NCBI GenBank assembly: GCA_964576275.1 | Contig: CAZNUN010000004.1 | Location: forward strand, 28,736-92,735 | Source: an uncultured bacterium | GTDB lineage: Bacteria; Fidelibacterota; UBA2242 | Reading direction: 5' to 3' | DNA length: 64,000 nucleotides | Part shown: piece by piece, positions 1 to 64,000 of the stretch | Numbering within the stretch: the first letter of the stretch is position 1 | How the letters are laid out: each line of letters starts with the position of its first letter | Notes under the pieces: generated by a model | Seen by the model: the letters and a program-made list of their open reading frames with translations, nothing else | Told to the model about the DNA's origin: nothing | Database searches by the model: none | Position numbers and translations under genes: made by a program

Positions 1-216
1 ACTCCGCCTGACAATACCACGCCGATTTACTACGAGGGGCAGACCGGAAAATACTGGGAAGTCGTTAATGGCGCCTGGCAGATCGTCGCTGATGACAAGA
101 TGGATCAGATTCTGGAGGATAAAGCCTATATTTTCAATGCCGGTCCCTCGACCTGGTGGTTTCTGAATCCGCGGTCAGTAACTTTCGGAGCCCGGATTTC
201 CTTCGACCTGGATTGA
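1..216 (+). CDS. 3' end (C-terminal ~71 aa) of a hypothetical protein; the 5' part lies outside the window
   Basis: Frame 1 is open from base 1 with no stop until the TGA at 214-216 (…SVTFGARISFDLD*). It is followed by the RBS and start of the next gene. It is absent from the ORF track because it has no start codon. Confidence 0.4.
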   Translation, partial: TPPDNTTPIYYEGQTGKYWEVVNGAWQIVADDKMDQILEDKAYIFNAGPSTWWFLNPRSVTFGARISFDLD

Positions 217-231
217 AGATAATGACGAGGA

Positions 232-2502
232 ATGATTATGCACAGATTAAATAATACGATTAATACTCTTCGATTGACCGGCTGGATCGTAATCGTGCTC
301 ATCGCGTTTACAGGCCTCAGTCAAGCGCAGGAAATGCGCTGGATCGTCGTAGGTGAAACCCAGTGCTTTTTTATGGATTACGGCAGCGAGCTGGAGCTAG
401 TCACCAACAATAATTTTCTCAGCTGGCCGACTCAGTATGGCGATAAGCAGCATACTATGCGGCAGAAGGGCCTTTGGCTCGGATGCACCAATTATTACGA
501 TCCTCAGGAGGGCAAACAGAAAACGGTGAAAGTCATCGGCTCAGGTCCGCGTCTGCCCTCGAATCATTATACGATGATCTTCCCGCAAAATATTCAACTG
601 GTCGCGCGTTTTAGCCATCCGGTAATTACCGTAGATAAGCAAATCGGCACCAGCAATACGCTTTACGATCTGGTGGATGATTATGAGGCGGAAATGCCTT
701 GCGACCGGATAGTCGTTTCGCAGTTCAATACCTCGATAGGAGTCAGCGTTTCCCGCAAGGTGATGGCTTTTACTCAATCGGACCACGATAATTATTTTAT
801 TCAGGAATATGTTTTTAAAAATACGGGAATCTATGACGAAGATGGAAACGAATATCATCAGGATTTGGACGATTTCTGGGTTTATTTCTGCTGGCGGCCG
901 GCCTTTGCCGGGGTTACTTCTTCCGGATGGACAGATGAACCCGCCTGGGGTGCTTTCTCGTCGGAGTGGGGTACCAGCAATCTTATCCACACTCTGGATG
1001 AGCCCGGCGGACTGCGCGGCTTTTACAGTTACTACGGGCCGACTAATGCCGACAGCCACCCCCTGACGCCGGCCGAAGACTGGGGCTGTCCGAATTACCT
1101 TGAGGATGGGGTTCTGGGCTCGGCCAAATATTTGGGCGCCGCGGTGTTGTTTGCCTCGGACCCCGATGATTATGCAGCCGATGATCCGGATCAACCGACT
1201 ACGAATATCTATATCGGCAGTGATGGGACTCCGATGGAAGCTGCGGTCAGTCAGTATGATGAGACTTTCATGCAGCAACGCTTCCATATCATGACTGAAG
1301 GGCGCCTTACCACCAGTCAGGATGAGGAAGTTTTGAGCGAGATAGGGAATGACGGCTATGTAGAAGACTGGACCACCGGTAATACTTACCGCGGCACCGG
1401 CACCACCGGCGGCAGCAGTCAGGGCTGGGGTTTTGGGCCATACGATCTGGCCGACGGTGACAGCATTCGGATTATTTATGTAGAAGGGGTGAGTGGCATC
1501 AGCTGGGAAAAATGCCGGGAAGTCGGCGCCAACTGGTATGCTTATTATAAAGGCTTGGCAACCAAACCAAGTTTGTTTATGCCGGATGGCACACCGGCTT
1601 CATCGTCCAACGAATGGGGCTATAGCGATTACAATGCCTATAAACGAGCCTGGTGTGAAACCGGTCGGGACTCGGTTCTGCAAATGTTGCAGAATGCCGT
1701 GACCAACTATAATTCGGGCTATACCCTTTCTCTGCCGCCGTCGCCACCGGCCGAATTTAACGTCGAATCCGGCGGCGATCGAATTCGTTTGACCTGGAGC
1801 GAAAATGCCGCCAGCGAACCCAATTTCGATGGTTATGTAATTTACCGCTCGGAAGGCAATGTCAAACAGTACCAGACGGTTTATCAGAAAATTTTCGAAT
1901 GCGACAAAACCAATAGCGTTACGCAATTCGATGACACCACCGCCGCCCGCGGGAATAATTATTACTATTACATACAAACTAAAAGCGACGGGCTGGAAAA
2001 TAATGGCAAACCGCAATACAGCAGTCTTTTTTATACTTTGACCAGTGTGGCGGCGTACCTGCGCCGGCCGGCCGGAAATTTCCTGGAGCATGTCAGAGTA
2101 GTGCCGAATCCCTACGATATTCGCGCCCGGATGTGGCAGTTCGGCGATGATTTTCAATATGACCGGATCGCTTTCTATGAACTGCCGCCGATCTGTCGTG
2201 TCAAAGTCTATACAGAACGAGGCGACCTGATCTGGGAAAAATTTCACGACAACGGTTCCGGCGATGAACTCTGGGATTCGATGACTTCCTCGCGGCAGAT
2301 AATTGTCAGCGGCGTCTACATTCTGCATGTGGAAGTGCCGGTGGATATTTTTTCGGAAGAAAATATCATCGCCTCCCGCGATTATATCAATCCGAAAACC
2401 GGAGAACTTGAGATAATCAAGGGCGAATTGATCTTCCACAAGGGAGATAAAATGTTCTCTAAAGGCGACTCGGTCTTCCGTAAATTTGTGGTGATCAGGT
2501 GA
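232..2502 (+). CDS. secreted protein with a fibronectin type III domain and a T9SS-CTD-like / FlgD-Ig-like beta-sandwich near the C-terminus
   Basis: N-terminal signal peptide (…FTGLSQAQE). FN3-like segment (PPAEFNVESGGDRIRLTWSENAASEPNFDGYVIYRSEG). A VVPNPYD…GVYILHVEV block resembles the type IX secretion C-terminal sorting domain pattern. It lies next to a PorV-like gene. Confidence 0.55.
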   Translation: MIMHRLNNTINTLRLTGWIVIVLIAFTGLSQAQEMRWIVVGETQCFFMDYGSELELVTNNNFLSWPTQYGDKQHTMRQKGLWLGCTNYYDPQEGKQKTVKVIGSGPRLPSNHYTMIFPQNIQLVARFSHPVITVDKQIGTSNTLYDLVDDYEAEMPCDRIVVSQFNTSIGVSVSRKVMAFTQSDHDNYFIQEYVFKNTGIYDEDGNEYHQDLDDFWVYFCWRPAFAGVTSSGWTDEPAWGAFSSEWGTSNLIHTLDEPGGLRGFYSYYGPTNADSHPLTPAEDWGCPNYLEDGVLGSAKYLGAAVLFASDPDDYAADDPDQPTTNIYIGSDGTPMEAAVSQYDETFMQQRFHIMTEGRLTTSQDEEVLSEIGNDGYVEDWTTGNTYRGTGTTGGSSQGWGFGPYDLADGDSIRIIYVEGVSGISWEKCREVGANWYAYYKGLATKPSLFMPDGTPASSSNEWGYSDYNAYKRAWCETGRDSVLQMLQNAVTNYNSGYTLSLPPSPPAEFNVESGGDRIRLTWSENAASEPNFDGYVIYRSEGNVKQYQTVYQKIFECDKTNSVTQFDDTTAARGNNYYYYIQTKSDGLENNGKPQYSSLFYTLTSVAAYLRRPAGNFLEHVRVVPNPYDIRARMWQFGDDFQYDRIAFYELPPICRVKVYTERGDLIWEKFHDNGSGDELWDSMTSSRQIIVSGVYILHVEVPVDIFSEENIIASRDYINPKTGELEIIKGELIFHKGDKMFSKGDSVFRKFVVIR

Positions 2503-2515
2503 GGAGGGCAGAGAT

Positions 2516-3532
2516 ATGAAGATGAATCTAAGAATTCCACTAATCGGTTTGGCTGTTCTGGGGGTCTTAACGGAACCGAATCTGATTGCGAAAAATGTCA
2601 AACTCGCCCAAGCCGGCTTTGAATTCCTGAGTGTAGTTTCCGATGCTCAGGCGGCCGGCATGGCCGATGCCGTCACGAGTCTGGAAATGGGTTCCGGCTC
2701 ACTTTTTTTCAATCCGGCCGGCATGGCCGATATGCAAAAATTCATTGACATCACCGCCAGCGCCAATCAGTGGATTGCCGATATTCAGCATAATACTTTC
2801 AGCCTGGCTATCAGCCCGGCGCACGGCCGGTTCGGAGTGATCGGATTTACCTATCAAAATGTGAACTACGGCGATTTTTACGGCACGCGCGTCAACATGG
2901 CGCTCGACGCCGGCTATTACGACACCGGAATATTCAGTCTGGGCGCCAACGCGCTCGGCTTAGGTTATGCCAAACGCCTGACTGAGTGGTTCAATGTTGG
3001 CGGTCAGGTACGTCTGGTGCGACAGGACTTGGGCAAGAGCATTATCCCCGAAATTTCCGACGTCCCGGACACTACCGAAGTGATTGCCGAAAATGTTTTG
3101 ACGCCGCTGTCTTTTGACTTCGGGACTCAATTTAAAACCGGTTTCCGGAGTCTGGTCTTCGGCATGTCAATTCGCAATTTCTCACGGGAAATCGAATACG
3201 TCGAAGAGCCGTTCCAGTTGCCGTTGGTTTTCAATATGGGAATCTCGATGGACTTGATGGATCTGGTCGCCAAAGGTGATTCTAAACAATCTCTGTACAT
3301 GAGTCTCGACGCGAGTCACTACCGCTCGCGGTCCGAACAATTAAAAGTCGGTTTGGATTGGCGACCGCTTAAAATACTGGCGCTGAGGTGCGGCTATATC
3401 ACCAATGAAGACGAAAGCGGATTGACCTTTGGGGTAGGGCTATCGCGGTTCGGCTTCACTTTTGATTACGCCTATACTCCCTACGGTGTTTTCAACCAGG
3501 TTCAACGTCTGACCATGCGGATTTCGCTTTGA
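2516..3532 (+). CDS. outer-membrane beta-barrel protein, PorV/PorQ-like (type IX secretion associated)
   Basis: Signal peptide. The N-terminal motif GFEFLSVVSDAQAAGMADAVTSLEMGSGSLFFNPAGMAD matches the PorV/LptO hallmark (FL…DAR..GMG…NPAGLA). The C-terminus has alternating hydrophobic residues. Confidence 0.5.
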   Translation: MKMNLRIPLIGLAVLGVLTEPNLIAKNVKLAQAGFEFLSVVSDAQAAGMADAVTSLEMGSGSLFFNPAGMADMQKFIDITASANQWIADIQHNTFSLAISPAHGRFGVIGFTYQNVNYGDFYGTRVNMALDAGYYDTGIFSLGANALGLGYAKRLTEWFNVGGQVRLVRQDLGKSIIPEISDVPDTTEVIAENVLTPLSFDFGTQFKTGFRSLVFGMSIRNFSREIEYVEEPFQLPLVFNMGISMDLMDLVAKGDSKQSLYMSLDASHYRSRSEQLKVGLDWRPLKILALRCGYITNEDESGLTFGVGLSRFGFTFDYAYTPYGVFNQVQRLTMRISL

Positions 3533-3549
3533 ACGATAGGAGGGAAAAA

Positions 3550-4719
3550 ATGAGTATTAAACACATATTATTTATTTCCGCCTTCTGCCTGTTGATGATG
3601 CGCTGCGAATATGAGGTCGCTCAACCGGTCTGGTATGATGATTTTACCGAACCGGCGACACCAACGATCTCGGTGGTCGAACCGTCCGCCGCGACCGCCG
3701 GGTGCAATTATATTACGATCACCGGTGAAAATTTCAGCGGCTCGCCGGATGTCTATTTTGATAACGTCGCTGCAGATGTTTTGTCTTTCTCCAAAACATC
3801 TTTAACTGTACGACGCCCGAATCTGGTCAGCGACTCAAGCATAGTAAAGGTGGTATGTGACAGCGCTATTGTCGTGGCAAAGTACAGCCCGTATCAAATA
3901 ACCAAAGTATTGGACAGTTATGGCAACTTTCTGGAGGATATCGTTCTGAAAGCGTTAGCTGTTGACGATCAGGAGAATCTCTATATAATTGACGCCGACA
4001 AAACTATATACAAGGTAACGCCAGGCGGTGAAAAGAGCGTTTTAACCTTGGACGCGGCTTTGTCAAAAACCCCGACCGATGCCTGCTATCGGGACGGCGC
4101 TCTCTATATTCTGGAAAACAACCGCCCAATCGAAAAAGTCGATCTAAGCACCGGCGTAAAAACCCGCTATGCCCAATTGCCCGCCGGGAAAAAAGGCGAT
4201 TTCGGCGCGTTTGATTCTCTGGGCTATTATTATGCCGGCGGCGCCGGGACTGGCTTGCTGATTGTGACCCCCGACCTTACGAGTAACAAAACCGATTATT
4301 ACCTCGCGGATACGATCAGCGCTATTCAGGTTTGTGGAGATTACTTGTATCTCGGCGTAAAGCTCCAAAACGATGCTTCTTCAGCGATCATCAGACATCC
4401 GCTCAGCAGTGGCAGCGTCGGCGATCCGGATACCCTGATTCAGTTGCGGAATACTGAATTTGCATCCCGAAAAGTTACCGGATTGGCGTTTTCAGCCGAT
4501 GGAAAAATGTATCTGGCGACCGATGCGGTCAATCCATTTCTGGTTTACGATTTTGATTCCGGTCAGCTGGACTACTTTTATAAGGAGATTCTGCCGTCTT
4601 ATTGCAAGAAAATCTATTGGGGCGGCGCGAATTATCTCTACATGATTACCGGCGACGATGCTGCCGACGAGGACTGGACGGTGTACCGCGTAGATATGGG
4701 ATTCGCCAGGAAAACCTGA
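3550..4719 (+). CDS. lipoprotein with an IPT/TIG-like domain and NHL/beta-propeller-like repeats
   Basis: Lipobox (…LLMMRCEYE). IPT-like segment (ITITGENFSGSPDVYFDNVAADVLSFSKTSLTV). Repeated Y/D-rich blade-like segments. A good RBS (aggaggg) lies before the ATG at 3550, and the gene overlaps the upstream stop. Confidence 0.5.
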   Translation: MSIKHILFISAFCLLMMRCEYEVAQPVWYDDFTEPATPTISVVEPSAATAGCNYITITGENFSGSPDVYFDNVAADVLSFSKTSLTVRRPNLVSDSSIVKVVCDSAIVVAKYSPYQITKVLDSYGNFLEDIVLKALAVDDQENLYIIDADKTIYKVTPGGEKSVLTLDAALSKTPTDACYRDGALYILENNRPIEKVDLSTGVKTRYAQLPAGKKGDFGAFDSLGYYYAGGAGTGLLIVTPDLTSNKTDYYLADTISAIQVCGDYLYLGVKLQNDASSAIIRHPLSSGSVGDPDTLIQLRNTEFASRKVTGLAFSADGKMYLATDAVNPFLVYDFDSGQLDYFYKEILPSYCKKIYWGGANYLYMITGDDAADEDWTVYRVDMGFARKT

Positions 4720-4801
4720 TTTTTTAGTTCAAATCTCTGACGATAAACCGGCCGATTTCTCTCCGAAACCGGCCGGTTGCTTTCTTCCTCACTCTGATAT
4801 T

Positions 4802-7615
4802 TTATAACCGGATAGTTTGTTGCTCACCCGTGTATTTAATGACCTTGTCGGGCTGCGGGGTGCTTTCTATTCCGGTGCCATGGCCAGGTCTGACTAATAC
4901 CACCTGAAATTGTCGTTCGGTCAGCATGCCGGGAAAAGAACCATTGCGCGGCCCGATCGTCAATTGCTTTTTAGCGTCGTTCCACTGGAAGGTAATCGTG
5001 GCGTAAATCCCTTTCTCGTAATTGTAATTATCGTTCTCGTCCTCGTAGAGCGTGAAACTGCCATCCGCGCCGGGATAAATCCGCAGTTCGAGCGGATCGG
5101 CCGGTTTTTCAGTGGCATATTGTACGAACGGTCCAAGCGGCACGACCGAACCGGCTTTAATCAACAGCGGAATTTTATCGATCGGAGCGTCAGCCGTTAT
5201 GCTTTGACCGCCGGTATAGGTTGCCCCGGTCCAGAAATCGATCCAGGCCGTTTCGGCGGGCAGGTATACCGACCGGGTTTGCGGGCGCGGTTCCATAGTC
5301 TTTTCGCGTGCGAACATTTCCGGCGTTTTCCAGTTCAGGATCATCTTAGCGGCGCCGGTGGAACGATTCTGCATTTCTAGCCGAAAATCGTATTCCCGTC
5401 CGGCTTCCAGTCTGACCGTATCCGTGTACTGTTCGACGCTGGTATAGACGATCGGAAGTTCCTTGCCGTCGATGAAAAGACGTTTGGCGTCGTAACTAAT
5501 CAGGTGAAACTGATACGAACCACTTTCCGGCGGAGACAGTTTGCTCTCCCAGCACACCGCGAATGCGGAATCGGTCATGTAATCCGGCCGGCCGGTGTAC
5601 CACAGGTGATTGATGTCGGGCTCGATTTGCTTGCGGGACAGGTCGGCGAAATCCGGATTGTGGTAATATTTGACCTTCAGGCCCGGCTTGCCGTCGGCAG
5701 TTTGGAAATATTGCGGTGAGATCAGAACGCTTTTCTCCGGCGGGCGGTGCAACATATATTCGGTGACGGGACAGACCATAACTGATGGGCCGAACATATA
5801 TTGATCGGCGATTGCATAAGTCTTTTGGTCTTGCGGGAAATCCATCGGCAGGCCGCGCATCATGGTATAACCTTCATCGGTTACCCGCCAGGCCAGCGAA
5901 TATATGTAGGGCAGCAGCCGGTAGCGCAGATTATCGAATTTGATCAGGTTTTCGGAAAACTCGCCGAATCGCCAGATTTCACGGGGCGTCTCACTGCCGT
6001 GCGCCCGGAAAATCGGGCAGAATGTCCCGAACTGGAACATGCGGGTATAGAGTTCCTGGTAAGCCGGATCCTGACCGCCGTGAATGAACACTCCGCCGTA
6101 AGCTCCGATCACGAATCCACCGATGTCGAAAGTCCAGTAAGGCACGCCCGCCATACAGAAATTCAGCCCGGCGCTGATCTGGTCGCGGTAAATCTCCCAG
6201 CTGGCGCCGATGTCGCCCGACCAGGTCGTCGCAGCGGCCCGCTGCTGTCCGGCATACACCGAACGCGTCAGCATGTAAACGCGCTTTTGTTCGGATTCCC
6301 GGCGCTGATTCTGGTAGAGTTTATCCATCATCACCAGCGAATAGGCATTCAGGTAACGCGCCCAGCTGCCGAGGTAATTATTCTCGACCTTTTTCATTTC
6401 GTATTCTTCGGCCGCTTTGGTGGTGGCATTGATGATGTCCGGTTCGGTGGAATCGATCCAGAGCGCATCAATCCCGGCGGAAATCAGCCCTGTTTTAACA
6501 TAAGACCAGTAGAGATCGTTGGCGTCCGGATTGAAGGCGTCGAAATATTTGAATGAAGCCCAGCCGACGGTATTAAACAGGTAACCGCGGGCGGCCATAT
6601 CTTTATGGATCGGCGTATTGGGTCCCAGCCCCGGCCAGATCGAGATCATGATGTGAAAGTTTTGGTCGTGGATGCGCTTAATCATGTCCTTCGGTTCGGG
6701 ATACCTTTTCGGGTCGAAAGACATCGCACTCCAATTGGCATTGTCGCCCCAGTAATTCCAGTCCTGGATAATATTGTCAACCGGAATGCGCCGCTGGCGA
6801 TACTCCTTGACAACGTCCAGCAATTCATCGCGGGTATGATAATGCTCCTTGCTCTGCCAGTAACCATAAGCCCACTTGCCGTACATGGGCGCTGACCCGG
6901 TCAGCTGGCGGTAGCCGCCAATCACCGCGTCCATATTCGCGCCGCCGATCAGGTAATAATCGAGATTGTCGCCGACTTCCGACCAGAGCGACATAGTTGT
7001 GGCGGTATCCTGGAAAACAGTCTTGGAATAATTATCCCACAGGATGCCCCAGCCGTTGGTCGAGATCAGGAAGGGCGTCACGGCGTCGGTATTGGTCTGG
7101 ACGAGCGTTACGCTCCGCCCGCGGTAATTCATATAACCGTTCTGATGCTGCCCGAGGCCGAAAAGTCCCTCGTCCGGCGTCAGTTTGAAATCTTGCTGCA
7201 CGCTGAAAGCCTTTTCGCCGCCGATGGTGAGCGGGTCGATGACGGTATTTTTCGTTTCTTTAAGGATTATTTGGCCATCGGCAGTGAAATATTCGATATG
7301 CCCGTCGCGCTTCGAGAGTTTGAGGGTCATCTGCCCGGTTTTCAGCACCACGGTGTTGCGATTATCCTTAATGTCAATCGGTATTTGCGGCAGGCTGTCC
7401 CGGATAACCATCAGGCTTACTTTTTCCGGAGATGATTCCGGCCGCCATTTCACGACCCGGGCGATGTTGCCGGCATGAAATTGAACCCGGACATTCAGGT
7501 TTTTGGTTTCTAATTGCAATCCGTTTTGTATTGACGTTGTTTTACCCGGCTGGCCGCATTGCGAGCATGCCAGCAGGGCTGTCGTAATAAGATAAATCCC
7601 GCGAGTTTTCATCAT
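4802..7615 (-). CDS. glycoside hydrolase family 31 (alpha-xylosidase/alpha-glucosidase-like) with a PA14-like insertion; lipoprotein
   Basis: GH31 catalytic block DAFNPDA…W…GIDALWIDSTEPD (cf. DFTNP…WIDMNEP). A KWAYGYWQSKEHYHTRDEL region. PA14-like segment (VKYYHNPDFADLSRKQIEPDINHLWYTG). Lipobox LLAC. 937 aa. Confidence 0.8.
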   Translation of the reverse strand: MMKTRGIYLITTALLACSQCGQPGKTTSIQNGLQLETKNLNVRVQFHAGNIARVVKWRPESSPEKVSLMVIRDSLPQIPIDIKDNRNTVVLKTGQMTLKLSKRDGHIEYFTADGQIILKETKNTVIDPLTIGGEKAFSVQQDFKLTPDEGLFGLGQHQNGYMNYRGRSVTLVQTNTDAVTPFLISTNGWGILWDNYSKTVFQDTATTMSLWSEVGDNLDYYLIGGANMDAVIGGYRQLTGSAPMYGKWAYGYWQSKEHYHTRDELLDVVKEYRQRRIPVDNIIQDWNYWGDNANWSAMSFDPKRYPEPKDMIKRIHDQNFHIMISIWPGLGPNTPIHKDMAARGYLFNTVGWASFKYFDAFNPDANDLYWSYVKTGLISAGIDALWIDSTEPDIINATTKAAEEYEMKKVENNYLGSWARYLNAYSLVMMDKLYQNQRRESEQKRVYMLTRSVYAGQQRAAATTWSGDIGASWEIYRDQISAGLNFCMAGVPYWTFDIGGFVIGAYGGVFIHGGQDPAYQELYTRMFQFGTFCPIFRAHGSETPREIWRFGEFSENLIKFDNLRYRLLPYIYSLAWRVTDEGYTMMRGLPMDFPQDQKTYAIADQYMFGPSVMVCPVTEYMLHRPPEKSVLISPQYFQTADGKPGLKVKYYHNPDFADLSRKQIEPDINHLWYTGRPDYMTDSAFAVCWESKLSPPESGSYQFHLISYDAKRLFIDGKELPIVYTSVEQYTDTVRLEAGREYDFRLEMQNRSTGAAKMILNWKTPEMFAREKTMEPRPQTRSVYLPAETAWIDFWTGATYTGGQSITADAPIDKIPLLIKAGSVVPLGPFVQYATEKPADPLELRIYPGADGSFTLYEDENDNYNYEKGIYATITFQWNDAKKQLTIGPRNGSFPGMLTERQFQVVLVRPGHGTGIESTPQPDKVIKYTGEQQTIRL

Positions 7616-8058
7616 TTTCCCTCTTTTATGACCGTTTAGAACGAACCGGCCGCATTTCCCCGTATACTCAGGTCGCTTCGTCTTTATAAAAACCGCTTAA
7701 ATCATGCCGGACTGATTTTAAAAAATTACATCCATGAAAACAAGGCTTTTACAATTTTTACCGCCGAACCAGGCGACAGTAATTTTTGCCGCGGATAAAC
7801 GCCGATATTTACTGATGTTTTTTAAAAGCATAATAGCGCATCGTTGCCCGCCTTATACCTGAAACCAGATTGGTCTGGATTGCCCGGGACTGGAAACCGG
7901 TTTTTCTGGAAATGTCTGAACGCTCCCGCGAATAGGTTTACCCGACCATTAATTCCCCCTTGAAAATCGCGCTGCGGTTGCTTAACATTAAACGTGTGAG
8001 TGATTATTGAAATCAAAGATCAGCGCCAACGCTCGATGATTCAAGCAAAGGAGGAACC

Positions 8059-10440
8059 ATGAAACCCCGCGATTTATCGAAAAGAACGCCCCTGTCTGCC
8101 AAAGAACTGTCTCTGCTCGATGCCTACTGGCGGGCCGCCAATTACCTGTCAGTCGGCCAGATTTACCTCTTAGCCAATCCGCTGTTGAAGGAGCCGCTCA
8201 AACTCGAGCATATCAAACCGCGTCTGCTCGGACACTGGGGCACGACCCCCGGCCTGAATTTCATCTATGCGCATCTCAACCGCCTGATTAAGAAATACGA
8301 CCTGAACATGATCTACATAACCGGGCCCGGACATGGCGGACCGGGGTTGGTAGCCAATACTTATCTCGAAGGCACCTACAGCGAAGTTTACCCGAATATT
8401 TCGCCGGATGCCGAAGGGATGCAAAAACTCTTCAAGCAGTTTTCCTTTCCGGGCGGAATTCCCAGCCACGTCGCCCCGGAAACCCCCGGCTCGATTCACG
8501 AAGGCGGCGAACTCGGTTACGCCCTGGTGCATGCCTACGGGGCGGTTTTTGACAATCCCGATTTAATTGCCTGCTGTGTAGTGGGAGACGGCGAGGCCGA
8601 AACGGGCGCCTTAGCCACCAGCTGGCACTCTAATAAATTTCTCAACCCGGTGCACGACGGAGCGGTTTTACCGATCCTGCACCTGAACGGTTATAAAATT
8701 GCCAATCCGACCGTGCTGGCGCGCTTAGATGACGATGAATTGATTGAACTTTTAACCGGCTACGGCTACAAGGTTTACTGCGTGGCCGGCGACGAGCCGC
8801 AGAAAATGCACCAGTTGATGGCGGCCACCCTTGAGGCGGCGATTAAAGAGATTAAAGTCATTCAGGCCGAAGCCCGTAAGAACGGCTTTACGAAGCGCAA
8901 ATCCTGGCCGATGATCGTGATGCGGACGCCCAAGGGCTGGACCGGCCCGCAATTCGTGGATGGTAAAAAGGTCGAAGGCACGTTCCGTTCGCACCAGGTT
9001 CCGCTGTCCGAATTGGCGAAAAAGCCCGATCATGTGCGCATGCTGGAAGAATGGATGCGCAGCTACAAGCCGGAGGAGTTGTTCGATGAAAACGGCAGAC
9101 TGCGTCCGGAGCTAGCGGCCCTGGCTCCGACCGGTCAGCGCCGCATGGGCGCCAATCCGCATGCCAACGGCGGTCTGCTTCTGAAAGACCTGAAGATGCC
9201 GGATTTCCGCGATTACGCTGTGCCGGTACTCAAACCCGGTACGACTGAAGCCGAATCGACCCGCGTCATGGGACAGTTTCTGCGCGATGTCATGAAACTC
9301 AACCTCGCCAGCCGCAATTTCCGGGTCATGGGGCCGGATGAAACCGCGTCCAACCGGCTCGGCGCACTCCTGGAAGTTACCGACCGCATGTCGAGCGCCA
9401 ATATTCTACCGGATGACGAACAGGTCTCACCGGACGGCCGGATCATGGAAGTGCTCAGCGAACACATGTGCCAGGGCTGGCTGGAAGGCTACCTGCTGAC
9501 CGGGCGGCACGGCTTTTTCTCCTGCTATGAAGCCTTTATTCATATCATCGATTCAATGTTTAACCAGCATGCCAAATGGCTGAAGGTCACGCGGCATATC
9601 CCGTGGCGCCGGCCGATCGCCTCGCTCAATTACCTGCTGACTTCGCATGTCTGGCGCCAGGATCATAACGGTTTCAGCCACCAGGATCCCGGATTTATCG
9701 ATCATGTAGTCAATAAAAAGGCTGAAATCGTGCGCGTTTATCTGCCGCCAGATGCCAATACGCTGCTCTCGGTCACCGACCACTGCCTCCGCAGCCGTCA
9801 TTATATCAATGTCATCGTCGCCGGAAAACAACCGGCCCTCCAATTTCTGGACATCGACGCCGCCATTAAACATTGCACAACCGGGATCGGCATTTGGGAA
9901 TGGGCCAGCAACGATCAGAACGGTGAGCCGGATGTCGTCCTGGCCTGTGCCGGCGATATTCCCACCCTGGAAACCCTGGCGGCGGTTGACCTGCTGCGCC
10001 AGAATTTCCCCGACCTGAAAATCCGGGTCATTAATGTCGTCGACCTGATGACGTTGCAGCCGTCCGGCGAACATCCGCACGGTTTGTCCGAAAAGGAATT
10101 CAATTCGCTTTTTACGACCGACAAACCGATCATTTTCGCTTTCCATGGTTATCCGTGGCTGATTCATCGCCTGACCTATCGCCGGGCGAATCACGTAAAT
10201 CTGCACGTGCGCGGCTACAAGGAGGAAGGCACCACGACCACGCCGTTCGATATGGTGGTGATGAATGACCTGGATCGCTTCCATTTAGTCATGGATGTCA
10301 TCGAACGGGTGCCGAAACTGGAACGTATCGGCGCGCATGTCAAGCAGACAATGCGCAACCGCCTGATCGAACATAAACAATATATCATGCGCGTTGGGGA
10401 CGACATGCCGGAAATCCGCGACTGGAAGTGGCCGTACTAA
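8059..10440 (+). CDS. xfp: xylulose-5-phosphate/fructose-6-phosphate phosphoketolase
   Basis: 793 aa. The N-terminus (…[19 protein letters not shown]…[11 protein letters not shown]) and TPP-binding regions are typical of Xfp. Strong RBS (aaaggagga). Confidence 0.95.
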
Positions 10441-10750
10441 TTTTTGTCATTCGTGGTCATTCGGCCCGAAGCGGGCTTGTCATTCGATAGTCATTCGATT
10501 GTCATTCAATAGTCATTAGGGCATTAAGGCATTCATGCAATCATGCAATTTGAATTCTGGAATTTGCCCCGAAGGGGCTCCAGCGGATCAACCTTCAATC
10601 TACAATTGAGGTTATGTATTGTCATTTATGGTCATTGATAGTCAGGAATTGTTAGGGATAGTCATTCAATAGTCATTAAGTCAATGAGACATTCAGCCAT
10701 TCAATCATTCAATCTACAACCTCCAACCTCCAATTAGTAAAATAGCCTTG
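10441..10750. repeat. ORF-less intergenic array of degenerate ~10-bp GTCATT(C/G)(A/G)AT units in two tandem ~150-bp halves, with small GC hairpins (ggcccgaagcgggc; gccccgaaggggc)
   Basis: At least 12 GTCATT copies are directly visible. The same motif family flanks the four-helix-bundle gene at 45007-45582. Confidence 0.8.
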
Positions 10751-10785
10751 TCTCATTGCGGTCGCAATATTAATTTGTTCCGACG

Positions 10786-11868
10786 ATGAACGAATCCAAA
10801 CGCAAGATTACCCGCACTGTGCAGGTCGGCAATGTCCCCATCGGCGGGGGCTTTCCGATTCCGGTTCAGTCCATGACGACCGCCAAAACGCACGATCTGG
10901 ATAAAATTCTGCCGCAAATCGAAAGACTCGAAGCCGCCGGCTGCCAGATTATCCGGATAACCGTTCCGGATGAAGCTGCGGTTAAAGCCCTGCCGGAAAT
11001 CCGGAAACGCATGACCGTGCCGTTGGTGGCCGATATTCATTTCGATTACCGGCTGGCGCTGGGAGCCATCGATGCCGGCGCCAATAAAATCCGCATCAAT
11101 CCCGGCAATATCGGCGGCGCTGAACGAGTAAGAGCCGTGTTGTCGAAAGCCCGCGCCGCCCGGGTGCCGATCCGCATCGGGGTCAATTCCGGTTCGCTGG
11201 AGAAGGATTTGCTGGCTAAATATGGTTCGGCGACGCCGGCCGCCATGCTGGAGAGTGCCCGCCGCCACCTGGAAATCTGCGAAGAAAATGATTTCCGCGA
11301 CGTCATCGTGGCGCTGAAATCCAGCGAAGTCGGCCTGATGATCGCCGCCAACCGCCTGTTTGCCGAACATTACGATTATCCGCTGCACCTGGGAGTGACC
11401 GAGTCCGGCCCGGCCTGGTCCGGCACGATCAAGTCGGCGATTGGGATTGGCACACTGCTGGCGGAAGGCATCGGCGACACCCTGCGGGTTTCACTGACGG
11501 CCGATCCGGTCGAGGAAGTCCGCGCCGGTTTTGAAATCCTGAAAGCCCTGGATTTGAATCCCAATGGTATTCGCTTAGTGTCCTGCCCGACCTGCGGGCG
11601 CACCTCGGTCAATCTGATTGAAATCGTTACGGAAGTCGAACAAAAGATCCGTGACATTAAGAAAAACCTCACCGTGGCCGTTATGGGCTGCGAAGTCAAC
11701 GGTCCCGGGGAAGCCCGCGCCGCCGATCTCGGCATTGCCTTTGGCAAAAACGTGGCTTTGTTGTTTAAAAGCGGCCAGGTCGTCGCCCGCCTAAAACCGG
11801 AGGAAGCTGTGCCCCGGTTATTGCTGGAAATCGAAAATTGGAACCCGACAGAAAAGGAGATTCCATGA
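10786..11868 (+). CDS. ispG: 4-hydroxy-3-methylbut-2-en-1-yl diphosphate synthase (IspG/GcpE)
   Basis: Full-length IspG-like; C-terminal 4Fe-4S motif VSCPTCGRT…GCEVNGPGEA. Confidence 0.95.
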   Translation: MNESKRKITRTVQVGNVPIGGGFPIPVQSMTTAKTHDLDKILPQIERLEAAGCQIIRITVPDEAAVKALPEIRKRMTVPLVADIHFDYRLALGAIDAGANKIRINPGNIGGAERVRAVLSKARAARVPIRIGVNSGSLEKDLLAKYGSATPAAMLESARRHLEICEENDFRDVIVALKSSEVGLMIAANRLFAEHYDYPLHLGVTESGPAWSGTIKSAIGIGTLLAEGIGDTLRVSLTADPVEEVRAGFEILKALDLNPNGIRLVSCPTCGRTSVNLIEIVTEVEQKIRDIKKNLTVAVMGCEVNGPGEARAADLGIAFGKNVALLFKSGQVVARLKPEEAVPRLLLEIENWNPTEKEIP

Positions 11869-12560
11869 TGAATAAAATTACATTTGCTTGTTTATGCTTT
11901 TTACTCAGCAGTACTATTTTGGCTCAGGAGCCGGCCGCGCCGGCGGTTACTTCGCCGGACACGACCACCCAAATTCCGGCTGCCCAAGCCCCCGCTCAAC
12001 CCGTCCCTGAAAACCAGGTCAATTTACCGCTCGAACCGTTACCAACCGAGCCGTCGGTCACGGATACGGTTGCGCCGGTTATCCCGGAACCAACTCCGCA
12101 GGAGCAGACATCGGCGCCCCGTCCGCCGGTTGCTCCGGGTTTAATTCCGCCGCAGCCAGTTCTGCCCTTGATCGCGCCCAAAACAGCCCAAATGAAACCT
12201 TCGGAGACGACCAATTACGCCCAGATGATCTATTGGAAATCACTGACTAAGGACGAGAAAAAAGTATTTCTGGATGCCTATCTTTTTAGGACTTACGAGA
12301 CGCTCGAACAAGTCAAAAGGTTACCGGAAATGAAATCAGCCATCAAATCATTTCAGAAAAAAATCGCCGATCCGGTCTTCGATCTTTTCCGTCCTCTCAA
12401 TGAAAAGCAGAAAGACGACCTGGTGTTCTGGATTGACATTTTTTACCGTAATGATCTGAACAAGGATAAAAACTTTTATGAGGCTCTGCGATATGCCGGT
12501 GAAAAAATGAAGGTCGGTCATCGCTCAATGCACGAGATTTATCAGGAACATAACGAGTAA
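11865..12560 (+). CDS. secreted proline-rich hypothetical protein
   Basis: ATGATG start overlapping the ispG stop (ATGA). Signal peptide MMNKITFACLCFLLSSTILAQ. Long P/A/T/Q-rich linker followed by a charged C-terminal domain. Confidence 0.45.
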   Translation: MMNKITFACLCFLLSSTILAQEPAAPAVTSPDTTTQIPAAQAPAQPVPENQVNLPLEPLPTEPSVTDTVAPVIPEPTPQEQTSAPRPPVAPGLIPPQPVLPLIAPKTAQMKPSETTNYAQMIYWKSLTKDEKKVFLDAYLFRTYETLEQVKRLPEMKSAIKSFQKKIADPVFDLFRPLNEKQKDDLVFWIDIFYRNDLNKDKNFYEALRYAGEKMKVGHRSMHEIYQEHNE

Positions 12561-12597
12561 CCCGCCAAAGATTCAACTTCCGGTTATTTGTGGAAAA

Positions 12598-13503
12598 ATG
12601 TCTCTACGCTTTTATATCGAGTATTGGCTGATCGGAATCTTGCGCGGCCTTCTTGGGCGTTTTTCTCCACGAGGGCGCCGTTGTCTGGCCGGTATCGCCG
12701 GAAATATGATCTATTGGTTCGCTCCTTACCGTCGGGCGACTATGCATAGCAACCTGCGAAAGGCTTTTCCGGGGAAATTACCCAAATGGCGCCGCCAGAT
12801 TATCCGGCAATGCTATCTACATTTCGCCCGGGTGTATTTCGACTTTTTCCCGCTTTATGAAGCTCCTGCCGGGAAATTCGATAATCTGGTGGAATGCGCC
12901 GATCAAAGCGTGCTGGACGCCGCTCTGACTCACAAACGCGGCGTGGTGCTGGTGCTGTTTCACTTCGGCAACTGGGAAGTCTGCGCCGACTGGTTTGCCA
13001 GGCACGGCTACCGCATCGCGGCGGTTGCCAAAAAGATGAAAAATCCGCTGGCCGATAAACTTTTTCTGCATACCAGAACACATAATGGTTTGCAGATATT
13101 ACCAAAAACCAAGGCCAACTCACTCCGTATCTGGAAATATCTCCGGGATGAAAACATTCTCTATCTTTTAGCCGATCAGGACGCCCGGCGCAACGGGATA
13201 TTCGTAAAATTTTTCGGGCAATGGTCGTCCAGCCACCGCGGCCCGGCTCTGTTTGCTTTACGCCAGAAAGCGCCGCTAATCGCCGCTCATTGCCTGCGGG
13301 AGGCCAACGGAAAGTATCTTATTCGTTTGAAACAGATCGACACCACGATTCCGCCTGAACAAAAAGGGGAACAGTTTAAGTATTTAACCCAGCAAATCGC
13401 CTCGTATTTTGAGGAATTGATCCGTAACTGTCCGGAACAATATTACTGGTTTCACCGGCGCTGGAAAACCCAGCCGCCGCCTGATATTTTAGGAGACGTA
13501 TGA
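12598..13503 (+). CDS. lipid A biosynthesis (Kdo2-lipid IVA) acyltransferase, LpxL/HtrB family
   Basis: Length and N-terminal membrane anchor fit LpxL. HFGNWE motif (the HX4D/E-type acyltransferase motif of the LpxL family). Confidence 0.65.
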   Translation: MSLRFYIEYWLIGILRGLLGRFSPRGRRCLAGIAGNMIYWFAPYRRATMHSNLRKAFPGKLPKWRRQIIRQCYLHFARVYFDFFPLYEAPAGKFDNLVECADQSVLDAALTHKRGVVLVLFHFGNWEVCADWFARHGYRIAAVAKKMKNPLADKLFLHTRTHNGLQILPKTKANSLRIWKYLRDENILYLLADQDARRNGIFVKFFGQWSSSHRGPALFALRQKAPLIAAHCLREANGKYLIRLKQIDTTIPPEQKGEQFKYLTQQIASYFEELIRNCPEQYYWFHRRWKTQPPPDILGDV

Positions 13504-14135
13504 CTGAAATAATTGCCCTTGAAAAATTGTTTCACGATGAAAAACGTACCGTCCTGACGGCTTTGCAAAGCGGTGCGATGATTGTCTATCCGACCGACAC
13601 GATTTATGGTCTGGGCGTCGATGCCTACAATGCCAAAGCCGTACAGAGCTTACTCGACCTGAAGGGCCGGCCGCCCGGCAAACCGGTCAGCGTCCTCTAC
13701 GCCGATGTCGAATCCCTGTTTCGCGATTTCAAGCATTTGAATGCTTATCAGCAAAAAGTCGTACGTAGTCTCTTGCCTGGTAAAATCACCCTGATATTGC
13801 CGACTGCTCCGCACAACCGGTTCCCCAAGGAAATCACCAGCGATAATACCCTGGGCGTGCGGGTTATCGAACTGGAGGCGCTGAACTGCATTCTGCGCCA
13901 GTTTCCGCATCCGATTACGACTACCAGCGTCAATCCGGCCGGACAGCCGCCAGCCCGCAGTGTGGCTCAAATATTAAGTTACTTTGGTGATCGAATTGCG
14001 CTAATTTTAGCCCATGATAAAACCACCGATTCAGTCCCGTCCACGCTGGTCAGGGTGAATGAAAATTCTCTGGAAATCATTCGTCCCGGCGCCGTCACTG
14101 CAACCGAACTCGAAGAAAGAATGAAGCTTTTATGA
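13500..14135 (+). CDS. tsaC: L-threonylcarbamoyladenylate synthase (YrdC/TsaC/Sua5 domain)
   Basis: YrdC motif region (YPTDTIYGLGVDAYNAKAVQSLLDLKGRPPGKPVSVL); 211 aa. Confidence 0.85.
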   Translation: MTEIIALEKLFHDEKRTVLTALQSGAMIVYPTDTIYGLGVDAYNAKAVQSLLDLKGRPPGKPVSVLYADVESLFRDFKHLNAYQQKVVRSLLPGKITLILPTAPHNRFPKEITSDNTLGVRVIELEALNCILRQFPHPITTTSVNPAGQPPARSVAQILSYFGDRIALILAHDKTTDSVPSTLVRVNENSLEIIRPGAVTATELEERMKLL

Positions 14136-15976
14136 ATATTTATCTGCGCATCCTGAAGTTGGTCCGACCTTACTGGGCGGCGCTCGGCCTCAGCTTGATC
14201 ACATCGCTGATTTATGTAATTTTCAACAGTTCGTCCGTCTGGTTGACCGGTTCGTTTGCCAAGGTCCTTTTCCCGGAGGGCGCCGGCGACGGGATCAGCC
14301 AGGTCGTGCCGCTGGGGTCAGGTCAGACCAAAGGCGGCGTCAATCAGGCTTTGAAAGATTTTACCGATCGCCTGATCCTGCGCGATACGCCGACCGGTTC
14401 GCTGAAGGCGCTCTGTCTGATGATTTTTATGACTTTTCTGCTGAAGAACATCTTTTTATACATTAAAAATGTTGCCATCGGTTTCGTTCAATTGCGTATG
14501 ATAAACGATGTGCGCAATCAAATTTATACTCATTTGCACGATCTGTCGCTGGCCTATTTCAACCGCAAACGCGGCGGCGAAATTGCTTCGATCATAATGA
14601 ACGACGTCAGCGCGATGCGTCACTCCTTCACAGTCAGTTTCGATAAACTACTGGTCGAGCCAATCAATATTCTGACTTTCATGGCGCTGCTTTTCATTAT
14701 TTCCTGGCAAATGGCGTTGATGGCGGTGGTCATTCTGCCGGTCAGCGGATTTATCATTTCCAAAATCGGTCAGAGCATCCGGCGTAAATCTCTCCGCACT
14801 TCGCGCCAGATCGCCGGCATTATGGCGATCCTGGATGAGACCCTTCAGGGAATGCGCGTCGTAAAAGCCTTCGCGATGGAAAAGTTCGAGATCGGCCGCT
14901 TCGTGGCTGAGAGTAAAAAATACTTCAAATTGCTTTTTCGCCGCAAGAAACTGCGCGAAATCTCATCGCCGGTCAACGAGACTTTCGGCGTGCTGATCGG
15001 GATTCTTTTACTATGGTTCGGCGGCAGACAGGTGTTGGGAGGAACCGGCATAGAGGCCGAAGATTTTATCCGCTTTATCATTATGCTATTCGCCATTATG
15101 ACCCCGATCAAGAGCCTGAACAATGTCACCATGGAACTGCAGGAAGGGCTGGCCTCCGCTCAGCGGGTTTTTTCCATCATTGATGAAAAGCCGGACGTCA
15201 CCGAGAAGCCGAACGCCATTGTCATTTCTGAATTCAAAAATCAGATCGTCTATGAGAATGTTTCCTTCAGGTACGAAACTTCGCGCGCCGAAGTTTTGGA
15301 TCAAATCAACCTGGAAATCAAAAAAGGCGAAATCGTCGCCATCGTCGGCCACAGCGGAGCCGGCAAATCCACGCTGGTCGACCTCCTGCCGCGCTTTTAC
15401 GATCCGACCGGCGGGCGCATTCTGATCGACGGCATTCCGAATACCGATTTGACTTTTGCCTCGTTGCGCTCCCTGATGGGCATCGTCACCCAACATACGA
15501 TCCTTTTCAATGATACGATTTTCAACAATATAGCTTACGGTATCCGCGATTTCGATCCGCAGAAGGTTCGCGCCGCCGCCGAAGCCGCCAACGCTCTGGA
15601 ATTCATCGAGGAATTTCCCGATAAATTCGAAACCATGATCGGCGACAAAGGTTTGCGTATTTCCGGCGGCCAGCGTCAGCGCCTGGCAATCGCCCGGGCT
15701 CTGCTGAAAAATCCGCCCATCCTGATTCTCGACGAAGCCACCTCGTCGCTCGACACCGAATCCGAACAAAAAGTACAGATCGCGATCGAGCGCCTGATGA
15801 AAGACCGCACCGTGCTGGTCATAGCCCATCGTCTGTCAACAATACAGAATGCTCATAAAATCATTGTGTTGGATCACGGCCGTATCGTCGAAACCGGAAC
15901 TCATGACGCGCTCTTGAACCGAAAAAACAGCGTGTACCGCACTTTCTACGAAACTCAATTCGCCAAAAACGAGTAG
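14132..15976 (+). CDS. ABC transporter, fused permease/ATP-binding protein (MsbA-like lipid exporter)
   Basis: Six-TM N-terminal domain. Walker A (GHSGAGKST), ABC signature (LSGGQRQRLAIARALL) and Walker B (ILILDEATSSLD). Confidence 0.85.
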   Translation: MNIYLRILKLVRPYWAALGLSLITSLIYVIFNSSSVWLTGSFAKVLFPEGAGDGISQVVPLGSGQTKGGVNQALKDFTDRLILRDTPTGSLKALCLMIFMTFLLKNIFLYIKNVAIGFVQLRMINDVRNQIYTHLHDLSLAYFNRKRGGEIASIIMNDVSAMRHSFTVSFDKLLVEPINILTFMALLFIISWQMALMAVVILPVSGFIISKIGQSIRRKSLRTSRQIAGIMAILDETLQGMRVVKAFAMEKFEIGRFVAESKKYFKLLFRRKKLREISSPVNETFGVLIGILLLWFGGRQVLGGTGIEAEDFIRFIIMLFAIMTPIKSLNNVTMELQEGLASAQRVFSIIDEKPDVTEKPNAIVISEFKNQIVYENVSFRYETSRAEVLDQINLEIKKGEIVAIVGHSGAGKSTLVDLLPRFYDPTGGRILIDGIPNTDLTFASLRSLMGIVTQHTILFNDTIFNNIAYGIRDFDPQKVRAAAEAANALEFIEEFPDKFETMIGDKGLRISGGQRQRLAIARALLKNPPILILDEATSSLDTESEQKVQIAIERLMKDRTVLVIAHRLSTIQNAHKIIVLDHGRIVETGTHDALLNRKNSVYRTFYETQFAKNE

Positions 15977-15987
15977 GGGAAGATTCT

Positions 15988-17412
15988 TTGGCCGGTAAAA
16001 GTCACCAAGCAAACGATCTGGCGCGCCTGCCGTCCGTCCAAAAGATTCTCGAACGCCTGGCGCAAACGCCGATCCATCTCAAACCGGCAGTCCTGACGAT
16101 GCTTGTCCGTCAGGAACTCGGCCGACTGCGGGCGGACATCCGCAGTGGCAAATTGGTTCTATCAGAGGACCTAGATCCGGTTGAAATAGTAACTGGCAAA
16201 GTCTCAGATAAAGTAAATGTCCTGATAGGCGGCCGCTTGAGGAAGGTGATTAACGCGACCGGTATTGTTCTGCACACCGGACTGGGACGCGCGCCGTTCG
16301 GCCCAGAAATGTCGCAATCACTGGCGGAATTGCTGAGCGGCTATGTCAATCTGGAATTTGATCTCGAGTCCGGCGAACGCGGCGAGCGGCTCGAACTGGT
16401 CGAGGAACAATTGCAATTGCTGACCGGCGCCGAATCGTCGGCGGTCGTCAATAATAACGCCGCGGCGGTTATGCTGACGCTCAACTCGCTGGCGGAAGGT
16501 AAGGAAGTACTCGTTTCCCGTGGTGAACTGATCGAGATTGGCGGCAGCTTTCGCCTGCCGGACGTTATGAAAAAAAGCGGCGCCAGGATGGTAGAAGTCG
16601 GTACTACGAACCGGACCTATCTTTCCGATTATCAGAAATCTCATAGCCGCCGGACCGCCGCCGTGCTGCTGGCGCATTCATCCAATTATAAAATCGAAGG
16701 TTTTACGACCAAACCAGAAACCGGCGCAATAATCACTTGGGCGCATTCAAAAAAACTGCCGGTAATTTACGACCTGGGCAGCGGCGCGCTTGTCCCGATG
16801 GATGCCGCCGGATTACCATATGAACCGGTCGTTCCGGAGGTCGTCCGACAGGGCTTTGACGTCGTCACGTTCAGCGGCGATAAACTACTGGGCGGGCCGC
16901 AGGCCGGATTGATTCTGGGGAAAAAGAGGTATGTCGAGCGCATTCGGAAAAACCCGTTGATGCGGGTGCTGCGCTGCGATAAAACGGTTTTCGCTTTAAT
17001 GCAGTACACTCTCGGACAATATTTATTAGACGGAACGATTCCGGGCCTCGGAACCTATCATTGTCTGACGGCAACTCCGGCAATCCTCCAAAAACGGGCT
17101 GAAGCAATTCTCCGGGCTGTCGACCCTGAAATAGTTCAGACGCTTGGCTTGACAGTACGGGAATCTGTAGTCGAAGCCGGCAGCGGCGCCATGCCGACCG
17201 CTAAAATTCCAAGTGTCGCAATAGTTGCCAAACCACGTGACATTGCTGAGAATCAATTAGCCCGGCGGTTGCGTTTGTACCGTATTCCGGTAATCGGCTA
17301 CTGCAAAGACGGCGAATTTTGGCTCGATCTGAAAGCCGTTTCCGCGGCTGATTTATCAGTCATTCCGGCGGCCATCAACGCCATCGGCCATTCATTAATC
17401 TCCAATCTCTGA
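15988..17412 (+). CDS. selA: L-seryl-tRNA(Sec) selenium transferase (selenocysteine synthase)
   Basis: SelA N-terminal (LPSVQKILERL) and PLP-fold regions (VNNNAAAVMLTLNSLAEGKEVLVSRGELIEIGGSFR). TTG/alternative start. Confidence 0.9.
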   Translation: MAGKSHQANDLARLPSVQKILERLAQTPIHLKPAVLTMLVRQELGRLRADIRSGKLVLSEDLDPVEIVTGKVSDKVNVLIGGRLRKVINATGIVLHTGLGRAPFGPEMSQSLAELLSGYVNLEFDLESGERGERLELVEEQLQLLTGAESSAVVNNNAAAVMLTLNSLAEGKEVLVSRGELIEIGGSFRLPDVMKKSGARMVEVGTTNRTYLSDYQKSHSRRTAAVLLAHSSNYKIEGFTTKPETGAIITWAHSKKLPVIYDLGSGALVPMDAAGLPYEPVVPEVVRQGFDVVTFSGDKLLGGPQAGLILGKKRYVERIRKNPLMRVLRCDKTVFALMQYTLGQYLLDGTIPGLGTYHCLTATPAILQKRAEAILRAVDPEIVQTLGLTVRESVVEAGSGAMPTAKIPSVAIVAKPRDIAENQLARRLRLYRIPVIGYCKDGEFWLDLKAVSAADLSVIPAAINAIGHSLISNL

Positions 17413-17416
17413 AGAT

Positions 17417-19291
17417 ATGCGCGCGCTAATTATCGGCACCGCCGGACACATCGATCACGGAAAATCGGCGCTGGTGAAAGCCCTTACCGGAACCGATCCG
17501 GACCGCCTGGCCGAAGAGCAGGAGCGCGGCATGACAATCGATATCGGTTTTGCCTTCCTGAATGACAAGATCGCTTTTATCGATGTCCCCGGGCACGAAC
17601 GTTTTATTAAAAATATGGTGACCGGCGCGGCGACGGTGGAGGTTGCCATGCTGGTGATAGCCGCGGATGACGGCGTCATGCCACAGACCCGCGAACATCT
17701 CGAGATTCTCAAATTACTGGGAATTCGCAACGGTTTAATCGTCATCAATAAAATCGACCTGGTGAAAGCCGATTGGCTGGAGATGATTACCGAAGACGTC
17801 CGGCAATTGGTCAAGGGCTCGTTCCTGGAAAATGCGCCGGTTTTCAAGGTCTCGGCCGTCACTGGAAGCGGTCTTTCCGAACTGCGTCGCTATTTAACCG
17901 AATTGCCGGCCGGAATTCCTGAAGTGCAATCTTCCGGGCTATTTCGTTTGCCGGTCGATCGCGTTTTTTCAGCCAAAGGTTTCGGCACGGTTGTAACCGG
18001 GACAGTGCTTTCCGGTGCGGTCAAAGTCGGGGATGAAGTCGAGATTATGCCGACCGGTCAGCGGGTGAAAATCCGCGGTCTGCAATCGCATAATAACACC
18101 GTTGGTTCGATTGCCAGAGGGCAGCGGGCGGCGCTCAATCTGGCCGGCGTCACGCGCTCGGAAATCGAACGCGGAATGCTGATCGTTACGCCGGGCGCTT
18201 TTCGCAAAACAAACCTGCTGACCGTTTATCTGGAATCTTTGCCGCAGTCCCCGCCGATCAAATATAATGATCAGTTGCGCTTGCACCTCGGCACCGGCGA
18301 ATATATCGTACGGATTCGTTTGATCGGGCGCGATCAATTGTTGCCGGGAACGGTTGGAATAGTCCAATTAATTTTCGGGCGACCGGTTTCCGCCGGCTTC
18401 CGGGATCGATTTATTCTGCGTTCATATTCGCCCCTTGAAACAATCGGCGGCGGCATAGTACTGGAAAACTGCCCGGAGCCGCTGCGGAAAAAAGACCTGG
18501 CGGTGGCGGCCGGACTTGAAAAGTTGGTCGCGGCCGGTTATGATGAATGGCTGAAGTGGCTGGTTCTCCGTCGCGGTAAGCAATTGACTACGACCGCAGA
18601 ATTATCGCAAGCCCTGACCGTCTCGCCGGATGAGATCGCCGCGCTGCTGACGCGATTGATTGACGGCAACGTGCTGCGCGAGATTAACGGAAAACTGATC
18701 GCCGCGGAGCAATTCAGCGCAAACACCGAAAAGATTATTACAACCCTGACGGACTTTCACCGCAAAAATCCGCTTCTGAACGGTCTGGAGAAAGCCACTT
18801 TATACGGCCAATTGCATCTGGAAGAAATGCTCGGCGACGGGCTGATTGATGAATTAAATAAGGCCGGAAAGGTTAATTTGCTTGGCGATAAATTGGCGCT
18901 GGCCGGCTTTACGCCGCAGTTGAATAACGGGCAAACCTCGCGGCAGGAACGAATTCTCGCGGAGATCGTCGGCTCCGGTCTGACTCCGCCAACGTTGACT
19001 GAACTGGCCGAAAAATTCCAGACCGACCCGGCGGAACTGCGCCAATTGATTAACCTCCTGATCGAACAACAAAAAGTGGTGCTGATCGACCGGATTTTTC
19101 CGTTCAGCACTACAACGCTTGACCAGGCTGGGGAACGGCTTACCCAATTTTTACAAAGGAAAAGCGCGGCGACGGTCAGCGAATTGAAAGATGCGCTCGG
19201 CGTTTCGCGCAAATATGCCATACCAATTTTGAATTATTTCGACCAGAAAGGAGTGACGGTGCGAAATGGTGATCTGCGCAGGCTGGGATAA
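17417..19291 (+). CDS. selB: selenocysteine-specific translation elongation factor SelB
   Basis: GTPase G1 motif (GTAGHIDHGKSALV). EF-Tu-like domains plus the C-terminal winged-helix extension typical of SelB. The last ~107 bp (19185-19291) are duplicated in divergent form at 21599-21705. Confidence 0.9.
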   Translation: MRALIIGTAGHIDHGKSALVKALTGTDPDRLAEEQERGMTIDIGFAFLNDKIAFIDVPGHERFIKNMVTGAATVEVAMLVIAADDGVMPQTREHLEILKLLGIRNGLIVINKIDLVKADWLEMITEDVRQLVKGSFLENAPVFKVSAVTGSGLSELRRYLTELPAGIPEVQSSGLFRLPVDRVFSAKGFGTVVTGTVLSGAVKVGDEVEIMPTGQRVKIRGLQSHNNTVGSIARGQRAALNLAGVTRSEIERGMLIVTPGAFRKTNLLTVYLESLPQSPPIKYNDQLRLHLGTGEYIVRIRLIGRDQLLPGTVGIVQLIFGRPVSAGFRDRFILRSYSPLETIGGGIVLENCPEPLRKKDLAVAAGLEKLVAAGYDEWLKWLVLRRGKQLTTTAELSQALTVSPDEIAALLTRLIDGNVLREINGKLIAAEQFSANTEKIITTLTDFHRKNPLLNGLEKATLYGQLHLEEMLGDGLIDELNKAGKVNLLGDKLALAGFTPQLNNGQTSRQERILAEIVGSGLTPPTLTELAEKFQTDPAELRQLINLLIEQQKVVLIDRIFPFSTTTLDQAGERLTQFLQRKSAATVSELKDALGVSRKYAIPILNYFDQKGVTVRNGDLRRLG

Positions 19292-19664
19292 GACATCGGG
19301 GGAAAAGCATTAATTGTAAAAATCAAATAGAAATGATTAAAATACTCACTAATAGTACCCGCTTTTATTAGAATTGAAGTTAAATGTAAGAAAACAGTTA
19401 TTTCCTTTAAACCAATAATGAAAGAAGGAATTTCAGTGATGTTTAACGTTGATTCGATTTTATCTGCTCCATTCTGGCCTGAGCTTGTTTGAGTAATAGC
19501 TTCAGATACGATTGATGAAGATACCATCAGAGTTCAAGCAGAGGGAATTGCCACTGGTAGATATTACAAACGGCTGATTGATTATAAGGATTTAGATTAA
19601 ATCAGCATTGAAGAAGAAACGCGCTTGAAATTCAACGAAGACGCTGAGAAATTCTTCTTATTCA

Positions 19665-20036
19665 TTGAATCACATCAAATCCGAAATGCTTTCATCGAAA
19701 GAGATTGAATTGATCGGCATGAATGTCGCGATGGAATATGAAACCGAGCGCGGGCGCAAACCAGAAGATGTATCGCTGAAAAACCTTGGTTATGATATAC
19801 ATTCTATTAGTGATACTGAAAGCGAACATCGTTATATCGAAGTAAAAGCGAGTGCCAAGGAAGGCGGAATTCTTCTGACCCAAAATGAATGGTTTATGGC
19901 ACAGAGACTAAAAGATGAGTATTGGCTTTATATAGTCAGCAATGCAATTTCAAATCCGAAACTCTTTCTTATTCAGAATCCTGCCGCTAAATTACAACCT
20001 GCCGAGGTAATTGAAACCGTGAGATACGTTATTTAA
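19665..20036 (+). CDS. DUF3883 domain protein (restriction-endonuclease-like fold), possibly the C-terminal remnant of a longer gene
   Basis: GYDIHSISDTESEHRYIEVKAS…LTQNEW…YWLYIV matches the DUF3883 core (D…EVK). Upstream 19440-19660 holds short broken reading frames, suggesting truncation. Confidence 0.6.
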   Translation: MNHIKSEMLSSKEIELIGMNVAMEYETERGRKPEDVSLKNLGYDIHSISDTESEHRYIEVKASAKEGGILLTQNEWFMAQRLKDEYWLYIVSNAISNPKLFLIQNPAAKLQPAEVIETVRYVI

Positions 20037-20081
20037 AACCGGAATAAAAGTAACATTATCACCACCGATTGAAATAACACA

Positions 20082-21449
20082 ATGAATAACGAAGAATTAA
20101 GATTATTAATCCAACAGGGAGAATCGGAAACGATTGAGTTTAAGGAAAACTTCGGGAATGAAGCTATTGAATCTGCCGGAGCTTTCGCCAATACCCGCGG
20201 TGGACTAATTCTGATCGGAGTTAACAGACATGGTCATATAAATTGTGTTCAGGCGACTCAGGAAACGTTAAAAGATTGGGCTAATCAGGTTGGACAATGT
20301 AGTGAACCCACATTTACGCCATTATTTGAAATTGTTCCGACTGACAACGGTAATGTTGTCGCTATTCACATCAGTGAATATCCGCTCAAACCGGTTTCGA
20401 TTCGCGGCAGATTCTATCGACGGGTCAATGCCAGCAACCATCAGATGATACCAGATGAAATCGCACAGATGCACCTTTATTCAATCGGTTCCAGCTATGA
20501 TGCCATCTCAAGTCCGAACGCAACTCTCGATGATATATCAGAAGATAAAATCAGAGATTATTTGCAGAAGGCTAACGCTACCGGACGCCGGAATTATGAT
20601 ATCAGTCGACCACCTCTTCAAATACTTGAAAAAGTTGAATTGATCAAATCGGGCAAGCCGACTATTGCTGCAGTTCTATTATTTGCAAAAGAACCTCATA
20701 ATAAAATTCACCAGGCTATCGTACATTGCGGGCGATTTAAGGAACTCACTACTATTATCGATGACCGATTGATAGAAGGTACAATTATTGAGCAGATTGA
20801 CGAAGTTATGGCTTTCCTGCGGAAGAACACCAGCGTTCGTTTTGTATTTACCGGAAAACCCGAACGTGAAGAAGTCTGGGATTATCCATTGGAAGCTCTG
20901 CGGGAAGCCGTAACGAATGCCATCTGCCACCGCGACTATGGCAATACCAGCGATATTCAAATTAAAGTTCACGACGATTATCTGACAATTTGGAATCCGG
21001 GCGGACTATTACCGGGGATGTCAATCGAGGAATTGTATGATCCTAATCATTCTTCCAAACCCCGCAATCGGCTAATCGCCCAGGTTTTTAATGACATTAA
21101 ATTGATCGAAAAATACGGTTCCGGCATCCAGCGTATCTTAACCGAATGTGCAAAAGTCGGCATTCCGGCCCCATCGTTTGAAGAGAAGTTCGGTGGCTTT
21201 CTGGTAACCTTCCGAAAGGATATTTACACTGAAGACCATCTTAAAGCCATGGGATTGAACGAACGACAGATAAAGGCCGTAGTATTTACAAAAAAGAATG
21301 GTAAAATAACAAATAAACAATATCAGGAAATAACCGGCATCCAGAAACGACAAGCCACTGTTGACCTTCAGGATATGGAAAATAAAGGAATACTCACAAA
21401 GGTCGGAAAAACCGGTAGAGGAACCTTTTACACCCTAAAGGGGCATTAA
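20082..21449 (+). CDS. COG2865-type ATP-binding protein: Schlafen/AlbA_2 DNA-binding domain, HATPase_c_4-like domain and C-terminal wHTH
   Basis: AlbA_2 hallmark (ESETIEFKENFGNEAIESAGAFANTRGGLILIGV) at the N-terminus. C-terminal HTH (…ITNKQYQEITGIQKRQATVDLQDMENKGILTKVG). Confidence 0.7.
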   Translation: MNNEELRLLIQQGESETIEFKENFGNEAIESAGAFANTRGGLILIGVNRHGHINCVQATQETLKDWANQVGQCSEPTFTPLFEIVPTDNGNVVAIHISEYPLKPVSIRGRFYRRVNASNHQMIPDEIAQMHLYSIGSSYDAISSPNATLDDISEDKIRDYLQKANATGRRNYDISRPPLQILEKVELIKSGKPTIAAVLLFAKEPHNKIHQAIVHCGRFKELTTIIDDRLIEGTIIEQIDEVMAFLRKNTSVRFVFTGKPEREEVWDYPLEALREAVTNAICHRDYGNTSDIQIKVHDDYLTIWNPGGLLPGMSIEELYDPNHSSKPRNRLIAQVFNDIKLIEKYGSGIQRILTECAKVGIPAPSFEEKFGGFLVTFRKDIYTEDHLKAMGLNERQIKAVVFTKKNGKITNKQYQEITGIQKRQATVDLQDMENKGILTKVGKTGRGTFYTLKGH

Positions 21450-21488
21450 TGGGGCAAAAGGGGCATTAAAGGGGCGTTAATGGGGCAC
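21440..21488. repeat. tandem ~11-bp repeat (ggggcattaat-like, ~5 units) overlapping the 3' end of the COG2865 gene
   Basis: ggggcattaatggggcaaaaggggcattaaaggggcgttaatggggcacag. Confidence 0.7.
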
Positions 21489-21598
21489 AGACCTTCTGAA
21501 CAGATTGGACATCATTGTCCGAAAAACCCGAAATGCTTCTAATAAATGATACCAAATACACCAGTAAAACAAGACAATAAAATGGATATCACTCCTTT

Positions 21599-21705
21599 TG
21601 AAAGATGTGCTCGGCGTTTCGCGCAAATACGCCGTGCCGCTCCTGAATTATTTCGACCGGAAAGGCGTAACGGTGCGCAGCGGCGACCTGCGAAAATTAG
21701 GATAA
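21599..21705 (+). pseudogene. displaced native 3'-end fragment of selB (attR-like remnant)
   Basis: 107 bp aligns to selB 19185-19291 at ~85% identity, differing mostly at synonymous third positions. It encodes …[34 protein letters not shown] versus …[34 protein letters not shown]. It has high GC like the host. Confidence 0.85.
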
Positions 21706-21724
21706 AAGTTGTAAGGATTAACAA

Positions 21725-22918
21725 ATGAATATAAAAGTATTAATTAAAAAAGATCGTGAGAAGTCGCTCCTGCGTCATCATCCCTGGCTTTTTTCGGGGG
21801 CGATCGAGAAAGTCGTCGGTGAACCGCAAGCGGGCGAGACGGTCGAGTTGCGGGCGTATGACGGTTGTTTCCTGGGACATGGCGCCTGGTCGCCGCAATC
21901 CCAGATTATCGTGCGGGTCTGGAGTTTAGATGAGAACGAAGCCATTGATGCGGACTTCTTCCGGCGCCGATTGGAACTGGCTGTCAACGAGCGCCAGTCG
22001 CTTTTAATTCCGGGTATGACCGATGCCGTGCGCCTGGTTAATGCCGAATCGGACGGTCTGCCGGGCTTGATTGTCGACCGGTACGGCGATTTCCTGGTCG
22101 TTCAATTTTTATCGGCCGGAACGGAACACTGGCGCGATACAATTCTGGCAACCTTGGCTGACCTGAAACCGGTCGCCGGAATTTACGAACGCTCGGATGT
22201 GGATGTGCGCGAGAAGGAAGGTTTACCGCTGCGCCAGGGTTTGCTCTGGGGCAGCGAGCCGCCGGAATTCATCACGATTCTGGAAAATTCGCGGCGCTTC
22301 TTAGTCGATGTGCGCCGCGGGCACAAGACCGGCTTTTACCTTGATCAGCGCGACAACCGGCAAAAGATTACGGAATTCGCCGCCGGACGCGAAGTGCTGA
22401 ATTGTTTTGCTTATACCGGCGGATTCTCGGTTGCGGCGCTGGCGGCCGGGGCGACTAAAGTGACAAACGTGGAATCTTCCGCTGATGCATTGGAATTGCT
22501 GAATCGCAATGTTGAGCTGAATGATTGCGAACCGACCAAAGTCGAGAACCTGGCCGATGACGTGTTCCTGGCGTTGCGCAAATTTCGCGACCAGGGACGC
22601 TCTTTCGACCTGATCGTGCTCGACCCGCCCAAGTTTGCCGAATCGAAGAGCCAACTCGAACGCGCCAGTCGCGGCTACAAGGACATCAACCTGCTGGCCT
22701 TCAAACTCCTGCGCCCGGGCGGAGTGCTGTTCACCTTTTCCTGTTCGGGGCAGATGACGCCGGAACTTTTCCAGAAGATCGTGGCCGATGCCGCTCTGGA
22801 TGCCGGAAAAACCGCCCAGATTATCGCGCGGCTTGAGCAGTCCGCCGATCATCCGACGGCGCTAAATTTCCCGGAAGGCCATTACCTCAAGGGACTGGTC
22901 TGTAGAACTGTTAAATAG
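21725..22918 (+). CDS. rlmI: 23S rRNA (cytosine1962-C5)-methyltransferase RlmI-like (PUA + class I SAM MTase)
   Basis: N-terminal HHPWLFSGAI (YccW/RlmI). SAM motif (VLNCFAYTGGFSVAA) and DPPKFA motif. Confidence 0.85.
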   Translation: MNIKVLIKKDREKSLLRHHPWLFSGAIEKVVGEPQAGETVELRAYDGCFLGHGAWSPQSQIIVRVWSLDENEAIDADFFRRRLELAVNERQSLLIPGMTDAVRLVNAESDGLPGLIVDRYGDFLVVQFLSAGTEHWRDTILATLADLKPVAGIYERSDVDVREKEGLPLRQGLLWGSEPPEFITILENSRRFLVDVRRGHKTGFYLDQRDNRQKITEFAAGREVLNCFAYTGGFSVAALAAGATKVTNVESSADALELLNRNVELNDCEPTKVENLADDVFLALRKFRDQGRSFDLIVLDPPKFAESKSQLERASRGYKDINLLAFKLLRPGGVLFTFSCSGQMTPELFQKIVADAALDAGKTAQIIARLEQSADHPTALNFPEGHYLKGLVCRTVK

Positions 22919-23016
22919 TTTCGGATTGCCTGCCCGACTGTTGACGCAGTCATACAGGCGGGCGAGTTACGAGTTAAGGCGAGTCATCACACCTGACGTT
23001 TTACGCCTTACGTGCA

Positions 23017-23343
23017 TTACCCGCGAATCATCGTCAGCAACATTTTGAACTGGCGAACGGCTTGCACGGCATGCGGCTGATTGGCGGGCATGATGATCAT
23101 TTCGCCGGCTTTAACGCTGAACAGTTGACCGGCGATCGTGATCCCGGCTTCACCATCCAAAACATTGACTAAGGCGTCGAACGGCGCGGTATGTTCGCTC
23201 AGGCGCTGACCTTCATCGAAGGCGAAAAAAGTCACATTACCGACCGGTTTGTCGATTAAAGTGCGGCTGACGATCGCACCGGCCTGGTAATCGGCCAGGT
23301 CGAGAAGATTACGGGGATTTGGGCTGGTTTGGTCGGTTGTCAT
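23017..23343 (-). CDS. cupin domain protein
   Basis: 108 aa; cupin motif region G(X)5HXH-like (…SEHTAPFDALVNVLDGEAGITIAGQLFSVKAGEMIIMPANQPHAV). Confidence 0.65.
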   Translation of the reverse strand: MTTDQTSPNPRNLLDLADYQAGAIVSRTLIDKPVGNVTFFAFDEGQRLSEHTAPFDALVNVLDGEAGITIAGQLFSVKAGEMIIMPANQPHAVQAVRQFKMLLTMIRG

Positions 23344-23607
23344 AATTAACTCTCTCTGTTTATTCAGATTCTACGTCATAAATTAAAATTAGTCAACTGT
23401 AAATTGCGCCGACTGGCCCAGGGCTGTCCGGTCTCCCAACTGCAAACTGAAAAACAGTAAACTGTAAGCTTAGCTGTGTCCCTCTTTCTCCCGGCGGGCT
23501 TTCATCCGGGCGGCGATTTCGGGATAATATTTATCCAGGCAGTCAGGGCAGATGCCATGGGAAAAATCGGCGTCGGAATGAGATTGAATATAGCTTTCAA
23601 CGTCATT

Positions 23608-24786
23608 TCAGTAGCCTTTATCGTCGCGGATTTTTTTACAATGGGCGCAGATCGGCAGGAGGCCGCTGAGCGTCTTGACCTGGTTGAGGGCTTCCCGAAG
23701 CTCGCGGATTAGTTTTTCGCGTTCCGCTTCGGCTTTTTTCTTCTCCGTGATGTCGCGAAGAACGATACTTTTGCCAATGGTCTGGGATAATTGATCGCGT
23801 AGTACCGAGAGGCGCAGTTCGAATTGCCGATCCGGTTGAACCTCACCCAGATCAATTTCGACCTGGGCATAATCTTGTGATTTTAGAAAATCGTCCAGAT
23901 TTTTTACCAGCGGAAAGAATCGGGTGATATTCTGCCCGATCATCTGTTTCGGGGTAAGCTGGAAAGTAGCCGCCGAAGCCGGGTTGATATCAACGATCAG
24001 GTCGTCGGTATCTAAGACAATCAGACTGTCAACCATATTTTCAACTAAGAAAGTGTGGGCGATCGGAGCCAGTTTGAGCAGTTTCAGGCGCAGGATACCC
24101 CAGGTAAGTACGATTCCCGATAGAACAAATCCCACCGGCGCCCAGTCTAATCCCGGAATCGGATTCGGGCCGAAAACATAGATCAGATTGCCGGAAATCG
24201 GGATAAGGGCTCCGATGATTATAGACAGGTTATGCGGGGCGTAAAACGAACCGGATTTGAAGGCCGACTTAAGCAGGAAAAACAGCGCCGGCAGAATTAG
24301 GGTGTATTGATAAGTGTAGTAGAACCACCAGACGATGCCATGTCCGTAAACCGCAATGTTCGTTCCGGGAGTGATTGTGACTGTCGGCCAGAGCCAGTAA
24401 TGCCACGGATTGGTAAAGGCCAGCAAGGTCATGCTGATCGGTACAAACAGGAGCGGCCAGATGATTTTACGTGGGAAGGATTTCTGCCCGCGATTGTAAT
24501 CGATGGAGAACAGGAAAAATGCCGGTGGAACCAAACCGGTTCCGATGTAGGCAACCGCCGACCAGAATTGTTTGAGCGGAATTGTGGTAGCGGCGACTTC
24601 GAACATCAATCCGAAAGCCCATTCGGCGGCGGCCAGTTCCAGAATAATCATCCAGAAAGCGGCCTTGAATTTGCGATGCGGCCACAGCACAATCGCAATG
24701 ATGATGCCGATCAGCATCGTGGCGATTAAAATGTAACTATAGAAACCGAAAATATAAGTCTGCATGTCTCTTATAAAATACGTCAT
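23608..24786 (-). CDS. 7TM (HisKA_7TM-like) – PAS – coiled-coil sensor protein lacking a kinase domain; the Cys-rich C-terminal domain is interrupted by an in-frame TGA, and the open frame continues to 23470
   Basis: Seven N-terminal TM helices and a PAS-like segment (VDINPASAATFQLTPKQMIGQNI). The protein ends …ICAHCKKIRDDKGY-TGA. In the same frame it continues NDVESYIQSHSDADFSHGICPDCLDKYYPEIAARMKARREKEGHS*. Confidence 0.6.
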   Translation of the reverse strand: MTYFIRDMQTYIFGFYSYILIATMLIGIIIAIVLWPHRKFKAAFWMIILELAAAEWAFGLMFEVAATTIPLKQFWSAVAYIGTGLVPPAFFLFSIDYNRGQKSFPRKIIWPLLFVPISMTLLAFTNPWHYWLWPTVTITPGTNIAVYGHGIVWWFYYTYQYTLILPALFFLLKSAFKSGSFYAPHNLSIIIGALIPISGNLIYVFGPNPIPGLDWAPVGFVLSGIVLTWGILRLKLLKLAPIAHTFLVENMVDSLIVLDTDDLIVDINPASAATFQLTPKQMIGQNITRFFPLVKNLDDFLKSQDYAQVEIDLGEVQPDRQFELRLSVLRDQLSQTIGKSIVLRDITEKKKAEAEREKLIRELREALNQVKTLSGLLPICAHCKKIRDDKGY

Positions 24787-25046
24787 TAACCTAAAAAAGA
24801 AATTTCATTTAACAAAGAAATTATCGGACTGATCCGTCTTTTCCACTATCACGTAAATTTAGGACTGGCAACTCGCAACTCGTAACCCGCAACCCGCAAC
24901 TTCAACGGAACATGTTTCCCGGGCGGGACAATATTTTCCGTGGCAAATCTTACCCGCGAGATTTTTCCCGACAGAAAAATGCTGGCATAACCTTTGTCAT
25001 GATGAAAAAGGTGATTCTTTGAAAAAATAATAAGAAAGGAGCCCCT

Positions 25047-26237
25047 TTGAAAAAGCTATCCCTATCAAAGTTTGCAACCCGTGGGTTAATAGCGGGGTTG
25101 ATACTGGTATTACTAACCGGAAATGCCTTCAGCGCCATTACGCTGTCGACCGATCCGATCAAAGTTCAACTATACGGTTTTGTCAAATTGGATGCGTTTT
25201 ACGATAATACCGAGGTTTACCAGGGCGACTGGATGTTGTTCGCCCGTCCGGAAGGCACGATCCAATCCGAAACCAATGTATTTTCAATGAATGCCCGCGC
25301 CAGCCGCATGGGGCTGAAGTTCACCGGCCCGGCCCTGACGCCGAAAATCGGTCTCAATGCTTTGCTGGAAATGGATTTCAGCGGCGGTTTCCCGAATTCA
25401 TCCTCGGCCGCCCGCCAGCCGCAACTGCGTCTGCGGCATGCCTGGGTGGAATTAAACCACGCGGTCTGGGAATTGCGTCTCGGTCAGGATTGGGGCTTGA
25501 TTACCGGGCCTTTCCCAAATACGACTGACGCGGTGGTCGGCGCCGCCAAAGGTAACCTCTGGATGGCGTACAGCCAGGCTAAACTAACCCTGAAGCATGA
25601 TCCTTTAAAACTCGCCGTTAGCGTCAATCGTCCGATGTCCGGTAATGTCAAGTACGACAGTTTTACAGGCGGTGACCTCGATATTGTCGACGATGGCGAA
25701 CGCAGCGGCCAGCCGTGGCTGATGGGGCGCGTCTGGTACAGCTCTAAAATGTTAACGGCGTCGGTTTCCGGCCATTACGGCCAGGAAAGCATCGCCGATT
25801 TATCAGCGAAAACGCACGAGGTCACGACGTATTCGGCCAACGCGGATGTAATTCTGAATCTTGGCAAATTATCGCTGACCGGCCGGGTCTTCAGCGGCGA
25901 AAACCTGAATACCTTTTTCGGCGGTATAGTTCAGGGTTATGTGACCGACTCAACTTCCGTGACAAATATCGCGGCGCAGGGCGGCTGGGCGCAGGCAGTC
26001 TTCCAGGTAGATCCGAAATGGGCGCTGACCGCCGGCGCCGGATTGGACGACCCGGACGACACTCACCTGGCCTCGGGTGCCCGCTCGCGCAATTTCTGGA
26101 AGTACGGCTGTCTGACCTGGAAACCGGCCGGCGAACTGGCGTTTATGTTCGAGGTCAACCACCTGACGACCGATTACATCGCCAAGGACAGCGGCTCGAA
26201 CCTGCGCGTGCAATTCACGACGACCTATACGTTTTAA
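25047..26237 (+). CDS. outer-membrane porin-like beta-barrel protein
   Basis: Signal peptide (…LTGNAFSA). Alternating amphipathic strands and a terminal aromatic (…QFTTTYTF). Confidence 0.45.
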   Translation: MKKLSLSKFATRGLIAGLILVLLTGNAFSAITLSTDPIKVQLYGFVKLDAFYDNTEVYQGDWMLFARPEGTIQSETNVFSMNARASRMGLKFTGPALTPKIGLNALLEMDFSGGFPNSSSAARQPQLRLRHAWVELNHAVWELRLGQDWGLITGPFPNTTDAVVGAAKGNLWMAYSQAKLTLKHDPLKLAVSVNRPMSGNVKYDSFTGGDLDIVDDGERSGQPWLMGRVWYSSKMLTASVSGHYGQESIADLSAKTHEVTTYSANADVILNLGKLSLTGRVFSGENLNTFFGGIVQGYVTDSTSVTNIAAQGGWAQAVFQVDPKWALTAGAGLDDPDDTHLASGARSRNFWKYGCLTWKPAGELAFMFEVNHLTTDYIAKDSGSNLRVQFTTTYTF

Positions 26238-26359
26238 CGTTTCTCGTAAAACGTAAGATGTAAATCGTGATGAGATTATTCTGACTTCCTGTCGGTTCAA
26301 AAAACATTTGCATAATCTTGCTACTGTGCTTAAAATTCGCGCTGTAATTGAGAATTGAA

Positions 26360-26425
26360 ATGAAAATTAGTCTGCATCATATCCATCATGTTCATCATTC
26401 CAAAACAGGAACCGGGATGAAGTAG
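26360..26425 (+). CDS. hisL: his operon leader peptide (MKISLHHIHHVHHSKTGTGMK)
   Basis: 21 codons with 6 His codons within 8 positions (26375-26398), immediately upstream of the terminator hairpin and hisG. Confidence 0.7.
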   Translation: MKISLHHIHHVHHSKTGTGMK

Positions 26426-26450
26426 ACGATTTATTTAAGATGTAAATCAA

Positions 26451-26486
26451 CCCGGTTCAGGTAAAACGAACCGGGTTTTTTATTTT
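26451..26486 (+). terminator. intrinsic terminator / attenuator of the his operon
   Basis: Stem cccggttc (26451-58) pairs with gaaccggg (26468-75) around a 9-nt loop, followed by TTTTTTATTTT. An identical gaaccggg 8-mer inside the leader (26409-16) can pair with the 5' arm as an antiterminator. Confidence 0.7.
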
Positions 26487-26498
26487 ACAGGAGCACAA

Positions 26499-27353
26499 AT
26501 GATTACGTTAGCAATTCAAAAATCGGGGCGGCTGAGCGAATATACAACTAAACTTTTAAACGAATGCGGCCTGCTGGTCGGGAATGGCGGCGAACGCCGC
26601 CTGAAGGCCGAATCCACAAATTTTCCGATGAGAATTCTTTTTCTGCGCGATGACGATATTCCGGAATGTGTCGCCGATGGCATCGCGGACCTCGGGATTG
26701 TCGGCGAGAATGTCTATTACGAGAAAGCCCGTCCGCTGAAAATCGTCGAGCGGCTTGGTTTTGCCAAATGCCGCCTGGCGATCGCCGTGTCGAAAGATTT
26801 CGTTTGCGAAAATTTATCCGATCTGAACGGTCTGAGCATTGCGACTTCCTATCCGCATATCCTACAGCGCTTCTTAGATGAAAACCAGTTGACGGCCGAA
26901 ATTCACGAAATCAGCGGTTCGGTAGAGATTGCCCCGGGAATCGGTCTGGCGCAGGCGATTTTTGATATTGTCAGCACCGGCAGCACACTGTTAGCCAACG
27001 GTCTGAAAGAGGTTGTGACGGTTTTGAAAAGCGAAGCCGTGCTGGTGGCTGGAGAAAGCCTGAGTGCCGCAAAATCCGCCTTGCTGGAGCAATTATTGTT
27101 GCGCATCCGGGCGGTGCAGGCCGCCAAAAACCGTAAATACATTCTGTTGAATGCCCCCAACTCCGCCATCGATAAGATCAGCGCCATTTTGCCGGGCATG
27201 AAAAGTCCGACCGTCATGCCGCTGGCCGAACCAGGCTGGAGTTCTTTGCATTCCGTGATCGAAGAGGATCAGTTCTGGGAGCGGATTTCCGCCCTGAAAA
27301 CCGCCGGCGCGCAGGGCATTTTGGTCATCCCGATTGAAAAAATGATCCTATAG
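26499..27353 (+). CDS. hisG: ATP phosphoribosyltransferase (long form with C-terminal regulatory domain)
   Basis: MITLAIQKSGRLSE… is a typical HisG start; 284 aa. Confidence 0.95.
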   Translation: MITLAIQKSGRLSEYTTKLLNECGLLVGNGGERRLKAESTNFPMRILFLRDDDIPECVADGIADLGIVGENVYYEKARPLKIVERLGFAKCRLAIAVSKDFVCENLSDLNGLSIATSYPHILQRFLDENQLTAEIHEISGSVEIAPGIGLAQAIFDIVSTGSTLLANGLKEVVTVLKSEAVLVAGESLSAAKSALLEQLLLRIRAVQAAKNRKYILLNAPNSAIDKISAILPGMKSPTVMPLAEPGWSSLHSVIEEDQFWERISALKTAGAQGILVIPIEKMIL

Positions 27354-27361
27354 GTGATAGT

Positions 27362-28663
27362 ATGCAGATCGTTAAATATCCTCCGCGTAATCAATGGCCT
27401 GAACTCGTCAAGCGGCCGGCAATCGAAAGCAAATTTCTGCAGAACGCCGTGCGCGAAATCCTGGACGCGGTCAAGGCCGACGGCGATGCCGCGTTGAGGC
27501 AATTTTCCCGTAAATATGACGGCGTGCGTTTGGTCGAAATAGAAGTGCAACGCGCGGAATTTGAAACCATCCTGACACAAGTGGACGACGATCTCCGATT
27601 GGCGATTGAGACCGCTCGTGAAAATATCACCAAGTTTCATGCGGCACAGGTCGAGAATGATCGAAAGATCGAAACCAGTCCGGGTGTGGTTTGCTGGCGG
27701 AAAAGCGTCCCAATCGAACGTGTCGGCTTGTATATTCCCGGCGGGTCTGCTCCGCTGTTTTCAACGGTTCTGATGTTGGCGATTCCGGCGCGTCTCGCCG
27801 GTTGCCGTGAAATCGTCTTATGCACGCCGCCAAACCGCGACGGATACATTCATCCGGTAATTCTTTATACCGCCCAAATGCTGGGCATCGAACGCATTTT
27901 TAAAATCGGCGGCGCTCAGGCTATCGCGGCGATGGCATACGGGACGCAAAGCGTTCCGCAGGTCGATAAAATTTTTGGTCCCGGCAATCAATATGTCACG
28001 CTCGCTAAGCAGATCGTCAGCACCCAGGGTGTGGCGATTGATATGCCCGCCGGACCTTCGGAGGTAGCCGTTGTGACTGATGGCTTTGCCAATCCGGATT
28101 TCGTGGCGGCCGATCTGCTGTCACAGGCCGAACACGGCGCCGACAGCCAGGTGGTTTGTCTGACGGATGACGCCGAATTGGTTACGAAAATCAGGCAGGC
28201 GGTCACAGAGCAGCTGGAATTGTTGCCGCGTCGTGCCATTGCTGAAAAATCACTGGCCTTCAGCCGCGTGATTTTGCTTAAAGATTTGGATGAAGCCATG
28301 GATTTTGCAAATAAATATGCTCCCGAACATCTGATCCTGCAAACCCAGAACGCCGCGCAACTGGCGGAAAAAGTCGTCAACGCCGGTTCGGTTTTTATCG
28401 GAGCTTATTCACCGGAATCGGCCGGCGATTATGCTTCCGGAGCCAATCATACTTTGCCGACCAATGGCTACGCCCGCAGTTACAGCGGGGTTTCGGTTGA
28501 CAGTTTCGTTAGGAAAATCACCTTTCAGTCGATTTCTGCCGACGGTCTGCGCGGCCTCGGCCCGACCATCGAACGCATGGCAGCCGAAGAAAAATTACAG
28601 GCGCATCGCAATGCCGTGCGGGTGCGCTTGAATGCCATTGCGAAAGGAGCCGAACGTGGTTGA
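27362..28663 (+). CDS. hisD: histidinol dehydrogenase
   Basis: 433 aa; HisD-typical regions (…IPGGSAPLFSTVLM…, …SQAEHGADSQ…). Confidence 0.95.
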   Translation: MQIVKYPPRNQWPELVKRPAIESKFLQNAVREILDAVKADGDAALRQFSRKYDGVRLVEIEVQRAEFETILTQVDDDLRLAIETARENITKFHAAQVENDRKIETSPGVVCWRKSVPIERVGLYIPGGSAPLFSTVLMLAIPARLAGCREIVLCTPPNRDGYIHPVILYTAQMLGIERIFKIGGAQAIAAMAYGTQSVPQVDKIFGPGNQYVTLAKQIVSTQGVAIDMPAGPSEVAVVTDGFANPDFVAADLLSQAEHGADSQVVCLTDDAELVTKIRQAVTEQLELLPRRAIAEKSLAFSRVILLKDLDEAMDFANKYAPEHLILQTQNAAQLAEKVVNAGSVFIGAYSPESAGDYASGANHTLPTNGYARSYSGVSVDSFVRKITFQSISADGLRGLGPTIERMAAEEKLQAHRNAVRVRLNAIAKGAERG

Positions 28664-29699
28664 CCTGAATCGGCTGGTGCGGCGCAACGTCGCCGGACTG
28701 AAACCATATTCAACCGCCCGGGATGAATACAGCGGTTCGATCGGTGTCTTTCTGGATGCCAATGAAAATTCGCTGGGCAGTGCCACGGAAAGAAATTTCA
28801 ACCGCTATCCCGATCCGCATCAGCGCGAGCTGAAAGAGCGTCTCGCGGAAATCAAGAATGTATCAGCGGAGCGCATATTGCTGGGTAATGGCAGCGACGA
28901 GGTCATCGACCTTGCGATCCGGGCTTTTTGCGATCCGCGCCTCGACCGGATGATGATTGTTCCGCCGACTTACGGTATGTACGCCGTCAGTGCCGCTACG
29001 AATGATGTCGAAGTCATCGCCGTTCCGCTGACACCCGATTATCAATTGGATCTCCCGGCGATTCTGGCTCAGGCCGGGCGGGTCAAAATGATTTTTCTAT
29101 GTTCGCCGAATAATCCGAGCGGCAATTGTTTGAAGGCTGAAGCCGTTTGGGAACTATTGAATAAATTCAACGGGATTGTGGTCGTCGATGAGGCCTATGC
29201 CGATTTTACGCCCGGGAAAAGCCTGGTGCCCGAATTGGCGAACTATAACAACTTAATCATCATACAGACTTTTTCGAAAGCCTGGGGACTCGCGAATCTG
29301 CGCCTCGGGATGGCATTTGCCGACCCGCAAATCATCGCATGGCTGTCGCGCATTAAATATCCGTACAATGTCAACGGTCTGACGCAGAAAATGGCTTTGA
29401 CCGCCCTGCAGCGCGTCGCTGTAAAAGACCGGATGGTCGCTACCCTGCTGGCCGAGCGCGAGCGGTTGGTTAAATTACTGCCGGACTTAGCTGTGGTTGA
29501 AAAAGTATTTCCGTCCGACGCTAACTTTTTATTGGTTAAATTTCACGACGCGCGCCGGGTGTTCGATTATCTAATCTCGCAGAAAATTATCGTGCGGGAC
29601 CGTTCGCAGATGGTGCATTGTGAAAATTGCCTGCGTATTACGGTCGGCACCCGCGCTGAAAATGATATTTTAATTGCCAAACTGAAGGAATTAGAATAG
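28656..29699 (+). CDS. hisC: histidinol-phosphate aminotransferase
   Basis: GTG start at 28656 with RBS aaaggag 7 nt upstream, overlapping the hisD stop. Class II aminotransferase with PLP-lysine region ([13 protein letters not shown]). Confidence 0.9.
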
Positions 29700-30790
29700 T
29701 GAAGAAAGTTTTATTTATCGACCGCGACGGAACGCTGATAATCGAGCCGACCGACGAGCAAATCGATTCGCTGGAAAAATTAGAATTCGTGCCGGGCGCT
29801 ATCACGGCCATGTCCCGCATCGCGAAGCAACTTGATTTCGAGTTGGTCATGGTGAGCAACCAGGATGGTCTGGGAACCGATGCGTTTCCGGAAAAAGATT
29901 TCTGGCCGGCGCACAATAAAATGCTGCAAACGCTGGCGGGCGAGGGCGTGGTTTTCGCTGAAATTTTAATTGATCGCAGTTTTCCGGCGGACAATGCTCC
30001 GACGCGTAAACCGCGCACCGGTCTGCTTACCAAATATCTGGATGGCGACTACGATCTGGCTAATTCATTTGTGATTGGCGATCGGGCGACCGATGTGGAA
30101 CTGGCCCGCAATCTGGGCGCCAAATCGATTTACCTCGGAAAAGACGAAAAGGTTTCCGCCGATTTCAAAACGCAGAACTGGGCGGAAGTATTAGATTACC
30201 TTTTTAATGCTAACCGCACCGCCACGATTGCCCGTAAGACCAACGAGACCGACATTAATTTGAAAATTAACCTGAACGGCGCGGGACGGAACCAAATTGA
30301 TAGCGGCATCGGTTTTCTGGACCACATGCTGAACCTGTTCGCGGCCCATTCCGGTTGCGATCTCGAACTGACCGCCAAAGGCGATCTGGCGGTCGACGAA
30401 CATCACACCGTGGAAGACATTGCCCTGGTTTTGGGTGAAGGTCTGCTGAAAGCGCTGGGCGACAAGAAAGGCATTGAGCGTTACGGATTTCTGTTGCCGA
30501 TGGATGAATCGCTGGCGCAGGTGGCCTTGGATTTTTCCGGCCGGCGCGAATTTGTCTGGGAATGTGAATTCAAACGTGAATACGTCGGACAGATGCCCAC
30601 CGAATTAGTGCGGCATTTTTTCAAATCGTTTTCCGATGCGGCCGCCTGCAACCTGCATATTAAAGCCACGGGCGGGAACGAGCATCACAAAATCGAAGCG
30701 ATTTTCAAGGCGGTCGGACGGGCGGTCAAAATGGCCGTGCGCCGCGATCCCGATCGCCGGCAAATCCCAAGCACAAAAGGAGTGCTGTGA
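29699..30790 (+). CDS. hisB: bifunctional histidinol-phosphatase / imidazoleglycerol-phosphate dehydratase
   Basis: N-terminal HAD phosphatase (FIDRDGTL). C-terminal IGPD ([17 protein letters not shown]…HHTVED…HHKIEA). Confidence 0.95.
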
Positions 30791-31368
30791 AAGTGGTAAT
30801 GGTCGAATATAACGCCGGAAACGTTCATTCCGTGCGTCTGGCGCTGCAGCGGTTGGGGATCGAGCCGGTGGTCAGCAGCGATCCGGCCGTGATCAAATCG
30901 GCCGACAAAGTAATTTTTCCGGGAGTCGGTGAAGCCTCCTCGGCAATGCAATACATCCGCGCCAGTGGAGTTGCCGAACTGCTGCCGACTTTACGCCAGC
31001 CGATTCTGGGAATTTGCCTCGGATTACAACTTATGTGTCGTCATTCCGAAGAGAATAACACCGACTGTCTCGGCATCTTCGATGTCGCGGTCAAGAAATT
31101 TCCGCCTTTGGATAAAGTGCCGCACATGGGTTGGAACACGCTCGGCCAACTGCGTGGCGAACTTTTCCGCGCCGTATCGGAAAACGCCTATGTTTATTTC
31201 GTACACAGTTACTACGCCGAGATGAGTGAATTCACCATCGCGCAAACCGGTTACATCGTGCCGTTTTCGTCAGCTTTGCAGAAAGATAACTTTTTCGCGG
31301 TGCAATTTCACCCGGAAAAGAGCGGTTTAGTAGGCGAACAAATTTTGAGGAATTTTCTGCAATTATGA
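30787..31368 (+). CDS. hisH: imidazole glycerol phosphate synthase, glutamine amidotransferase subunit
   Basis: Class I GATase catalytic Cys ([10 protein letters not shown]). Typical HisH start ([12 protein letters not shown]). Confidence 0.95.
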
Positions 31369-32087
31369 TTACGATAATTCCGGCAATCGATATTATTGGC
31401 GGCAAATGCGTACGCTTAAGCCGCGGCGATTTTGCGACGCAGAAAATTTATAATGAGAATCCGCTGGAAGTCGCCCGGCAATTCGCCGATGCGGGCATTA
31501 CGCGCCTGCACTTAGTCGATCTGGATGGCGCCCGCCATAAACATGTAGTCAACTGGAAAGTGCTGGAAAGCATCGCGGCCGGAACACCCTTGCAGATCGA
31601 TTTCGGAGGCGGTATTCGAAGCGATGAAGATGTCCGCATTGCCTTCGAAAGCGGTGCGCGCCAGATTACGGCGGGCAGTATTGCGGTCAACCAGCCCGAT
31701 AAAGTCTGCGACTGGCTGAAAAAGTTTGGTGGCGAGAAAATTATCCTCGGCGCCGATGTCAAAGACCGACAAATCGCGATTTACGGCTGGCAGGAAAAAG
31801 CAGCGCTGGATGTGCTGGATTTCCTGCGTGATTATCAGCAAAAGGGCGCCCGGCAAACGATCTGCACGGACGTGGCCTGCGACGGAATGCTGACCGGCCC
31901 GGCCTTTGAATTGTATCGCGAAATTAAACGCGAATTCACTGATCTTTACCTGATTGCCAGCGGTGGCGTCGGGCGTTTTGATGATGTCCTGCGTTTGCAG
32001 GAAGACGGCATCGATGGCGTAATAATTGGCAAGGCGCTTTACGAGGGCCGCATCAGCCTGGCGGAACTGAAAGGTTTTTTATGTTAG
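31365..32087 (+). CDS. hisA: ProFAR isomerase (1-(5-phosphoribosyl)-5-[(5-phosphoribosylamino)methylideneamino]imidazole-4-carboxamide isomerase)
   Basis: [15 protein letters not shown]…GGGIRS… HisA motifs. Confidence 0.95.
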
Positions 32088-32836
32088 CCAAACGCATAAT
32101 TCCCTGTCTCGATATCAAAGACGGACAGACTGTCAAAGGGGTCAATTTTGTCAATATCCGGCACGCCGGCGATCCGGTCGAACTTGGGGCGGCTTATGCC
32201 GGGCAGGGCGCTGATGAACTGGTGTTTCTCGACATAACGGCTTCCGTTGAAAAACGCGGGACGTTCGTCGAATTGGTACGCGACATCGCGAAACATCTGA
32301 ACATTCCGTTCACCGTCGGTGGCGGAGTGCGCGATGCCGATGACGTGGCGCGACTGCTGAACGCCGGCGCCGATAAAATTTCGGTCAACACCGCGGCGGT
32401 CAACAACCCGGGATTGATCGAAAGACTGGCCAACCGCTTCGGCAGTCAATGCGTGGTGGTGGCGATCGACACGCGCCACACGCCGCAGGGCGATGTGGTT
32501 TATATTCATGGCGGACGCACGCCGACCGATAAAATTACCCAGGATTGGGCGCGGCAGGTCGTCGAACTGGGAGCCGGTGAAATTCTGCTGACTTCCATGG
32601 ATCACGACGGTACGAAAAACGGTTTTGCGCTGGATATAACGCGGGAATTATCGGAAAGCTTACCAATTCCCGTGATTGCCTCGGGCGGTGCCGGAACACT
32701 GTCGCACTTCACGGATGTTTTCCGGGAAGGCAAAGCCGATGCGGCCCTGGCTGCCAGTATTTTTCATTTCGGCGAAATCCCGATCCCGACCCTGAAACAT
32801 TATCTTAAAACGAATGGAATAGAGGTGCGCTTATGA
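32081..32836 (+). CDS. hisF: imidazole glycerol phosphate synthase, cyclase subunit
   Basis: [11 protein letters not shown]…VGGGV… HisF motifs. Confidence 0.95.
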
Positions 32837-33429
32837 ATATAGATTTCGATAAAAATGACGGGCTGGTTCCGGCTATTATCCAGGATGAAACGACCGGAAA
32901 GGTGCTGATGCTCGGTTACCTGAACCGCGAGTCTTACGAGAAAACCCTGGCAACCGGCCGGGTGACGTTTTTCAGCCGCAGCCGCCAGACGCTCTGGACA
33001 AAAGGCGAAACATCCGGGAATTTCCTGGATGTCAAAGATATTTTGATAGATTGCGACGGTGATACGCTATTGATCAAAGTCCGGCCGACCGGCCCGACCT
33101 GTCATACCGGAGCGGACACCTGCTTCAATGAGGAAAATGTGGTTGCTCAATCATTTATTTATGAACTGGAAAAAGTCATCACAGATCGCAAAATTCATCC
33201 GCAGGCCGGCTCATACACCAATACATTGTTCGAGGCTGGAATCAAACGTATCGCCCAGAAAGTTGGAGAGGAAGCCACGGAAGTCGTCATCGACGCTGTC
33301 TCGGACAATGTGCCGTGTATGCAGGAAGAGGTCGCCGATTTGCTTTATCACTTGCTGGTGCTGTTAGCCGCGAAAAACATCGCATTCGACGACATCATGC
33401 AAGTGCTGGAAAAACGGCATAAAAAGTGA
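32833..33429 (+). CDS. hisIE: bifunctional phosphoribosyl-AMP cyclohydrolase / phosphoribosyl-ATP pyrophosphatase
   Basis: N-terminal HisI ([22 protein letters not shown]…CHTG). C-terminal HisE ([13 protein letters not shown]). Confidence 0.95.
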
Positions 33430-33430
33430 C

Positions 33431-33545
33431 TATCTGTTAGTTGCGAGTTACGAGTTACGAGTTTACAGTTTCCGGTTTACAGTTACCAGTTTACAGTTTG
33501 TCATCACGCTTTACGACTTACGCCTTACGAATTCACCTTTTACCA
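33431..33545. repeat. dispersed intergenic repeat element built from GTTACGAG and GTTTACAGTT short tandem motifs
   Basis: gcgagttacgagttacgagtttacagtttccggtttacagttaccagtttacagtttgtcatcacgctttacgacttacgccttacg. Related copies lie at 22941-23016, 23391-23468 and 24866-24905. Confidence 0.7.
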
Positions 33546-33733
33546 GCCGCTCGTCACTTACAAAGAATGACCATTGAATGATCCCGACAAGTCGGGACTT
33601 CGCTTTGCTCAGCAATTGAATAACAATCGAAACAGATTTTCTTGGAAGTATTCAGCCGCGAAAGTAAATTGCTTGTCAGCTTTTTGAAAGTAAATAATCG
33701 TTTGTGAAAAAAATGTTTAAACAAACAAAGTAA

Positions 33734-34765
<1,032 letters not shown>

Positions 34766-34784
34766 TCAGTTCGGCAATAAATAG

Positions 34785-36905
34785 TTGAAAACCGTAAACT
34801 TTATTTTCGGAATTCATAACCATCAGCCGGTAGGCAACTTCGACTATGTAATGGAGTATGCCTACCGGCAAAGTTATTTGCCGTTCATTGAAATCGTCGA
34901 AGAATTCAGCGACATCCACATTACTTTTCACTTCAGCGGTTGTCTGCTGGAATGGTTGGAGGCGCATTATCCGGATTACCTCGACCGGATCGCCGCCTTA
35001 GTGGCGCACGGCAACGTCGAGATAATTTCCGGCGGGTTCTTCGAGCCGGTGCTGGCAATGATTCCCGATGCCGATAAGGTCGGCCAGATCAAGATGATGA
35101 ACGACTATATTCAGAAGCGTTTCAATTATCCCGCCAAAGGACTTTGGCTGACCGAGCGCGTCTGGGAGCCGCATTTAGCCAAACCGATCGCCGAAGCCGG
35201 AATCAAGTATATCACCGTTGATGATTTTCATTTTCTCAGCAACGGCAAACAGGAAAGCGAACTTACCGGTCATTTTCTAACGGAAGAGCAGGGCAAAACG
35301 CTGGGCATTTTCCCGATCAGTCAGCGGCTGCGTTATACAATTCCTTTCCAGGATCCGCAGGCGACGATTGATCACCTGGCGCAATTTGCCACGGATGACG
35401 GCGAAACCGTCGTGGTCATGGCCGACGACGGTGAGAAATTCGGCGTCTGGCCTGGTACGCACGACCAGGTTTTTACCAATGGTTGGCTGCGCAATTTCTT
35501 CACGACTTTGCGGAAAAACAGCGAGTGGCTGAAGACCCTGACCTTTGCCGAATGGTACGAAAATCATCCGCCCAAAGGTCGCATTTACCTACCGACGGCT
35601 TCGTATTTCGAGATGAGCGAATGGTCGTTGCCGGCGGCTTCCGGTGAAAAATTCGCCGACTTGGTGCATGAATTCGAGCACAAGAAGCGCATTGATGAAG
35701 TCCGCCCCTTTGTCAAAGGCGGCATCTGGCGCAATTTCCTGTTCAAATACGATGAGAGCAATTGGATGCAGAAAAAAATGCTGCACCTTTCGGAACGGTT
35801 AAACAGGGTTAATCCGACCGAATTGCCGGAAAAACAGCGTCAGGAACTGGAAGAGGTGCGTTTACATCTCTGGCGCGGTACCTGCAATTGCGCCTACTGG
35901 CACGGGATTTTCGGCGGACTGTATCTGCCGCACCTGCGACATGCCATTTACAGCGAATTGCTGACCGGTGAACGCCTTTTAGATAAAATCACCGGGGCGA
36001 AAGGTTTCCGCAGCGAGATAGTTGATTTCGATGCTGACGGCGAGCCGGAATATTTGATCGATTACGGTAATCTGCATACGGCGATTGCGCCGCACCGCGG
36101 CGGCATGATCACGGAATTGTCACTGATCGATAAATCCTTTAACCTGCTGAATAACATCCAGCGTTATCACGAGTCTTATCATCGCAAGGTAACTCTGGCC
36201 GATCAGGAAGACGGCGCCAATGCCAGCGGCAGTATTCACGATCTGGTGCTCTCCAAGGAAAAAGGCCTGGAGAAATATCTCAAATACGATAAATATCCGC
36301 GCAAGAATCTGCTCGATCATATCATTCACCCGGCGGTTTCGCTGGAACGTTTCCGCAACGGCGAATACTATGAAGACAGCGATTTCATCGCCGGGCGATA
36401 TGCTCCGGAATTTGAGGAAAAAACCCGCACACTGACGCTATCCAAAGACGGTTGGATCAATTGGCAGAAATTCAGTATCAAAAAGGCGATCACTTTCGAA
36501 AAAACCGGTTTGCAAATCACTTATACATTAACTAATAACGATATAAAAGAGAATATCTTCCGCTTCGGACCGGAGTTCAATTTTGCCTTGCTGGGCGGTA
36601 ACTCGCCCGATCGTTATTATATCGCGGATGGAGAGAAGACCGCCGAGCCGGCTTTGAATTCGGACGGAGTTTTACCAGGAATCAAATCTCTGGGCGTCGT
36701 AAATGAGTGGGACAAATTCAAAGCCGAGGTGATCGCGCCGCAAGCTGTGGAGTTCTGGCGTCTTCCGGTTGAAACGGTTTCGCTGTCCGAAGCCGGGTTC
36801 GAGCGCATTTACCAGAGTTCGGTTATCATCCCGTGGTTCGATGTTAAACTGCAAGGCGGCGAGACGCTTGCTATTTCCGTTGAAATAAAAACAACCGGTA
36901 TTTAA
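34785..36905 (+). CDS. glycoside hydrolase family 57 protein (4-alpha-glucanotransferase / alpha-amylase-like)
   Basis: The GH57 N-terminal signature (FIFGIHNHQPVGNF…, …GGFFEPVLAMIPD…WLTERVWEP) is directly visible; TTG start. Confidence 0.75.
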   Translation: MKTVNFIFGIHNHQPVGNFDYVMEYAYRQSYLPFIEIVEEFSDIHITFHFSGCLLEWLEAHYPDYLDRIAALVAHGNVEIISGGFFEPVLAMIPDADKVGQIKMMNDYIQKRFNYPAKGLWLTERVWEPHLAKPIAEAGIKYITVDDFHFLSNGKQESELTGHFLTEEQGKTLGIFPISQRLRYTIPFQDPQATIDHLAQFATDDGETVVVMADDGEKFGVWPGTHDQVFTNGWLRNFFTTLRKNSEWLKTLTFAEWYENHPPKGRIYLPTASYFEMSEWSLPAASGEKFADLVHEFEHKKRIDEVRPFVKGGIWRNFLFKYDESNWMQKKMLHLSERLNRVNPTELPEKQRQELEEVRLHLWRGTCNCAYWHGIFGGLYLPHLRHAIYSELLTGERLLDKITGAKGFRSEIVDFDADGEPEYLIDYGNLHTAIAPHRGGMITELSLIDKSFNLLNNIQRYHESYHRKVTLADQEDGANASGSIHDLVLSKEKGLEKYLKYDKYPRKNLLDHIIHPAVSLERFRNGEYYEDSDFIAGRYAPEFEEKTRTLTLSKDGWINWQKFSIKKAITFEKTGLQITYTLTNNDIKENIFRFGPEFNFALLGGNSPDRYYIADGEKTAEPALNSDGVLPGIKSLGVVNEWDKFKAEVIAPQAVEFWRLPVETVSLSEAGFERIYQSSVIIPWFDVKLQGGETLAISVEIKTTGI

Positions 36906-37003
36906 CCTAAACTCAAATTATAACGCAGGCGGGTCTGCCACTTCAGGTTTGCTTTGTGATATCCAGGGTTAAAATAATACGATCCAGCTGCGCAATCTTT
37001 TAC

Positions 37004-37502
37004 TTATAAAAACGTGGCCACGCCAACTTCAAATTTTATATTAGATAATTGTTGATTGGTGGTGCTGATCCCGTGCGCGTAATCCAATCCGAGATCAAGA
37101 AAAATTTTTTGATTTAGTCTTACAAGATAGCCAGACTCGATCAGCAGGACATTACGATCAGGCAAGTCATTATATTTTTTAAATACGAATGAGGTACCGA
37201 GGTAAAATTGATAGAGGTAGAATTTTTGCCCCAATCCAAAACCAAGGTCACATTCGGGAGAATCGTTCCCTTCGGGTGGATATATATTTAAAGCAGTCAA
37301 TACTGTCAACTGCAGGGAAATTTTTTTTTTAAATGAAATAACCGCACTGAGGTTTAATATCCAAGACCGAACGTACCAATTCATTTTTCCAGTAATCACG
37401 TTCGTATGAAAATGAACCTCCGATTCGCAGACTTCCGCGATCGAATTGGGCTGAAGCCGAAATTGATAAAAATAAAATCAATGATGCGATTTTTCTTACC
37501 AT
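37004..37502 (-). pseudogene. small outer-membrane beta-barrel-like gene split by a frameshift: a signal-peptide ORF (37329-37502) and a C-terminal ORF (37004-37399) in different frames
   Basis: The N frame encodes MVRKIASLILFLSISASAQFDRGSLRIGGSFSYER… and ends at a TAA abutting a T10/A10 homopolymer (37321-37330). The C frame is the 131-aa ORF ending …KFEVGVATFL. The region is AT-rich. Confidence 0.35.
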
Positions 37503-37510
37503 AATACTCT

Positions 37511-38485
37511 CTATTCAAATAATAGGGATAGATCGAATTTTTGGAGAGCAATTCCCCAGGTTCCGTCGAGACTTCTGAATGAGAACCAGACTGCGAGAAG
37601 ATTTACGCTGACAATACCAGTGCTACGATAGACCCGGTCACATGGCCCGAAAAAAGTATCAACGTGATCAATAATTGGCTCCTGATGAAATTCCCAGTTT
37701 AGTAAATCTGAACTTTTTGCCAGATATAGATCGGTGTTTGGATAAGGAGCAGATACGAGCATATAATAATTGTCCTTATTTCCGAAAATGTCAATATGCC
37801 ACGGCATTAGATCCATAGGGAATGAATAATTAATAGAATTAATGCTATCAGGATTCCATTCCAGAGGATTATAGCTTACTAAATACTGGATTGGGCGTTT
37901 TTTTTCCGAAGCGTTGACATAAAATAAATAGTACTTTGGTTTGATATAAATACAAGCTGGAGAAAGCACAAAAGGTTCGGCTTTTTTCAAATCGTAATGA
38001 ATTTTTGATTTGCGTTCCCATTTGATGCGGTTTTCTGAAGTCAGGATTACGATATTTTGAGAATCAGGCCGCAGTGTCTCATTGTAATATAGATAAAACC
38101 GATCCGTATTTGGATCATAAAGTATGTCCGGGTCGTTGTTATATCCATTTGGGGGTGCCGAAACAAGTGGGTTTAACCCTTCGGATTCTTCATAAAAATC
38201 CGTGCCATTGTCACTAACCACAATGGAGGGATTTTCATACTGAGTGCGGCTGTAAGGGTAGGGCGTGAAAGCCATTACAAAGTAATGCCCATCTATTCCG
38301 TTTTCGAAGTAAATGACATCCGGATGCATAGCCTGAAAAGAGCCGTCATAGGTCGGAATTCTTAGCACTTTCTGATTGGGAAGATGCTCAAAATCAAAAC
38401 CTGAATCTTCACTGCCACAGTTGCTCAATACCAGCATGCAAATTAATATGAATGTTAATGTTAATATGTTGTTGAGGTTTTTCAT
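37511..38485 (-). CDS. secreted lipoprotein, probable beta-propeller glycoside-hydrolase-like (GH43/GH32-clan-like) protein
   Basis: Lipobox (…LVLSNCGSE). Repeated D/W/Y-rich blade-like segments. AT-rich codon usage distinct from neighbouring genes. The family assignment is weak. Confidence 0.35.
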   Translation of the reverse strand: MKNLNNILTLTFILICMLVLSNCGSEDSGFDFEHLPNQKVLRIPTYDGSFQAMHPDVIYFENGIDGHYFVMAFTPYPYSRTQYENPSIVVSDNGTDFYEESEGLNPLVSAPPNGYNNDPDILYDPNTDRFYLYYNETLRPDSQNIVILTSENRIKWERKSKIHYDLKKAEPFVLSPACIYIKPKYYLFYVNASEKKRPIQYLVSYNPLEWNPDSINSINYSFPMDLMPWHIDIFGNKDNYYMLVSAPYPNTDLYLAKSSDLLNWEFHQEPIIDHVDTFFGPCDRVYRSTGIVSVNLLAVWFSFRSLDGTWGIALQKFDLSLLFE

Positions 38486-38657
38486 GTATCAAAATACAAG
38501 TCCCGCAAATTCTCAAGACCGGGGGTTGATTGGCAAACCTGCTTTCAAATTACAGGATAAACTGTCAGAGCTTACATAAAAAATAACTACATGGTAAATA
38601 ATATAGAAAAAAATTGAAAAAACAATTAAAAAATATTGAGTAGATGCTTTTAGGGGG

Positions 38658-38727
38658 TGTGAGTGCAGCAGGGATCATTGCCCGACTGCTGACGCATTCA
38701 CGCAGGCAGGGAACCTGCTCGCAGGTT
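38658..38727. repeat. tandem partial copies of the tRNA-Lys 3' end
   Basis: A 19-bp exact repeat tgtgagtgcagcagggatc lies at 38658-38676 and at 38785-38803 (the tRNA 3' end). A third degenerate copy cagggaacctgc lies at ~38706-38720. Confidence 0.7.
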
Positions 38728-38786
38728 CTTTCTTATAAAGAAAAATGCTGTTGGAAAAACGCACTTTTAGGTTAGTTGGGATTTTG

Positions 38787-38859
38787 TGAGTGCAGCAGGG
38801 ATCGAACCTGCGACCCACGGCTTAAAAGGCCGTTGCTCTACCTACTGAGCTATGCACCC
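38787..38859 (-). tRNA. tRNA-Lys (anticodon UUU)
   Basis: The reverse complement gives GGGTGCATAGCTCAGTAGGTAGAGCAACGGCCTTTTAAGCCGTGGGTCGCAGGTTCGATCCCTGCTGCACTCA. The 7-bp acceptor stem, D-arm, anticodon stem ACGGC/GCCGT with loop CTTTTAA, and T-arm GCAGG-TTCGATC-CCTGC are all present. Confidence 0.9.
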
Positions 38860-38950
38860 TGAAAAAAAGCCTGAAAAATTAGTATTTTATCGAAAATATT
38901 CCAAGAAAAACGTTACATTGCTGACGCTAAAATAGCTACTATAACTCAAT

Positions 38951-39928
38951 TTATGATGACAAAATGTGATAGATTTTCATTAATTCTGCATCAAGAGGCT
39001 TTTTCTTTTCCCAGGTTTCCGGCAATGGGATAAAGGTCGCTGCGTTGTTGGCCCAGCCGACCATAATGTCAGTTTTACCGTCCTCTAATGCTTTTACGGC
39101 GTGGTAGCCTAACCGGCTTGCAAGCAGTCGATCAGTTGCTGAAGGACTGCCGCCCCGTTGAGTATGACCGAGGACGCAGACATGGCAAAGCGTATGGTAT
39201 TGCTGACGCAGCTTTTCGGCGATTTCATGCGCGTTGCCGAGTTCGTCGCCTTCGGCGATTACTATCAGACTGCTGGTTTTGCCGGCCGCCGACCAGGTCT
39301 TTACCAAATTGCCAAGATTATCCAGTGAAAGATGAACTTCCGGAACCAAGATTTCTTCAGCGCCGCCACAGATGCCGACTTCCAGGGCGATGAATCCGGC
39401 ATGTCTTCCCATTACCTCGACGATAAACAGCCGGTCGTGGGAAGCGGCGGTGTCGCGGATTTTATCAATTGAATCGAGTGCGGTGGTAATGGCCGTGTCA
39501 TATCCGATTGTCAGGTCAGTGCCCCAGATGTCATTATCAATCGTTCCGGGCAGGCCTACGACCTGAACATTGTGCTCTTCATATAAAGCATGCGCGCCGT
39601 GGAAGCTACCATCGCCGCCAATCACAACCAGACCATCAATTTTCCACTCTTTTAGAATATCAGCAGCTTTTTGGCGTCCGGCTTTATGCATGAAAGTCTC
39701 GCTCCGCGAAGTCTTTAGAAAAGTGCCGCCTTTTTGGATCATATTGCTTACCGAGCGCCGCTGAAGTGGCATGATGTCGCCATTAATCAGGCCTTCGTAG
39801 CCACCGTAAATGCCGAAAACTTCGAGGCCATCATAGATCGCAGTCCGTACCACCGCCCGGATACAGGCATTCATGCCCGGCGCGTCGCCGCCGCTGGTCA
39901 GCACGGCGATTTTTTTCATTTTTGACAC
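38951..39928 (-). CDS. pfkA: ATP-dependent 6-phosphofructokinase
   Basis: IAVLTSGGDAPGMNACIRAVVR… and GGDGS motifs are typical of PfkA; 325 aa. Confidence 0.9.
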   Translation of the reverse strand: MSKMKKIAVLTSGGDAPGMNACIRAVVRTAIYDGLEVFGIYGGYEGLINGDIMPLQRRSVSNMIQKGGTFLKTSRSETFMHKAGRQKAADILKEWKIDGLVVIGGDGSFHGAHALYEEHNVQVVGLPGTIDNDIWGTDLTIGYDTAITTALDSIDKIRDTAASHDRLFIVEVMGRHAGFIALEVGICGGAEEILVPEVHLSLDNLGNLVKTWSAAGKTSSLIVIAEGDELGNAHEIAEKLRQQYHTLCHVCVLGHTQRGGSPSATDRLLASRLGYHAVKALEDGKTDIMVGWANNAATFIPLPETWEKKKPLDAELMKIYHILSS

Positions 39929-39942
39929 AGTAACCCCTTAAT

Positions 39943-40203
39943 CTAATTTTTAACGGGAATTTCAAGATACTGGGCGTTAATTCCTTCCAACAGATTCAGC
40001 TTACGGGTCAGTTCGACATGCTTTTCTTTTTCGCCGACTAATTCCAGAATGATCGAGCCGACTTCCGAGCATTGATCCAATACGCCTTCATGCAGACCGA
40101 GCCGGGTCTTGATAAAACAGCCCCATTCGGTCAGGATTTTCTGAACGGTAACGGCTTCTTTCTTCCGCAGATTGACGACGATAATCATAAAATTCTTGGT
40201 CAT
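39943..40203 (-). CDS. small ACT/NikR-C-like domain protein, TM1266-like (putative iron-only hydrogenase system regulator family)
   Basis: 86 aa; pattern MIIVVNLRKKEAVTVQKILTEWGCFIKTRLGLHE…ILELVGEKEKHVELTRKLNLLEGINAQYLEI resembles the TM1266 family. No hydrogenase gene is nearby. Confidence 0.4.
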   Translation of the reverse strand: MTKNFMIIVVNLRKKEAVTVQKILTEWGCFIKTRLGLHEGVLDQCSEVGSIILELVGEKEKHVELTRKLNLLEGINAQYLEIPVKN

Positions 40204-40218
40204 ATTGCCTCCTTGTGG

Positions 40219-42261
40219 CTATTGATTGTTCGCGTCCAGAATTAATTTCTCAACGGCGGGTGTTATCATTAATTCAACCTGTCCGGCCGGTTGCCGGGCG
40301 GCTTTAACGATTTCATCCGCCGCAACCGACCAATCCGCATCCGGTTTCGTATTAGTCTGGATAAAGTTCACCGCCTCCAGCCCGGTTTGCGCCAGGCGCG
40401 CGCTGGTTTCGGAAAGCCCGGCGATTTCCTGTAATATCGGCGAATTATTGATAATTGGCATCAGCTTCTCATGATTAGCCTGCCAGGTTTTCAGCATCGC
40501 GACGAGTTCGGACTTTGCCTGTTCATCATTTTTCTCAAGGTAACACGTAACAAGTTTATTAAAGCGCCGGGCGGTCACCGACTCAGGCCGGGCAGCGTCC
40601 ACCAAACGTGTATACGGTGAATAGGATGTATATCTCACACCCTGAAAATGGCGATTGTAAATCTTAACCGGTTCGACGATGTCAGCGAAGGTTTTCAGCA
40701 CCGTAATATCCTGGTTATTCGTCAGACGGCGGAGCATCATATCATAATTTTTAATATGAGTTAATTCGAGTTCTTCCATCTGGTGACTGATGACATCCAT
40801 CCGGCGATACATATCTTCGACGTCGCGCACCGACTGCGGCGACCAGAAACGTTCGGCAATCGCGATGGTGCGCGGCCAGATGCGCGAATCTACGGTTTCA
40901 TAGGTGACCAATTCCGCCCAGCTGGTGGCCTCACCCCCCAGGATGAATTCCTTCTCGGCGTCGCTGAGTTTGGAATCCGGCGGAATCGGATCGTTCAGAT
41001 AGTGAAACTCGGCAGGCTGGATCAGATCGATGTAATAGCCGTTGGACAGAATTCCCATGTAGCCTTTTTGCGCCGACTCGGCCAGATACTGATAACCGCG
41101 CCAGGAATGAATTACGATGTCTTTCGGCAGACCGGGCTGAAAAATCTCGTCCCAGCCGATCATTTTTTTACCGTGCTTTGTGAGAATTTTAAGAACACGC
41201 TGGTTGAAATAGCGATGCAGTTCATGATTATCCTTGAGTTTGTTTTTCTTCATAAAGGCTTGGATTTCAGGATTGGCATTCCAGTCGTTGCCGGTGTTTT
41301 CGTCGCCGCCGATATGAATATAGTCGTCCTCAAAAAGCCCGGCCATTTCTTGGAAAAATTTGTCCAGAAACTGATAGGTAAAATCTTTGGCCGGATTCAG
41401 GGTCGGATCCAATACACCCCAACTGCGCTCGACTTTAGTCGGCGTCGTCCAACTGCTGAGTTCGGGATAGGCGTAAATCCAGGAGCTGGTATGGGCCGGG
41501 ACGTCGAATTCCGGAATGACGCGGATACCGCGATCATTAGCATAGGCGATGATTTCTTTAATCTGGCTTTGGGTATAATAAAATCCATCTGAGGCTTTTT
41601 CATGCAAGAGCGGCCAGGATTTACATTCTACCCGGAAGCCCTGATTATCGGCTAAATGCCAGTGGAAAACGTTAAGTTTTATAGCGGCCATGCCATCCAG
41701 GTTACGCTTAATGACTTCGACCGGCATGAAATGGCGGCTGACGTCGATCATCAGACCGCGCCAGGTAAACCGCGGAGCATCCTTGATTTTTACTGCCGGG
41801 AAAAAATAACCTCCCGCATCGGATTGCATTAATTGTAAAAAAGTTTCCAATCCGCGCATAGCGCCCAAGTCGGTTTCGGCCTTTAATTCTATTTTCGCCG
41901 GACTGACAGTCAGTTGATAAGATTCGTTCTCATTGACGACTAATTTGCCCGGTCGGTTAATGGTAATGACGAAATTGGCCGTATCGTTTGGACTATTGGC
42001 ATAAATATAATCCTGCGGGAAAAACAGACCGGTGCGACCGGAAAGCCGCCGTAAAACCTGGGTAGCGTAACGCGCTAGGCGCTCGCCTTCCGATCCGTTG
42101 ACGGCTATACTGAATTTTGCATCCAGCCGGAATTTACCGCCACTAATCTGAACCTGAGCCGGAACCGGCATCAATATCATATTGGATGGTAGGTTATTAT
42201 CAGCGAAAAGAAAACTGATGCTGAGAAGGCAAAGTGACGCGACTAGCGGGGTCTTTTTCAT
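40219..42261 (-). CDS. beta-N-acetylhexosaminidase, glycoside hydrolase family 20
   Basis: Signal peptide. GH20 catalytic region (RGLMIDVSRHFMPVEVIKRNLDGMAAIKLNVFHWHLADNQGFR…IHIGGDE). Confidence 0.85.
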   Translation of the reverse strand: MKKTPLVASLCLLSISFLFADNNLPSNMILMPVPAQVQISGGKFRLDAKFSIAVNGSEGERLARYATQVLRRLSGRTGLFFPQDYIYANSPNDTANFVITINRPGKLVVNENESYQLTVSPAKIELKAETDLGAMRGLETFLQLMQSDAGGYFFPAVKIKDAPRFTWRGLMIDVSRHFMPVEVIKRNLDGMAAIKLNVFHWHLADNQGFRVECKSWPLLHEKASDGFYYTQSQIKEIIAYANDRGIRVIPEFDVPAHTSSWIYAYPELSSWTTPTKVERSWGVLDPTLNPAKDFTYQFLDKFFQEMAGLFEDDYIHIGGDENTGNDWNANPEIQAFMKKNKLKDNHELHRYFNQRVLKILTKHGKKMIGWDEIFQPGLPKDIVIHSWRGYQYLAESAQKGYMGILSNGYYIDLIQPAEFHYLNDPIPPDSKLSDAEKEFILGGEATSWAELVTYETVDSRIWPRTIAIAERFWSPQSVRDVEDMYRRMDVISHQMEELELTHIKNYDMMLRRLTNNQDITVLKTFADIVEPVKIYNRHFQGVRYTSYSPYTRLVDAARPESVTARRFNKLVTCYLEKNDEQAKSELVAMLKTWQANHEKLMPIINNSPILQEIAGLSETSARLAQTGLEAVNFIQTNTKPDADWSVAADEIVKAARQPAGQVELMITPAVEKLILDANNQ

Positions 42262-42284
42262 GTGGATTCCTTATTAATTAATAA

Positions 42285-43631
42285 TTACTTAATTTTCAGA
42301 TATTCCTTCCAGACGCGCGGACTGGCCTTTTGAGCTTCACCGCGAATTAATTCTTCATCGAGAGTCAAAAATGTTCCGTCGTCATAAATGCGCTGGCCGG
42401 CGACCATGACCATCGTGGCCCGGGAATTATACATTCCGTAAATGAGGTGGCCGTTGAGATTTTCAGTGTGGAATGGCGTGACCGGGACATAGTCGAAAAC
42501 GGCAATATCAGCCGCCACGCCGGGCACGATCTGGCCTAATTTAACGTCGAGGAAGCGGCTGGCGATTGCGGCGTTGGTTTTAAAAAGACAGCGCGGCAGA
42601 TAATCGAAAATCAACGGACTGGCGATTTGTGCCTGGCGTTGCGCCAAATAACCGGCGCGCAAGGTTGCCAGCATGGAAGAGGTCATGCCGTCTGTGCCCA
42701 GCCCGACTGGAATCTCCTCCGCCAGCGGCAAATCCAGGCGACCGACTGCATTATTTTGATTCGATTCCGGATTGTGAACTATCGTCGCGCCGGAGCCGGC
42801 GACTTCGGCCAGTTCGTCTGAGTCGAGATGTACGCCGTGCGCCAGGAGCGTTTTCTTTCCCATCAATCCAAAGTGTTTCAGGCGGCTGACCGGTCCGGCA
42901 TAATCCAACTCGCGGCAATGCTCCACGTCGCTTTTATCTTCGGCGCAGTGAATATGAACGCCGACTTCCGGATCGTAATGCCGGGCGATTTCCGCCATTG
43001 AATTTTCCGATAAAGTCAGATTGGCATGTAAACCGAGTGTGCCTCGCAGGCGCTTGTTTTCACGATGCGCTTCGATGAAATTCAGATTTTCCTGCAAGCC
43101 CTGGTCGAATACTTTCTGACCGTCGCGGTCGGAAATTTCATAACACAGGCAGGCGCGCAGGCCGCTGCGATCAACGACGGAAGCAATATTATCGAGACCG
43201 CCTTTGAGGTGCCGCGGCGAGGCGTGATGATCGAAAATCGTCGTCACGCCCGCCTGAATACTGTCTAAAAGCGAAAGAAGGGCGGATAATTGGACGGCCT
43301 CCGGATCGAGCGCTTTATCGAGCCGCCACCAGAGATTTTCCAGACATTCCCTGAAATTTGTAATCGGCGCGACCGGCGCGAGTCCTTTCGACAGCGCCGA
43401 GTAAAAATGATGATGCAGATTGATCAATCCCGGAAAGATCACCTTGCCCTGCGTGTCGTAAATATCCACCTTCTCCGAGTCCGTGATTTTCGGAAAAACA
43501 TCGGATTCATCGCCGACCAGTCTGATTTTCCCGGCGGCAATATAGACGGCGCCGTCCTCATAAATTTTATTGAGACCGTCGAACAGCGGGCCGCCGTAAA
43601 CGACGATCGGATTATTTTCGCTTTTGTCCAT
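42285..43631 (-). CDS. amidohydrolase-family aminohydrolase (SsnA / chlorohydrolase-like)
   Basis: Metal-binding HxH (GLINLHHHFYSAL) and downstream His/Asp ligands of the TIM-barrel amidohydrolase fold; 448 aa. Confidence 0.65.
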   Translation of the reverse strand: MDKSENNPIVVYGGPLFDGLNKIYEDGAVYIAAGKIRLVGDESDVFPKITDSEKVDIYDTQGKVIFPGLINLHHHFYSALSKGLAPVAPITNFRECLENLWWRLDKALDPEAVQLSALLSLLDSIQAGVTTIFDHHASPRHLKGGLDNIASVVDRSGLRACLCYEISDRDGQKVFDQGLQENLNFIEAHRENKRLRGTLGLHANLTLSENSMAEIARHYDPEVGVHIHCAEDKSDVEHCRELDYAGPVSRLKHFGLMGKKTLLAHGVHLDSDELAEVAGSGATIVHNPESNQNNAVGRLDLPLAEEIPVGLGTDGMTSSMLATLRAGYLAQRQAQIASPLIFDYLPRCLFKTNAAIASRFLDVKLGQIVPGVAADIAVFDYVPVTPFHTENLNGHLIYGMYNSRATMVMVAGQRIYDDGTFLTLDEELIRGEAQKASPRVWKEYLKIK

Positions 43632-43640
43632 GAATTCCTC

Positions 43641-45032
43641 TCAAATATTGCGTTTGATAAATTGCCCCGACCGCGTATCCGCCAGGCCGTTTACATCGTC
43701 ATAAACCAAATTGCCGCGCAGATAAACGGATTTGATTTTGCCCTGAAACTGGAGGCCTTCGAACGGCGTAAATTTCCCTTTCGAGAGGAAATTGGCTCCG
43801 TGAATAATCGTTGTTTGCGTTTCGTCAATGCAAACCAGATCGGCGTCGCTGCCAACCTGCAAAGTACCTTTTTGCGGGTAAAGCCCAAAGCGTTGGGCGG
43901 CGTTGGTCGAGGTCACTGCGACCAGCTGAGTCAGAGTAAGCCGCCCCTTTCGAAAACCTTCGGAATACATAAAGGGCAACAACGTGCCGACGCCGGAGAT
44001 GCCACCGTAATCGCTCCAGATCGAGCCGGTTTGTTTTTGTGGCAGAGGACAAGGCGCGTGATCGCTGGCGATGAAAGCCAGTGTGCCGTTCGCCAGCGCC
44101 TGCCAAAGCTGTTCGGAATCGGCTTTGGCCTTGACGACGGGTGCAGTTTTTAAAATACTGCCTATTTTCAGAAAATCCTCGATTGAAAAAGCCAGATAAT
44201 GCGGGCAGGTTTCGCCGGTAATGGCGGCGCCCTGAGATTTGAAATCGGCGATCAGTTCCGTGCCGCGACCGGAAGAGACATGCACGATGTGCACCGGCGA
44301 GCCGCTTTTTTCCGTCAGTTCGCCGATCCGGCGAATGGCGGCAATTTCTCCTTCTACCGGACGGGATAGCGCATAAGCGCCCGGATCGGTGCGGCCTTCC
44401 GCTACTAAGTTTTCTGTTAATGGTAGTACGATTTCAGCGGCTTCAGCGTGATGTCCGATTAAGACTCCCAATTTACCGGCGAACTTAATGACTTCTGCGA
44501 GTTCGTGCGGCGTCAAATGCGTGAAAGTCGGCATCCCGGAAAGAGAATAGGTCTTGAATCCGACGACTCCGGCATTCCATAAAGCTTGCATATTGGCCTG
44601 CCAGTTCGCTTCCTTTATACAGTTCCCAGAAACGCCACCCCACAGCGCATAATCGATATATGAACGGCCGCGAATCGCCGAAAGTTTTTTTTCTAGATTT
44701 GAAATATTCGTGACCGGCGGCAGAGAAGTGCAGGGCATGTCAATTACGGTTGTGATCCCGCCGCTGGCCGCGAAAGCCGAGCCGGCCTCGAAAGTCTCGC
44801 GCTCCTCAAAGCCTGGCGTATTGAAATGCACATGCGGGTCGATGCCGCCCGGTAGGACGAGCATCTCATGCAGGTCAACGATCTGGCAATTTTCCCCGAC
44901 ATTGAGATTAGTTCCGATAGCGGCGATTTTTCCGTTTTCGACTAAAATGTCAACTATAACACTTTCGTTACCATGCAAGGTCGGGATTCGGGTGTTTGTA
45001 AAGAAGGTCATACGATTGTCATTTAACGTCAT
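43641..45032 (-). CDS. cyclic amidohydrolase (D-hydantoinase/dihydropyrimidinase/allantoinase family)
   Basis: GGIDPHVHF metal-binding motif; 463 aa. The annotated N-terminus (MTLNDNRM) is encoded by the GTCATT repeat array, so the true start may be the internal Met at ~45011. Confidence 0.7.
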   Translation of the reverse strand: MTLNDNRMTFFTNTRIPTLHGNESVIVDILVENGKIAAIGTNLNVGENCQIVDLHEMLVLPGGIDPHVHFNTPGFEERETFEAGSAFAASGGITTVIDMPCTSLPPVTNISNLEKKLSAIRGRSYIDYALWGGVSGNCIKEANWQANMQALWNAGVVGFKTYSLSGMPTFTHLTPHELAEVIKFAGKLGVLIGHHAEAAEIVLPLTENLVAEGRTDPGAYALSRPVEGEIAAIRRIGELTEKSGSPVHIVHVSSGRGTELIADFKSQGAAITGETCPHYLAFSIEDFLKIGSILKTAPVVKAKADSEQLWQALANGTLAFIASDHAPCPLPQKQTGSIWSDYGGISGVGTLLPFMYSEGFRKGRLTLTQLVAVTSTNAAQRFGLYPQKGTLQVGSDADLVCIDETQTTIIHGANFLSKGKFTPFEGLQFQGKIKSVYLRGNLVYDDVNGLADTRSGQFIKRNI

Positions 45033-45078
45033 TGATGGTCATTGATAGTCATTTATAGTCATTTGTGGTCATTGATGG
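45007..45078. repeat. left GTCATT repeat array (7 × ~10-bp units) flanking the four-helix-bundle gene
   Basis: gtcatacgattgtcatttaacgtcattgatggtcattgatagtcatttatagtcatttgtggtcattgatgg. Confidence 0.8.
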
Positions 45079-45552
45079 AGACTGATTGTTACTATTAAGA
45101 AGAGGATTTGCCGGATTATCGGAATTTTCTGCTGATGAATCGGCGCCATACTTCGATGATGGTTCATCGACCTGTTTACCGATAATGCTGATATAGTTAT
45201 TTATTTTTACGGATAATTTCTCAATATCGTTTGTCAACTTTAAATATTCACTCTCAGTTATCAGTTTCCGATTATTAGCCTTTTTAAGCCAGCATTTTGT
45301 TTCTGACAAAGAACCTCTGGCATAATAACAAAAATGCTTATTTTCATTAAAGTGATAACGTCCAAAACCTTCCGCCAGATTCGCGGCTACTGAATCAATA
45401 GCATCAATTAATTGAATCCCGACGGTCTGTTTTTCTAAATAACTCCATTTTTGTACGATTTGCCAGATTTGTTCGCCTATCTCATTTGCCAGATTGTAAA
45501 CAATTAAATCATCTAATTGCATGAGAATAATCCTTCTGACAATAAATGACAA
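45049..45552 (-). CDS. four-helix-bundle protein (23S rRNA intervening-sequence protein family, TIGR02436/PF05635)
   Basis: …YNLANEIGEQIWQIV…SVAANLAEGFGRYHFNENKHFCYYARGSLSETKCWL… is the characteristic family core. It is inserted between two catabolic genes and flanked by inverted GTCATT arrays. Confidence 0.75.
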   Translation of the reverse strand: MSFIVRRIILMQLDDLIVYNLANEIGEQIWQIVQKWSYLEKQTVGIQLIDAIDSVAANLAEGFGRYHFNENKHFCYYARGSLSETKCWLKKANNRKLITESEYLKLTNDIEKLSVKINNYISIIGKQVDEPSSKYGADSSAENSDNPANPLLNSNNQSPSMTTNDYK

Positions 45553-45582
45553 TTCATGACAAACAATGACAACTAATGACTT
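45543..45582. repeat. right inverted ATGAC repeat array (4 units) flanking the four-helix-bundle gene
   Basis: aatgacaattcatgacaaacaatgacaactaatgac is the reverse complement orientation of the left array. Confidence 0.75.
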
Positions 45583-47039
45583 TTCTCCACAAGTTCATTG
45601 AATTGGATGATCAGTTCGTCGATTTTGTCGGCGAGACCATGTACCCGACCCCAGTACTTTTCGGCGTCGTACCACTGGGCATTGATTTCTTCGACGGTTT
45701 TACCTTGCTGTTCGATCCAGGTGAAATATTTCAGGTTGTGAATGCGCCGGCGGTCGTAGTAATTGAGTTCTTGCATAGTGTCGGTGCGCAGACCGATGAG
45801 ATGCTGATAAAAATCGCGTTCGGCGCGGGAGAGAGTGTAAGCACCATTGGCTTCTTCGTATTCTTTCAGGCGCGAGTTGTACATTTCCATAGAATCTGTA
45901 AAAACGGTCAGGATAATGTCTTTGGAAGTCAGCTCGTAATATTTGGCGAATTTGATGGCGCTGAGCAAGTTGGCAATGCTGGAAATTCCAAGCAGATCCA
46001 GTTGCCCGACCAGACTTTCGGGGACGCCGGCTTTGACCAGGTAATCGCGTCCGGTTGGGGTATTGAAGAGCGGGAGGAGATTCATCGGGTCGTTATCGTC
46101 AATGGCAATGACCATGTCGGTGTTGCGGACATTGTGAATCCAAGGCACATGCTTGTCGCCGATGCCTTCGATGCGGTGACCGCCGTAGCCGTTCAACATC
46201 AGCGTCGGGCATTGGAGAGCCTCGCTGGCGGCGATTTTAATAGCTGGGAAGCGTTCTTTGAGAAAGTCGCCGCTGGCCAGGGTGCCGGCTGAACCGGTGG
46301 TGAAAACGGCACCGGCAAAACGTTCTTGCGGGCGGCGGATTTGCTCCAGAATCTCCTTAAAGGCGTGACCGGTCACTTCGTAATGCCAAAGATAATTTCC
46401 GAATTCGTCAAATTGATTGAAAATGACAATGTCCTGCCGGGTTCGGCGCAATTCGTGACATTTATCGTAGATTTCCTTGACATTGCTCTCACAGCCGGGC
46501 GTGGCGATGATCTCGCCGGCGACGGTTTTCAACCACTCGAAACGTTCGCGGCTCATGCCTTCCGGCAGAATAGCGATCGACTCGCAGCTCAGCAAAGCCG
46601 CGTCGTACGCTCCGCCGCGGCAATAGTTGCCGGTCGAAGGCCAAACCGCTTTCTGATAGGTCGGATCGAACTGGCCGGTCACCAAACGCGGAACGAGACA
46701 GCCGAAAGTGGCGCCGACTTTATGCGCGCCGGTCGGGAACCATTTGCCGACTAAGGCGATGATCCGCGCCGGCACGCCGGTCAGGGCTGGTGGCATTTCC
46801 ATAAAGTTCACGCCGTTGAAACCTCCGCCGCTTTTCACCGGTTCATTTTTCCAGGTGACGCGGAAAAGATTGAGCGGATTGACTTCCCAGAGGCCGACTT
46901 TTTTCAGGTCGGCTTTGATATTGGCTGGAATTTTGGTTGGATCTTTGTGCTCAGCAAAAGTCGGGATGGTTATGTTACGTTCACGGCAACGCTGAGCGGT
47001 GCGTTTTAACTGCTTTTCATTAACGGTCAGATCAATCAT
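45573..47039 (-). CDS. PLP-dependent enzyme, fold type II (TrpB/CysK/threonine dehydratase superfamily) with N- and C-terminal extensions
   Basis: Lys-containing motif PTGAHKVGATFG. Glycine-rich PLP-phosphate loop (STGNYCRGGAYDAALL). 488 aa. Confidence 0.55.
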   Translation of the reverse strand: MIDLTVNEKQLKRTAQRCRERNITIPTFAEHKDPTKIPANIKADLKKVGLWEVNPLNLFRVTWKNEPVKSGGGFNGVNFMEMPPALTGVPARIIALVGKWFPTGAHKVGATFGCLVPRLVTGQFDPTYQKAVWPSTGNYCRGGAYDAALLSCESIAILPEGMSRERFEWLKTVAGEIIATPGCESNVKEIYDKCHELRRTRQDIVIFNQFDEFGNYLWHYEVTGHAFKEILEQIRRPQERFAGAVFTTGSAGTLASGDFLKERFPAIKIAASEALQCPTLMLNGYGGHRIEGIGDKHVPWIHNVRNTDMVIAIDDNDPMNLLPLFNTPTGRDYLVKAGVPESLVGQLDLLGISSIANLLSAIKFAKYYELTSKDIILTVFTDSMEMYNSRLKEYEEANGAYTLSRAERDFYQHLIGLRTDTMQELNYYDRRRIHNLKYFTWIEQQGKTVEEINAQWYDAEKYWGRVHGLADKIDELIIQFNELVEKSH

Positions 47040-47323
47040 GGAGTGTTTATCCTTTGGTGAAAATTTGTTGGTGTCGATTTCAGTATAATCACGTCATAAA
47101 ATAGCGGAAAGTTTAAAACATTCAAAGAGCGACTTATCTATTTATCAAAGATTATGCAATTCCATCTGAATCCTATTTTCCGTAGATTTATGCCGATGGA
47201 AATTCATTCACCACGGATAACACAGAGAGCCCGGAAGATTATTTATTACACTCCTTAAATTCTCTGTTATTTGGTGTAACTGATTGGATTTCAGAATTAA
47301 CCGAATAATTGACGGAACGAAAA

Positions 47324-48544
47324 ATGAAAAAGAAATTACTCAAAACTCTCAGCGTTCTCAGCATTCTCAGCGGTTTAATTAGTGCCCAAACGCTGGTAAA
47401 GCCGGGCGTTGAAGTGCTGTTGACGGAACGTCTCGATCTGATCATGGGCAAGGGCGTCGGCTTAATCACCAACCCGACCGGTGTTAACGGCAATCTGGAA
47501 TCAACGGTTGACCTTCTGCATCGCACTCCCGGCGTGCGTCTGGTGGCGCTTTTTGGACCGGAGCATGGTGTGCGCGGCGATGTGGCGGCCGGCGACGTCA
47601 TCACGGATGCAATTGATCCAAAGACGAAAATTCCGCTGTATTCGCTCTATGGTAAAAACCGGGCGCCGAACGCCGAAATGCTGAAAGGCGTAGATGTTCT
47701 GTTGTACGATATTCAGGACATCGGCAACCGAACTTACACTTACGTCTCGACGATGGCGCTGGCCATGCAGGCCGCTAAGGACAACCATATTCCCTTCGTT
47801 GTTCTCGATCGGCCCAATCCACTGGGTGGCAATCTGGTCGAAGGTCCGATGCTCGATCTGAAATTCAAGTCTTTTATCGGTTATTATCCGATACCATATT
47901 TGTATGGTCTGACGGCTGGTGAGCTGGCGCGATTTTTCAATGCTGAATTTGACATTGACTGCGATCTTACCGTCGTGCCCATGAAAGGTTGGAGCCGCGC
48001 TATGAATTTTACCGAGACCGGTCTGGAATGGGTGCCGACTTCACCGCACATTCCCCAGAAAGAAACGGCCTATTATTGCGCCGCAACCGGCGCGATTGGT
48101 GAACTGCAAACGGTCAATGTCGGGATCGGTTATACACTGCCGTTCGAGTTGGTCGGCGAGGAATGGATCGACGGCGATGATTTAGCCAGCGAGCTTAACG
48201 GACGCCATTTACCCGGTGTAGTTTTCCGACCGATATTTTATCAGCCTTTTTATGGCAATCGTCAGAAAGTTGCCCTGCAGGGCGTCCAGATTCACGTAGT
48301 TAATTATCGCCAGTTTCAGCCGATCCGGACTCAAATCCATATCCTGACCGCGTTGCAGAAGCTTTATCCCGGACATAATATTTTCGACCCGAAACGCATC
48401 GGCTCTTTCGATAAAGCCTGCGGTACGGACCGGGTGCGTCTGGCTGTTTTGGATAATAAAGACGCCGAGAGTATCATCGCCGGCTGGCAGAAGGATGTGG
48501 AAGGGTTCAAACAAAAGAGTCGTCAGTATTATCTGTATAAATAG
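47324..48544 (+). CDS. namZ: exo-beta-N-acetylmuramidase NamZ family (DUF1343)
   Basis: Signal peptide. DUF1343 core (GLITNPTGVNGNLESTVDLL…LFGPEHGVRGD…LYDIQDIGNRTYTY…VVLDRPNPLGG). Confidence 0.8.
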   Translation: MKKKLLKTLSVLSILSGLISAQTLVKPGVEVLLTERLDLIMGKGVGLITNPTGVNGNLESTVDLLHRTPGVRLVALFGPEHGVRGDVAAGDVITDAIDPKTKIPLYSLYGKNRAPNAEMLKGVDVLLYDIQDIGNRTYTYVSTMALAMQAAKDNHIPFVVLDRPNPLGGNLVEGPMLDLKFKSFIGYYPIPYLYGLTAGELARFFNAEFDIDCDLTVVPMKGWSRAMNFTETGLEWVPTSPHIPQKETAYYCAATGAIGELQTVNVGIGYTLPFELVGEEWIDGDDLASELNGRHLPGVVFRPIFYQPFYGNRQKVALQGVQIHVVNYRQFQPIRTQIHILTALQKLYPGHNIFDPKRIGSFDKACGTDRVRLAVLDNKDAESIIAGWQKDVEGFKQKSRQYYLYK

Positions 48545-48733
48545 GATCGGCGTCCGATTAATCCTATCCTTTGCGGTTAAAGAAATAAACCGCTATGGTC
48601 GCGAAGGAGTGCCAAGAAATACAAAGAAGATAAAAACATAAAAAGCCTTAGCGAATCTTAGCGTACTTTGCGGTTAAACACAGGTTTTGAAAATAACGGG
48701 AATAAGTCTATATTTCCAAAGTTGAATTATTTT

Positions 48734-49420
48734 ATGGAGCGTATGATGAATCCTTTGAGTAAAACCGAAAAAATCTGGATTGCGGTAGTCATTGGCGCTG
48801 TTTGGGGACTATCCGAAGCATTGGTCGGAATGTATATGCGAACCACGGTGGCTTATGGTATGACCGGCTCGATCATGACCGGAATCGTCGCGCTTTGGCT
48901 TGCCTTCGGATACGGCGCGATCCGACAGAGTGGGTTACTGTTCATTTCACTGGCGATGGTGGTTTTATTCAAACTTTTAGACGCCTGGCTTTTGCACTTG
49001 CCGGTAGTGCACGGCGCGGTCGGCAATCCGATTTTTGCCATGATTCTCGAAATGCTGGCATTTGCGCTGGTAGTCAACATTATCCGCCCGGAACTCAAAT
49101 CCAAAATTCACGGGCAGGCTCTGGTTGGTGGATTTTACGCTCTGATCGCCGTCAGCGCTTTTCCACTGGTGAAGCATTTCACCGGCTTGCCGGCTTGCGT
49201 CGTGCCGGGCACGACCTACCCGCTTTCGCTCTATTATGCGCCGCTGGCGATCGGCATTTCGCTGGTAACCTGTCCGGTGGGCTTATTTCTCGGTGAACGT
49301 CTGTCGGCTCTATTAATAGCTGAAAAACCATTCGCCGTAGCTCTGCACGACCGCCTGCGTCTGGTTCTGCCCGGAATAGCGGCCATGCTTTTCGTGATAG
49401 CTGTCCTGATTCGCTTATAG
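48734..49420 (+). CDS. integral membrane protein (6 predicted TM helices), unknown function
   Basis: Hydrophobic helices throughout. The start was chosen at MERMMNP. It overlaps the start of the downstream NTPase gene. Confidence 0.45.
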   Translation: MERMMNPLSKTEKIWIAVVIGAVWGLSEALVGMYMRTTVAYGMTGSIMTGIVALWLAFGYGAIRQSGLLFISLAMVVLFKLLDAWLLHLPVVHGAVGNPIFAMILEMLAFALVVNIIRPELKSKIHGQALVGGFYALIAVSAFPLVKHFTGLPACVVPGTTYPLSLYYAPLAIGISLVTCPVGLFLGERLSALLIAEKPFAVALHDRLRLVLPGIAAMLFVIAVLIRL

Positions 49421-49426
49421 CCGGAC

Positions 49427-49939
49427 TTGCCGGAACTAACTTCCAGTTCTCAAATCATCCTGACCGGCGGCATTGGAGCCGGTAAATCTACTTATGCCAA
49501 AAAATTACTTCAAAAAGCCAATCTGCAAGTCGCCGGTTTGGTAACTGAAAGAGTAATTGAAGATAGTGTCACTGTTGGTTATGCTATGCGAGAAATTGGC
49601 GGCGAAAGCCACATCTTCGCCCACCGCAAGTTTATCGATAAACCGCAATTTTATGAATACGGTCTCGATTTAACGGTCTTTGAAAATATCGGTTGTGATA
49701 TATTAAAACGAGCGGTGCATTCCGGCTTGCCAATCCTGATAGACGAACTGGGCGTGATGGAGCAAAATGCCGCGAAATTCTGTAAAGCAGTCCATGAAAT
49801 TATTTCCGGCGACAAGCCTTATTTTATTGTCATTCAGCAACGCGCCTTAAATTTCTGGCTGGGCGGGATCAGGCATGGGGAAGTGGTAGAAGTAACGAGG
49901 GAGAATCGCGAACAATTGGTTATTTATCACGCTGATTAG
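49427..49939 (+). CDS. THEP1-like P-loop nucleoside-triphosphatase
   Basis: Walker A (ILTGGIGAGKSTYA). ~170 aa. Walker B-like (ILIDELG). The 3' end is duplicated at 50621-50743. Confidence 0.65.
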   Translation: MPELTSSSQIILTGGIGAGKSTYAKKLLQKANLQVAGLVTERVIEDSVTVGYAMREIGGESHIFAHRKFIDKPQFYEYGLDLTVFENIGCDILKRAVHSGLPILIDELGVMEQNAAKFCKAVHEIISGDKPYFIVIQQRALNFWLGGIRHGEVVEVTRENREQLVIYHAD

Positions 49940-50231
49940 GTTCGATATCGGAATCAGGTAAAATTTGTCTGAGATGCCGAACCGTTAAAATCGAAATCTG
50001 TTTTAATTCTATCCGATAAATGATCCGGTAGTTGCTAAATATTAATTCCCGGATCGAGTTATCGTTTATTTCAGGAACGATGCGGCCACTATACGGAAAG
50101 GACTTCAATTGCGCCACTAATTCGAACAATTGTTTAACCCAGACACGTGCGGCTTTAGGCTTATCGCTTGCGATGTACCTGGCAATTTCAGTTACACGTT
50201 CAACGGACAGAGGAGACCAGATTATCTTCAC
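49920..50231 (-). CDS. type II toxin, ParE/RelE family
   Basis: 103 aa. The pattern (…VERVTEIARYIASDKPKAARVWVKQLFELVAQLKSFPYSGRIVPE…REL…YRIIYRI…ILTVRH) is typical of ParE/RelE. It is translationally coupled to the upstream Phd gene. Confidence 0.8.
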   Translation of the reverse strand: MKIIWSPLSVERVTEIARYIASDKPKAARVWVKQLFELVAQLKSFPYSGRIVPEINDNSIRELIFSNYRIIYRIELKQISILTVRHLRQILPDSDIEPNQRDK

Positions 50232-50521
50232 TGGCTGATTCTGTCAAGAATTGTCGCTTTTGCCACAGAGTCAGAAATTCCCTGACCTTCCTCGATTTGT
50301 GATTTGGCTAATTGAATATCCTTCAATAATTCCAATTTATCGAGGAGCGCCTCATATTCTGAAACGTCCATCAAGACGGCACTGCTTTTACCATTCTGAG
50401 TTATCAGTAACGGTCTTTTGGTTTTTTGGATATGATCCAGATAAGATTTGATGTTAGAGCGAAATTCGCTGAGCGGCTTTATATCTTTATCAAGTTGTAT
50501 TCTTTGCATCACGTTCTCCAA
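50228..50521 (-). CDS. type II antitoxin, Phd/YefM family
   Basis: 97 aa; Phd/YefM pattern (…LSEFRSNIKSYLDHIQKTKRPLLITQNGKSSAVLMDVSEYEALLDKLELLKD). Confidence 0.85.
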   Translation of the reverse strand: MENVMQRIQLDKDIKPLSEFRSNIKSYLDHIQKTKRPLLITQNGKSSAVLMDVSEYEALLDKLELLKDIQLAKSQIEEGQGISDSVAKATILDRISQ

Positions 50522-50620
50522 ATTAACGCTTAAATGTACGCTATATTGTACGATATTTCAACCTTTATCTCGATCTTTTGCGCTGATGGCGGAAAGGTTC
50601 AGCCGCGACGTGTGCTCCTC

Positions 50621-50743
50621 GCCGGTGAAAAACCATACCTGATCGTCATCCAGCAACGTACTTTAAATTTCTGGCTGGGCGGGATCAGGCATGGGGAAAT
50701 GAGCATTATCGGCGGTGGCTCTGTTTCTTGGAATAACACGTAA
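50621..50743 (+). pseudogene. displaced 3'-end fragment of the THEP1-like NTPase gene
   Basis: It encodes …GEKPYLIVIQQRTLNFWLGGIRHGEMSIIGGGSVSWNNT*. A 36-bp exact core (ttaaatttctggctgggcgggatcaggcatggggaa) is shared between 49847-49882 and 50663-50698, and the flanks diverge at synonymous sites. Confidence 0.75.
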
Positions 50744-50745
50744 AA

Positions 50746-51735
50746 TCAACCAAATATTTCCTCGTCGGAATGCTTACGGCATTGCCGGCAGTAAAGTCCG
50801 GAATTCTGTACAAAGAGCCGCTTTTCATAGCGCTTCAACTGCCGCAGGTAGGCGTTGCCGGTTACCGCGCCGCAATGCGGGCAAATGTGATTGACGATGC
50901 GCTGTTTGTCACCTGGGCGGATAGTGTCGCGCAGGAAGACGCCCTCTTGCCGGATAATACGACGATCGCGATCAGAAAATAGGTCCGGTCCATAGATATG
51001 ACCGTCAATATCGAGGAAGGCTAAGTTCAGCGGCGCGCCGCAACGCCAGCATTTGCCCGGTAGAACGTAAAGCGCTTTCCGGTACAAAGGCCCTCCGCAT
51101 TCCGGGCAACGCCTTTTGGAACAATGAATAATCAGCTCCGGGTTGATTGTCGGGCTGGCAACCATTTCTTCGAGGTCTTCCGCCGACCGGACGCGGAAAA
51201 TCAGCAGAGGGATTTGACGCTGACTGGTGAATAGCAAAACATTCTCATCCGGTGAGTGCGCCACGACGATTTCGATCAGAACGTTCGGTTCGCCGCGCTC
51301 ATCCAGCAGACTGATGTCCGGGCGACATGCGCCCAATTCCTGCTCTGTGACGATCGTTTTCACCTTATCAAAGAAATCAAGAGAGTGTTGGTCACCGCAT
51401 AGTTGGCATTTCCAACGCAGAACGAGAGCGACTTGCCGACTCAGCAGATTTTGCAGTTTTTCGAACAGCAGGCGTTTTGCTAGATAATGCAGAACGGTTT
51501 CAGCATTGCATTTCGCGCCGGGAGAATGCGCAAAGTGGTGACGCTTTTGATCGCCTTTGCGGGCGATGACCGACTGACGGCAGACCGGACAAACACAGCC
51601 GCAGGCCAGCCCTTTTCCGACCTGCGACACATGCCGCAGGAAACCTTCCTTCTCGGCAAAAGGGATTTTAATCGCACCGGTTTCGCCTGGCTGATTATAC
51701 CGGGCAACGATGGCTTTTATCTGGGAGATGTCCAT
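50746..51735 (-). CDS. Cys-rich CoiA-like protein (N-terminal CPxC…HFAH zinc finger, PD-(D/E)xK-like core, three C-terminal CxxC ribbons)
   Basis: CGCVCPVCRQSVIARKGDQKRHHFAHSPGAKC resembles the CoiA N-terminus. PDISLLDERGEPNVLIEIVVAHS is nuclease-like. CPECGG…CWRCG, CPHCG and CRQCR are also present. Confidence 0.45.
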   Translation of the reverse strand: MDISQIKAIVARYNQPGETGAIKIPFAEKEGFLRHVSQVGKGLACGCVCPVCRQSVIARKGDQKRHHFAHSPGAKCNAETVLHYLAKRLLFEKLQNLLSRQVALVLRWKCQLCGDQHSLDFFDKVKTIVTEQELGACRPDISLLDERGEPNVLIEIVVAHSPDENVLLFTSQRQIPLLIFRVRSAEDLEEMVASPTINPELIIHCSKRRCPECGGPLYRKALYVLPGKCWRCGAPLNLAFLDIDGHIYGPDLFSDRDRRIIRQEGVFLRDTIRPGDKQRIVNHICPHCGAVTGNAYLRQLKRYEKRLFVQNSGLYCRQCRKHSDEEIFG

Positions 51736-51837
51736 CAGTTAAGACCGGTTTTATTCACGACAGAATTTTAAACAATTGCCGGATTAATTGGAAGAATTTT
51801 GTCTGATCGGTTGAGCACTTCCGACTGGCGGCTTTAA

Positions 51838-52209
51838 TCAGGTGGATTGTGTGGTAAGAGTGTCCAATAAGTCCGATTGAGTTGTGACCGCGCATTTAAA
51901 ACCGTAAACCTCCGCCATAGTACTGATAATTTTAACGGCAAACAGGTTTCTTTCGGTCGTCATAATCGTAACGCCGCCCAGGAAATTTGATTTCAACATA
52001 ATGAGGGTGTCTCTGATCCTGAAAAGGTCGGAAGGCGGCGGGGTGGATTCAATTTTTCGTAAATCCACGATAATATGGAAATGGGGATCGAACTTTTTCG
52101 ATTTGATGAGGCTTTTAATTGAGGCGGAAATGGAATGCAAATCAGCGGCGCCTTCTTCCTTGACCACGACGGTTCGGTGTTGCTGAAATATTTTATAGGA
52201 GTAGCCCAC
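51838..52209 (-). CDS. small conserved hypothetical protein, paralogue 2 of a tandem pair downstream of copA
   Basis: 123 aa. It is ~40% identical to the adjacent 122-aa ORF (MxYSYKIxxxxxTVVVKxEGA…FDPHxxIIVDLRK…KIISTMA). It has no Cys/His metal-binding motifs. Confidence 0.45.
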   Translation of the reverse strand: MGYSYKIFQQHRTVVVKEEGAADLHSISASIKSLIKSKKFDPHFHIIVDLRKIESTPPPSDLFRIRDTLIMLKSNFLGGVTIMTTERNLFAVKIISTMAEVYGFKCAVTTQSDLLDTLTTQST

Positions 52210-52249
52210 TATCTGAAAATCTCTAAAAATGTATCCTTAAAGACTTCAT

Positions 52250-52618
52250 TTAATTGTCTGCTTCCAGTCTGTCTAATATGGGCGAGTTGGTGACAACCTT
52301 AACTGTCATCCCGTGAACCGCCGCCATGGTAGAGATAATTTTGGCGACGGCAAGAGCCGTTTCCTTTTGTACTATGGTGATTGAGGCGCGAAAGGCGGAT
52401 TTCATGCTAATTAAAGTATCCTTGAGCATAAGAGGATTGGGCGCGTAAAATTGCAGCTCCATTTTTCTTAAATCAACGATAATGTCATAATGCGGGTCAA
52501 AATTTTCATCAGCCGCCAGGGATTTCATCGTGGCGACACTGGCTTTGATGCTTACGGCTCCTTCAGCCTTTACCACAACGGTTTTTTGCTCCTTATAAAT
52601 TTTATATGAATATGGCAT
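52250..52618 (-). CDS. small conserved hypothetical protein, paralogue 1 of a tandem pair downstream of copA
   Basis: 122 aa, paralogous to 51838-52209. It lies on the same strand directly downstream of copA. Confidence 0.45.
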   Translation of the reverse strand: MPYSYKIYKEQKTVVVKAEGAVSIKASVATMKSLAADENFDPHYDIIVDLRKMELQFYAPNPLMLKDTLISMKSAFRASITIVQKETALAVAKIISTMAAVHGMTVKVVTNSPILDRLEADN

Positions 52619-52686
52619 GCGTTTTTATTTTAATGTCTGAATTAGTTTTTCCTTAATCACTCGTGATAATATATAGTATCTCAGAT

Positions 52687-54900
52687 CTAATAATCGGCTT
52701 TAAATTTTCTTAAACCAAGCGAGAGTGTGATTACAGTCACAGAAGAAAGCGCCATTGCCAGACCGCCGAGCTCCGGTCGGAAGGTGATTCCGAAAAAGGG
52801 GAAAAGCAGACCGGCGGCGACCGGCACCAGCGCCGTATTGTAGGCAAACGCCCAGAAAAGATTCTGGCGAATCCGCCGTATGACCTTGCGGCTGAGTTGC
52901 AGGGCTACGCTGACGTCTTTCAGATCGTTCCGGATCAGAACAATATCGCCGCTCTCAAGCGCCACATCGGTTCCCGAGCCGATCGCTATCCCGATGTCAG
53001 CCTGAGCTAAGGCGACGGCGTCGTTAATGCCGTCTCCGACAAAAGCCACAACTTCACCTTTCTGCTGAAGTTCATAAATAGCGTCCGCCTTATCCTGCGG
53101 CAGGACTTCCGCAAGCACATTATCAATCCCGACCTGCGCCGCGATGGCCTGCGCAGTGTGTTGATTATCGCCGGTAAGCATGGCTACTTTCAGGTCGTCG
53201 GACTTCAATTTGTTCACGGCAGAAATGGCGGAATCTTTCAAAGTATCGGCGATGGCGATCGCCCCGCTGATCATTTTATCGATGGCGATTAAAACCGTCG
53301 TCTTGCCGGCGGCGTTGTATTGCTGAACAACTCCGGCGATTTCCGCAGAAATTGTTTTCCGGTTTGCGCGGCAAAATGCTTCCGTGCCGATGAGCACTTC
53401 ATGATTTTCCACGTAACCCGAAATGCCCCGACCGCCGAAAGCCACAAAATTTTCGGCGGCTGGAATGGCAATTTTTTGCTCTTTGGCATAATTGACTATC
53501 GCGGCGGCCAGCGGATGCTCGGAATTGCTCTCGAGTGCGGCGGCAAAACGCAGTAATTCTTCCGATGAAATTCCGACCGGAAAAACATCGGTAACGCTCG
53601 GTTTGCCATTCGTCAGTGTTCCGGTTTTATCAAAGACAACGCTTGTGATACGCGGCGCGATTTCCAGAGCCGTGCCGTTTTTAATCAGAATGCCGAGTTC
53701 CGCGCCGCGCCCGATGCCGACGGTCACGGCGGTCGGAGTCGCCAGTCCGAGAGCGCATGGGCAGGCGATCACCAAAACGGAAATCAGAGTCGTCAGCGAA
53801 AAAAGTAAAGTTTGTCCGACAATGAAATACCAATAGGTAAATGCAAGTGTGGCAATCGTTAAAATCACCGGAATAAAATAACTGACCGCCACGTCCGCCA
53901 GGCGTTGAACCGGAGGACGACTGCCCTGCGCCTGTTCGACTAAGCGTATGATTTGCGCCAAAATCGTATCGCGACCGACGCGTTCAGCCCGGAATTGCAG
54001 GACGCCGTTCTGATTTAAAGTGCCGCCGCTGACCTTGTCGCCGGTCTGCTTGTAAACCGGTAAGGATTCGCCGGTCAGCATGGATTCGTCGATGTAACTT
54101 TCGCCGCTAACCACGATTCCGTCAACCGGAATGCGTCCGCCTGGTTTGACTATTACGACGTCGCCCGGCACGACCGTTTCGAGCGGAATTACCGTTTCAA
54201 TACCGTCGCGGATCACGCTGGCGGTTTTAGGCTGGAGACCGAGCAGGCGTTTGATGGCGCCGGAAGTTTTACCTTTGGCGCGGGCTTCCAGAAAACGACC
54301 GAGCGTCAGAAAAGTCGCCAGAAAAATCGCCGTCTCGTAAAACATATAATCGCGGGTCAGCACAATCTCGAAAGTGCCCAGCAGGCTGGCGAGAAACGCC
54401 ACGCCGATACCCATGGCGTACATAACGTCCATGTTCAAACTACGATTGCGGAGCGCCTGCCAGGCGGCTTTGAAAATCGGGTAACTCAGGTAAATGAAAA
54501 CCGGCGTGGCTAAAATAAGCATCAGATAGGAAATCGCAAATGGCAATCTGAAATCGACAAACATCGGAATCATTAAAATGACGCCGGCGATGAAACCGAT
54601 AATTATGCGGCGCATTTTGATCCGCAATTCCCGGCGGAGAACTTCATCCTGATCGGTTGCGAGTTCTTCTTCCCGGCCAAGATACTGATAGCCGGCGGAT
54701 TCGATGGCGGTTTTGGCGGCTTCCACAGAAAAATGTTGGCTATCGAAAGTCAGGTAGGCTTTCTCGTTAGCCAGATTGACACTTACGCTTTGAATTCCTG
54801 CGATTTGGCTGACTGCATTTTCAACGGCTTTGGCGCACATGGCGCAATGCATGCCGCCGATTTTGATAACTATCTGGTCTTTTATTTGTGTTGATGGCAT
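52687..54900 (-). CDS. copA: copper-translocating P-type ATPase
   Basis: N-terminal HMA domain ([12 protein letters not shown]). CPC motif ([11 protein letters not shown]). DKTGTLT phosphorylation site. [10 protein letters not shown]. Confidence 0.9.
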
Positions 54901-54964
54901 AATCGTTTACTTTCAGTATTGATGTACCAGAAGTTAGATATAGAACGGCAATTATAGTTACGGT

Positions 54965-57820
54965 TTAAAATTCTATTCCGAGTATCAATGGACTTACCTG
55001 GTGACTCTGATCCGCGAAGCGGTAGGCGATCCGCACGCCCGCATACAGTTCGGCGTACAAGTCAAAAACGCAGAAGTCGAAATTCAAATCCACTCCGACG
55101 GAATTATACTGTTGGCGAAAAGCGCCGGTCTTGCCGAAATTGAAATCGCCGAAAAGTGCACCCCGCAGACGCTTGAAATAAATGAGCGAACCGAATGCCA
55201 AATCCGGGTAGGCGAGCGGCATTTCATAGGTAGCGCCTGCTCCGGTAAACAGATCGTGATAGAGGTAATCGTAACTCTTGGCGTATGAAACTAGACTCGC
55301 GAACCGGTAATTCACCGGATCCTGCCATTCGAGTTTGGCGTCGAGCATCAGGCTGTGATGTTTGGCGAACCCCGGCAGATAATAATTGCCTTGGAGGGAG
55401 ATTATGCGGCTTTTATAATCGCCTTTCAGGGGAGTGTGTCTGAAATTGATCTGGGTAGTATAACCGGCAATCGGTTTGACGTCCCGCGGTGCGGGAGTTT
55501 GGTAATTTTTATAGGCGATCCCGTACGAAAACGGCAGGAGGCAGCCATGTCTGGATTCGTCAGGTACGATTGAGAGTATTTCAGTTACATGGGTATAAGC
55601 GCCGCTCAGACTCATCTGCAGTATGCGGTTGGTGGCGCCTTCAGAGAAATCCAGCGGCAGGTCGGCGCCCAGCGAGAACGCCGTTTCATTCGAGGTACCG
55701 GTCGTCAAGTCATCAGAAATTTCTCCGAAGTAGCTGGCTCTTTTACCAAGGTTAACGCCGGCGCTCAGGATCGGATAAAAACCGGCGTAGCAGATTTCCG
55801 AACCAAGCGAGAAAACTTTTTCAGTGGAATTGAAACTCACTTTGGTATTGACCGCCGCCGTATTCAGGATATCGTTGGAATACAGGCCGATGTCCGCCGA
55901 AGTTGAGGAAATTAAATAATACCAGCTATGAATGTTCATCAGGTGTTTTAACGGATGATAATCCGTCACAGCGAATCGCTTTTGGGGAATTTTATCAGTG
56001 ACGAATAAATTGCCGCCCTGTTCCTGCTGGACGAGCGGTTCGTAATAGCGGATGTCGCGCCGTTCGACTGTTTCAAGCGGTTGCCAGTTCTGCGGATCGA
56101 AGGGCATTTCGCAGACGTCCAGTCCATTGACGTCATAATCGCTGAATAAGAGACGTGTGCCGTCCGCGGAGACCGATGGGTAATAGGCGCCGAATTTGCG
56201 CGAAGTCACCTGAAAGCGTCGTCCGCTTGGAATTTCGACGGCGTAGATATTGTCAATGCCCGACCAGGCTGAATTGTAAAGTATAAACCGGTCGAAAAAT
56301 TCCGGGAATTCGTCGAAAGGATGACATTCGGCGGTGATGATTTCTTCGGCGTCGTTTTCCAGATCGTAAAGCGCCAGCGATTTGCCGGTTGAGCCTTGTT
56401 TGAAGTACACGAGCCGGCGACCGTCGGGCGACCAGGCCGGATTCTTGATAAAACCGTTGTCGGGATTGGACAAAGCGCGGAGCTCTGCGCCGGTCGCAGG
56501 ATCCATCAGGACGAGGTGGCATCTGCGCTCCGGAGTAAATTTCACGACGGCGAGAGCGCTTCCGTCAGGCGAAATGGCCGGCGAAAAGTATTTGCCTTCC
56601 GATGTGATTTGCCGGGCTTTCCCGCTTTTCCGGTCAAATAAATAAATATCCGAGAATACTTCCGCTCCCCAACGTGGATCGGGATTCAACTCGTCCCAGG
56701 CGATTAAGTCTCCGGCGACGCTGATGCGATTGTCGCCGTTGATTTTAGCCAGTTCGGATTGACTGCCGTCCGGATTAAGCCTTATTAGGGTGTGAGTATC
56801 GGCCAGTCCGTAGATAACGGCTACCACCGAGCCGTCGGGTGTGTATTGCGGCCAGCGGTATTGCGTCCAGACTTTTTTCGGCGTCAGGTTGATTTTTTGA
56901 GCTGAAGTGAATTCCAATCCTTCGAGCTGTGTGCGCCAGAGCGAATCGAGTTCGGTCATGGTGTCAGTATATAAACCTTTGGTGTTGCGGCCGGTTAGGA
57001 TCCGGCTGGCTTTCGAGAAGCCGAATGGATTCCAGGATCGTCGCGTCGAAATATGGGCGGCTCGATCCCAAAAATTGGCGCCGTAAGAGCGCCGCCCGTG
57101 AGTTGTCATCAGGAAGCCGAGATGATAATAGTCTGGGTAATAATCTTTATACGAACCGAGATAGGCTTTATCATAAGAGTAGAGCTGATTATTGAGCAGT
57201 AAAGTCCGGATTGCCAGGTCGAATTCCGGTTGGCGTCCGCGTCCGGCTGAGCTTAAAGCGGTTTCGATTCCGACGGCGTCGCCTTCAAAAAACCACATCG
57301 GCGTATGCCAGACGGTCAATCCCAGAACGGCATATTCGCCTGCCAGCAATCCAGCCAGTCGCGTAAAACCGGAATTAAAGCGGTCGAACTGAACCATGTG
57401 ACGCCCTTCGTGGATGGCTAAAAGATTATACCATTCAATACTGCCGGCCATAGAAGATTGAGTTGGCGTTGTAAACCATTCACTCTTGCGCGGCGCCAGC
57501 GTGACGTAGCCGTTAGCCTCGGCGCTCCGGTTGGACAGAACCAGCGGCCAGCGGCAGCTGTTCGGAGTAAGCGTTTTGCGAAGTGGAAAATACAAGTATT
57601 CCACCGTGTTGGCAACGCGCTGACCTTCGGAGGCAATTTCGGCCGGGAAAATAATTCGGAAATGCCGGGTTTCAATTTGCTGCCAGTCAATCCCTGGCCG
57701 CGGTTGATCGGAGTCGAGCAGTTGGGCGTGTACGTCGCTTGCCAGAAATGACAGGCAACCGATGAACGCGGTCAGGATTTTCAACGTCGAAAAACAGTGT
57801 ATCTGGCAAATTTTCTTCAT
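54965..57820 (-). CDS. large secreted/outer-membrane protein: N-terminal HExxH-containing domain, PD40/TolB-like beta-propeller repeats, C-terminal beta-barrel
   Basis: Signal peptide. HEGRH at LLAIHEGRHMVQ. Repeated SPDGS/WSPDGRRL PD40 motifs. C-terminal alternating strands ending …LILGIEF. Confidence 0.45.
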   Translation of the reverse strand: MKKICQIHCFSTLKILTAFIGCLSFLASDVHAQLLDSDQPRPGIDWQQIETRHFRIIFPAEIASEGQRVANTVEYLYFPLRKTLTPNSCRWPLVLSNRSAEANGYVTLAPRKSEWFTTPTQSSMAGSIEWYNLLAIHEGRHMVQFDRFNSGFTRLAGLLAGEYAVLGLTVWHTPMWFFEGDAVGIETALSSAGRGRQPEFDLAIRTLLLNNQLYSYDKAYLGSYKDYYPDYYHLGFLMTTHGRRSYGANFWDRAAHISTRRSWNPFGFSKASRILTGRNTKGLYTDTMTELDSLWRTQLEGLEFTSAQKINLTPKKVWTQYRWPQYTPDGSVVAVIYGLADTHTLIRLNPDGSQSELAKINGDNRISVAGDLIAWDELNPDPRWGAEVFSDIYLFDRKSGKARQITSEGKYFSPAISPDGSALAVVKFTPERRCHLVLMDPATGAELRALSNPDNGFIKNPAWSPDGRRLVYFKQGSTGKSLALYDLENDAEEIITAECHPFDEFPEFFDRFILYNSAWSGIDNIYAVEIPSGRRFQVTSRKFGAYYPSVSADGTRLLFSDYDVNGLDVCEMPFDPQNWQPLETVERRDIRYYEPLVQQEQGGNLFVTDKIPQKRFAVTDYHPLKHLMNIHSWYYLISSTSADIGLYSNDILNTAAVNTKVSFNSTEKVFSLGSEICYAGFYPILSAGVNLGKRASYFGEISDDLTTGTSNETAFSLGADLPLDFSEGATNRILQMSLSGAYTHVTEILSIVPDESRHGCLLPFSYGIAYKNYQTPAPRDVKPIAGYTTQINFRHTPLKGDYKSRIISLQGNYYLPGFAKHHSLMLDAKLEWQDPVNYRFASLVSYAKSYDYLYHDLFTGAGATYEMPLAYPDLAFGSLIYFKRLRGALFGDFNFGKTGAFRQQYNSVGVDLNFDFCVFDLYAELYAGVRIAYRFADQSHQVSPLILGIEF

Positions 57821-57950
57821 CGTTTTTCCGGTTAAAGCATTTGAAAATTACGGGTTGAATGAAGATAAACCAAAATTAAATGTTGAAATAGAATAGAGCA
57901 TACTAATTATTCGCCTTTTATGAATATTTTATGTAAAATAATAGCAGTTT

Positions 57951-58919
57951 TTGAAGATGATGAATATGAAAGTAAAAGAACTACTATTTGATTATATAAA
58001 TCCTTCGATTGAATACCGGATATTGAACATGGATGCTTATCATGCTCTTGGAGTTATACCAAATGGAAAATTCGACTTAATTATAACTTCTCCTCCTTAT
58101 AACATTGGCAAAGAGTACGAAACTAAAACTTCTATCGAGAAATATCTTGAAACACAAGAAGATATCATTAGAGAATTAATACGTGTTTTATCTGAACGAG
58201 GAAGTCTCTGTTGGCAAGTTGGAAATTTTGTGGACAAGGGAGAGATATTTCCTCTTGATATTTATTACTATCAGATATTTAAGAAATATGGATTGAAACT
58301 TCGCAATCGTATTATCTGGCATTTCGGGCATGGATTACATGCTTCTAAACGGTTTTCTGGTAGATATGAAACCATTCTATGGTTTACCAAAACTGATAAA
58401 TACATTTTTAATCTTGATGCCGTTCGAGTTCCTTCGAAATATCCAGGAAAGTTGCATTTTAAAGGACCTAATAAAGGAAAGCCTTCAGGAAATCCACTAG
58501 GTAAGAATCCATCTGATATATGGAAAGTCGTGATTAAAGATTGGGAAAATGAGTTATGGGACATTCCAAACGTTAAATCCAATCATCCCGAAAAAACTGA
58601 ACATCCATGTCAATTTCCTATTGAGTTAGTAGAACGTTGTGTTTTGGCTCTAACTAACGAAAAAAGTTGGGTTCTTGATCCTTTTGCTGGAGTTGGTTCT
58701 GCAATAATTGCAGCATTAAAAAATGGACGTAATTGTATAGGGATTGAGAAACAATATCACTATTGTGAAATCGCAAATAAAAGAATTGAAGATTTAAAGG
58801 AAGGAATGTTAAAAATAAGACCAATTAACAAACCTGTTCATAAACCTTCTGAGAACGATAAAGTTGCTCGAGTTCCAAAGGAATGGATGAAATTAGCAAA
58901 GAATGGTTATCTCATATGA
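57951..58919 (+). CDS. DNA methyltransferase, beta-class N4-cytosine/N6-adenine (motif IV SPPY)
   Basis: DLIITSPPYNIGKEY motif IV, followed by a SAM-binding motif I near the C-terminus (DPFAGVGS), the beta-class order. AT-rich composition. Confidence 0.85.
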   Translation: MKMMNMKVKELLFDYINPSIEYRILNMDAYHALGVIPNGKFDLIITSPPYNIGKEYETKTSIEKYLETQEDIIRELIRVLSERGSLCWQVGNFVDKGEIFPLDIYYYQIFKKYGLKLRNRIIWHFGHGLHASKRFSGRYETILWFTKTDKYIFNLDAVRVPSKYPGKLHFKGPNKGKPSGNPLGKNPSDIWKVVIKDWENELWDIPNVKSNHPEKTEHPCQFPIELVERCVLALTNEKSWVLDPFAGVGSAIIAALKNGRNCIGIEKQYHYCEIANKRIEDLKEGMLKIRPINKPVHKPSENDKVARVPKEWMKLAKNGYLI

Positions 58920-59530
58920 AAATAGCACAAAAATATTCGCATTTAAATGGTGAAGAATATCTTATTGTTCACCATCCGGGTCTGTATAAAGAAATAAAGG
59001 CCGTCATTAAAAATATAGACGCCGATAAAATTAAAACAAAGGTGAGTAAAGAGATAAGAAAAAAAGGCAACAAACTCTATAGTCCGAAAGAATTGAATAG
59101 AACATTTAATCGCGAATTCTCTACGAAAAATTGGACGGAAAGTCGCTATAATTATTATATTACTCTCAACCGAGAATTAATGGAAAAAAGTATCTCGATG
59201 TCTGCTTCGGAGCAGAAAAAATTTCTACTAGAGAATGGTGAAAATACTCCAATATTTAGTTATAATCAGACTGATTTTGTCAAAGAAAAGGTCGCTATCG
59301 AGGTACAGTTTGGAAAATATTCATTTGTGGCTTATGATTTGTTTGTTAAGCATATGCTGTTTTATTCAGGTGGTGTAATAAATTTAGGTATCGAGATACT
59401 TCCCACGAAAAATATGCAATGTCAAATGTCAAGCGGAATAGCATACTATGAAGGAGAAGTATATAATGTCATGAGGCAGGGACGAAATAATCCTCCGGTT
59501 CCCCTGCTAATCTTAGGAATCGAACCTTAA
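58916..59530 (+). CDS. type II restriction endonuclease, BglII-like family
   Basis: The start overlaps the MTase stop (ATGA). DFVKEKVAIEVQFGKYSFVAYDLF parallels the BglII catalytic block DFGKRDTLVEVQFSNYPFLL (E-x-Q). C-terminal PLLILGIE parallels PIRLVGLIE. Confidence 0.65.
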   Translation: MKIAQKYSHLNGEEYLIVHHPGLYKEIKAVIKNIDADKIKTKVSKEIRKKGNKLYSPKELNRTFNREFSTKNWTESRYNYYITLNRELMEKSISMSASEQKKFLLENGENTPIFSYNQTDFVKEKVAIEVQFGKYSFVAYDLFVKHMLFYSGGVINLGIEILPTKNMQCQMSSGIAYYEGEVYNVMRQGRNNPPVPLLILGIEP

Positions 59531-59699
59531 GTATTACTCAAAATTAAAACTTATTAATAGTAAAAACCACATAACCATTGTGCGCACCTAACATCCAGAG
59601 ATGCTCGATTGTTTGAAGTTTTTTCCAGGGTTTGGAAAGGTAAAAGTCCAAAGATGGCGCGTGATCATCAGCTTTTGATAGCTCTGATCCGCTTTCCCG

Positions 59700-61187
59700 T
59701 TAGAAGCTGATTTTCAGCCTTACATACGGCCAGAGGTTTTCCATCAGGTCGATTTCTTTTACATCGTAAAGGGTATAACGACCGTCAAATTCCGACCCTC
59801 TGGGGCCACCAAGCAGAAAAGCGCCGACGGTGATATCGAAATTATTATAGGGCGAATAGCTGTATCCCGGCAGGAAAGCATAACTGCCGTCGTCCAGATT
59901 ATTGAAAAGCGCCAGACTGAATTTATGGTAGTCCTGAACGGTTTTTTCCAGAAATAAAAAAGAATAATTACGGGCGTTGACCAGTTTTTCGCCGGAGAGA
60001 ACGGTCAGCAAATTATAGTCTTTTTTACTCTTGGCGCCGACGCCCTGGTAGTAATATTCCATACGGGTATCGAGCTCGATTCCGGGAATCTGATAGTCGA
60101 AACCGGCACACATTTCCAGATTATCAGCCAGGCTGTAGTTTTTTAGCGCGAATTTCTTGTCATCGCTGTCGCGCGGCATGCGAAAGGCGAATTCGCCGTA
60201 AACGCCAAAGTCCCAAATCGCGCCGGCAAAGTCGAAGCCGGTATAGTAACTGCGTTTATAATACGGGTGAGTCGGGGTGTCCGCGGTCATTTCCGCCAGC
60301 GCGCCCTGCCTGAACATTTCCAAAACAGAATCGATCTCGCCCGCCGCCAGCAGGTCTGCCATCATTTGGTTGGCGACAATCCCTTGAATATATTCCATTC
60401 CGGCTTGGGTGAGAATCTCGTCAATCGGGCGGTAATCCAGATCGTTGTAAAGGACTTCCTTGATCCAGCTCAGTGACAGATCGAAAGAACCCATAATCGT
60501 GTTCAGTTTAATGCCGTATGGTAGATTGTTAACGTCGCTGTCTTCCTGATAGGCGGTCTTTTTCTGGGTCTTGTCCTGAAAAGCAAGGTAAGCTTCGAGC
60601 GAAAGACGGTTGGAGAGCGCATAGCTGGGCAAAATCGCCAGCGTGCCGGGCGTATCTTCGGTAACCATATCCAGAAAGGGCGGAAAAGCCACCCGCGCCG
60701 TGGGATTGAAAACATAGCCGGTGCCCCACGCAACCGGAAATTTGCCGAACTGCAGATCGAAGTTGCCAAAATTTGCCATGCCCCAGACATGATCGAAAAA
60801 CATCCGCTGATTGAAATCCTCCAGCGGGTAATCGCTCTGTGTGAAGCCCGAAACGCCTAATTTTTCGTAAAGAACATACGGATTCTGATTGCCGACATTG
60901 GACAAATATGAGAATTCCATATGAAAACGCAGATTAGGCTCCGGACGCCAATCGCCTTTCAGACGCAGTAACAGCGCATTGCCGAAAGTCGGTCTGGAAA
61001 ATTTGCGGTCGCTGTAATCCAGACTGGACTGAAAATAGTCGATCAGATAACCATACAAACCGGAAGTCTCCTCATTCCAGCCGCCATCCTGCGAATCGCC
61101 CGCCCGGAGTGACGCAATCGATATTATCATCAGCATTATGATCATCAATGTAGAATGTTTTTTCAGCATTAGAGGCACCTTTCCCAA
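59700..61187 (-). CDS. outer-membrane beta-barrel protein (DUF1302-like partner of a LolA-like/MMPL cluster)
   Basis: Signal peptide. C-terminus …YVRLKISF. It sits in a gene cluster with an outer-membrane lipoprotein-sorting (LolA_3) gene and an MMPL exporter gene. Confidence 0.4.
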   Translation of the reverse strand: MGKVPLMLKKHSTLMIIMLMIISIASLRAGDSQDGGWNEETSGLYGYLIDYFQSSLDYSDRKFSRPTFGNALLLRLKGDWRPEPNLRFHMEFSYLSNVGNQNPYVLYEKLGVSGFTQSDYPLEDFNQRMFFDHVWGMANFGNFDLQFGKFPVAWGTGYVFNPTARVAFPPFLDMVTEDTPGTLAILPSYALSNRLSLEAYLAFQDKTQKKTAYQEDSDVNNLPYGIKLNTIMGSFDLSLSWIKEVLYNDLDYRPIDEILTQAGMEYIQGIVANQMMADLLAAGEIDSVLEMFRQGALAEMTADTPTHPYYKRSYYTGFDFAGAIWDFGVYGEFAFRMPRDSDDKKFALKNYSLADNLEMCAGFDYQIPGIELDTRMEYYYQGVGAKSKKDYNLLTVLSGEKLVNARNYSFLFLEKTVQDYHKFSLALFNNLDDGSYAFLPGYSYSPYNNFDITVGAFLLGGPRGSEFDGRYTLYDVKEIDLMENLWPYVRLKISF

Positions 61188-61355
61188 ATATTAATGGTTA
61201 TAATCCTCCACGACCTTGGCAGTAAAAAAGCGCTTAACCGCAAAGGTCGCAAAGAATACGCAAAGAGCGTTGTTGTAATTAAAAACCTTAGCCTGTTTAG
61301 CGATTAACTTTGCGTCTCTGCGGTTAATTTTTCCGATCTTCACCCGGTCGCTCCA

Positions 61356-62098
61356 TTATTTATAAAACCGCATCGGGTTGAAATACTTGTCATCAATGGG
61401 AACGTCATACTGGGTTTCGTGCATAATGACAACGGTCTTGCTCTGCTTGATCAGGTTCAGCATCGTCATGCGGGTCGGCATCAGGCGTCCCGAAATGGTT
61501 TTGTAATCTTCCATGATCAGGTCTTTTTTGTGCCCGTCGGCGGTGGTATAATATTCGATTTTCGGCGTCTGATAATTTTCCTTTAAAACCGTGACGATGA
61601 CCTTGGAGTAGGAAGATTCTTTGATTGGAATGCCTTCCAAAGTCCAGCTTTTAGCGTCGGATTTGGCAATATTAAAGGTGTAATTCTCCTCCATGGAACC
61701 GCCGCCGAGGTCTTCATAAGAGAAATCGCCGCCGACGCCCTGCACCGACTGATCTTTCGATTTGGCGGCGATTTTACGCACGCGCCCGGTGGAAGGGAAG
61801 TAAACCCACTGGTCGCCTTCCAGCGACAGGATGCGCAAGCCCTGAATAGATTTGGGCGTGATGAATTCCATATAGCTGTTGTCGTCGCCTTTGCCATAGG
61901 CTAAGACTTGCATTTCGCGGTAATTGGCGTTGTCTTCGGCGTATGGGTAAGTCAACATGCTCATTTTGGAGACGCTGGTGTTCGTTTTAGCCAATTCATC
62001 CACTTTGCGGATGATGTCTAGCGCATTATCCTGGGCGAAAGATTGAACTGCAGTGATGAAAAATATTTCCGTTAAGAAAATCCCAAATTTTTTAATCA
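61356..62098 (-). CDS. outer membrane lipoprotein-sorting protein (LolA_3 family)
   Basis: ILSLEGDQWVYFPSTGRVRKIAAKSKDQSVQGVGGDFSYEDL and KIEYYTTADGHKKDL match the LolA_3 family pattern. The start was chosen at MIKKF with a GGAGG RBS. Confidence 0.6.
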
Positions 62099-62124
62099 TA
62101 ACTAACTCCTCATATTTTTTTTCT

Positions 62125-62796
62125 TTACCAAACAAAAGGTATCAGGCGATATTTGACCCGGGCGGCATATTCGCGATAACCCGCCAGCTCATTGAATAAG
62201 GTCTTGTCTTCCAGGACGGTGCGGATTATGAAAAGGATGCTGATAACAATTGAAAAGGGCAGGGCGTACCAGGTTCCCAGGGCGACCGGTGTAGCTAAGA
62301 CCATCAAGAAATAGCCTACATAGCCCGGATGGCGCACATATTTATACGGACCGCCGGTAGCGACCTGGTGACTACGTTCGTCCTGGATTCTGACTTTAGT
62401 CGAGAAATAAATATTTGAAACCATCGCCCAGGTGAAAAGCAGTGAGCCGGAATAGGTAATAATCAAGCCGATAACGTGAATGATTCCGGAGACCTCACCG
62501 CTCCACCCGAGCCGGAAATCCAATCCCGCAACGATATACATGCCGAGAAAAGGAAATATGGCAAGGTTGGTCAGAATCTTATCCCATTTTTTGACGTTGG
62601 TTTTCCGGCTGCCACGCTCCTCGATCACCTCGCGCGGCAGAACGATGCCATTGAAAATCAAAATGACCACACCTACGGCAATAAATATCCAAGCCCACTT
62701 CCACTTGACAGTTCCAGCCGCCAGGAATAATATCGCGCCCTGTAAGAACATTGTCGAGAAGACCTGGAAGTAGCGACGAATAACGACGGTTTTCAT
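62125..62796 (-). CDS. membrane methyltransferase, ICMT/PEMT-like (isoprenylcysteine carboxyl methyltransferase family)
   Basis: Multi-TM. C-terminal GPYKYVRHPGYVGYFLMVLATP…E motif typical of ICMT/PEMT. Confidence 0.6.
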   Translation of the reverse strand: MKTVVIRRYFQVFSTMFLQGAILFLAAGTVKWKWAWIFIAVGVVILIFNGIVLPREVIEERGSRKTNVKKWDKILTNLAIFPFLGMYIVAGLDFRLGWSGEVSGIIHVIGLIITYSGSLLFTWAMVSNIYFSTKVRIQDERSHQVATGGPYKYVRHPGYVGYFLMVLATPVALGTWYALPFSIVISILFIIRTVLEDKTLFNELAGYREYAARVKYRLIPFVW

Positions 62797-62812
62797 GCGG
62801 GACCTCCTTATC

Positions 62813-64000
62813 TCAACCGGTTTTCTTTTTATCTAAAGTCAATAGCGCCGGCAAAACGAGTAGAGCCGTCAGCAGGCACATCAAAATACCGACGAAGAGA
62901 ATGCGTCCCATAGAATTGACCGAACCGAATTTGCCGATCAATCCCAGTGAACCGAAGCCAATCATGGTAGTGAAAGCCGAAAGAAAAACGCCCTTTCCGG
63001 TGTAGCGATAAACGGTCTCGATATTTTGTTCGATCCGGAAGCGATGCGCGAGATGAATTCCGAAGTCAATTCCCATACCGATCACCAGCGGGATCACGGC
63101 GATATTGATAATGTTCAATTTCTGCCCCAGCAATGGATAGATTCCCGCCATCCAGATTAAGCCGACGATCAGCGGAACGGATGCGAAGACGACATATCTG
63201 AAGTCGCGGAAATTCAGAACCAGGAAAAAAATCACGGCGATGAAAATATAAATGCCGGCTTTTCCGGAGGCACTGATGACTTCATCCAGCCACGCCGTCA
63301 GGATCTGACTCGAACCGGTTATCCTGACCGACGCTTGGGCGACCGAACTGTTAAAATGGCGAATGTTGTCAATGTTTTCCAGAACGCCGTCTTTGGGATA
63401 AAGTGTGACCAAATTGCGCTCACTGGTTCCATCAAACATACTCTTTCGAATATTTTCCGGCAGGTCGTCAATCGTCATCGGACGCTTAGCCTGTGACATG
63501 CGGGTGACGATCGCGTCCATCTCCCGGGCGAAATGATAATCCAGATTGTTAAGTCTGGCGGCATACAGCGCCGGATCGCTTTCAATCAACTTGATCAGCT
63601 TCTGAAAGACTTCACGTCCCGGCTGACCGACTTCCGCGCCGAAAATCTCGCGGATCATGGCATTGCGCTTTTTGACGATCTTATTGTTTTCGCCCAGTCC
63701 GGCGACGGAGAGATCGCCCATTTCGATAATGTTCCATTCCGTGCGTTGAACTTCGCCGGCAAATCTTTCCATATCTTCGATTGTATATTTGATATTACGA
63801 TAACGCGGCGGCATTCGGCGAATTTTTGCGATAGCGTCAAGGCGCGCCTGTTGTTCGTCTTCCGGCGGGAAAAAGTAAGAAACTGAATTAATATCGGCGA
63901 CCAGCGGGGTTTTTTCCAGTTTTTCGGTAATGTCACGGGCTTCAGCGACGCTGTTGGCAATTACCATCGAGGCAAAAGGCGTCATCTCGAATTTATCCAT
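62813..64000 (-). CDS. MMPL/RND-superfamily exporter (HpnN-like), C-terminal part; the 5' end lies beyond the window
   Basis: Periplasmic domain followed by a 6-TM bundle (…LIVGLIWMAGIYPLLGQKLNIINIAVIPLVIGMGIDFGIHL…). The reading frame runs off the window end. Confidence 0.7.
   Translation of the reverse strand: MDKFEMTPFASMVIANSVAEARDITEKLEKTPLVADINSVSYFFPPEDEQQARLDAIAKIRRMPPRYRNIKYTIEDMERFAGEVQRTEWNIIEMGDLSVAGLGENNKIVKKRNAMIREIFGAEVGQPGREVFQKLIKLIESDPALYAARLNNLDYHFAREMDAIVTRMSQAKRPMTIDDLPENIRKSMFDGTSERNLVTLYPKDGVLENIDNIRHFNSSVAQASVRITGSSQILTAWLDEVISASGKAGIYIFIAVIFFLVLNFRDFRYVVFASVPLIVGLIWMAGIYPLLGQKLNIINIAVIPLVIGMGIDFGIHLAHRFRIEQNIETVYRYTGKGVFLSAFTTMIGFGSLGLIGKFGSVNSMGRILFVGILMCLLTALLVLPALLTLDKKKTG

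Follow-up and report, generated by a model that had tools for sequence, protein, structure and literature searches.

Comparisons with related genomes, made at the level of sequence, show that a 2.4-kb islet of foreign DNA has been inserted between selB and rlmI in an uncultured Marinimicrobia-like bacterium. On the same basis, the copy of the selB end that now terminates the gene (copy 1) is foreign, and the second copy, beyond the islet (copy 2), is the native gene end, displaced. The cargo between them is a decayed Hma defence fragment, made of an hmaA pseudogene and an intact AlbA_2/HATPase_c_4 gene and cut before hmaB. With moderate confidence we regard the islet as the scar of one horizontal transfer, homology-anchored and integrase-independent, at a variable hotspot, and not as a working mobile element. 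The insertion scar is of an already known kind, and nothing points to a mobile element. The features of the locus, as assigned here, are listed with their positions in the window, that is, the whole 64-kb stretch of DNA that was analysed.

17417-19291, + strand: selB, 624 aa, intact and chimeric (host body, foreign last ~76-108 nt); TIGR00475 and Pfam matches
19184-19215, + strand: 5' block of the repeat, 31/32 identical, with a perfect 21-nt run at 19195-19215; candidate crossover zone
19184-19291, + strand: copy 1 of the repeat, a xenologous selB 3' end brought in from outside, with which the gene now terminates; 80.6% identical to copy 2
19292-19438, + strand: AT-rich spacer of 147 nt (~30% GC) from the foreign selB stop to hmaA
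19439-19693, + strand: 5' fragment of the hmaA pseudogene, 85 codons, interrupted in frame by TGA at 19490 and TAA at 19598
19680-19693, + strand: junction of the internal hmaA deletion (2,687 nt), with GAAATG..TC microhomology; frame shifted
19680-20036, + strand: 3' fragment of the hmaA pseudogene, NOV_C/DUF3883 (Pfam NOV_C, E 3.7e-25; residual ORF 19665-20036)
20082-21449, + strand: AlbA_2 (Schlafen-like) and HATPase_c_4 gene, 455 aa, intact (Pfam)
21450-21593, + strand: cassette tail, homologous to the albA-hmaB intergenic region, with GGGGCRTTAAW repeats at 21436-21487
21594-21597, no strand: right junction, CCTT
21598-21705, + strand: copy 2, the native selB 3' end, now displaced; its first 80-92 nt are 92% identical to the selB ends of L092 and L094
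21706-21724, + strand: native selB-rlmI spacer, 19 nt, with an AAGGA ribosome-binding site; resembles empty sites
21725-22918, + strand: gene for an RlmI-like 23S rRNA m5C methyltransferase, the native neighbour (Pfam PUA_3 and Methyltrans_SAM)

The selB/rlmI junction

The genes that flank the islet are syntenic core genes, and synteny on either side of the junction is kept in L092 and L094. SelB scores 385.5 bits against TIGR00475 (cut-off 242) and contains the Pfam GTP_EFTU and SelB winged-helix domains, the C-terminal winged helix (PF09107) spanning residues 578-623. The RlmI-like protein is 85-87% identical at the amino-acid level to those of L125, L092 and L094, and its match to the NCBIfam RlmI model (E 1.7e-150) lies below the equivalog cut-off. 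The first-pass annotation had suggested looking for empty sites, and these were found: selB is directly followed by rlmI in four related lineages, at a distance of 20 nt in L125, 17 nt in L120 and 9 nt in L121-124, and with an overlap in L012. The objection that empty-site variants might not exist is thus answered. The junction carries different cargo in relatives and is therefore a variable hotspot. The DNA between the two selB ends (19292-21597) had been called AT-rich; it is indeed 40% GC, versus 54% for selB and 56% for rlmI.

Two ends for one gene

The repeat consists of 108 nt (19184-19291 and 21598-21705), of which 87 are identical (80.6%) without gaps, and each copy lies in the selB reading frame and terminates in TAA. 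The recurrence of the gene end reported previously is therefore real and gap-free; the repeat is one base longer on its 5' side, and its identity falls short of the ~85% first given. The copies differ at 21 sites distributed over 16 codons. Only 13 of these sites are third positions, and 10 of the 16 codons are synonymous, so that the description of the differences as almost all synonymous third-position changes was overstated; the other six codons show conservative amino-acid changes (A/V, I/V, I/L, Q/R, N/S, R/K). A bias towards synonymous change is nevertheless present: by the Nei-Gojobori method we obtained 14.5 synonymous versus 6.5 non-synonymous differences, dS 0.94 and dN/dS 0.09. If one copy had been neutral, the probability of so few non-synonymous changes would be 0.002-0.007. 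The dS between copies equals the whole-gene selB divergence from sister species (0.9-1.0). Since these values are those of orthologues from different species, each copy having diverged as part of a functional gene, duplication in place followed by drift is rejected.

Which copy is native was read from five relatives. Copy 1 has seven states absent from all of them (19220, 19222, 19225, 19226, 19229, 19252 and 19266), at six of which the base has become A or T; copy 2 has two such private states. When the bases of the relatives are tallied at the 21 sites of difference, 55 agree with copy 2 and 40 with copy 1, and all the amino-acid states of copy 2 are found among clade relatives. Moreover, copy 2, the 19-nt spacer and rlmI together reproduce the empty-site junction: the spacer belongs to the length class of the L125 and L120 spacers and has the common GTAAGGA/ACAAGGA motif. 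Copy 2 is therefore taken as the native end. Compared with the selB ends of the clade, copy 1 shows 80-87% identity (86% with that of L094); it is thus within the clade's diversity, which fits a related donor. The earlier proposal of a donor-derived proximal gene end and a displaced native one is borne out by these results. The direction of base composition stated there also holds, copy 1 having 47% GC and copy 2 54% (GC3 0.50 and 0.64, versus 0.62 for the host gene), a difference that is not significant when taken alone (51 and 58 G+C of 108, Fisher p 0.41). In some assemblies' gene calls (e.g. L004), copy 2 appears as a 35-aa ORF with a TTG start and a PF09107 match.

On the left, the junction falls inside the selB homology (the sequence shared by donor and recipient) or upstream of it. 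The 5' block of the repeat is identical at 31 of 32 positions and the remainder at 74%. Relatives likewise show only 1-7 mismatches in 19184-19215, which encodes the conserved LGVSRKY motif, so that a crossover in this block is unproven. The drop from 31/32 to 74% is also as expected from a crossover in a short att-like core, and in that respect speaks against the homology-anchored reading. Further upstream (19091-19198), 3 window-specific changes are to A or T versus 12 to G or C, as in the rest of the host gene. These G/C-directed changes upstream of 19184 give no sign, at low power, of a donor tract reaching upstream, as a linear fragment would predict. A single crossover of a circular fragment does not need such a tract.

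A decayed Hma cassette

The 147-nt spacer that follows the foreign stop codon had no BLAST matches and no significant local alignment to rlmI starts or to the spacers that precede hmaA in L095 and L096 (best shuffle p 0.10). The hmaA 5' fragment corresponds to the beginning of HmaA (1105 aa, intact) in L010, L095 and L096, with 82% nucleotide and 80% amino-acid identity, and the equivalent intact helicase of L011 matches the PADLOC HmaA model (E 7e-215). The 3' fragment is 85% identical in nucleotides to L010 2986-3335. At the deletion junction the BLAST segments overlap, and both L010 flanks align across it. The closest homologues of the AlbA_2/HATPase_c_4 protein (84% and 69% amino-acid identity) come after intact hmaA in L010 and L011; in relatives the gene is an accessory embedded between hmaA and hmaB. 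Its DNA is 88% identical to L097 and 81-82% to L010, L095 and L096. It has no specific PADLOC family, just partial matches to pAgo-associated models.

Downstream of this gene, 21448-21593 aligns by BLAST with L010 4913-5082 and L095 11424-11593 (72-74%), and L010 continues for 110 nt past the aligned tail before its next gene. Similarity to L010 stops at 21593 and selB homology starts at 21598; the right edge of the islet is therefore inside the cassette, in the albA-hmaB intergenic region. Neither hmaB nor hmaC is found between 21450 and 21597. With hmaA reduced to a pseudogene and both hmaB and hmaC absent, the locus has no Hma system. The same cassette (81-88% DNA identity) occurs downstream of rlmI in a distant relative. 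Cassette DNA is 81-88% identical to L010, L095, L096 and L097, while core proteins of the L095 lineage share just 52-70% identity with those of the window. This indicates that the cassette was horizontally transferred.

Proposed history of the islet

We propose the following scenario. The incoming DNA would have come from a related genome or replicon and would have comprised the last ~100 nt of the donor's selB, the 147-nt spacer and a phage-defence cassette of the Hma (helicase-methylase-ATPase) type, in which an AlbA_2/HATPase_c_4 gene was embedded. This DNA would have recombined at the selB/rlmI junction, the variable hotspot of the Marinimicrobia-like clade. The left join would have been made through selB homology; as a consequence, host selB runs into the foreign end and the gene stays intact. 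The right join would be non-homologous: the albA-hmaB intergenic region of the cassette would have been attached to host selB at a point 108 nt short of the stop codon, which would have shifted rlmI, together with the native gene end and its spacer, 2.4 kb downstream. We take the route to be independent of an integrase: it could be homology-facilitated illegitimate recombination or, equivalently, one RecA-type crossover with a circular fragment. Afterwards hmaA would have decayed, through two stop codons and a 2.7-kb microhomology deletion, and the AlbA_2/HATPase_c_4 gene would have remained intact and is probably still functional alone. We infer the enzyme of the insertion, as well as the originality of the right junction (as opposed to a later deletion). 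One result counts against a homology-anchored transfer: a donor in which hmaA follows selB 147 nt later was not found.

Alternative explanations

The first-pass annotation had read the islet as a site-specific integrative element carrying a mimic of the gene end in attP. As we would formulate it, such an element, now decayed, encoded a recombinase of the tyrosine or serine type, had an attP that imitated the selB 3' end, and crossed over in the 21-32-nt block; a later deletion then removed its right side, with hmaB, hmaC, int and part of attR. This account is possible, though we doubt it. The architecture is that of e14 at icd/icdC, with the gene end duplicated to the stop codon and mostly synonymous differences. 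The longest stretch of identical bases is at the repeat's 5' end, a donor tract upstream of the repeat is not detectable, and the islet has other deletions, which makes the loss of an integrase plausible. However, the islet ORFs comprise only the NOV_C fragment and the AlbA_2/HATPase_c_4 gene, with no recombinase, excisionase or other mobile-element gene. As the annotation had already noted, no integrase or recombinase lies in or next to the islet, and neither does a tRNA gene. The account also requires an extra deletion ending inside or at the edge of attR, and the cargo edge lies inside the Hma cassette. The identical block falls on the conserved SRKY motif, where relatives are equally similar.

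Searches beyond the window likewise weigh against an integrative element. A second selB gene end occurs in none of 79 other selB loci. Among the Pfam families matched by at least two of 133 ORFs downstream of selB, taken from those of the 79 loci with enough downstream sequence, no integrase family appears in the 25 most frequent of 139 matched families, which leaves room for an integrase with a single match. No selB-like sequence, and hence no selB 3' end, was detected in 2.9 million viral contigs. Related cassettes showed no link to selB-like DNA or to integrases in the flanks available, and an attP-like relative of the islet was not found. The claim of a site-specific element with an attP gene-end mimic was accordingly not upheld.

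A variant of this idea strikes us as improbable, namely that integrase-less Hma/AlbA_2 cassettes spread among Marinimicrobia through mimics of core-gene ends (selB, and perhaps rlmI in the L095 lineage), inserted by a recombinase in trans or by a dedicated 'gene-end capture'. If this were true, selB would be a new attachment target and the islet would belong to a new class of non-autonomous defence islets.

Returning to repeats generated at the site itself, an insertion with long target duplication, of the restriction-modification type, would derive both copies from the host selB end and let them diverge in place. The islet does resemble such insertions in having defence genes between long direct repeats without mobility genes, and in empty-site genomes both repeats find one and the same single-copy target, following the criteria of PMC2853133. 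Nevertheless, repeats at 80.6% identity and dS 0.94 would be as old as the split from species whose SelB is 77% identical and which lack the islet. [quoted passage not shown] Long target duplication with in-place divergence is thus very unlikely and close to refuted.

Finally, an assembly chimaera or chance similarity, which has nothing in its favour other than the metagenomic origin of the sequence, can be practically discounted: the same structure is present in all contigs recovered from the JGI, NCBI and Logan assemblies (three sources, several samples; at least 99.8% identical to the window), the 21-nt identical block occurs exactly twice in 64 kb with 0 occurrences expected, and the match stays in frame up to the stop codon. 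Within the species, the contigs agree throughout to at least 99.8%, which leaves no variation by which to date or polarise the event.

Comparison with known systems

Restriction-modification genes are known to insert with long target duplication, leaving direct repeats of more than 30 bp (Nobusato 2000; Furuta 2010, PMC2853133). As in this class, defence genes without a transposase or integrase lie here between repeats of >30 bp that map to one target, often a gene 3' end. In that class, however, both repeats are target-derived and ~90-100% identical, whereas the islet copies differ as orthologues do across species.

The cargo is related to the Hma defence system with embedded genes (PADLOC; Payne et al. 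2021, PMC8565338; bioRxiv 10.1101/2024.01.29.577857). As in the intact systems of L010, L011, L095 and L096, an hmaA homologue and an embedded accessory gene are found in the same order and orientation. Intact Hma comprises the HmaA helicase, the HmaB methylase and the HmaC ATPase; in contrast, hmaA of the islet has two stops and the 2,687-nt deletion, and hmaB and hmaC are lacking.

In the e14 cryptic prophage (and phage 21) at icd/icdC of E. coli K-12, incoming DNA replaces the 3' end of the gene (PMC13626634). We measured the e14 icd/icdC repeat at 165 nt and 92.7% identity, with 10 synonymous and 2 non-synonymous differences. As with e14, the islet supplies a replacement 3' end to a housekeeping gene, and the native end persists at the distal junction as a pseudogene fragment; the duplication is exact to the stop codon and the differences are chiefly synonymous. 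That the layout is the same as that of an integrase-driven element is an observation against the reading that we favour. Unlike the islet, e14 has intE and xisE and excises on SOS induction, while the islet has no recombinase, is only 2.3 kb long, contains a truncated defence cassette and has far more diverged repeats (80.6%).

A precedent for homology-anchored 3' displacement without mobility genes is found in T6SS effector/immunity and Rhs arrays (PMC5361080). As in homology-facilitated illegitimate recombination and in T6SS, Rhs and CDI arrays, a conserved upstream segment anchors the exchange, a new 3' end and its cargo take over, and the old end is orphaned downstream. Those array loci are polymorphic toxin genes in which displacement is recurrent and selected; in our case, by contrast, selB encodes a translation factor, displacement is a single event, and the old and new gene ends are equivalent in function.

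The duplicated end of selB

The end of selB recurs downstream of the gene, and this observation is confirmed. The features concerned are as follows.

17417-19291, + strand: selB, 624 aa, which passes the curated selB model; copy 1 of the repeat (19184-19291) is its actual end
21598-21705, + strand: copy 2, the native selB remnant, with a TTG start (4741-4848 in contig L004); gene callers report it as a 35-aa ORF with a SelB winged-helix Pfam match
21725-22918, + strand: RlmI-like gene, beginning 19 nt downstream of copy 2

When the two segments were aligned, a check proposed in the first-pass annotation, they matched without gaps over 108 nt with 87 identical positions (80.6%); the recurrence that it described is real, and its estimate of about 85% identity was somewhat generous. 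Both copies keep the selB frame and end in TAA. The 21 differences fall in 16 codons, 10 with synonymous changes and 6 with conservative replacements, a pattern that is real but that "almost all synonymous" somewhat overstated. An identical 21-nt core occurs twice in the window, against 0 expected. The repeat begins with a stretch in which 31 of 32 positions are identical. This stretch overlaps the conserved LGVSRKY motif, and relatives match equally well here; as a separate signal, a crossover in this block was indistinguishable from conservation of the SRKY motif. The GC contrast reported earlier also holds for the intervening 2,306 nt (40%, versus 54-56% in the flanking genes), whereas the difference between copy 1 (47%) and copy 2 (54%) is not significant by itself.

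The same structure was found in every contig recovered from independent assemblies, and the repeat is therefore not an assembly artefact. These contigs all match the window at 99.8% identity or more and are thus uninformative on variation within the species; likewise, every contig with the exact RlmI or AlbA_2 protein has the islet and none shows an empty site, a comparison that has no power at this identity. In one assembly only (contig L001, JGI 3300029799), a G-to-T change at the position equivalent to 17900 splits selB into ORFs of 161 and 455 aa, which may be a population variant with an inactivated selB or a sequencing error.

All genes from selB through the islet to rlmI lie in one orientation, and rlmI retains its own ribosome-binding site. 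We found no + strand terminator between selB and rlmI, and in the surroundings of the islet no promoter was convincing; with this arrangement, we predict that read-through from selB into rlmI can still take place.

The selB/rlmI junction in relatives

The names on the closest SelB proteins indicate a Marinimicrobia/Neomarinimicrobiota-like host. The gene order sua5-ABC-selA-selB-rlmI-cupin-HisKA_7TM is kept in relatives, in which the junction is either empty or variously occupied.

Contents of the selB/rlmI junction in related loci (SelB identity to the window)
L125, 77%: empty, 20-nt gap
L120, 69%: empty, 17-nt gap
L121-124, 63%: empty, 9-nt gap
L012, 53%: empty, selB and rlmI overlap
L092/L093, 77%: O-methyltransferase gene
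L094, 76%: 6-kb island with HATPase_c_3 and an MmeI-like methyltransferase
L095, 52%: Na/sulfate symporter-type transporter gene

Empty sites in relatives, which the first-pass annotation had suggested looking for, thus exist. A duplicated selB end is absent from all occupied junctions of the relatives, L092, L093 and L094 included, and also from L012. Because the junctions are empty or differently filled and the occupied ones in relatives lack a duplicated end, the selB/rlmI junction is a hotspot of gene turnover, and its ancestral state is selB followed directly by rlmI. Copy 2, the 19-nt spacer and rlmI mirror the empty junction of L125, down to the motif for ribosome binding. In the sister species L094, the island (2099-8147) encodes a 771-aa HATPase_c_3 protein and a 618-aa MmeI/Eco57I-like N6 methyltransferase, as well as two unknown proteins. 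Depending on the lineage of this uncultured, digester-associated, Marinimicrobia-like clade, the junction holds a fragment of the helicase-methylase-ATPase (Hma) phage-defence system, a defence-like island with a methyltransferase, an O-methyltransferase or a transporter, and the locus points to a defence-gene hotspot.

Origin of the two gene ends

Between the copies, dS is 0.94, dN 0.088 and dN/dS 0.09 (Nei-Gojobori), and between the whole selB and those of the sister species L092 and L094, dS is 0.92-1.03 and dN/dS 0.14-0.16. The copies are therefore as distant from each other as orthologues of different species. Had one copy drifted throughout as a pseudogene, as few as 6-7 non-synonymous changes among 21 would be seen with P = 0.002-0.007. 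Judged by these substitution patterns, nearly all of the divergence built up under purifying selection, and a duplication in place is rejected on the same three measures (dS, dN/dS and the drift probability). We infer that both gene ends evolved in separate genomes and were united recently.

The relatives also indicate which end is native. Over the 21 differing sites, the support from five relatives divides 55 to 40 in favour of copy 2 over copy 1. Seven states of copy 1 lack a match in these relatives; they cluster at 19220-19229, and most of them are changes towards A or T. Copy 2 shows two such states, both in its last few bases, and every one of its amino-acid states is present in the clade. 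According to these results, copy 2 is native and copy 1 came from outside, and the 35-aa "SelB winged-helix" ORF upstream of rlmI, a trap for annotation, is a remnant. Copy 1 is 86% identical to the selB end of L094; it lies inside the diversity of the clade, and its source is therefore a related selB.

A donor tract extending upstream of 19184 gave no signal in GC3 or in the direction of window-specific changes, both of low power. Searching with the copy 1 peptide for the donor lineage yielded three short unrelated fragments only, and in the context of protein P0242 selB is cut by the contig end. Co-transfer of rlmI was rejected, as RlmI identities follow SelB identities. A stub of the rlmI 5′ end after copy 1, which would be a sign of a chromosomal selB-rlmI-Hma donor, was also rejected: the two alignments were weak and mutually inconsistent (shuffle p 0.10 and 0.6).

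The cargo is a fragment of an Hma cassette

The ORF at 20082-21449 encodes a 455-aa protein with AlbA_2 (Schlafen-like) and HATPase_c_4 domains. Its closest homologues (84% and 69% aa identity) follow an intact SNF2/NOV_C helicase of 1103-1105 aa, which in locus L011 matches the PADLOC HmaA model (E 7e-215). Downstream in L011 come HmaB (DUF1156 methylase), embedded candidate systems and HmaC (DUF499); the predicted gene content of this locus is that of an Hma defence system harbouring embedded genes, an arrangement already described (Payne et al., PMC8565338; bioRxiv 10.1101/2024.01.29.577857). The window was aligned at the DNA level with the related loci L010, L095 and L096.

Segments of the islet aligned with Hma cassettes
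19439-19693: first 255 nt of hmaA, 82%
19680-20029: last 350 nt of hmaA, 85%
20081-21487: AlbA_2 gene, 81-82% (88% to locus L097)
21448-21593: intergenic region downstream of the AlbA_2 gene, 72-74%; the relatives run on towards hmaB

In the window, hmaA is interrupted in frame by stops at 19490 and 19598 and has lost 2,687 nt through a frame-shifting deletion at a GAAATG..TC microhomology. Given these lesions and the truncation on the right, the islet is a decaying Hma fragment in which the embedded gene alone is intact, and the 116/123-aa NOV_C ORF should be annotated as a pseudogene fragment. The AlbA_2/HATPase_c_4 gene has kept its full length and is well conserved, and it alone among the cargo is probably functional. 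The 147-nt spacer that separates hmaA from the stop of the foreign selB end (19292-19438) had no match among the sequences compared.

In the species represented by L095, L127 and L128 (SelB 52% and RlmI 70% identical to the window), the cassette follows rlmI at a distance of 220 nt. It has therefore moved horizontally among these lineages and reached the same core genes, but at another junction; the defence cassette adjoins these genes in lineages that share it at 81-88% DNA identity, with just 52-70% identity between their core proteins. The three contigs, independent assemblies of one species, end 130-550 nt past the AlbA_2 gene (about 11520-11950), within the Hma locus, which suggests that the content at the position of the embedded genes is repeated or varies between strains. 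About five copies of GGGGCRTTAAW, spaced by some 10-11 nt, span the AlbA_2/HATPase_c_4 stop codon (21436-21487); conserved in L010, L095 and L096, they may form a protein-binding array inside Hma loci.

Elsewhere in the window, a second low-GC islet (57951-59530, 34-38% GC) contains a type II restriction-modification pair, with neither a recombinase nor a long flanking direct repeat:

57951-58919: N6_N4 DNA methylase
58883-59530: BglII-like endonuclease

Between core genes, a kilobase of 40% GC contains a gene (45052-45552, − strand) whose product is a 23S rRNA-intervening-sequence protein (PF05635). GC is also low (37-39%) at 37001-39000. This stretch surrounds tRNA-Lys (38786-38859, − strand), the window's one tRNA gene and sole Rfam hit (at 38787); the neighbours of the tRNA gene are a weak glycoside-hydrolase-like protein and a phosphofructokinase, and no integrase was seen in this region.

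Mechanism of insertion

The locus reads host selB, foreign gene end, cargo, native gene end, rlmI. We consider it very probable that the foreign end arrived with the defence-cassette fragment at the hotspot and displaced the native one. Insertion, gene-end replacement and a native remnant, as proposed in the first-pass annotation, are retained; the integrative element that it invoked was not shown and is less likely. selB stayed intact because a version of the gene end came with the incoming DNA, a clean natural case of a housekeeping gene surviving an insertion, which leaves the understanding of integration unchanged. No evidence of mobility and no sign that selB is a recurrent target were found, and selB as an integration target is apparently unreported in the literature searched, in which selB combined with integration terms matched author names only.

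To an integrase-independent route we would give an even chance. Here a crossover of the RecA type within the selB homology would be combined with an illegitimate join on the right, or a circular fragment would enter by a single crossover. This is supported because one event suffices and because 3′ displacement has a precedent at T6SS, Rhs and CDI loci (PMC5361080); on the other hand, no donor carrying selB, the spacer and hmaA was found, and the low-power tests for a donor tract upstream of 19184 were negative.

A decayed site-specific element whose attP mimics the gene end seems rather doubtful. The near-identity of the repeat at its 5′ end would suit a crossover there, but the islet has no recombinase, as noted earlier, and its right edge falls inside the cassette, so an additional deletion must be assumed. 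Related cassettes have neither an integrase nor selB-like DNA in their available flanks; the SelB C-terminus, the 21-nt core and relatives of the AlbA_2 protein are all absent from 2.9 million viral contigs; and of the 79 further selB loci with a C-terminal match, none has a second gene end. Nor is there an integrase family among the Pfam families found in at least two of 133 ORFs downstream of selB; this covers the 25 most frequent of 139 matched families, and single hits are possible. [quoted passage not shown]

The closest model for a site-specific element is e14 at icd/icdC, whose duplicated end, as measured here, covers 165 nt; its two copies are 92.7% identical and differ by 10 synonymous and 2 non-synonymous changes. 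Unlike the recombinase-free islet, e14 has both intE and xisE (PMC13626634).

Follow-up and report, generated by a model that had tools for sequence, protein, structure and literature searches.

Two open reading frames occupy a short low-GC islet at the 3′ end of selB in an uncultured member of the Fidelibacterota, and the question that this locus raises is whether they form a two-gene defence module or are what is left of something larger. The window, which is the whole 64,000-nucleotide stretch of DNA that was analysed, carries a 123-aa ORF with a DUF3883 domain at 19665–20036 and a 455-aa COG2865 protein gene at 20082–21449, as the original prediction had stated. That prediction treated both as the only intact genes of the islet and their pairing as an unnamed two-gene module. 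The present study suggests, with a high degree of probability, that the islet is the remnant of a decayed Hma locus, in which the Schlafen-type COG2865 gene was once embedded between hmaA and hmaB and is now autonomous. The features on which this reading rests are collected in Table 1.

Table 1. Features of the selB islet, in window coordinates
Feature	Position	Strand	Remark	Evidence
selB 3′-end repeat, copy 1	19184..19291	+	108 nt	repeat search
AT-rich spacer, selB stop to hmaA start codon	19292..19438	+		homology boundary
hmaA pseudogene, 5′ fragment	19439..19693	+		tblastn to L001 helicase
hmaA pseudogene, 3′ fragment	19680..20036	+		tblastn to L001 helicase, Pfam, PADLOC
pSlfn-HisKinase-like-wHTH gene (COG2865)	20082..21449	+	intact, 455 aa	Pfam, alignment, AF2 model, Foldseek
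Tandem GGGGCRTTAA-type repeats	21436..21487	+	overlap stop codon of Schlafen gene	repeat search
Remnant of intergenic region preceding hmaB	21448..21593	+		blastn to L001 4913–5082, 73.5% identity
selB 3′-end repeat, copy 2	21598..21705	+		repeat search, GC

The islet is bounded by two direct copies of the selB 3′ end, identical at 87 of 108 positions (81%), with a longest identical run of 21 nt. Translation indicates that the working selB draws its last 35 codons and its stop from copy 1, which, because its GC content is 0.47, probably arrived together with the insert. Copy 2 is the native selB end, displaced, since its GC content of 0.54 equals that of the selB body; in one assembly (locus L006) it is called as a 35-aa WHD_3rd_SelB ORF. 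The GC content of the islet is 0.40, against 0.54–0.56 in the flanks, and the spacer, the hmaA fragments, the COG2865 gene, and the intergenic remnant together make up all of its 2,414 bp (~2.4 kb); an integrase or other mobility gene was sought in the islet and none was found. The spacer has no homology to relatives, the blastn match to the related loci L001 and L027 beginning exactly at 19439, and it contains one weak σ70-like site (19314–19343). The promoter scan gave three promoter-like sites, fewer than the 7.1 expected from shuffles, and the terminator scan gave none. The islet is identical in, and present on, every one of the 11–12 contigs that carry the flanking genes, which come from several metagenomes, and a search for an empty-site variant with the exact rlmI-like protein found it on 11 of 11 contigs. 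In a related genome the same cassette lies on the opposite side of the rlmI-like gene. At L027 a 395-aa ORF stands between selB and the rlmI-like gene; it encodes a Na/sulfate symporter and is thereby ruled out as a mobility gene.

Hma systems consist of the SNF2 helicase–NOV_C nuclease HmaA, the DUF1156 N6-adenine methylase HmaB, and the DUF499 AAA+ ATPase HmaC (Payne 2021; Liu 2024), and have also been described as the type-1 DUF499-centred BREX-related (BR) system (NAR 2026, PMC12839542). Two pieces of hmaA are recognizable in the islet. The 5′ fragment corresponds to codons 1–85 of the 1105-aa SNF2–NOV_C helicase of L001 (tblastn, 82% identity, E 3e-40), is interrupted by in-frame stops at 19490–19492 (TGA) and 19598–19600 (TAA), and matches the PADLOC models for the DrmD N terminus (E 8.6e-5) and for HmaA at positions 20–91. 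The 3′ fragment corresponds to codons 977–1094 plus the stop of the same helicase (19680–20033, tblastn 86% identity, E 1e-63) and matches positions 1042–1146 of the 1176 in the HmaA model. Within the 123-aa ORF, which shortens to 116 aa if begun at the ATG at 19686, the NOV_C/DUF3883 domain (PF13020) is complete (E 3.7e-25, profile positions 1–91 of 91) and the PD-(D/E)xK core is kept as D44 and E59-V-K61, the D…EVK core that had been predicted. Codons 86–976, ~2.7 kb that comprise the whole helicase core and thus the SNF2 motor, are lost. The junction falls within the 14-nt overlap of the two fragments (19680–19693), where the frame shifts by +1 and where GAAATG..TC is shared with both L001 breakpoints; the core was removed by a microhomology-mediated deletion. 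The two nonsense mutations of the 5′ fragment came after the deletion. The DUF3883 ORF is therefore the leftover 3′ end of hmaA, neither an intact gene nor a partner gene: of the two genes held to be intact only the COG2865 gene is so, and the suspicion that the first gene was truncated was well founded, the short broken frames noticed at 19440–19660 being hmaA codons 1–85 with their two stops.

Comparison with relatives places both fragments in a recurrent arrangement. From the hmaA start through the intergenic region that follows COG2865, the window is 82–85% identical at the DNA level to L001 and L027. In L001 the helicase is a full-length PADLOC HmaA (E 8e-213), it precedes a COG2865 homolog 84% identical to the window protein, and the next gene is HmaB (E 6e-144). 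The order hmaA–COG2865–hmaB (DUF1156 methylase), with or without hmaC (DUF499 ATPase) thereafter, recurs in about a dozen independent relatives (L001, L002, L014, L027–L030, L032, L036–L039, and L047), with partial versions at L007, L016, and L017 and other decayed versions at L019 and L026. In the window, homology to the intact loci ends 4 nt short of repeat copy 2 and 110 nt before the point where hmaB would start (in L001, hmaB begins at 5192), and the remnant includes a conserved hairpin, GGACATCATTGTCC, at 21507–21520. No match was found by tblastn over the whole 64-kb window with HmaB (query from L002) or HmaC (queries from L002, L029, and L039). Both hmaB and hmaC are gone, the homology breaking off upstream of hmaB, next to the displaced end of selB. 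HmaA does not defend without helicase motif VI, nor without the NOV_C residues of its nickase (Liu 2024), and because the motor has been deleted the Hma system proper is dead here.

Could the deletion nevertheless have left, or an ancestral locus have contained, a working pair in which a NOV_C mini-protein acts as a PD-(D/E)xK nickase beside the COG2865 protein? The 3′ fragment is open over 118 codons, whereas the 85 codons of the 5′ fragment contain two stops; its catalytic residues are retained; in each of the assemblies, at least 11, it is called as a gene of 116 aa; and it corresponds closely to a C-terminal piece of HmaA, 142 aa long, for which nicking of supercoiled plasmid has been demonstrated in vitro. 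Because the frame is open and the catalytic residues are intact, some residual activity of the fragment is conceivable. However, the ORF was born of an out-of-frame internal deletion in a 1105-codon gene, and in intact relatives NOV_C is always the C terminus of a ~1100-aa HmaA helicase and never a separate gene. A short NOV_C piece adjoins COG2865 in only two other loci, of which L019 is decayed and L016 lies on a 1.9-kb contig whose start cuts off its hmaA piece. Mutation of motif VI abolishes HmaA defence, so that no defence is to be expected from the nuclease by itself. Moreover, substitutions on the window branch are mostly synonymous in both hmaA fragments (10 synonymous to 4 non-synonymous and 6 to 1, small numbers in each case); these counts look alike and say only that the decay is recent, which would explain why the 3′ frame is still open. 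We regard a working two-gene module as highly improbable. The prediction was correct about the defence flavour of both domain types, and COG2865 homologs do co-occur with DUF3883, but DUF3883 there is the C terminus of HmaA; the supposedly unnamed pairing belongs to a named system with a published embedding, and is a by-product of the Schlafen gene having been embedded in it.

The COG2865 gene itself is full length. Pfam supports all three domain assignments proposed for the locus, PF13020 and, in the 455-aa protein, SLFN_AlbA_2 (PF04326, residues 14–122, E 9.8e-17) and HATPase_c_4 (PF13749, residues 290–377, E 4.8e-24), and the predicted C-terminal wHTH (~390–455) is supported by weak Pfam matches and by the resemblance of the AF2 model (pLDDT 83.6) to MarR-type folds. 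Foldseek matches of the model comprise 3lmm over its full length, SLFN13/12/11/5 (5yd0 at E 4e-4, probability 1.0), the SAMD9 tRNase domain, and MarR wHTHs; PDB profile matches comprise 3lmm (E 1.4e-16) and, for the Schlafen domain, 5yd0, 7lrc, 9nyy, and 7zel. Alignment to 27 homologs of 449–499 aa gives 100% coverage and 76 invariant columns. These include the Ex4ExK motif (E14-SETI-E19-F-K21, invariant in 28 of 28 aligned sequences) and N279, H283, R284, G307, G308, and G346-S347-G348. At the C terminus, the Schlafen ORF of relatives continues through the GGGGCRTTAA stretch into K/G-rich tails, as the C-terminal alignment indicates, and a DNA search of the loci found these repeats confined to the closest clade. 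In canonical GHKL ATPases an Asp binds adenine; the GHKL-like domain of this family (WNPGG) has Asn or Ser at that position. NCBIfam yielded no match for either protein of the islet. The PADLOC v2 models include none for the COG2865 protein beyond partial pAgo-associated and SoFic matches, and none of their HEC/PDC models matches it; membership in a pAgo system was rejected, the matches covering shared domains only. The protein belongs to the pSlfn-HisKinase-HTH class, a very large and highly conserved family.

One residue complicates the assignment of function. Position 49 is Arg (GVNRHG) and aligns, in the PDB profile alignment, with SLFN13 D248 and SLFN11 D252. Because mutation of D248 diminishes the RNase activity of SLFN13, the nuclease competence of the 455-aa protein is, judged from its sequence, uncertain. 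The same residue suggests a different role, that of a DNA-binding regulator or sensor with a catalytically impaired Schlafen domain, which might, for instance, once have regulated the hma operon. Such a role would fit the Arg in place of the third active-site carboxylate, the N/T-R found throughout the closest Hma-embedded clade and the D-N of a second one, the conserved hairpin inside the retained hmaB upstream remnant, and the names that NCBI gives to relatives, “transcriptional regulator” or “helix-turn-helix domain-containing protein.” Yet the family keeps E14, E19, and K21 throughout, in the closest clade as well, and SLFN13 has an absolute requirement for their counterparts; most of the family, furthermore, has no fixed neighbouring operon to regulate. 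Asp occupies position 49 in 95 of 120 homologs and in most solo copies, but its loss with Hma embedding involves two clades only, is confounded by phylogeny, and does not amount to a finding. In addition, the catalytic motif of prokaryotic Schlafens (pSlfns) is Ex4(E/D)xK, and the third carboxylate is not among their defining features (Taboada et al. 2025 preprint). We therefore consider the regulator role unlikely. It is very unlikely, too, that the Hma-embedded subclade, with Arg or Lys for the third carboxylate, is now a non-nucleolytic sensor or regulator or has another active-site geometry, or that the deletion made a new minimal pair of NOV_C nickase and Schlafen protein; either, if true, would make the locus nature's own demonstration that an embedded gene can survive the defence system that hosted it and work in its absence.

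A decayed Hma locus with a surviving Schlafen gene also has to be weighed against the simpler view that everything in the islet, the Schlafen gene included, is functionless debris of a recent insertion on its way to deletion. The adjoining hmaA pseudogene and the loss of hmaB and hmaC are in keeping with debris, as are the promoter scan, which recognised no promoter of the gene's own, and the comparable loci L019, L034, L047, and L048, in which COG2865 itself is frameshifted or truncated. Against this, the ORF is untruncated and none of the residues invariant in the family is missing, its window-branch substitutions are 47 synonymous to 13 non-synonymous, and the islet is unchanged wherever its contigs were recovered, all of which makes the debris view decidedly unlikely. 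Other loci speak for autonomy: solo homologs occur in housekeeping contexts at L008, L009, L011, L031, L033, and L040, and at L007 an intact COG2865 adjoins an hmaB cut to 35 codons. Members of the family are found inside Hma loci and alone about equally often (~50% Hma-linked, a small-sample estimate from 14 genome-contig and 25 metagenome-contig loci).

How might the surviving gene work? By analogy, the most likely role predicted for the 455-aa protein is that of an autonomous, phage-triggered RNase. It would act alone, as a single-protein sensor–effector in which sensing or gating falls to the HisKinase-like ATP-binding module together with the wHTH. Upon phage infection the Schlafen nuclease, through its Ex4ExK motif, would cut tRNA or rRNA, and the cleavage would arrest translation in the manner of abortive infection. 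The precedents for this proposed mechanism come from work on mammalian SLFN11/13 and on other pSlfn architectures. Specifically, other pSlfn architectures are phage-activated tRNases; of seven pSlfns tested none worked except the fusions to DUF262 and to Ig-like domains, and the HisKinase-HTH architecture, which makes up 19.2% of 5,930 pSlfns, has no published defence data (Taboada et al. 2025 preprint). The gene is probably transcribed by read-through from selA–selB, there being no terminator-like site between them, or from the AT-rich spacer.

Several consequences follow for how this locus is to be read. The DUF3883 “gene” that all pipelines call in at least 11 assemblies is an hmaA pseudogene fragment, so that an attractive annotation proves wrong and no new two-gene system should be credited to the islet. 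What it represents is a familiar type of locus after decay, the embedding of the Schlafen gene having already been published. It offers a clean, datable example of the decay of a multi-gene defence system: the motor was lost by a microhomology deletion, after which nonsense mutations arose and the methylase and ATPase genes disappeared. The Schlafen gene has stayed intact through this decay, which fits the published idea of embedded genes as autonomous defences. With pSlfn-HisKinase-HTH proteins forming about one-fifth of prokaryotic Schlafens, this D-to-R orphan is a reasonable, although not unique, test case.

The islet resembles four kinds of known systems and departs from each. As in integrative islands whose insertion site is the 3′ end of a conserved gene, the islet supplies a surrogate selB 3′ end, imperfect 108-nt direct repeats surround low-GC cargo, and a GC-matched native selB copy is shifted downstream; unlike them, the islet lacks an integrase and mobility genes of every kind. 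To Hma it is linked by fragments with 82–86% protein identity to full-length HmaA, which lie in the same orientation directly upstream of COG2865 as in the dozen intact loci, but it keeps only codons 1–85, with two stops, and 977–1094, without hmaB or hmaC; it descends from an Hma locus without being a functional member of that system. Embedded genes occur in 62.7% of 1,485 Hma systems, and the AlbA_2+HATPase_c_4+HTH_24 family appears as FAM_00002 among the embedded genes tabulated in the study of HEC/PDC candidates and “guilt by embedding” (Payne et al. 2024 preprint). Like such genes, COG2865 is co-oriented with hmaA and hmaB and lies between them, the common insertion position, although the protein, catalogued as embedded, is absent from the PADLOC candidate-system models that were scanned. 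[quoted passage not shown] With this pSlfn HisKinase-HTH class (COG2865, with the DIP2311-like fold of PDB 3lmm), the window protein shares the three-module architecture, Ex4ExK, the N-domain folds of SLFN13/12/11/5, and a position between genes of a BREX-like system; it differs in the Arg at the SLFN13 D248 position and in being the orphan of a host system that has decayed around it.

The islet at the 3′ end of selB, 2.4 kb long with a GC content of 0.40 against 0.54–0.56 in its flanks, holds both ORFs of the original prediction, which an ORF scan and Pfam searches recovered at the expected positions with the expected domains. The search for PF13020, PF04326, and PF13749 upheld all three domain calls. 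The first ORF matches NOV_C/DUF3883 across the whole profile (E 3.7e-25) and retains the predicted D…EVK core as D44 and E59-V-K61. The 455-aa COG2865 protein matches SLFN_AlbA_2 at residues 14–122 (E 9.8e-17), HATPase_c_4 at residues 290–377 (E 4.8e-24), and, weakly, wHTH-type profiles at its C terminus. The proposal of a novel two-gene module was not supported; the islet is instead a decayed case of a published arrangement.

Features of the islet and its selB boundaries (window coordinates) and insertions in the Hma locus of relative L002
Feature	Position	Strand	Details
selB 3′-end repeat copy 1	19184-19291	+	108 nt, GC 0.47; now ends selB
hmaA 5′ fragment	19439-19693	+	L001 helicase aa 1-85, 82% identity (tblastn)
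NOV_C/DUF3883 ORF	19665-20036	+	123 aa from TTG; 116 aa from ATG at 19686, the start used by gene callers
hmaA 3′ fragment	19680-20033	+	L001 helicase aa 977-1094, 86% identity, other frame than 5′ piece (tblastn)
COG2865 Schlafen gene	20082-21449	+	455 aa; Pfam matches
selB 3′-end repeat copy 2	21598-21705	+	108 nt, GC 0.54, as in selB body
L002 Hma insertion 1			COG2865
L002 Hma insertion 2			PDDEXK_4 gene + 202-aa ORF
L002 Hma insertion 3			AAA_15/21 ATPase (PADLOC HEC-01A, E 9e-48) + 204-aa ORF

Hma was named as a candidate helicase–methylase–ATPase system present in 26 phyla (Payne et al. 2021) and has been renamed the type-1 DUF499-centered BREX-related system (NAR 2026, PMC12839542). 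HmaA by itself protects Escherichia coli against T4; this defense is lost on mutation of helicase motif VI and also needs the catalytic residues of the NOV_C domain, a Mn2+-dependent nickase (Liu et al. 2024). Insertions between hma genes occur in about two-thirds of hma loci (Liu et al. 2024). Such “embedding” has been formalized, with embedded genes in 62.7% of 1,485 Hma systems, and the AlbA_2+HATPase_c_4+HTH_24 COG2865 family is FAM_00002 in the supplementary tables of that study (Payne et al. 2024).

The closest homologs of the 455-aa protein are P0001 (84% identity, locus L001) and P0003 (69%, locus L002). Each lies directly 3′ of the gene for a large protein (1105 and 1103 aa, respectively) that combines SNF2-rel_dom, Helicase_C, and NOV_C domains; both of these are full-length PADLOC HmaA (E 8e-213 and 7e-215). 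The next gene in both loci encodes HmaB (E ~1e-144), a DUF1156 methylase carrying a GIY-YIG insert, and L002 runs on into the DUF499 ATPase HmaC. In a phmmer search of every one of the 51 fetched loci, translated in six frames, with HmaA, HmaB, and HmaC references, the full order hmaA–COG2865–hmaB(–hmaC) was found in L001, L002, L014 (a Rikenellaceae MAG), L027–L030, L032, L036–L039, and L047, with partial versions in L007, L016, and L017 (ANME-1). L002 (1-16199) is a heavily layered defense island, with AbiEi/AbiEii and a Fic/RhuM gene upstream and three separate insertions in its Hma locus.

In the window, the frame 5′ of the DUF3883 ORF matches the N termini of two PADLOC helicase models, DrmD and HmaA, and the ORF itself matches the HmaA C terminus (positions 1042–1146 of 1176). 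With the L001 helicase as tblastn query, the window yielded two pieces, the 5′ one carrying stop codons at 19490-19492 and 19598-19600; hmaA codons 86–976 (~2.67 kb, the entire SNF2 motor) are absent. The deletion junction lies within a GAAATG..TC motif that recurs at both L001 breakpoints, the signature of a microhomology-mediated deletion. The “DUF3883 gene” is therefore what remains of the 3′ end of an hmaA pseudogene: truncation was rightly suspected, but the gene is not intact. That the NOV_C nickase and the Schlafen protein form a neo-functional pair is very improbable.

DNA homology with L001 and L027 begins at 19439, the start codon of hmaA, and ends at 21593, a point within the region 5′ of hmaB in intact loci and 4 nt short of the displaced selB end. 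HmaB and HmaC have no match anywhere within the 64-kb window. Because the homology ends upstream of hmaB and neither protein is encoded in the window, the islet is a decayed Hma locus in which the embedded gene alone is still whole. The retained pre-hmaB region contains a small hairpin (21507-21520), GGACATCATTGTCC, then GAAAAACCCGAAAT; the hairpin is conserved in L001 (~4985-5030) and may serve hmaB as an operator or part of its promoter. Decayed relatives include L019 (8595-10830), with a NOV_C stump (HmaA aa 1004–1094), a frameshifted COG2865 gene, and a 37-codon hmaB stump (aa 3–39), and L026 (7822-9853), where an internal helicase deletion left HmaA aa 6–211 and 696–1032. In L047 (1888-2307), COG2865 is shortened to its last 140 codons. 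Hma loci with embedded COG2865 decay repeatedly, by different routes (L019, L026, L007, L047).

The islet lies between two direct repeats, each a 108-nt copy of the selB 3′ end, with 87 of 108 bases identical (81%) and a longest identical run of 21 nt (19195-19215). Because copy 1 has lower GC than copy 2 and the selB body, the comparison suggests that copy 1 came with the insert and that copy 2 is the displaced native end. The duplication looks like an integrative-island scar, though the islet contains no integrase. In the related genome of L027 (1-11951), selA, selB, and the rlmI-like gene are 68–70% identical to those of the window at the nucleotide level. Its hmaA–COG2865–hmaB cassette (81–85% nucleotide identity, GC 0.40–0.47) lies downstream of the rlmI-like gene, whereas the window islet lies between selB and that gene, a gap filled in L027 by a split Na/sulfate symporter. 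The cassette is therefore closer between the genomes than the hosts are, in a shared neighborhood but at a different point. The islet is identical in L003–L006 and carried by all 11–12 contigs with the flanking genes, among which no empty site was seen. In one metagenome assembly, L003/L052 (JGI 3300029799), the annotation splits selB into two genes, of 161 and 455 aa, where a single 624-aa protein is seen elsewhere; the split reflects either misassembly or a genuine frameshift variant.

These comparisons show that the Hma system is dead here and the Schlafen gene intact. On the window branch the latter shows 47 synonymous versus 13 non-synonymous changes; those in the hmaA fragments are mostly synonymous too (10/4 and 6/1), and pseudogenization is therefore recent relative to the divergence from L001. 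About half of the COG2865 homologs (at least 55% identity, usable flanks) sit in Hma loci, and the remainder are solitary amid housekeeping or toxin–antitoxin genes (L008, L009, L011, L031, L033, L040); in L007, the intact gene adjoins an hmaB of which 35 codons are left (2957-3055). It is improbable that the islet is functionless debris. We tentatively favor a Schlafen protein that would act alone as a sensor–effector, its ATP-binding-like module and wHTH gating an Ex4ExK RNase that would attack tRNA or rRNA upon infection.

The protein aligns end to end with 27 bacterial and archaeal homologs (51–84% identity), with 76 invariant columns including E14, E19, K21, N279, H283, R284, G307-G308, and G346-S347-G348. 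Its AlphaFold2 model (pLDDT 83.6) matches DIP2311 (3lmm) across the full length; the N-terminal domain resembles the N-domains of SLFN13, SLFN12, SLFN11, and SLFN5 and the SAMD9 tRNase, the tail resembles MarR-type wHTH proteins, and histidine-kinase catalytic cores match only weakly. Five tandem GGGGCRTTAA-like units (21436-21487) overlap the stop codon. Similar units, limited to the closest clade, occur at L001 4925-4945, L027 11447-11456, L030 2398-2438 and 2659-2668, and L047 2815-2824; since the ORFs of relatives continue further, into K/G-rich C-terminal tails that vary, the repeat may be what changes the length of the tail. A Desulfobacteraceae MAG (L015, 9980-12536) has a tandem pair of COG2865 paralogs, the first without the Ex4ExK glutamates (K..NLK).

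Among 5,930 catalogued prokaryotic Schlafens, in which an Ex4(E/D)xK motif is conserved, HisKinase-HTH fusions make up 19.2%; defense and phage-triggered tRNA cleavage were reported for DUF262-Slfn and Ig-like-Slfn, not HisKinase-HTH (Taboada et al. 2025). Most of the family has Asp at position 49 (95 of 120 members), as do the majority of solo copies. Positions 48–49 are N/T-R in the closest Hma-embedded clade, where residue 49 is R or K (family alignment A1), and D-N, the Asp shifted, in a second such clade. A non-nucleolytic regulator or sensor is an unlikely alternative to the gated RNase. Whereas rat SLFN13 (5yd0 profile alignment) has D248 as its third active-site residue, the window protein has Arg at the aligned residue 49 (GVNRHG, 20226-20228), which weakens the RNase reading without removing it.

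Follow-up and report, generated by a model that had tools for sequence, protein, structure and literature searches.

Organization of the his Operon and Its Upstream Region

The window, the whole 64-kb stretch of DNA analysed here, contains a complete his operon, in which gene order and two gene fusions are identical to those of the E. coli operon hisGDC[NB]HAF[IE]. Identity to the E. coli proteins is 44% for HisG and 47% for HisNB. A horizontal spread from gamma-proteobacteria has been proposed for this compact hisGDC[NB]HAF[IE] operon (PMC8305728). The closest HisG proteins and loci are found in metagenome-assembled genomes (MAGs) of Candidatus Marinimicrobia/Neomarinimicrobiota (83-93% identity), a group that is now named Fidelibacterota by NCBI and placed within the FCB group. 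Based on these closest relatives and on the NCBI placement, the host is a bacterium of the FCB group, and not a member of the Bacteroidota. The operon and the elements preceding it are the following:

26307-26336, plus strand: predicted sigma-70-like promoter from a consensus scan (TTTGCA at 26307-12, 18-nt spacer, TAAAAT at 26331-36)
26348-26353, plus strand: TTGAGA, possibly a weak Shine-Dalgarno-like site, located 7-12 nt 5′ of the ATG of the leader
26360-26425, plus strand: leader ORF of 21 codons plus stop, encoding MKISLHHIHHVHHSKTGTGMK, with the start codon ATG at 26360 and the stop codon TAG at 26423-26425
26375-26398, plus strand: sensor block of six CAU His codons, arranged as three pairs (HH-I-HH-V-HH), the proposed stall sites
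26491-26495, plus strand: Shine-Dalgarno sequence AGGAG of hisG, free of any predicted sequestering structure
26499-33429, plus strand: operon hisG-hisD-hisC-hisNB-hisH-hisA-hisF-hisIE, NCBIfam equivalog matches for 8/8 genes

The leader ORF encodes a peptide of 21 amino acids with 6 His residues within 8 positions, all of them specified by CAU. The choice of this codon is uninformative (6/6 CAU in the leader, 107 CAU versus 88 CAC in 18 large ORFs of the window). At the site equivalent to the predicted promoter, a TTGACA-N17-19-TA(n)T(T)T motif was read by eye 5′ of the leaders of Marinimicrobia relatives, and the element at 26307-26336 is a putative promoter. The predicted transcription start is expected near 26343 and, given the promoter match at 26307-36, the 5′ UTR would comprise about 17 nt before the leader ATG. 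The TTGAGA(A/T) motif recurs 6-12 nt 5′ of the leader ATG in most members of the clade, so that TTGAGA or its GAGA part possibly serves as a weak Shine-Dalgarno-like site for the leader ORF.

Terminator, Antiterminator and Competing Folds of the Leader RNA

An intrinsic terminator, consisting of a hairpin and a U-tract, occupies positions 26449-26486 and separates the leader ORF from the first structural gene, which is the arrangement expected for an attenuator of the leader-peptide class. The RNA segments that take part in the predicted pairings are listed here, numbered in the order of transcription:

26370-26384, plus strand: segment 1, base-paired to 26414-26427 in the most stable fold obtained without constraints (−13.9 kcal/mol)
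26409-26416, plus strand: segment 2, 5′ arm of the antiterminator, the third GAACCGGG copy, located in Gly-Thr-Gly codons at −14 to −7 from the stop codon
26428-26448, plus strand: small AU-rich hairpin between segments 2 and 3 (7 bp, −2.9 kcal/mol), which forms in the terminator state
26449-26458, plus strand: segment 3, AACCCGGTTC, 5′ arm of the terminator, common to antiterminator and terminator
26468-26477, plus strand: segment 4, GAACCGGGTT, 3′ arm of the terminator (hairpin −16.1 kcal/mol)
26476-26486, plus strand: U-tract of the intrinsic terminator, TTTTTTATTTT, a run that is invariant in the clade alignment

In the terminator, CCCGGTTC (26451-58) and GAACCGGG (26468-75) surround a 9-nt loop, and two extra A-U pairs extend the stem to 10 bp (26449-58 with 26468-77). 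The terminator 8-mer begins 25 nt after the end of the ORF stop codon, and 12 nt separate the end of the U-tract (26486) from the hisG ATG at 26499. A preliminary description of the locus had reported the 21-codon ORF with its His codons, the 8-mers, the loop, the U-tract and both spacings, and our coordinates agree with it in every case. The hairpin was not called by a simple terminator scanner, only because the loop limit of this program is 8 nt.

The region (146 nt) folds at z = −4.75 in comparison to dinucleotide shuffles. When the transcript was truncated at 26467, the minimum-energy fold consisted of the helix 26409-16:26451-58 and three more pairs; the pairing of the leader copy of the 8-mer with the terminator arm that had been proposed beforehand is the most stable structure of this truncated RNA. 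The energy of the antiterminator region was between −15.3 and −16.7 kcal/mol, compared to −16.1 kcal/mol for the terminator and −13.9 kcal/mol for the 1:2 hairpin. The latter is possibly an anti-antiterminator or a pause hairpin, an assignment that we regard as tentative. We also repeated the folding with and without sequestration of the His-codon region, a check suggested in the preliminary description. Without a ribosome the terminator state (−36.4 kcal/mol) was 16 kcal/mol ahead of the antiterminator state (−20.0 kcal/mol). With the ORF masked up to 26408, which mimics a stalled ribosome, the values were −21.1 kcal/mol for the terminator state and −18.1 kcal/mol for the antiterminator state, bringing the antiterminator to within 3 kcal/mol.

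Equilibrium folds of the full-length RNA with the masked ribosome always returned the terminator and never the antiterminator, and the case for the antiterminator is for this reason a kinetic and near-iso-energetic one, not one of thermodynamic dominance. According to these models the antiterminator would be competitive only with a ribosome on the His codons, and would then be the first structure to form, as attenuation requires. With the ribosome stalled, the terminator state is still more stable by about 3 kcal/mol. Both arms are identical 8-mers, and fast strand exchange could therefore in principle restore termination.

Counted from the first nucleotide in the A site, the leading edge of a ribosome lies about 12 nt in the 3′ direction. 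From these established dimensions of the footprint, a ribosome with any of the His codons in the A site should reach no further than about 26408 and leave 26409-16 free, while a ribosome whose A site holds the stop codon should cover 26409-16.

The features of the leader are rare in the window. The terminator 8-mer occurs three times on both strands of the 64 kb (expected by chance: 2.9), and all three occurrences lie within 67 nt at the leader. In a search of both strands for ATG-initiated ORFs of up to 45 amino acids with at least 4 His in 8 residues, only one other ORF was found (37 amino acids, 46099-46212, minus strand), and it is nested in a large ORF on the minus strand (45573-47039). 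The arrangement of leader, hairpin and 8-mers exceeds chance.

His-Rich Leader ORFs Precede hisG in Several Phyla

In order to compare the locus with that of related bacteria, hisG loci were collected by HisG-alignment scans of species-representative genomes and of metagenome contigs. From more than 590 candidates per collection the 160 best-matching loci were retained, which stem from Marinimicrobia, Calditrichota, KSB1, Ignavibacteria-type genomes and many Bacteroidota. A leader was searched for within 250 nt 5′ of hisG, as an ATG-initiated ORF of up to 45 amino acids with at least 3 His in 8 residues.

Such a short His-rich ORF was present in 128 of 146 best-matching hisG loci (88%), and in 1 of 146 when the reverse complement was searched. 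The two collections gave similar values, with 68/78 genome contigs (reverse complement 0/78) and 60/68 metagenome contigs (reverse complement 1/68). Among dinucleotide shuffles, 1.8% contained a His-rich ORF at the threshold of at least 3 His; at the stricter threshold of at least 4 His, 61 of the 78 loci of the genome set were positive versus 0.06% of the shuffles. The peptides are alike in little beyond the His run, as illustrated by MTLNTHHLNHHISRRGTGMR, MHHYHHHKHTPR, MNFTTAYHGHHHHR, and MNFNQLHHHHFHTGSNARRK. A terminator-like hairpin with a T-tail followed the leader in all 69 cases analysed (69/69). It starts 4-45 nt past the leader stop codon (16-45 nt in 68/69) and ends 17-96 nt before hisG.

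A predicted His leader is the rule and not the exception among the best-matching FCB hisG loci retrieved, and the short ORF enriched in cognate codons, which is typical of attenuators, is conserved in relatives. The preliminary description had proposed to look for the His-codon run and the hairpin in related genomes, and both recur there. It had also regarded attenuation of his genes as outside the norm for a genome of this type. This view does not hold, considering the survey and the annotation that already exists for Flavobacterium psychrophilum (see below).

Conservation of the Alternative Pairings

For an analysis within the clade, 25 leader sequences of the Marinimicrobia clade were aligned. 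In these sequences the antiterminator (26409-16:26451-58) was paired in 97.5% of the alignment cells, and the terminator in 98%. Variation within the clade was confined in both helices to C-to-U or A-to-G changes, which give wobble pairs. All changes were one-sided, and no double compensatory changes were seen within the clade in terminator or antiterminator. The support for pairing therefore comes from this wobble-only variation and from the comparison between lineages. The CCCGG core of segment 3 is invariant in the clade, as expected for a shared 5′ arm that must pair with two partners. The nucleotides GGAACYGGGATG are kept even when they are read in another frame (L007, with the peptide ending ...EELG), which places the constraint at the level of the RNA, not of the peptide.

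Between lineages the arms differ in sequence. They are GGAACCGGG:CCCGGUUC in the window, UUCCGGG:CCCGGAA in L036, UUCCCACGG:CCGUGGGAA in L067, CUGGCAAGUCU:AGGCUUGCCA in L070, and CAGGCGAGGU:ACCCGUCUG in L049. In a simple test against shuffles, the part of the leader that follows the His codons was complementary to the 5′ arm of the terminator at p ≤ 0.05 in 56% of the loci and at p ≤ 0.01 in 35%, and about 44% of the loci were not significant. In the significant loci a median of 15 nt separated the last His codon from the arm, which occupied −14 to −7 with the stop codon as reference, and in 31 of 36 loci the arm was inside the footprint of a terminating ribosome. These results describe an antiterminator that excludes the terminator and is placed for control by ribosome position, as known from attenuators of this class.

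The terminator stem was further compared among 41 family members, in which 98% of positions were paired. Compensatory double changes, spread over four phyla, were found in 7 of 10 pairs versus 0 of 500 shuffles, a result that is somewhat inflated since the alignment had been fitted to the structure of the covariance model R1 (see below). The register of the 1:2 hairpin of the window was 57% paired in the clade alignment, no better than in shuffles. When each sequence was considered separately, upstream sequence sequestered 4.6 nt of the antiterminator arm versus 3.4 nt in shuffles (mean z = −1.1), and in most members of the clade a hairpin of some kind connects the region of the His codons with the GGGAUGA...stop region.

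A Covariance Model Detects Related Leaders That Are Not Covered by Rfam

The covariance model R1 was built from the 25 leaders of the Marinimicrobia clade. In the window it gave a single match on the plus strand, which is the leader itself. Among 80 genome loci, plus-strand matches (E ≤ 1) were located 5′ of hisG in most cases; the matches were mostly full-length, some covered the terminator only, and a few were located farther upstream (L014, L036). Scores ranged from roughly 19 to 59 bits across Calditrichota, Bacteroidota and others, with E values down to about 1e-10, and part of each score stems from generic features, namely the CAU repeats and the terminator. Bacteroidota loci scored between 37 and 57 bits (e.g., L075 with 57, L061 with 50, and L055 with 49 bits). 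We conclude that the hisG leaders of FCB phyla resemble each other in both sequence and structure.

Known RNA families were searched with Rfam. A permissive scan of 26200-26560 yielded no match at E ≤ 10 to the His leader RF00514 (gathering threshold 49 bits), for which the preliminary description had suggested a scan. The method itself was effective, as RF00514 detected hisL of E. coli with 131.6 bits; R1 gave 10 bits on the E. coli his leader. At gathering thresholds, no known family was found at the leader in the whole window and 20 related loci, and models of T-boxes or riboswitches had no match in the region at E ≤ 10 or in the window at gathering thresholds. We found no family in Rfam 15 that covers hisG leaders of the FCB group. 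The top match in 26200-26560 was the trpB motif RF04312 (25.9 bits versus a gathering threshold of 59), and this identity was rejected, as the score is below the threshold and is explained by the terminator alone.

Proposed Mechanism and Alternative Explanations

The anatomy of the locus, the energetics of folding and the comparison across loci support the view that the element very probably controls hisGDC[NB]HAF[IE] as a transcription attenuator of the ribosome-mediated (leader-peptide) type, with charged tRNA-His as the signal sensed. The pairing with mutual exclusion and ribosome stalling that had been suggested for this locus is supported on the same two grounds, energetics and comparison. 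Computation has shown the ORF and the hairpins, and also the competing pairings with their energies and conservation. Ribosome footprints, coupling of transcription and translation, the promoter and a response to histidine are what we infer, and coupling and translation of the leader are assumed for Marinimicrobia.

Transcription would start about 17 nt 5′ of the 21-codon ORF. When His-tRNA is plentiful, the ribosome would reach the stop codon at 26423 and its footprint would hide the antiterminator arm 26409-16; when no ribosome is present, a hairpin with the region of the His codons would partly sequester this arm. With the arm hidden, segment 3 (26449-58) would pair with segment 4 (26468-77), and the resulting 3:4 hairpin together with the U-tract would end transcription ahead of hisG. 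If His-tRNA runs low, the ribosome would halt on one of the six CAU codons (26375-98) with its edge short of 26409. The freed arm 26409-16 could then pair with segment 3 as soon as segment 3 is transcribed, the terminator would be too late to form, and RNA polymerase would continue into hisG.

It can be argued that the hairpin merely terminates or insulates the gene that precedes it (25047-26237), with His ORF and 8-mer repeat being there by chance. That gene has the same orientation, no strong terminator was noticed for it, and the total of 8-mers in the window is what chance predicts. However, the three copies are all clustered at the leader, the hairpin is located 212 nt beyond the stop codon of the gene with a promoter-like site in between, and a His ORF with a terminator is found 5′ of hisG across several phyla whatever the upstream gene (in 128/146 loci versus about 2% of shuffles). 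These conservation data effectively refute such a coincidence, which we consider to have a negligible probability, and the reverse-complement and shuffle controls argue against an artefact of the search. Control by a factor acting in trans, be it T-box-like binding of tRNA, an RNA-binding protein or a metabolite riboswitch in place of a translating ribosome, would have precedents, since his genes of other lineages are regulated by T-boxes or the HisR repressor (PMC9413887). The only feature besides the terminator that is shared by all lineages is the in-frame run of His codons in an ATG-initiated ORF, which no such factor requires, and T-box and riboswitch models had no match, at E ≤ 10 in the region or, with gathering thresholds applied, in the window and 20 loci; this explanation is likewise extremely improbable.

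Peptides and RNAs derived from attenuators can act in trans, as exemplified by peTrpL and rnTrpL in Sinorhizobium, and members of the clade share a conserved GTGM(R/K) motif at the C-terminus. The short ORF might accordingly encode a functional His-rich micro-protein (e.g., a metal-binding one), or the leader RNA might act in trans, with the link to hisG being secondary. We consider this very unlikely. The leader is always located directly 5′ of hisG, the peptides of different lineages are unrelated outside the His run, and GTGM(R/K) coincides with the antiterminator arm, which is conserved as nucleotides even in the other frame of L007; a function in trans would moreover supplement attenuation in cis and not substitute for it. 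Within the attenuator itself, the number of states may be debated. In a version with two states, occlusion of the antiterminator arm by the ribosome would be the only switch, a 1:2 hairpin would play no role, and untranslated transcripts would read through. The poor conservation of the 1:2 register, the sequestration of the arm that exceeds shuffles only weakly, and the ribosome-free truncated transcript, which already adopts the antiterminator, speak for this version. On the other hand, the 1:2 hairpin of the window is stable (−13.9 kcal/mol), its transcription and folding would precede the synthesis of segment 3, and most clade members join the His-codon region to the region around the stop codon by one hairpin or another. 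We consider the two-state version rather unlikely.

Comparison with Known Attenuators

Like hisL of E. coli and Salmonella, the attenuator proposed here has a short ORF with His codons 5′ of hisG and a terminator before the first structural gene, the ribosome position would select between alternative pairings, and the operon organization hisGDC[NB]HAF[IE] is the same. There is no detectable similarity in sequence or structure to hisL, and since the leader of the window is outside the Rfam His_leader family RF00514, we consider it a functional analogue of E. coli hisL. In the window peptide the six His form three interrupted pairs with seven more codons after them, whereas the E. coli peptide has seven consecutive His and two codons before the stop. 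The hisL attenuator has six segments (A-F) and spans about 150 nt in E. coli, whereas the element of the window has four, with the antiterminator arm in the ORF and about 118 nt from the ATG to the terminator.

The layout is closer to that of trpL. The trpL attenuator has four segments, with the regulatory codons in segment 1, the stop codon near segment 2, and a 3:4 hairpin that is the terminator; a terminating ribosome blocks the 2:3 pairing. The element of the window shares this four-segment architecture, with the codons in segment 1, the stop near segment 2 and the 3:4 terminator. It differs from E. coli trpL by the amino acid sensed, the lack of any sequence relation, the location of segment 2 wholly in the ORF, and the poor support for 1:2. 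Of the label "Enterobacterial-style" hisL attenuator in the preliminary description, the regulatory logic stands, while family membership (RF00514) and layout, which is that of trpL with four segments, do not.

Outside the Proteobacteria, attenuators were reportedly predicted in Bacteroidetes/Chlorobi by Vitreschak et al. in 2004, and for tryptophan a Bacteroidetes leader is known, which we take to be the Rfam family "Bacteroid-trp" (RF01692). The latter is cited in PMC9723704, and His-leader attenuators have been predicted in Firmicutes, namely in the B. cereus group, Peptostreptococcaceae and Erysipelotrichales (PMC9413887, PMC2965389). The tryptophan leader and the Firmicutes leaders share with the window a short ORF with cognate codons, an antiterminator and a terminator, but differ in operon or amino acid. 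They show that the mechanism is widespread outside the Proteobacteria, in independent lineages.

The nearest example comes from F. psychrophilum, where Guerin et al. (2021) annotated a "leader peptide attenuation element" at hisG (PMC9723704). A 5′ transcript of 129 nt was mapped there, read-through occurs in specific conditions, and expression is maximal in minimal-nutrient media (PMC9723704). These transcriptome data lend indirect support to the prediction that read-through rises when charged tRNA-His becomes limiting. This species also belongs to the FCB group, and a short His-rich ORF (MSLNQLHHHHFHICSQAKC) is followed by a terminator and the hisG operon. It is from another phylum, has different terminator and antiterminator sequences (ACCCGTYTGAG.../CAGGCGA...), and is backed by transcript evidence, whereas the element of the window is known from sequence. 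BLAST revealed no direct similarity between the F. psychrophilum element and the window. The 129-nt sequence aligned at 69-79% identity to 26 Bacteroidota loci of our survey, and several of the loci aligned in this way were also detected by R1.

Distribution, Possible Origin and Significance

The leaders of Marinimicrobia, Calditrichota, Bacteroidota and Ignavibacteria-type genomes could represent one ancient RNA family that was transferred together with the enterobacterial-type operon and later remodelled beyond recognition. If this were true, attenuator and operon would have moved as one regulatory unit. We found no sequence evidence for such a co-transfer between Proteobacteria and the FCB group, and we regard it as unlikely. 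Somewhat better than even are, in our estimation, the chances of a weaker version, by which the leaders form one vertically inherited FCB-wide family that is distinct from RF00514.

The element is new for the phylum and uncatalogued in Rfam 15; the mechanism is known, with the prior example in Flavobacterium, and nothing is added to its principle. Marinimicrobia (SAR406), bacteria that are abundant in the ocean, are represented here by metagenome-assembled genomes only. A literature search for attenuation or leader peptides in Marinimicrobia or Calditrichota yielded nothing relevant, and in the literature searched we found no description of gene regulation in Marinimicrobia at this level. The leader would imply that transcription is coupled to translation in these bacteria and that histidine synthesis is adjusted to the charging of tRNA-His, and it provides a concrete cis-regulatory switch that can be tested. 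Short ORFs of this kind are missed in MAGs or labelled as hypothetical proteins. The clade alignment together with R1 could seed a new Rfam family and improve the annotation of MAGs.

Organisation of the his operon

The his operon of the window (26499–33429) has the same organisation as that of E. coli (L162), including the hisNB and hisIE fusions. At the protein level, HisG and HisNB of this Marinimicrobia operon share 44% and 47% identity with their E. coli counterparts, respectively. For the compact his operon, horizontal transfer out of the gamma-proteobacteria has been proposed (PMC8305728).

Genes surrounding the his leader

The following features were annotated outside the operon:

20082–21449, + strand, Schlafen AlbA_2/HATPase_c_4 protein, neighbour of the his locus
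23608–24786, − strand, 7TM-HisKA/PAS protein, neighbour of the his locus
25047–26237, + strand, 396-aa ORF, directly 5′ of the his leader and on the same strand
38786–38859, − strand, tRNA-Lys (UUU), found by Rfam/ARAGORN

The tRNA is the only RNA gene that Rfam or ARAGORN detected in the whole 64-kb window. The ORF of the 7TM-HisKA/PAS protein appears to lack a kinase domain, and neither this protein nor the Schlafen AlbA_2/HATPase_c_4 protein has an evident connection with the his locus. The 396-aa ORF had been labelled PorV in the preliminary description, an assignment that could not be confirmed, since the ORF had no match in Pfam or NCBIfam at E ≤ 0.001. Its product ends in ...QFTTTYTF, and the C-terminal Phe is reminiscent of an outer-membrane beta-barrel signature.

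Variant leader arrangements in related loci

In L036, a hisG locus from the Neomarinimicrobiota MAG Zod_Metabat.977, two units of His leader and terminator (2199–2470) lie in tandem upstream of a single hisG (2501):

Unit 1, ORF MRKKSMKRNLTHWHHHHSNYRLM followed by a stop codon, terminator AAGCCGGTTTCAATTAAGAATCCGGCTTTTTT
Unit 2, ORF MKNNTNNHHIHHHGHWISG followed by a stop codon, with a separate terminator of its own

Within each unit, a separate complementary antiterminator arm is present. With this layout, the locus is a tandem attenuator, comparable to riboswitches or T-boxes that occur in tandem.

A leader with its terminator was also found by the covariance model at 1946–2092 of L014, a Marinimicrobia-like contig with hisG at 2234. 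Here additional sequence intervenes, and the distance to hisG is about 140 nt greater than usual.

Follow-up and report, generated by a model that had tools for sequence, protein, structure and literature searches.

Positions 45007-45582 of the window (the whole stretch of 64,000 nucleotides analysed here) hold one member of a widespread family of gene cassettes that have no promoter of their own. The order within each cassette is a (GTCATT N1-5)n array, a ribosome-binding site, an ORF for a four-helix-bundle (FHB) protein and an (N1-5 AATGAC)n array. The cassettes lie in the sense direction in strings of co-directional genes, as a rule only a few tens of nucleotides away from the stop codon before them and the start codon after them. 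Because the cassette recurs in at least ten phyla and is gained, lost and swapped among relatives, it seems to be an element, so far undescribed, that invades operons and is akin to the intervening sequences (IVSs) of rRNA genes. The preferred reading, an IVS-like, promoter-less cassette whose two arrays pair with each other in the operon transcript, has in our estimate a probability of about 45%. The repeat-bounded cassette appears to be new, in that no published description was found. Literature searches gave no account of arrays around FHB genes except for heptamers in Coxiella; searches on the kinship of HEPN, Avd and intervening sequences gave nothing relevant, and searches with the raw motif gave primer sequences only. 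In short, the FHB family travels as a defined cassette, with oriented, phased and subfamily-specific arrays as its cis elements, and the nucleic acid bound, a possible cutting of the transcript and the way in which the cassette moves are now directly testable.

The FHB gene and its arrays in the window

The FHB gene is on the minus strand, between the genes for a PLP enzyme and for an amidohydrolase of the hydantoinase/allantoinase family, both on the same strand. The features of the window are listed below.

45573-47039, minus strand: gene for the PLP-dependent enzyme, the upstream neighbour of the FHB gene
45573..45575, minus strand: stop codon TAG of the PLP enzyme, within the first GTCATTAG unit; the C-terminus has the same alignment position in the empty-site orthologues
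45537..45582, minus strand: 5' array, in mRNA sense GTCATTAGTT GTCATTGTTT GTCATGAATT GTCATTTATT GTCAG; four full units and one partial unit, period 10
45531..45537, minus strand: Shine-Dalgarno-like AGAAGGA, 8 nt ahead of the FHB ATG, as read from the sequence
45049..45522, minus strand: FHB gene, 157 aa plus stop; domain at residues 3-117, disordered tail at 118-157
45007..45078, minus strand: 3' array, in mRNA sense seven (N4)AATGAC units, period 10; the final unit CGTATGACC is degenerate
45009..45011, minus strand: probable true start of the hydantoinase/allantoinase (MTFFTNTRIP...), within the last array unit
44996..45592, minus strand: predicted long-range RNA stem looping out the FHB ORF, in both MFE and centroid structures (z = -3.8)
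10446..10680, plus strand: second GTCATT array site, with two clusters of period 10-11, in sense to the flanking xfp and ispG and without an inverted partner

The arrangement described in the initial annotation, an FHB gene between two same-strand genes and between inverted GTCATT arrays, is borne out, with seven units on one side and four to five on the other at a period of 10. On the plus strand, the 3' array reads GTCATA at 45008 and GTCATT at 45018, 45028, 45038, 45048, 45058 and 45068, at an exact 10-bp spacing; the 5' array reads AATGAC at 45545, 45565 and 45575, CATGAC at 45555 and a partial TGAC at 45537, also with period 10. Both arrays were picked up by Tandem Repeats Finder, and a repeat search gave arms of 47 nt with 77% complementarity. 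Short tandem repeats are common in the intergenic regions of this genome, but an origin by chance or slippage, unrelated to the FHB gene, has hardly any probability: GTCATTN4GTCATT (up to one mismatch) has 11 matches in the window against 0.47 expected, a count reached by none of 100 shuffles, and the idea is refuted by the oriented motif around homologues in 80 genomes, with its roughly 40-fold local enrichment.

The length of 167 aa reported previously for the FHB protein counts from a TTG; the gene stands, and its start is likely to be the ATG at 45522, which agrees with the JGI gene call and with the N-termini of homologues. GGAGG-type sites occupy the place equivalent to that of AGAAGGA at the non-Bacteroidales homologue loci. 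Units of the downstream array encode the last eight residues (SMTTNDYK) and the TGA stop, as had been noticed from the letters. The parallel claim for the hydantoinase, that the array encodes its N-terminus MTLNDNRM, had to be given up: the hydantoinases of the orthologous and empty-site loci all start where the window has the ATG at 45011, the alignment to the allantoinase profile starts only at residue 22 of the long ORF, and the extension from the ATG at 45032 is almost certainly an over-extended ORF, an artefact of ORF calling. The 'fused gene ends' that had been proposed come down to a marginal overlap, since the PLP C-terminus and the hydantoinase N-terminus are of normal length and only the stop and start codons overlap the outermost units. 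Arrays of this kind mislead gene callers, with seven spurious N-terminal residues (MTLNDNR) on the hydantoinase ORF and variable tails on the cassette protein as the outcome.

To our knowledge, the Avd/S23p family, although very large, has no known function outside DGRs. The FHB protein scores 86.1 bits against PF05635 (cut-off 33.8; residues 5-108) and 81.3 bits against TIGR02436 (cut-off 24). Its AF2 model (monomer, pLDDT 82) has helices at residues 3-23, 28-54, 61-84 and 90-117, an up-down bundle for which Foldseek gave 2gsc as the top match (TM(target) 0.89, rmsd 1.0), followed by 2rld, 4dwl and 8ub7; the fold thus matches Xcc0516, BT_0352 and Avd. Homopentamers have been described for 2gsc and Avd (PMC4990558; bioRxiv 10.1101/2023.10.23.563531). 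Twenty-four columns are invariant across phyla, dN/dS is 0.08 between the FHB genes of loci L093 and L096, and the protein, judged from its sequence, is functional and under strong purifying selection. The 120-aa helical bundle showed no known nuclease or recombinase fold or motif in the profile, PADLOC and Foldseek searches, and no helix-turn-helix or other DNA-binding domain in the profile searches. The exact protein was found on 12 metagenome contigs.

The FHB gene is the only ORF of the cassette, and no recognisable transposase is present. The Rfam search of 44000-46500 in E-value mode gave two sub-threshold chance matches only, with no rRNA or other family, and PADLOC matched no defence system. 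The promoter and terminator scan gave nothing above shuffles, with no terminator and no convincing promoter; a promoter-like TTGTCA/TATTCT match ending at the ATG was dismissed. A likeness of GATAGTCATTTATAG to a Fur box was rejected because the spacers vary freely across loci.

Distribution of the cassette and its turnover at one site

The same repeat-bounded layout was found around FHB relatives of 47-63% identity in 80 species genomes of about ten phyla (Ignavibacteria, Bacteroidales, Cloacimonadota, Verrucomicrobia, Scalindua, Nitrospinia, Desulfobacterota, Calditrichaceae, Aminicenantes, KSB1, Marinimicrobia and Clostridia). The link between repeat flanks and FHB gene, suggested initially from the window, is therefore a conserved property of the subfamily. 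GTCAT occurs upstream of the homologues 228 times in sense and 20 times in antisense, and ATGAC occurs downstream 311 and 15 times, respectively; this enrichment is local, limited to about 250 nt on each side. The numbers of upstream and downstream units correlate across loci (rho = 0.48, p = 6e-6). The flanking genes are co-directional with the FHB gene in 72 of 75 cases (96%) and 64 of 70 cases (91%), against a baseline of 0.72 (p = 9e-8 and 6e-5), the first unit lies a median of 21 nt after the stop of the upstream gene, and the next ATG follows the last unit at a median of 49 nt. Nearly all genes in this FHB subfamily carry arrays, and in many lineages the array supplies the tail and the stop codon of the protein. 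Other subfamilies have other motifs, namely ATGGTT/AACCAT in L064 and TAAGGC/GCCTTA in L048, and the second gene of L036, which belongs to a neighbouring subfamily, has TACTGC arrays that are direct, not inverted, on both sides. Some members of PF05635 are without arrays. An iterative HMM search of 1.37 Mb of sequence for more divergent FHB subfamilies added nothing to the 108 matches known before.

The genes beside the cassettes are unrelated across loci and include those for acyl-CoA carboxylase/enoyl-CoA hydratase, shikimate kinase and DNA repair; the literature places FHB-family genes also between cas genes (PMC3936711). Earlier 'functional associations' of this sort can now be reread as hitch-hiking insertions. 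The diversity of the neighbours bears on whether the FHB protein might simply regulate the catabolic genes on either side by binding DNA, with the arrays as operator (iteron-like) sites. The window gene does lie in a cluster resembling one for purine/hydantoin catabolism, with SsnA, and direct repeats in helical phase are a typical trait of sites of the cooperative operator or centromere-like kind. However, the neighbours change from locus to locus, orthologous operons do without the gene and the protein has no DNA-binding domain that could be found, so that such a role is improbable.

The spacing of the units flanking FHB genes is 10 nt (151 cases), 11 (78), 7 (33) or 8 (25), with a single case of 12 and none of 9. 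A 9-nt period was seen in gene-less arrays (5 of 81 solo arrays and 7 of 22 empty pairs). Stop codons (GTCAT-TAA/TAG/TGA) abound in the units, as do ATG/TGA (AATGAC), and a stop codon directly follows 40% of the upstream units. Such spacing and codon content would offer stops and starts in all three frames, by which the FHB ORF and the genes before and after it could each be ended or begun correctly at any register of insertion; the host operon would therefore survive insertion in any register.

At the PLP-hydantoinase site, the gene and arrays are present in four lineages (the window, L093, L096 and L098) and both are absent from two, namely L101, which has TAA, 9 nt and ATG, and L103, which has a gap of 30 nt. 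The suggestion that the gene had been inserted is supported by these orthologous loci, which delimit a discrete insert of about 560 bp. The filled L098 is closest to the empty L101 (83% PLP identity), and its FHB copy has lost the otherwise invariant RGS..E motif. Any two of the window, L093 and L096 share 82-84% identity in the PLP enzyme. The FHB proteins of L093 and L096 are likewise 82% identical, whereas that of the window is only 53-54% identical to either, which shows that the cassette was replaced; the junction AATCGTATGACC(T/A) is kept in L093, L096 and L098. Over evolutionary time, then, cassettes are gained, decay, are cleanly lost and are replaced by non-orthologous ones at the same site. 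Clean insertion into operons is seen in at least ten phyla, with turnover among closely related lineages.

A comparison of the filled junctions (window, L093, L096 and L098) with the empty ones (L101 and L103) reveals no target-site duplication, although a short one could have eroded, the flanking proteins being only 75-83% identical. Two FHB copies within one genome share 81% (L061) or 68% (L068) protein identity, and no near-identical copies were seen. The phylogenetic distribution does not follow taxonomy. No evidence was found for a phage or plasmid as the vehicle among phage records, plasmids and viral contigs: tblastn against phage records gave no match to the cassette FHB, tblastn against plasmids gave one distant (32%) cyanobacterial homologue without arrays, and the scan of viral contigs gave nothing. 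That the arrays are how the gene spreads, as the initial annotation proposed, we can still only infer, and neither a target-site duplication nor near-identical copies nor a known transposase was found.

Proposed pairing of the arrays and possible movement of the cassette

The arms of the predicted stem consist of the 5' array with 10 nt of the PLP CDS (45583-45592) and the 3' array with 10 nt of the hydantoinase CDS (44996-45005). MFE structures with at least 25 pairs linking both flanks were obtained for 60 of 70 homologue loci, with a median of 43.5 pairs against 17.5 after shuffling. Inverted 12-mers common to the arms of the same locus average 2.21 against 0.43 for cross-locus pairs, a difference reached in 0 of 5000 permutations.

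In the preferred reading, the cassette would be transcribed by read-through from the host operon, and the arrays, being complementary in the transcript, would pair into a long, imperfect stem with the FHB ORF in its loop. The stem would be a cis-acting element, expected to be processed by RNase III; alternatively or additionally, it may be bound by the pentameric FHB protein, by analogy with Avd and the RNA stem-loop that it binds next to the avd gene. As for movement of the DNA, we would guess first at an exchange or capture in which the arrays serve for homologous or array-directed recombination; the kinship with Avd makes a route by way of RNA conceivable as well. The stem itself is an in silico prediction.

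Several observations speak against the stem. Among the mismatches between the two arms, G.U is not in excess over A.C (31 versus 44, p = 0.17), so the mark classically left by selection on the sense RNA is missing, although ambiguity of register in tandem arrays weakens this test. The GTCAT core is conserved across phyla far beyond the needs of pairing and changes with the protein subfamily, which points to sequence-specific recognition, equally possible on double-stranded DNA. The period of 10-11 nt is the helical repeat of both DNA and A-form RNA, ribosomes translating the FHB ORF would disrupt a long-range stem, and the arrays of the second L036 gene cannot form one because they are direct. 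Most GTCATT arrays in metagenomes, moreover, have no FHB gene.

A mobile element acting at the DNA level, in which the inverted arrays are terminal-repeat double-stranded sites for the FHB pentamer or a host factor, is possible but rather unlikely. The FHB protein would then be the mobility or recombination factor of the element itself, the gene-less pairs would be MITE-like non-autonomous forms and the sense bias would reflect the survival of expressed copies. Inverted arrays of fixed polarity, a 10-11 bp period that puts the motif on one face of B-DNA, the conserved GTCAT core with distinct motifs for distinct subfamilies (L064 and L048) and the lack of G.U bias all fit this idea, as do the gene-less inverted pairs (in L058, L075, L054 and 22 metagenome sites), the filled and empty orthologous sites with clean loss in L101, the replacement of the cassette and the distribution incongruent with taxonomy. 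It is opposed by a 120-aa helical bundle without known nuclease or recombinase fold or motif, by junctions without visible target-site duplication, by the lack of near-identical copies (81% and 68% within one genome) and by the absence of the element from viral contigs and phage records and its virtual absence from plasmids. Co-directionality of 96% and 91% and codon-aware spacing are, furthermore, unpredicted by a pure DNA model.

More broadly, the FHB gene and its cognate arrays might together be an autonomous mobile element of about 0.5 kb, of a new class that invades the stop/start junctions of operons as well as rRNA helices, where it is seen as IVSs; its pentamer would recognise the phased GTCATT units (other motifs elsewhere) and direct how the element is excised, copied or recombined, possibly via an RNA intermediate as in Avd/DGR systems, with the gene-less pairs again MITE-like. 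We consider this whole proposal doubtful, at odds of about one in four.

The arrays that lack an FHB gene need separate consideration. Only one FHB gene exists in the window (phmmer against all window ORFs), and none at 10446-10680; further short-repeat clusters lie at 21436, 24864 and 33439. It had been suggested that the association of arrays with FHB genes be checked genome-wide, and this held in one direction only: nearly all genes of the subfamily have arrays, yet just 2 of the 108 assessable GTCATT array sites in metagenomes have the gene, and 103 are gene-less (22 inverted pairs and 81 solo arrays). Solo arrays show no strand bias relative to genes, and their period is 7 in 49 of 81, whereas arrays flanking FHB genes have 10-11 nt in 81 of 97. 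Being heterogeneous and mostly heptameric, solo arrays were not treated as the same element.

These numbers raise the question of whether GTCATT-type arrays are an independent, widespread intergenic repeat that merely serves as portable homology, at which FHB genes are captured or exchanged by homologous recombination after horizontal transfer, without belonging to an element that has machinery of its own. The 103 gene-less sites are consistent with such landing pads, and so are the FHB-less site and the short-repeat clusters of the window, the replacement of the window cassette while the distal right junction AATCGTATGACC stayed orthologous, and the direct arrays of the second L036 gene, which fit insertion into a pre-existing tandem array. 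Against it, the solo arrays are mostly of the other, heptameric class without strand bias, the motif covaries with the protein subfamily and the empty orthologous sites are entirely without arrays. In addition, the FHB ORF extends into the array, from which it takes its tail and stop in many lineages, and gene and array are therefore one unit. We regard independent arrays as unlikely, more so than an element acting on DNA.

Relation to known elements

Since 1993, the 23S rRNA intervening sequences and the conserved ORF in them have remained a curiosity without explanation. The cassette resembles those of Leptospira, Coxiella burnetii, Xanthomonas and Brucella in encoding the same protein family in sense to the host transcript, in having the ORF within complementary flanks predicted as a stem (here in silico only), in lacking a promoter or terminator of its own, and in its patchy distribution with decay of the ORF in some lineages. 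In the Coxiella IVS, inverted repeats enclose the S23p ORF, RNase III cuts the element out, and tandem heptamers (GACAGAT)n, which contain ATGAC, precede the ORF in variable number (PMC4990558). The two differ in their hosts, a protein-coding operon at a stop/start junction for the cassette and helix 25 or 45 of 23S rRNA for the IVS, and in their flanks, which are arrays of 10-11-nt units with a GTCATT core in the former and unique inverted repeats in the latter. In addition, the ORF of the Coxiella IVS is thought to be unexpressed, whereas that of the cassette has a good ribosome-binding site and a dN/dS of 0.08.

Avd, the DGR accessory protein, has the same fold and family (Foldseek 4dwl and 8ub7). 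Its pentamer binds an RNA stem-loop encoded beside its own gene, and the 3' end of avd pairs with a sequence beyond the template repeat (bioRxiv 10.1101/2023.10.23.563531). The sequence identity of the FHB protein to Avd is, however, only about 11%, and the cassette is flanked by tandem arrays. The gene/Pfam list (L001/L002) has no reverse transcriptase within 10 kb in either direction, no TR/VR pair was seen, and 44900-45700 contains no long direct repeat, this 800-bp span being too short to decide the matter.

Like MITEs and small insertion sequences, the cassette is compact, has inverted ends made of repeated short motifs of protein-binding type (modified terminal inverted repeats), has gene-less derivatives with the two ends only and is polymorphic for presence at orthologous sites. 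Unlike them, it has no recognisable transposase, near-identical copies or visible target-site duplication, and its orientation within operons is near-absolutely sense. Integron gene cassettes are similarly promoter-less, single-gene, expressed by read-through, of one orientation and exchangeable at a fixed site. They differ in the attC-type single imperfect palindrome, in place of which the FHB cassette has two tandem arrays; no integrase was found in the 20-kb context and no attI nearby, and FHB cassettes are scattered in ordinary operons, not assembled in an array. REP/BIME and other intra-operonic palindromes are also short palindrome-forming repeats between co-transcribed genes, to which the gene-less GTCATT/AATGAC pairs are similar. 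A REP, in contrast, is a single palindrome of about 35 nt tied to RAYT transposases, whereas the cassette combines tandem 7-11-mers with a helical-bundle protein.

An array-bounded cassette in an operon junction

The four-helix-bundle (FHB) gene and the GTCATT arrays around it form a promoter-less cassette that lies flush in an operon junction, with all surrounding genes carried on the minus strand. The encoded protein is a member of PF05635/TIGR02436 (86 bits against a cut-off of 33.8, and 81 bits against a cut-off of 24, respectively).

Features of the cassette locus, in transcript order (array units in mRNA sense)
45573-47039, minus strand: PLP-dependent enzyme (488 aa), first gene
45582-45537, minus strand: 5' array, GTCATTAGTT GTCATTGTTT GTCATGAATT GTCATTTATT GTCAG, period exactly 10
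Between the 5' array and the FHB ORF, minus strand: ribosome-binding site AGAAGGA
ATG at 45522, minus strand: FHB protein, second gene, between PLP enzyme and hydantoinase
45078-45007, minus strand: 3' array, seven (N4)AATGAC units into which the FHB gene runs, period exactly 10
43641-45032 as ORF, minus strand: allantoinase/hydantoinase-family amidohydrolase, third gene
42285-43631, minus strand: SsnA-like aminohydrolase, fourth gene

The opposite orientation of the two flanking arrays, proposed in the initial annotation, was confirmed. GTCATTN4GTCATT has 11 matches in the window with at most one mismatch, against 0.47 expected, and none of the shuffled sequences reached 11; both arrays were detected by Tandem Repeats Finder and by a repeat finder, and the arms (47 nt) are 77% complementary. 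The arrays are thus far from chance, which as an explanation of the locus has a negligible probability. A promoter/terminator scan of the region gave no terminator and no convincing promoter, and the region matched neither an Rfam family nor a defence system.

The FHB gene likely starts at the ATG at 45522, which gives 157 aa and agrees with the JGI gene call and the N-termini of homologues; the length of 167 aa first assigned to it derives from a TTG start. The stop codon TAG of the PLP gene falls inside the first array unit (AAA AGT CAT TAG), and the final eight codons of the FHB gene and its TGA stop are themselves array units (…TCA ATG ACC ACA AAT GAC TAT AAA TGA). The nominal start of the hydantoinase ORF is at 45032 (MTLNDNRM…), but three lines of evidence put its true start codon at 45011 (ATG), within the final, degenerate unit CGTATGACC: three related lineages conserve the junction AATCGTATGACC(T/A), insert-free orthologues begin equivalently (MSSTLFCQARIP, MSILFTNCRIP vs MTFFTNTRIP), and allantoinase profiles align only from residue 22 of the long ORF. 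Because of this placement, the fused gene ends originally described come down to the overlap of a single stop codon and a single start codon. Public gene calls (L001-L006, among them the source contig) use the ATG at 45032 and give 463 aa, with seven array-encoded residues added, and orthologous hydantoinase calls vary in length (445, 456 and 459 aa); start-codon prediction is evidently confused by the arrays.

Recurrence, gain, loss and replacement of the cassette

The cassette belongs to a family found across phyla, whose members are gained, lost and replaced. On first inspection, FHB homologues with 55-66% identity showed the same layout and same-strand neighbours in three unrelated contigs, lying between carboxyltransferase and enoyl-CoA hydratase genes in one and shortly before a shikimate kinase gene on the same strand in another. 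A survey of homologues, with one genome scanned per species, yielded 80 loci from Ignavibacteria, Bacteroidales, Cloacimonadota, Verrucomicrobia, Scalindua, Nitrospinia, Desulfobacterota, Calditrichaceae, Aminicenantes, KSB1, Marinimicrobia and one Clostridia bin. In these, GTCAT occurs 228 times in sense and 20 times in antisense within 120 nt upstream of the FHB gene, and ATGAC outnumbers GTCAT by 311 to 15 within 200 nt downstream; the enrichment reaches about 250 nt per side and is 40- to 46-fold over the background of the same loci. At least two units exist on both sides in 64 of the 80 loci, and fewer than two on both sides in five. The upstream neighbour is co-directional with the FHB gene in 72 of 75 cases (p = 9e-8 vs 0.72) and the downstream neighbour in 64 of 70 (p = 6e-5 vs 0.72), with median gaps of 21 nt from the upstream stop to the first unit and 49 nt from the last unit to the next in-frame ATG.

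Translated AATGAC units form the tails of many FHB homologues (…MTND, …TNDK or …NDQ). Downstream spacers are often GCGAAGC or GGCGAAGCC mini-hairpins, with complements in the upstream spacers. At seven loci (L015, L028, L033, L070, L078, L083 and L087), spacers of these types extend the AATGAC units to 15-16 nt, and the complementary GGCTTCGCC lies between the upstream GTCATT units; the spacer hairpin of L015 is longer and almost exactly mirrored between the two arms.

The closest homologues of the window PLP enzyme point to Marinimicrobia. Orthologous PLP-hydantoinase loci bear out the proposal of a discrete insertion, since the same junction is filled in L093, L096 and L098 (PLP enzymes 84%, 82% and 77% identical to that of the window) and empty in L101 (75%; TAA, 9 nt, ATG) and L103 (74%; 30-nt gap), and neither empty site holds array remnants. 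The nearest PLP relative of the filled L098 is the empty L101 (83% identity), and the difference between them therefore reflects either clean loss or independent gain. In their flanks, the window, L093 and L096 are equally distant from one another (PLP 82-84%, hydantoinase 74-77%). L093 and L096 share 82% identity in the FHB protein, whereas each is only 53-54% identical to the window's; ranked against the latter they come 95th and 81st of 107, behind proteins of other organisms at 60-65%. The window's lineage has therefore had its cassette at this site replaced, the right-hand junction unit remaining unchanged. A landing pad open to homologous exchange would account for such replacement and for the many gene-less arrays, but leaves the continuity of gene and array and the array-free empty sites unexplained; we regard it as rather improbable.

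The FHB protein is under strong purifying selection where vertically inherited (dN/dS 0.08, L093 vs L096). The L098 copy looks to be decaying: its gene (5528-5947) has lost the invariant YARGS..E segment (RGS..E motif; …FCFYVCGFIKTWL…), and its arrays contain degenerate units (GTCAC, GTGAC). L061 and L068 each have a second cassette 1-2 kb from the first, and GTCATT/AATGAC pairs without a gene were found in L058, L075 and L054. A second small variable island near the cassette (5014-5603 in the upstream region of the source contig, L001/L002), between copper ATPase and NTPase genes, carries PhdYeFM/ParE toxin-antitoxin genes along with several small ORFs that have no annotation, and is missing from the syntenic L093 region.

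Possible mechanism and relation to known systems

We tentatively propose (probability about 0.45) that the cassette works as an mRNA counterpart of the 23S rRNA intervening sequence (IVS). Transcribed as part of the host operon, it would have its FHB ORF looped out by array pairing; RNase III would process the stem and/or an FHB pentamer would bind it, and the array design would protect the neighbours' reading frames. The window element shares with the IVS its ORF, its orientation and the enclosing complementary flanks, and differs in lying outside rRNA. In the predicted fold of the window transcript the arrays pair, with 10 more pairs extending into both flanking genes (z = -3.8), and minimum free energy folds have at least 25 flank-joining pairs in 60 of 70 homologue loci (median 43.5 vs 17.5 shuffled). 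Arms of the same locus share 2.21 inverted 12-mers, against 0.43 for cross-locus arms (0/5000 permutations), and upstream and downstream unit numbers correlate (rho = 0.48). Units flanking FHB genes are spaced at 10 nt (151), 11 nt (78), 7 nt (33), 8 nt (25), 12 nt (once) and never 9 nt; 40% of upstream units are GTCAT-TAA/TAG/TGA, and every AATGAC holds ATG/TGA, so that three units suffice to put stops and starts in every frame. Some gene-less arrays, by contrast, have a 9-nt period. The FHB protein is predicted to fold as a four-helix bundle plus a disordered tail, and the model matches Xcc0516, BT_0352 and Avd. Cryo-EM has shown an Avd pentamer gripping an RNA stem-loop encoded beside avd, and the 3' end of avd is paired with a stretch past the template repeat (bioRxiv 10.1101/2023.10.23.563531).

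The main rival is an element acting at the DNA level, its arrays being phased terminal binding sites for the protein and gene-less pairs its MITE-like derivatives. The conserved core, the covariation of motif and protein, and the lack of G.U bias (no excess over A.C among arm mismatches, 31 vs 44, and thus no RNA-specific signature) speak for it. The protein has no catalytic domain, however, no target duplication or recent copies were seen, and we hold this reading to be unlikely, though less so than the landing pad. A role as local regulator is very improbable. Three distantly related FHB genes (about 25% identity) adjoin GTCATT-type cassettes and are themselves flanked by other repeats, namely ATGGTT upstream and AACCAT downstream (L064, 4190-4800), TAAGGC and GCCTTA (L048, 4020-4460; both pairs inverted), and direct TACTGC arrays on either side (L036, 3400-3960). 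Repeat arrays may be general to several PF05635 subfamilies, motif and protein changing together.

The cassette was not classed as a diversity-generating retroelement (no reverse transcriptase within 10 kb), and an integron cassette (no attC, no integrase) and a canonical IS or MITE (no transposase, no target-site duplication seen) were ruled out. Literature searches on the FHB family with its repeats, and on the raw motif, returned no description of the arrays or cassette, the motif matching primer sequences only; the sole related observation found is the (GACAGAT)n heptamers preceding the S23p ORF in the Coxiella IVS (PMC4990558). Zhang and Ye (2013; PMC3936711) found 18 FHB-family genes within cas loci, one example lying between cmr3 and cmr2, and took this as a functional association; our results suggest ordinary operon invasion instead.

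GTCATT arrays without an FHB gene

The predicted association between arrays and FHB genes holds in one direction: nearly every gene of the subfamily has arrays, but an FHB gene lies downstream at only two of 108 array sites. These are the sites with enough flank among 140 (on 120 contigs) found in metagenomes with GTCATT(N1-5)GTCATT(N1-5)GTCATT; the others have inverted pairs without a gene (22), a more distant inverted array (3) or solo arrays (81) with no strand bias relative to genes. Solo arrays are mostly heptameric (period 7 in 49 of 81), and in 81 of 97 arrays flanking FHB genes the dominant period is 10 or 11. GTCATT repeats as such are a broader, heterogeneous phenomenon, and from array to gene the association is weak.

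The window itself holds one array site of 10-11-nt units that lacks an FHB gene (10446-10680), between xfp (phosphoketolase) and ispG. This intergenic region (10446-10733) has two GTCATT clusters of period 10-11, both sense to the genes, followed by CATTAAGG, GCAATCAT, CATTCAAT and CAACCTC repeats; it also has two GC-rich tetraloop hairpins (GCCCGAAGCGGGC near 10467 and GCCCCGAAGGGGC near 10567), with no FHB gene and no inverted partner array. Other intergenic clusters of 7-11-nt tandem repeats, at 33439-33529, 21436-21487 and 24864-24901, are GAGTTAC / TTTACAG / TTACGNC after a plus-strand gene, (TAAAGGGGCAT)n and (AACTCGC/AACCCGC)n. The AGTTAC/AATTAC type resembles arrays that follow the cassette gene in L047, L068 and L076, and the clusters at 33439, 21436 and 24864 may descend from, or be related to, cassettes with other classes of motif.

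Gene-less inverted GTCATT(A/T)AG arrays around an AT-rich perfect palindrome (…AATAATAAAAATATAAATATTTATATTTTTATTATT…) occur, more than one per contig, in L134 (2636-2800 and 6773-6940), L136 (2442-2600) and L139 (1126-1280), and look like a distinct MITE-like element with the same end motif. In two metagenome contigs of about 53-55% G+C (L153, ~1107-1180; L169, ~228-300), heptameric GTCATTC arrays lie directly upstream of an ORF with the N-terminus MSVLVDKNTRLVVQGITG, which we take to resemble succinyl-CoA synthetase alpha (sucD); this suggests that solo arrays, too, can be conserved at junctions within operons.
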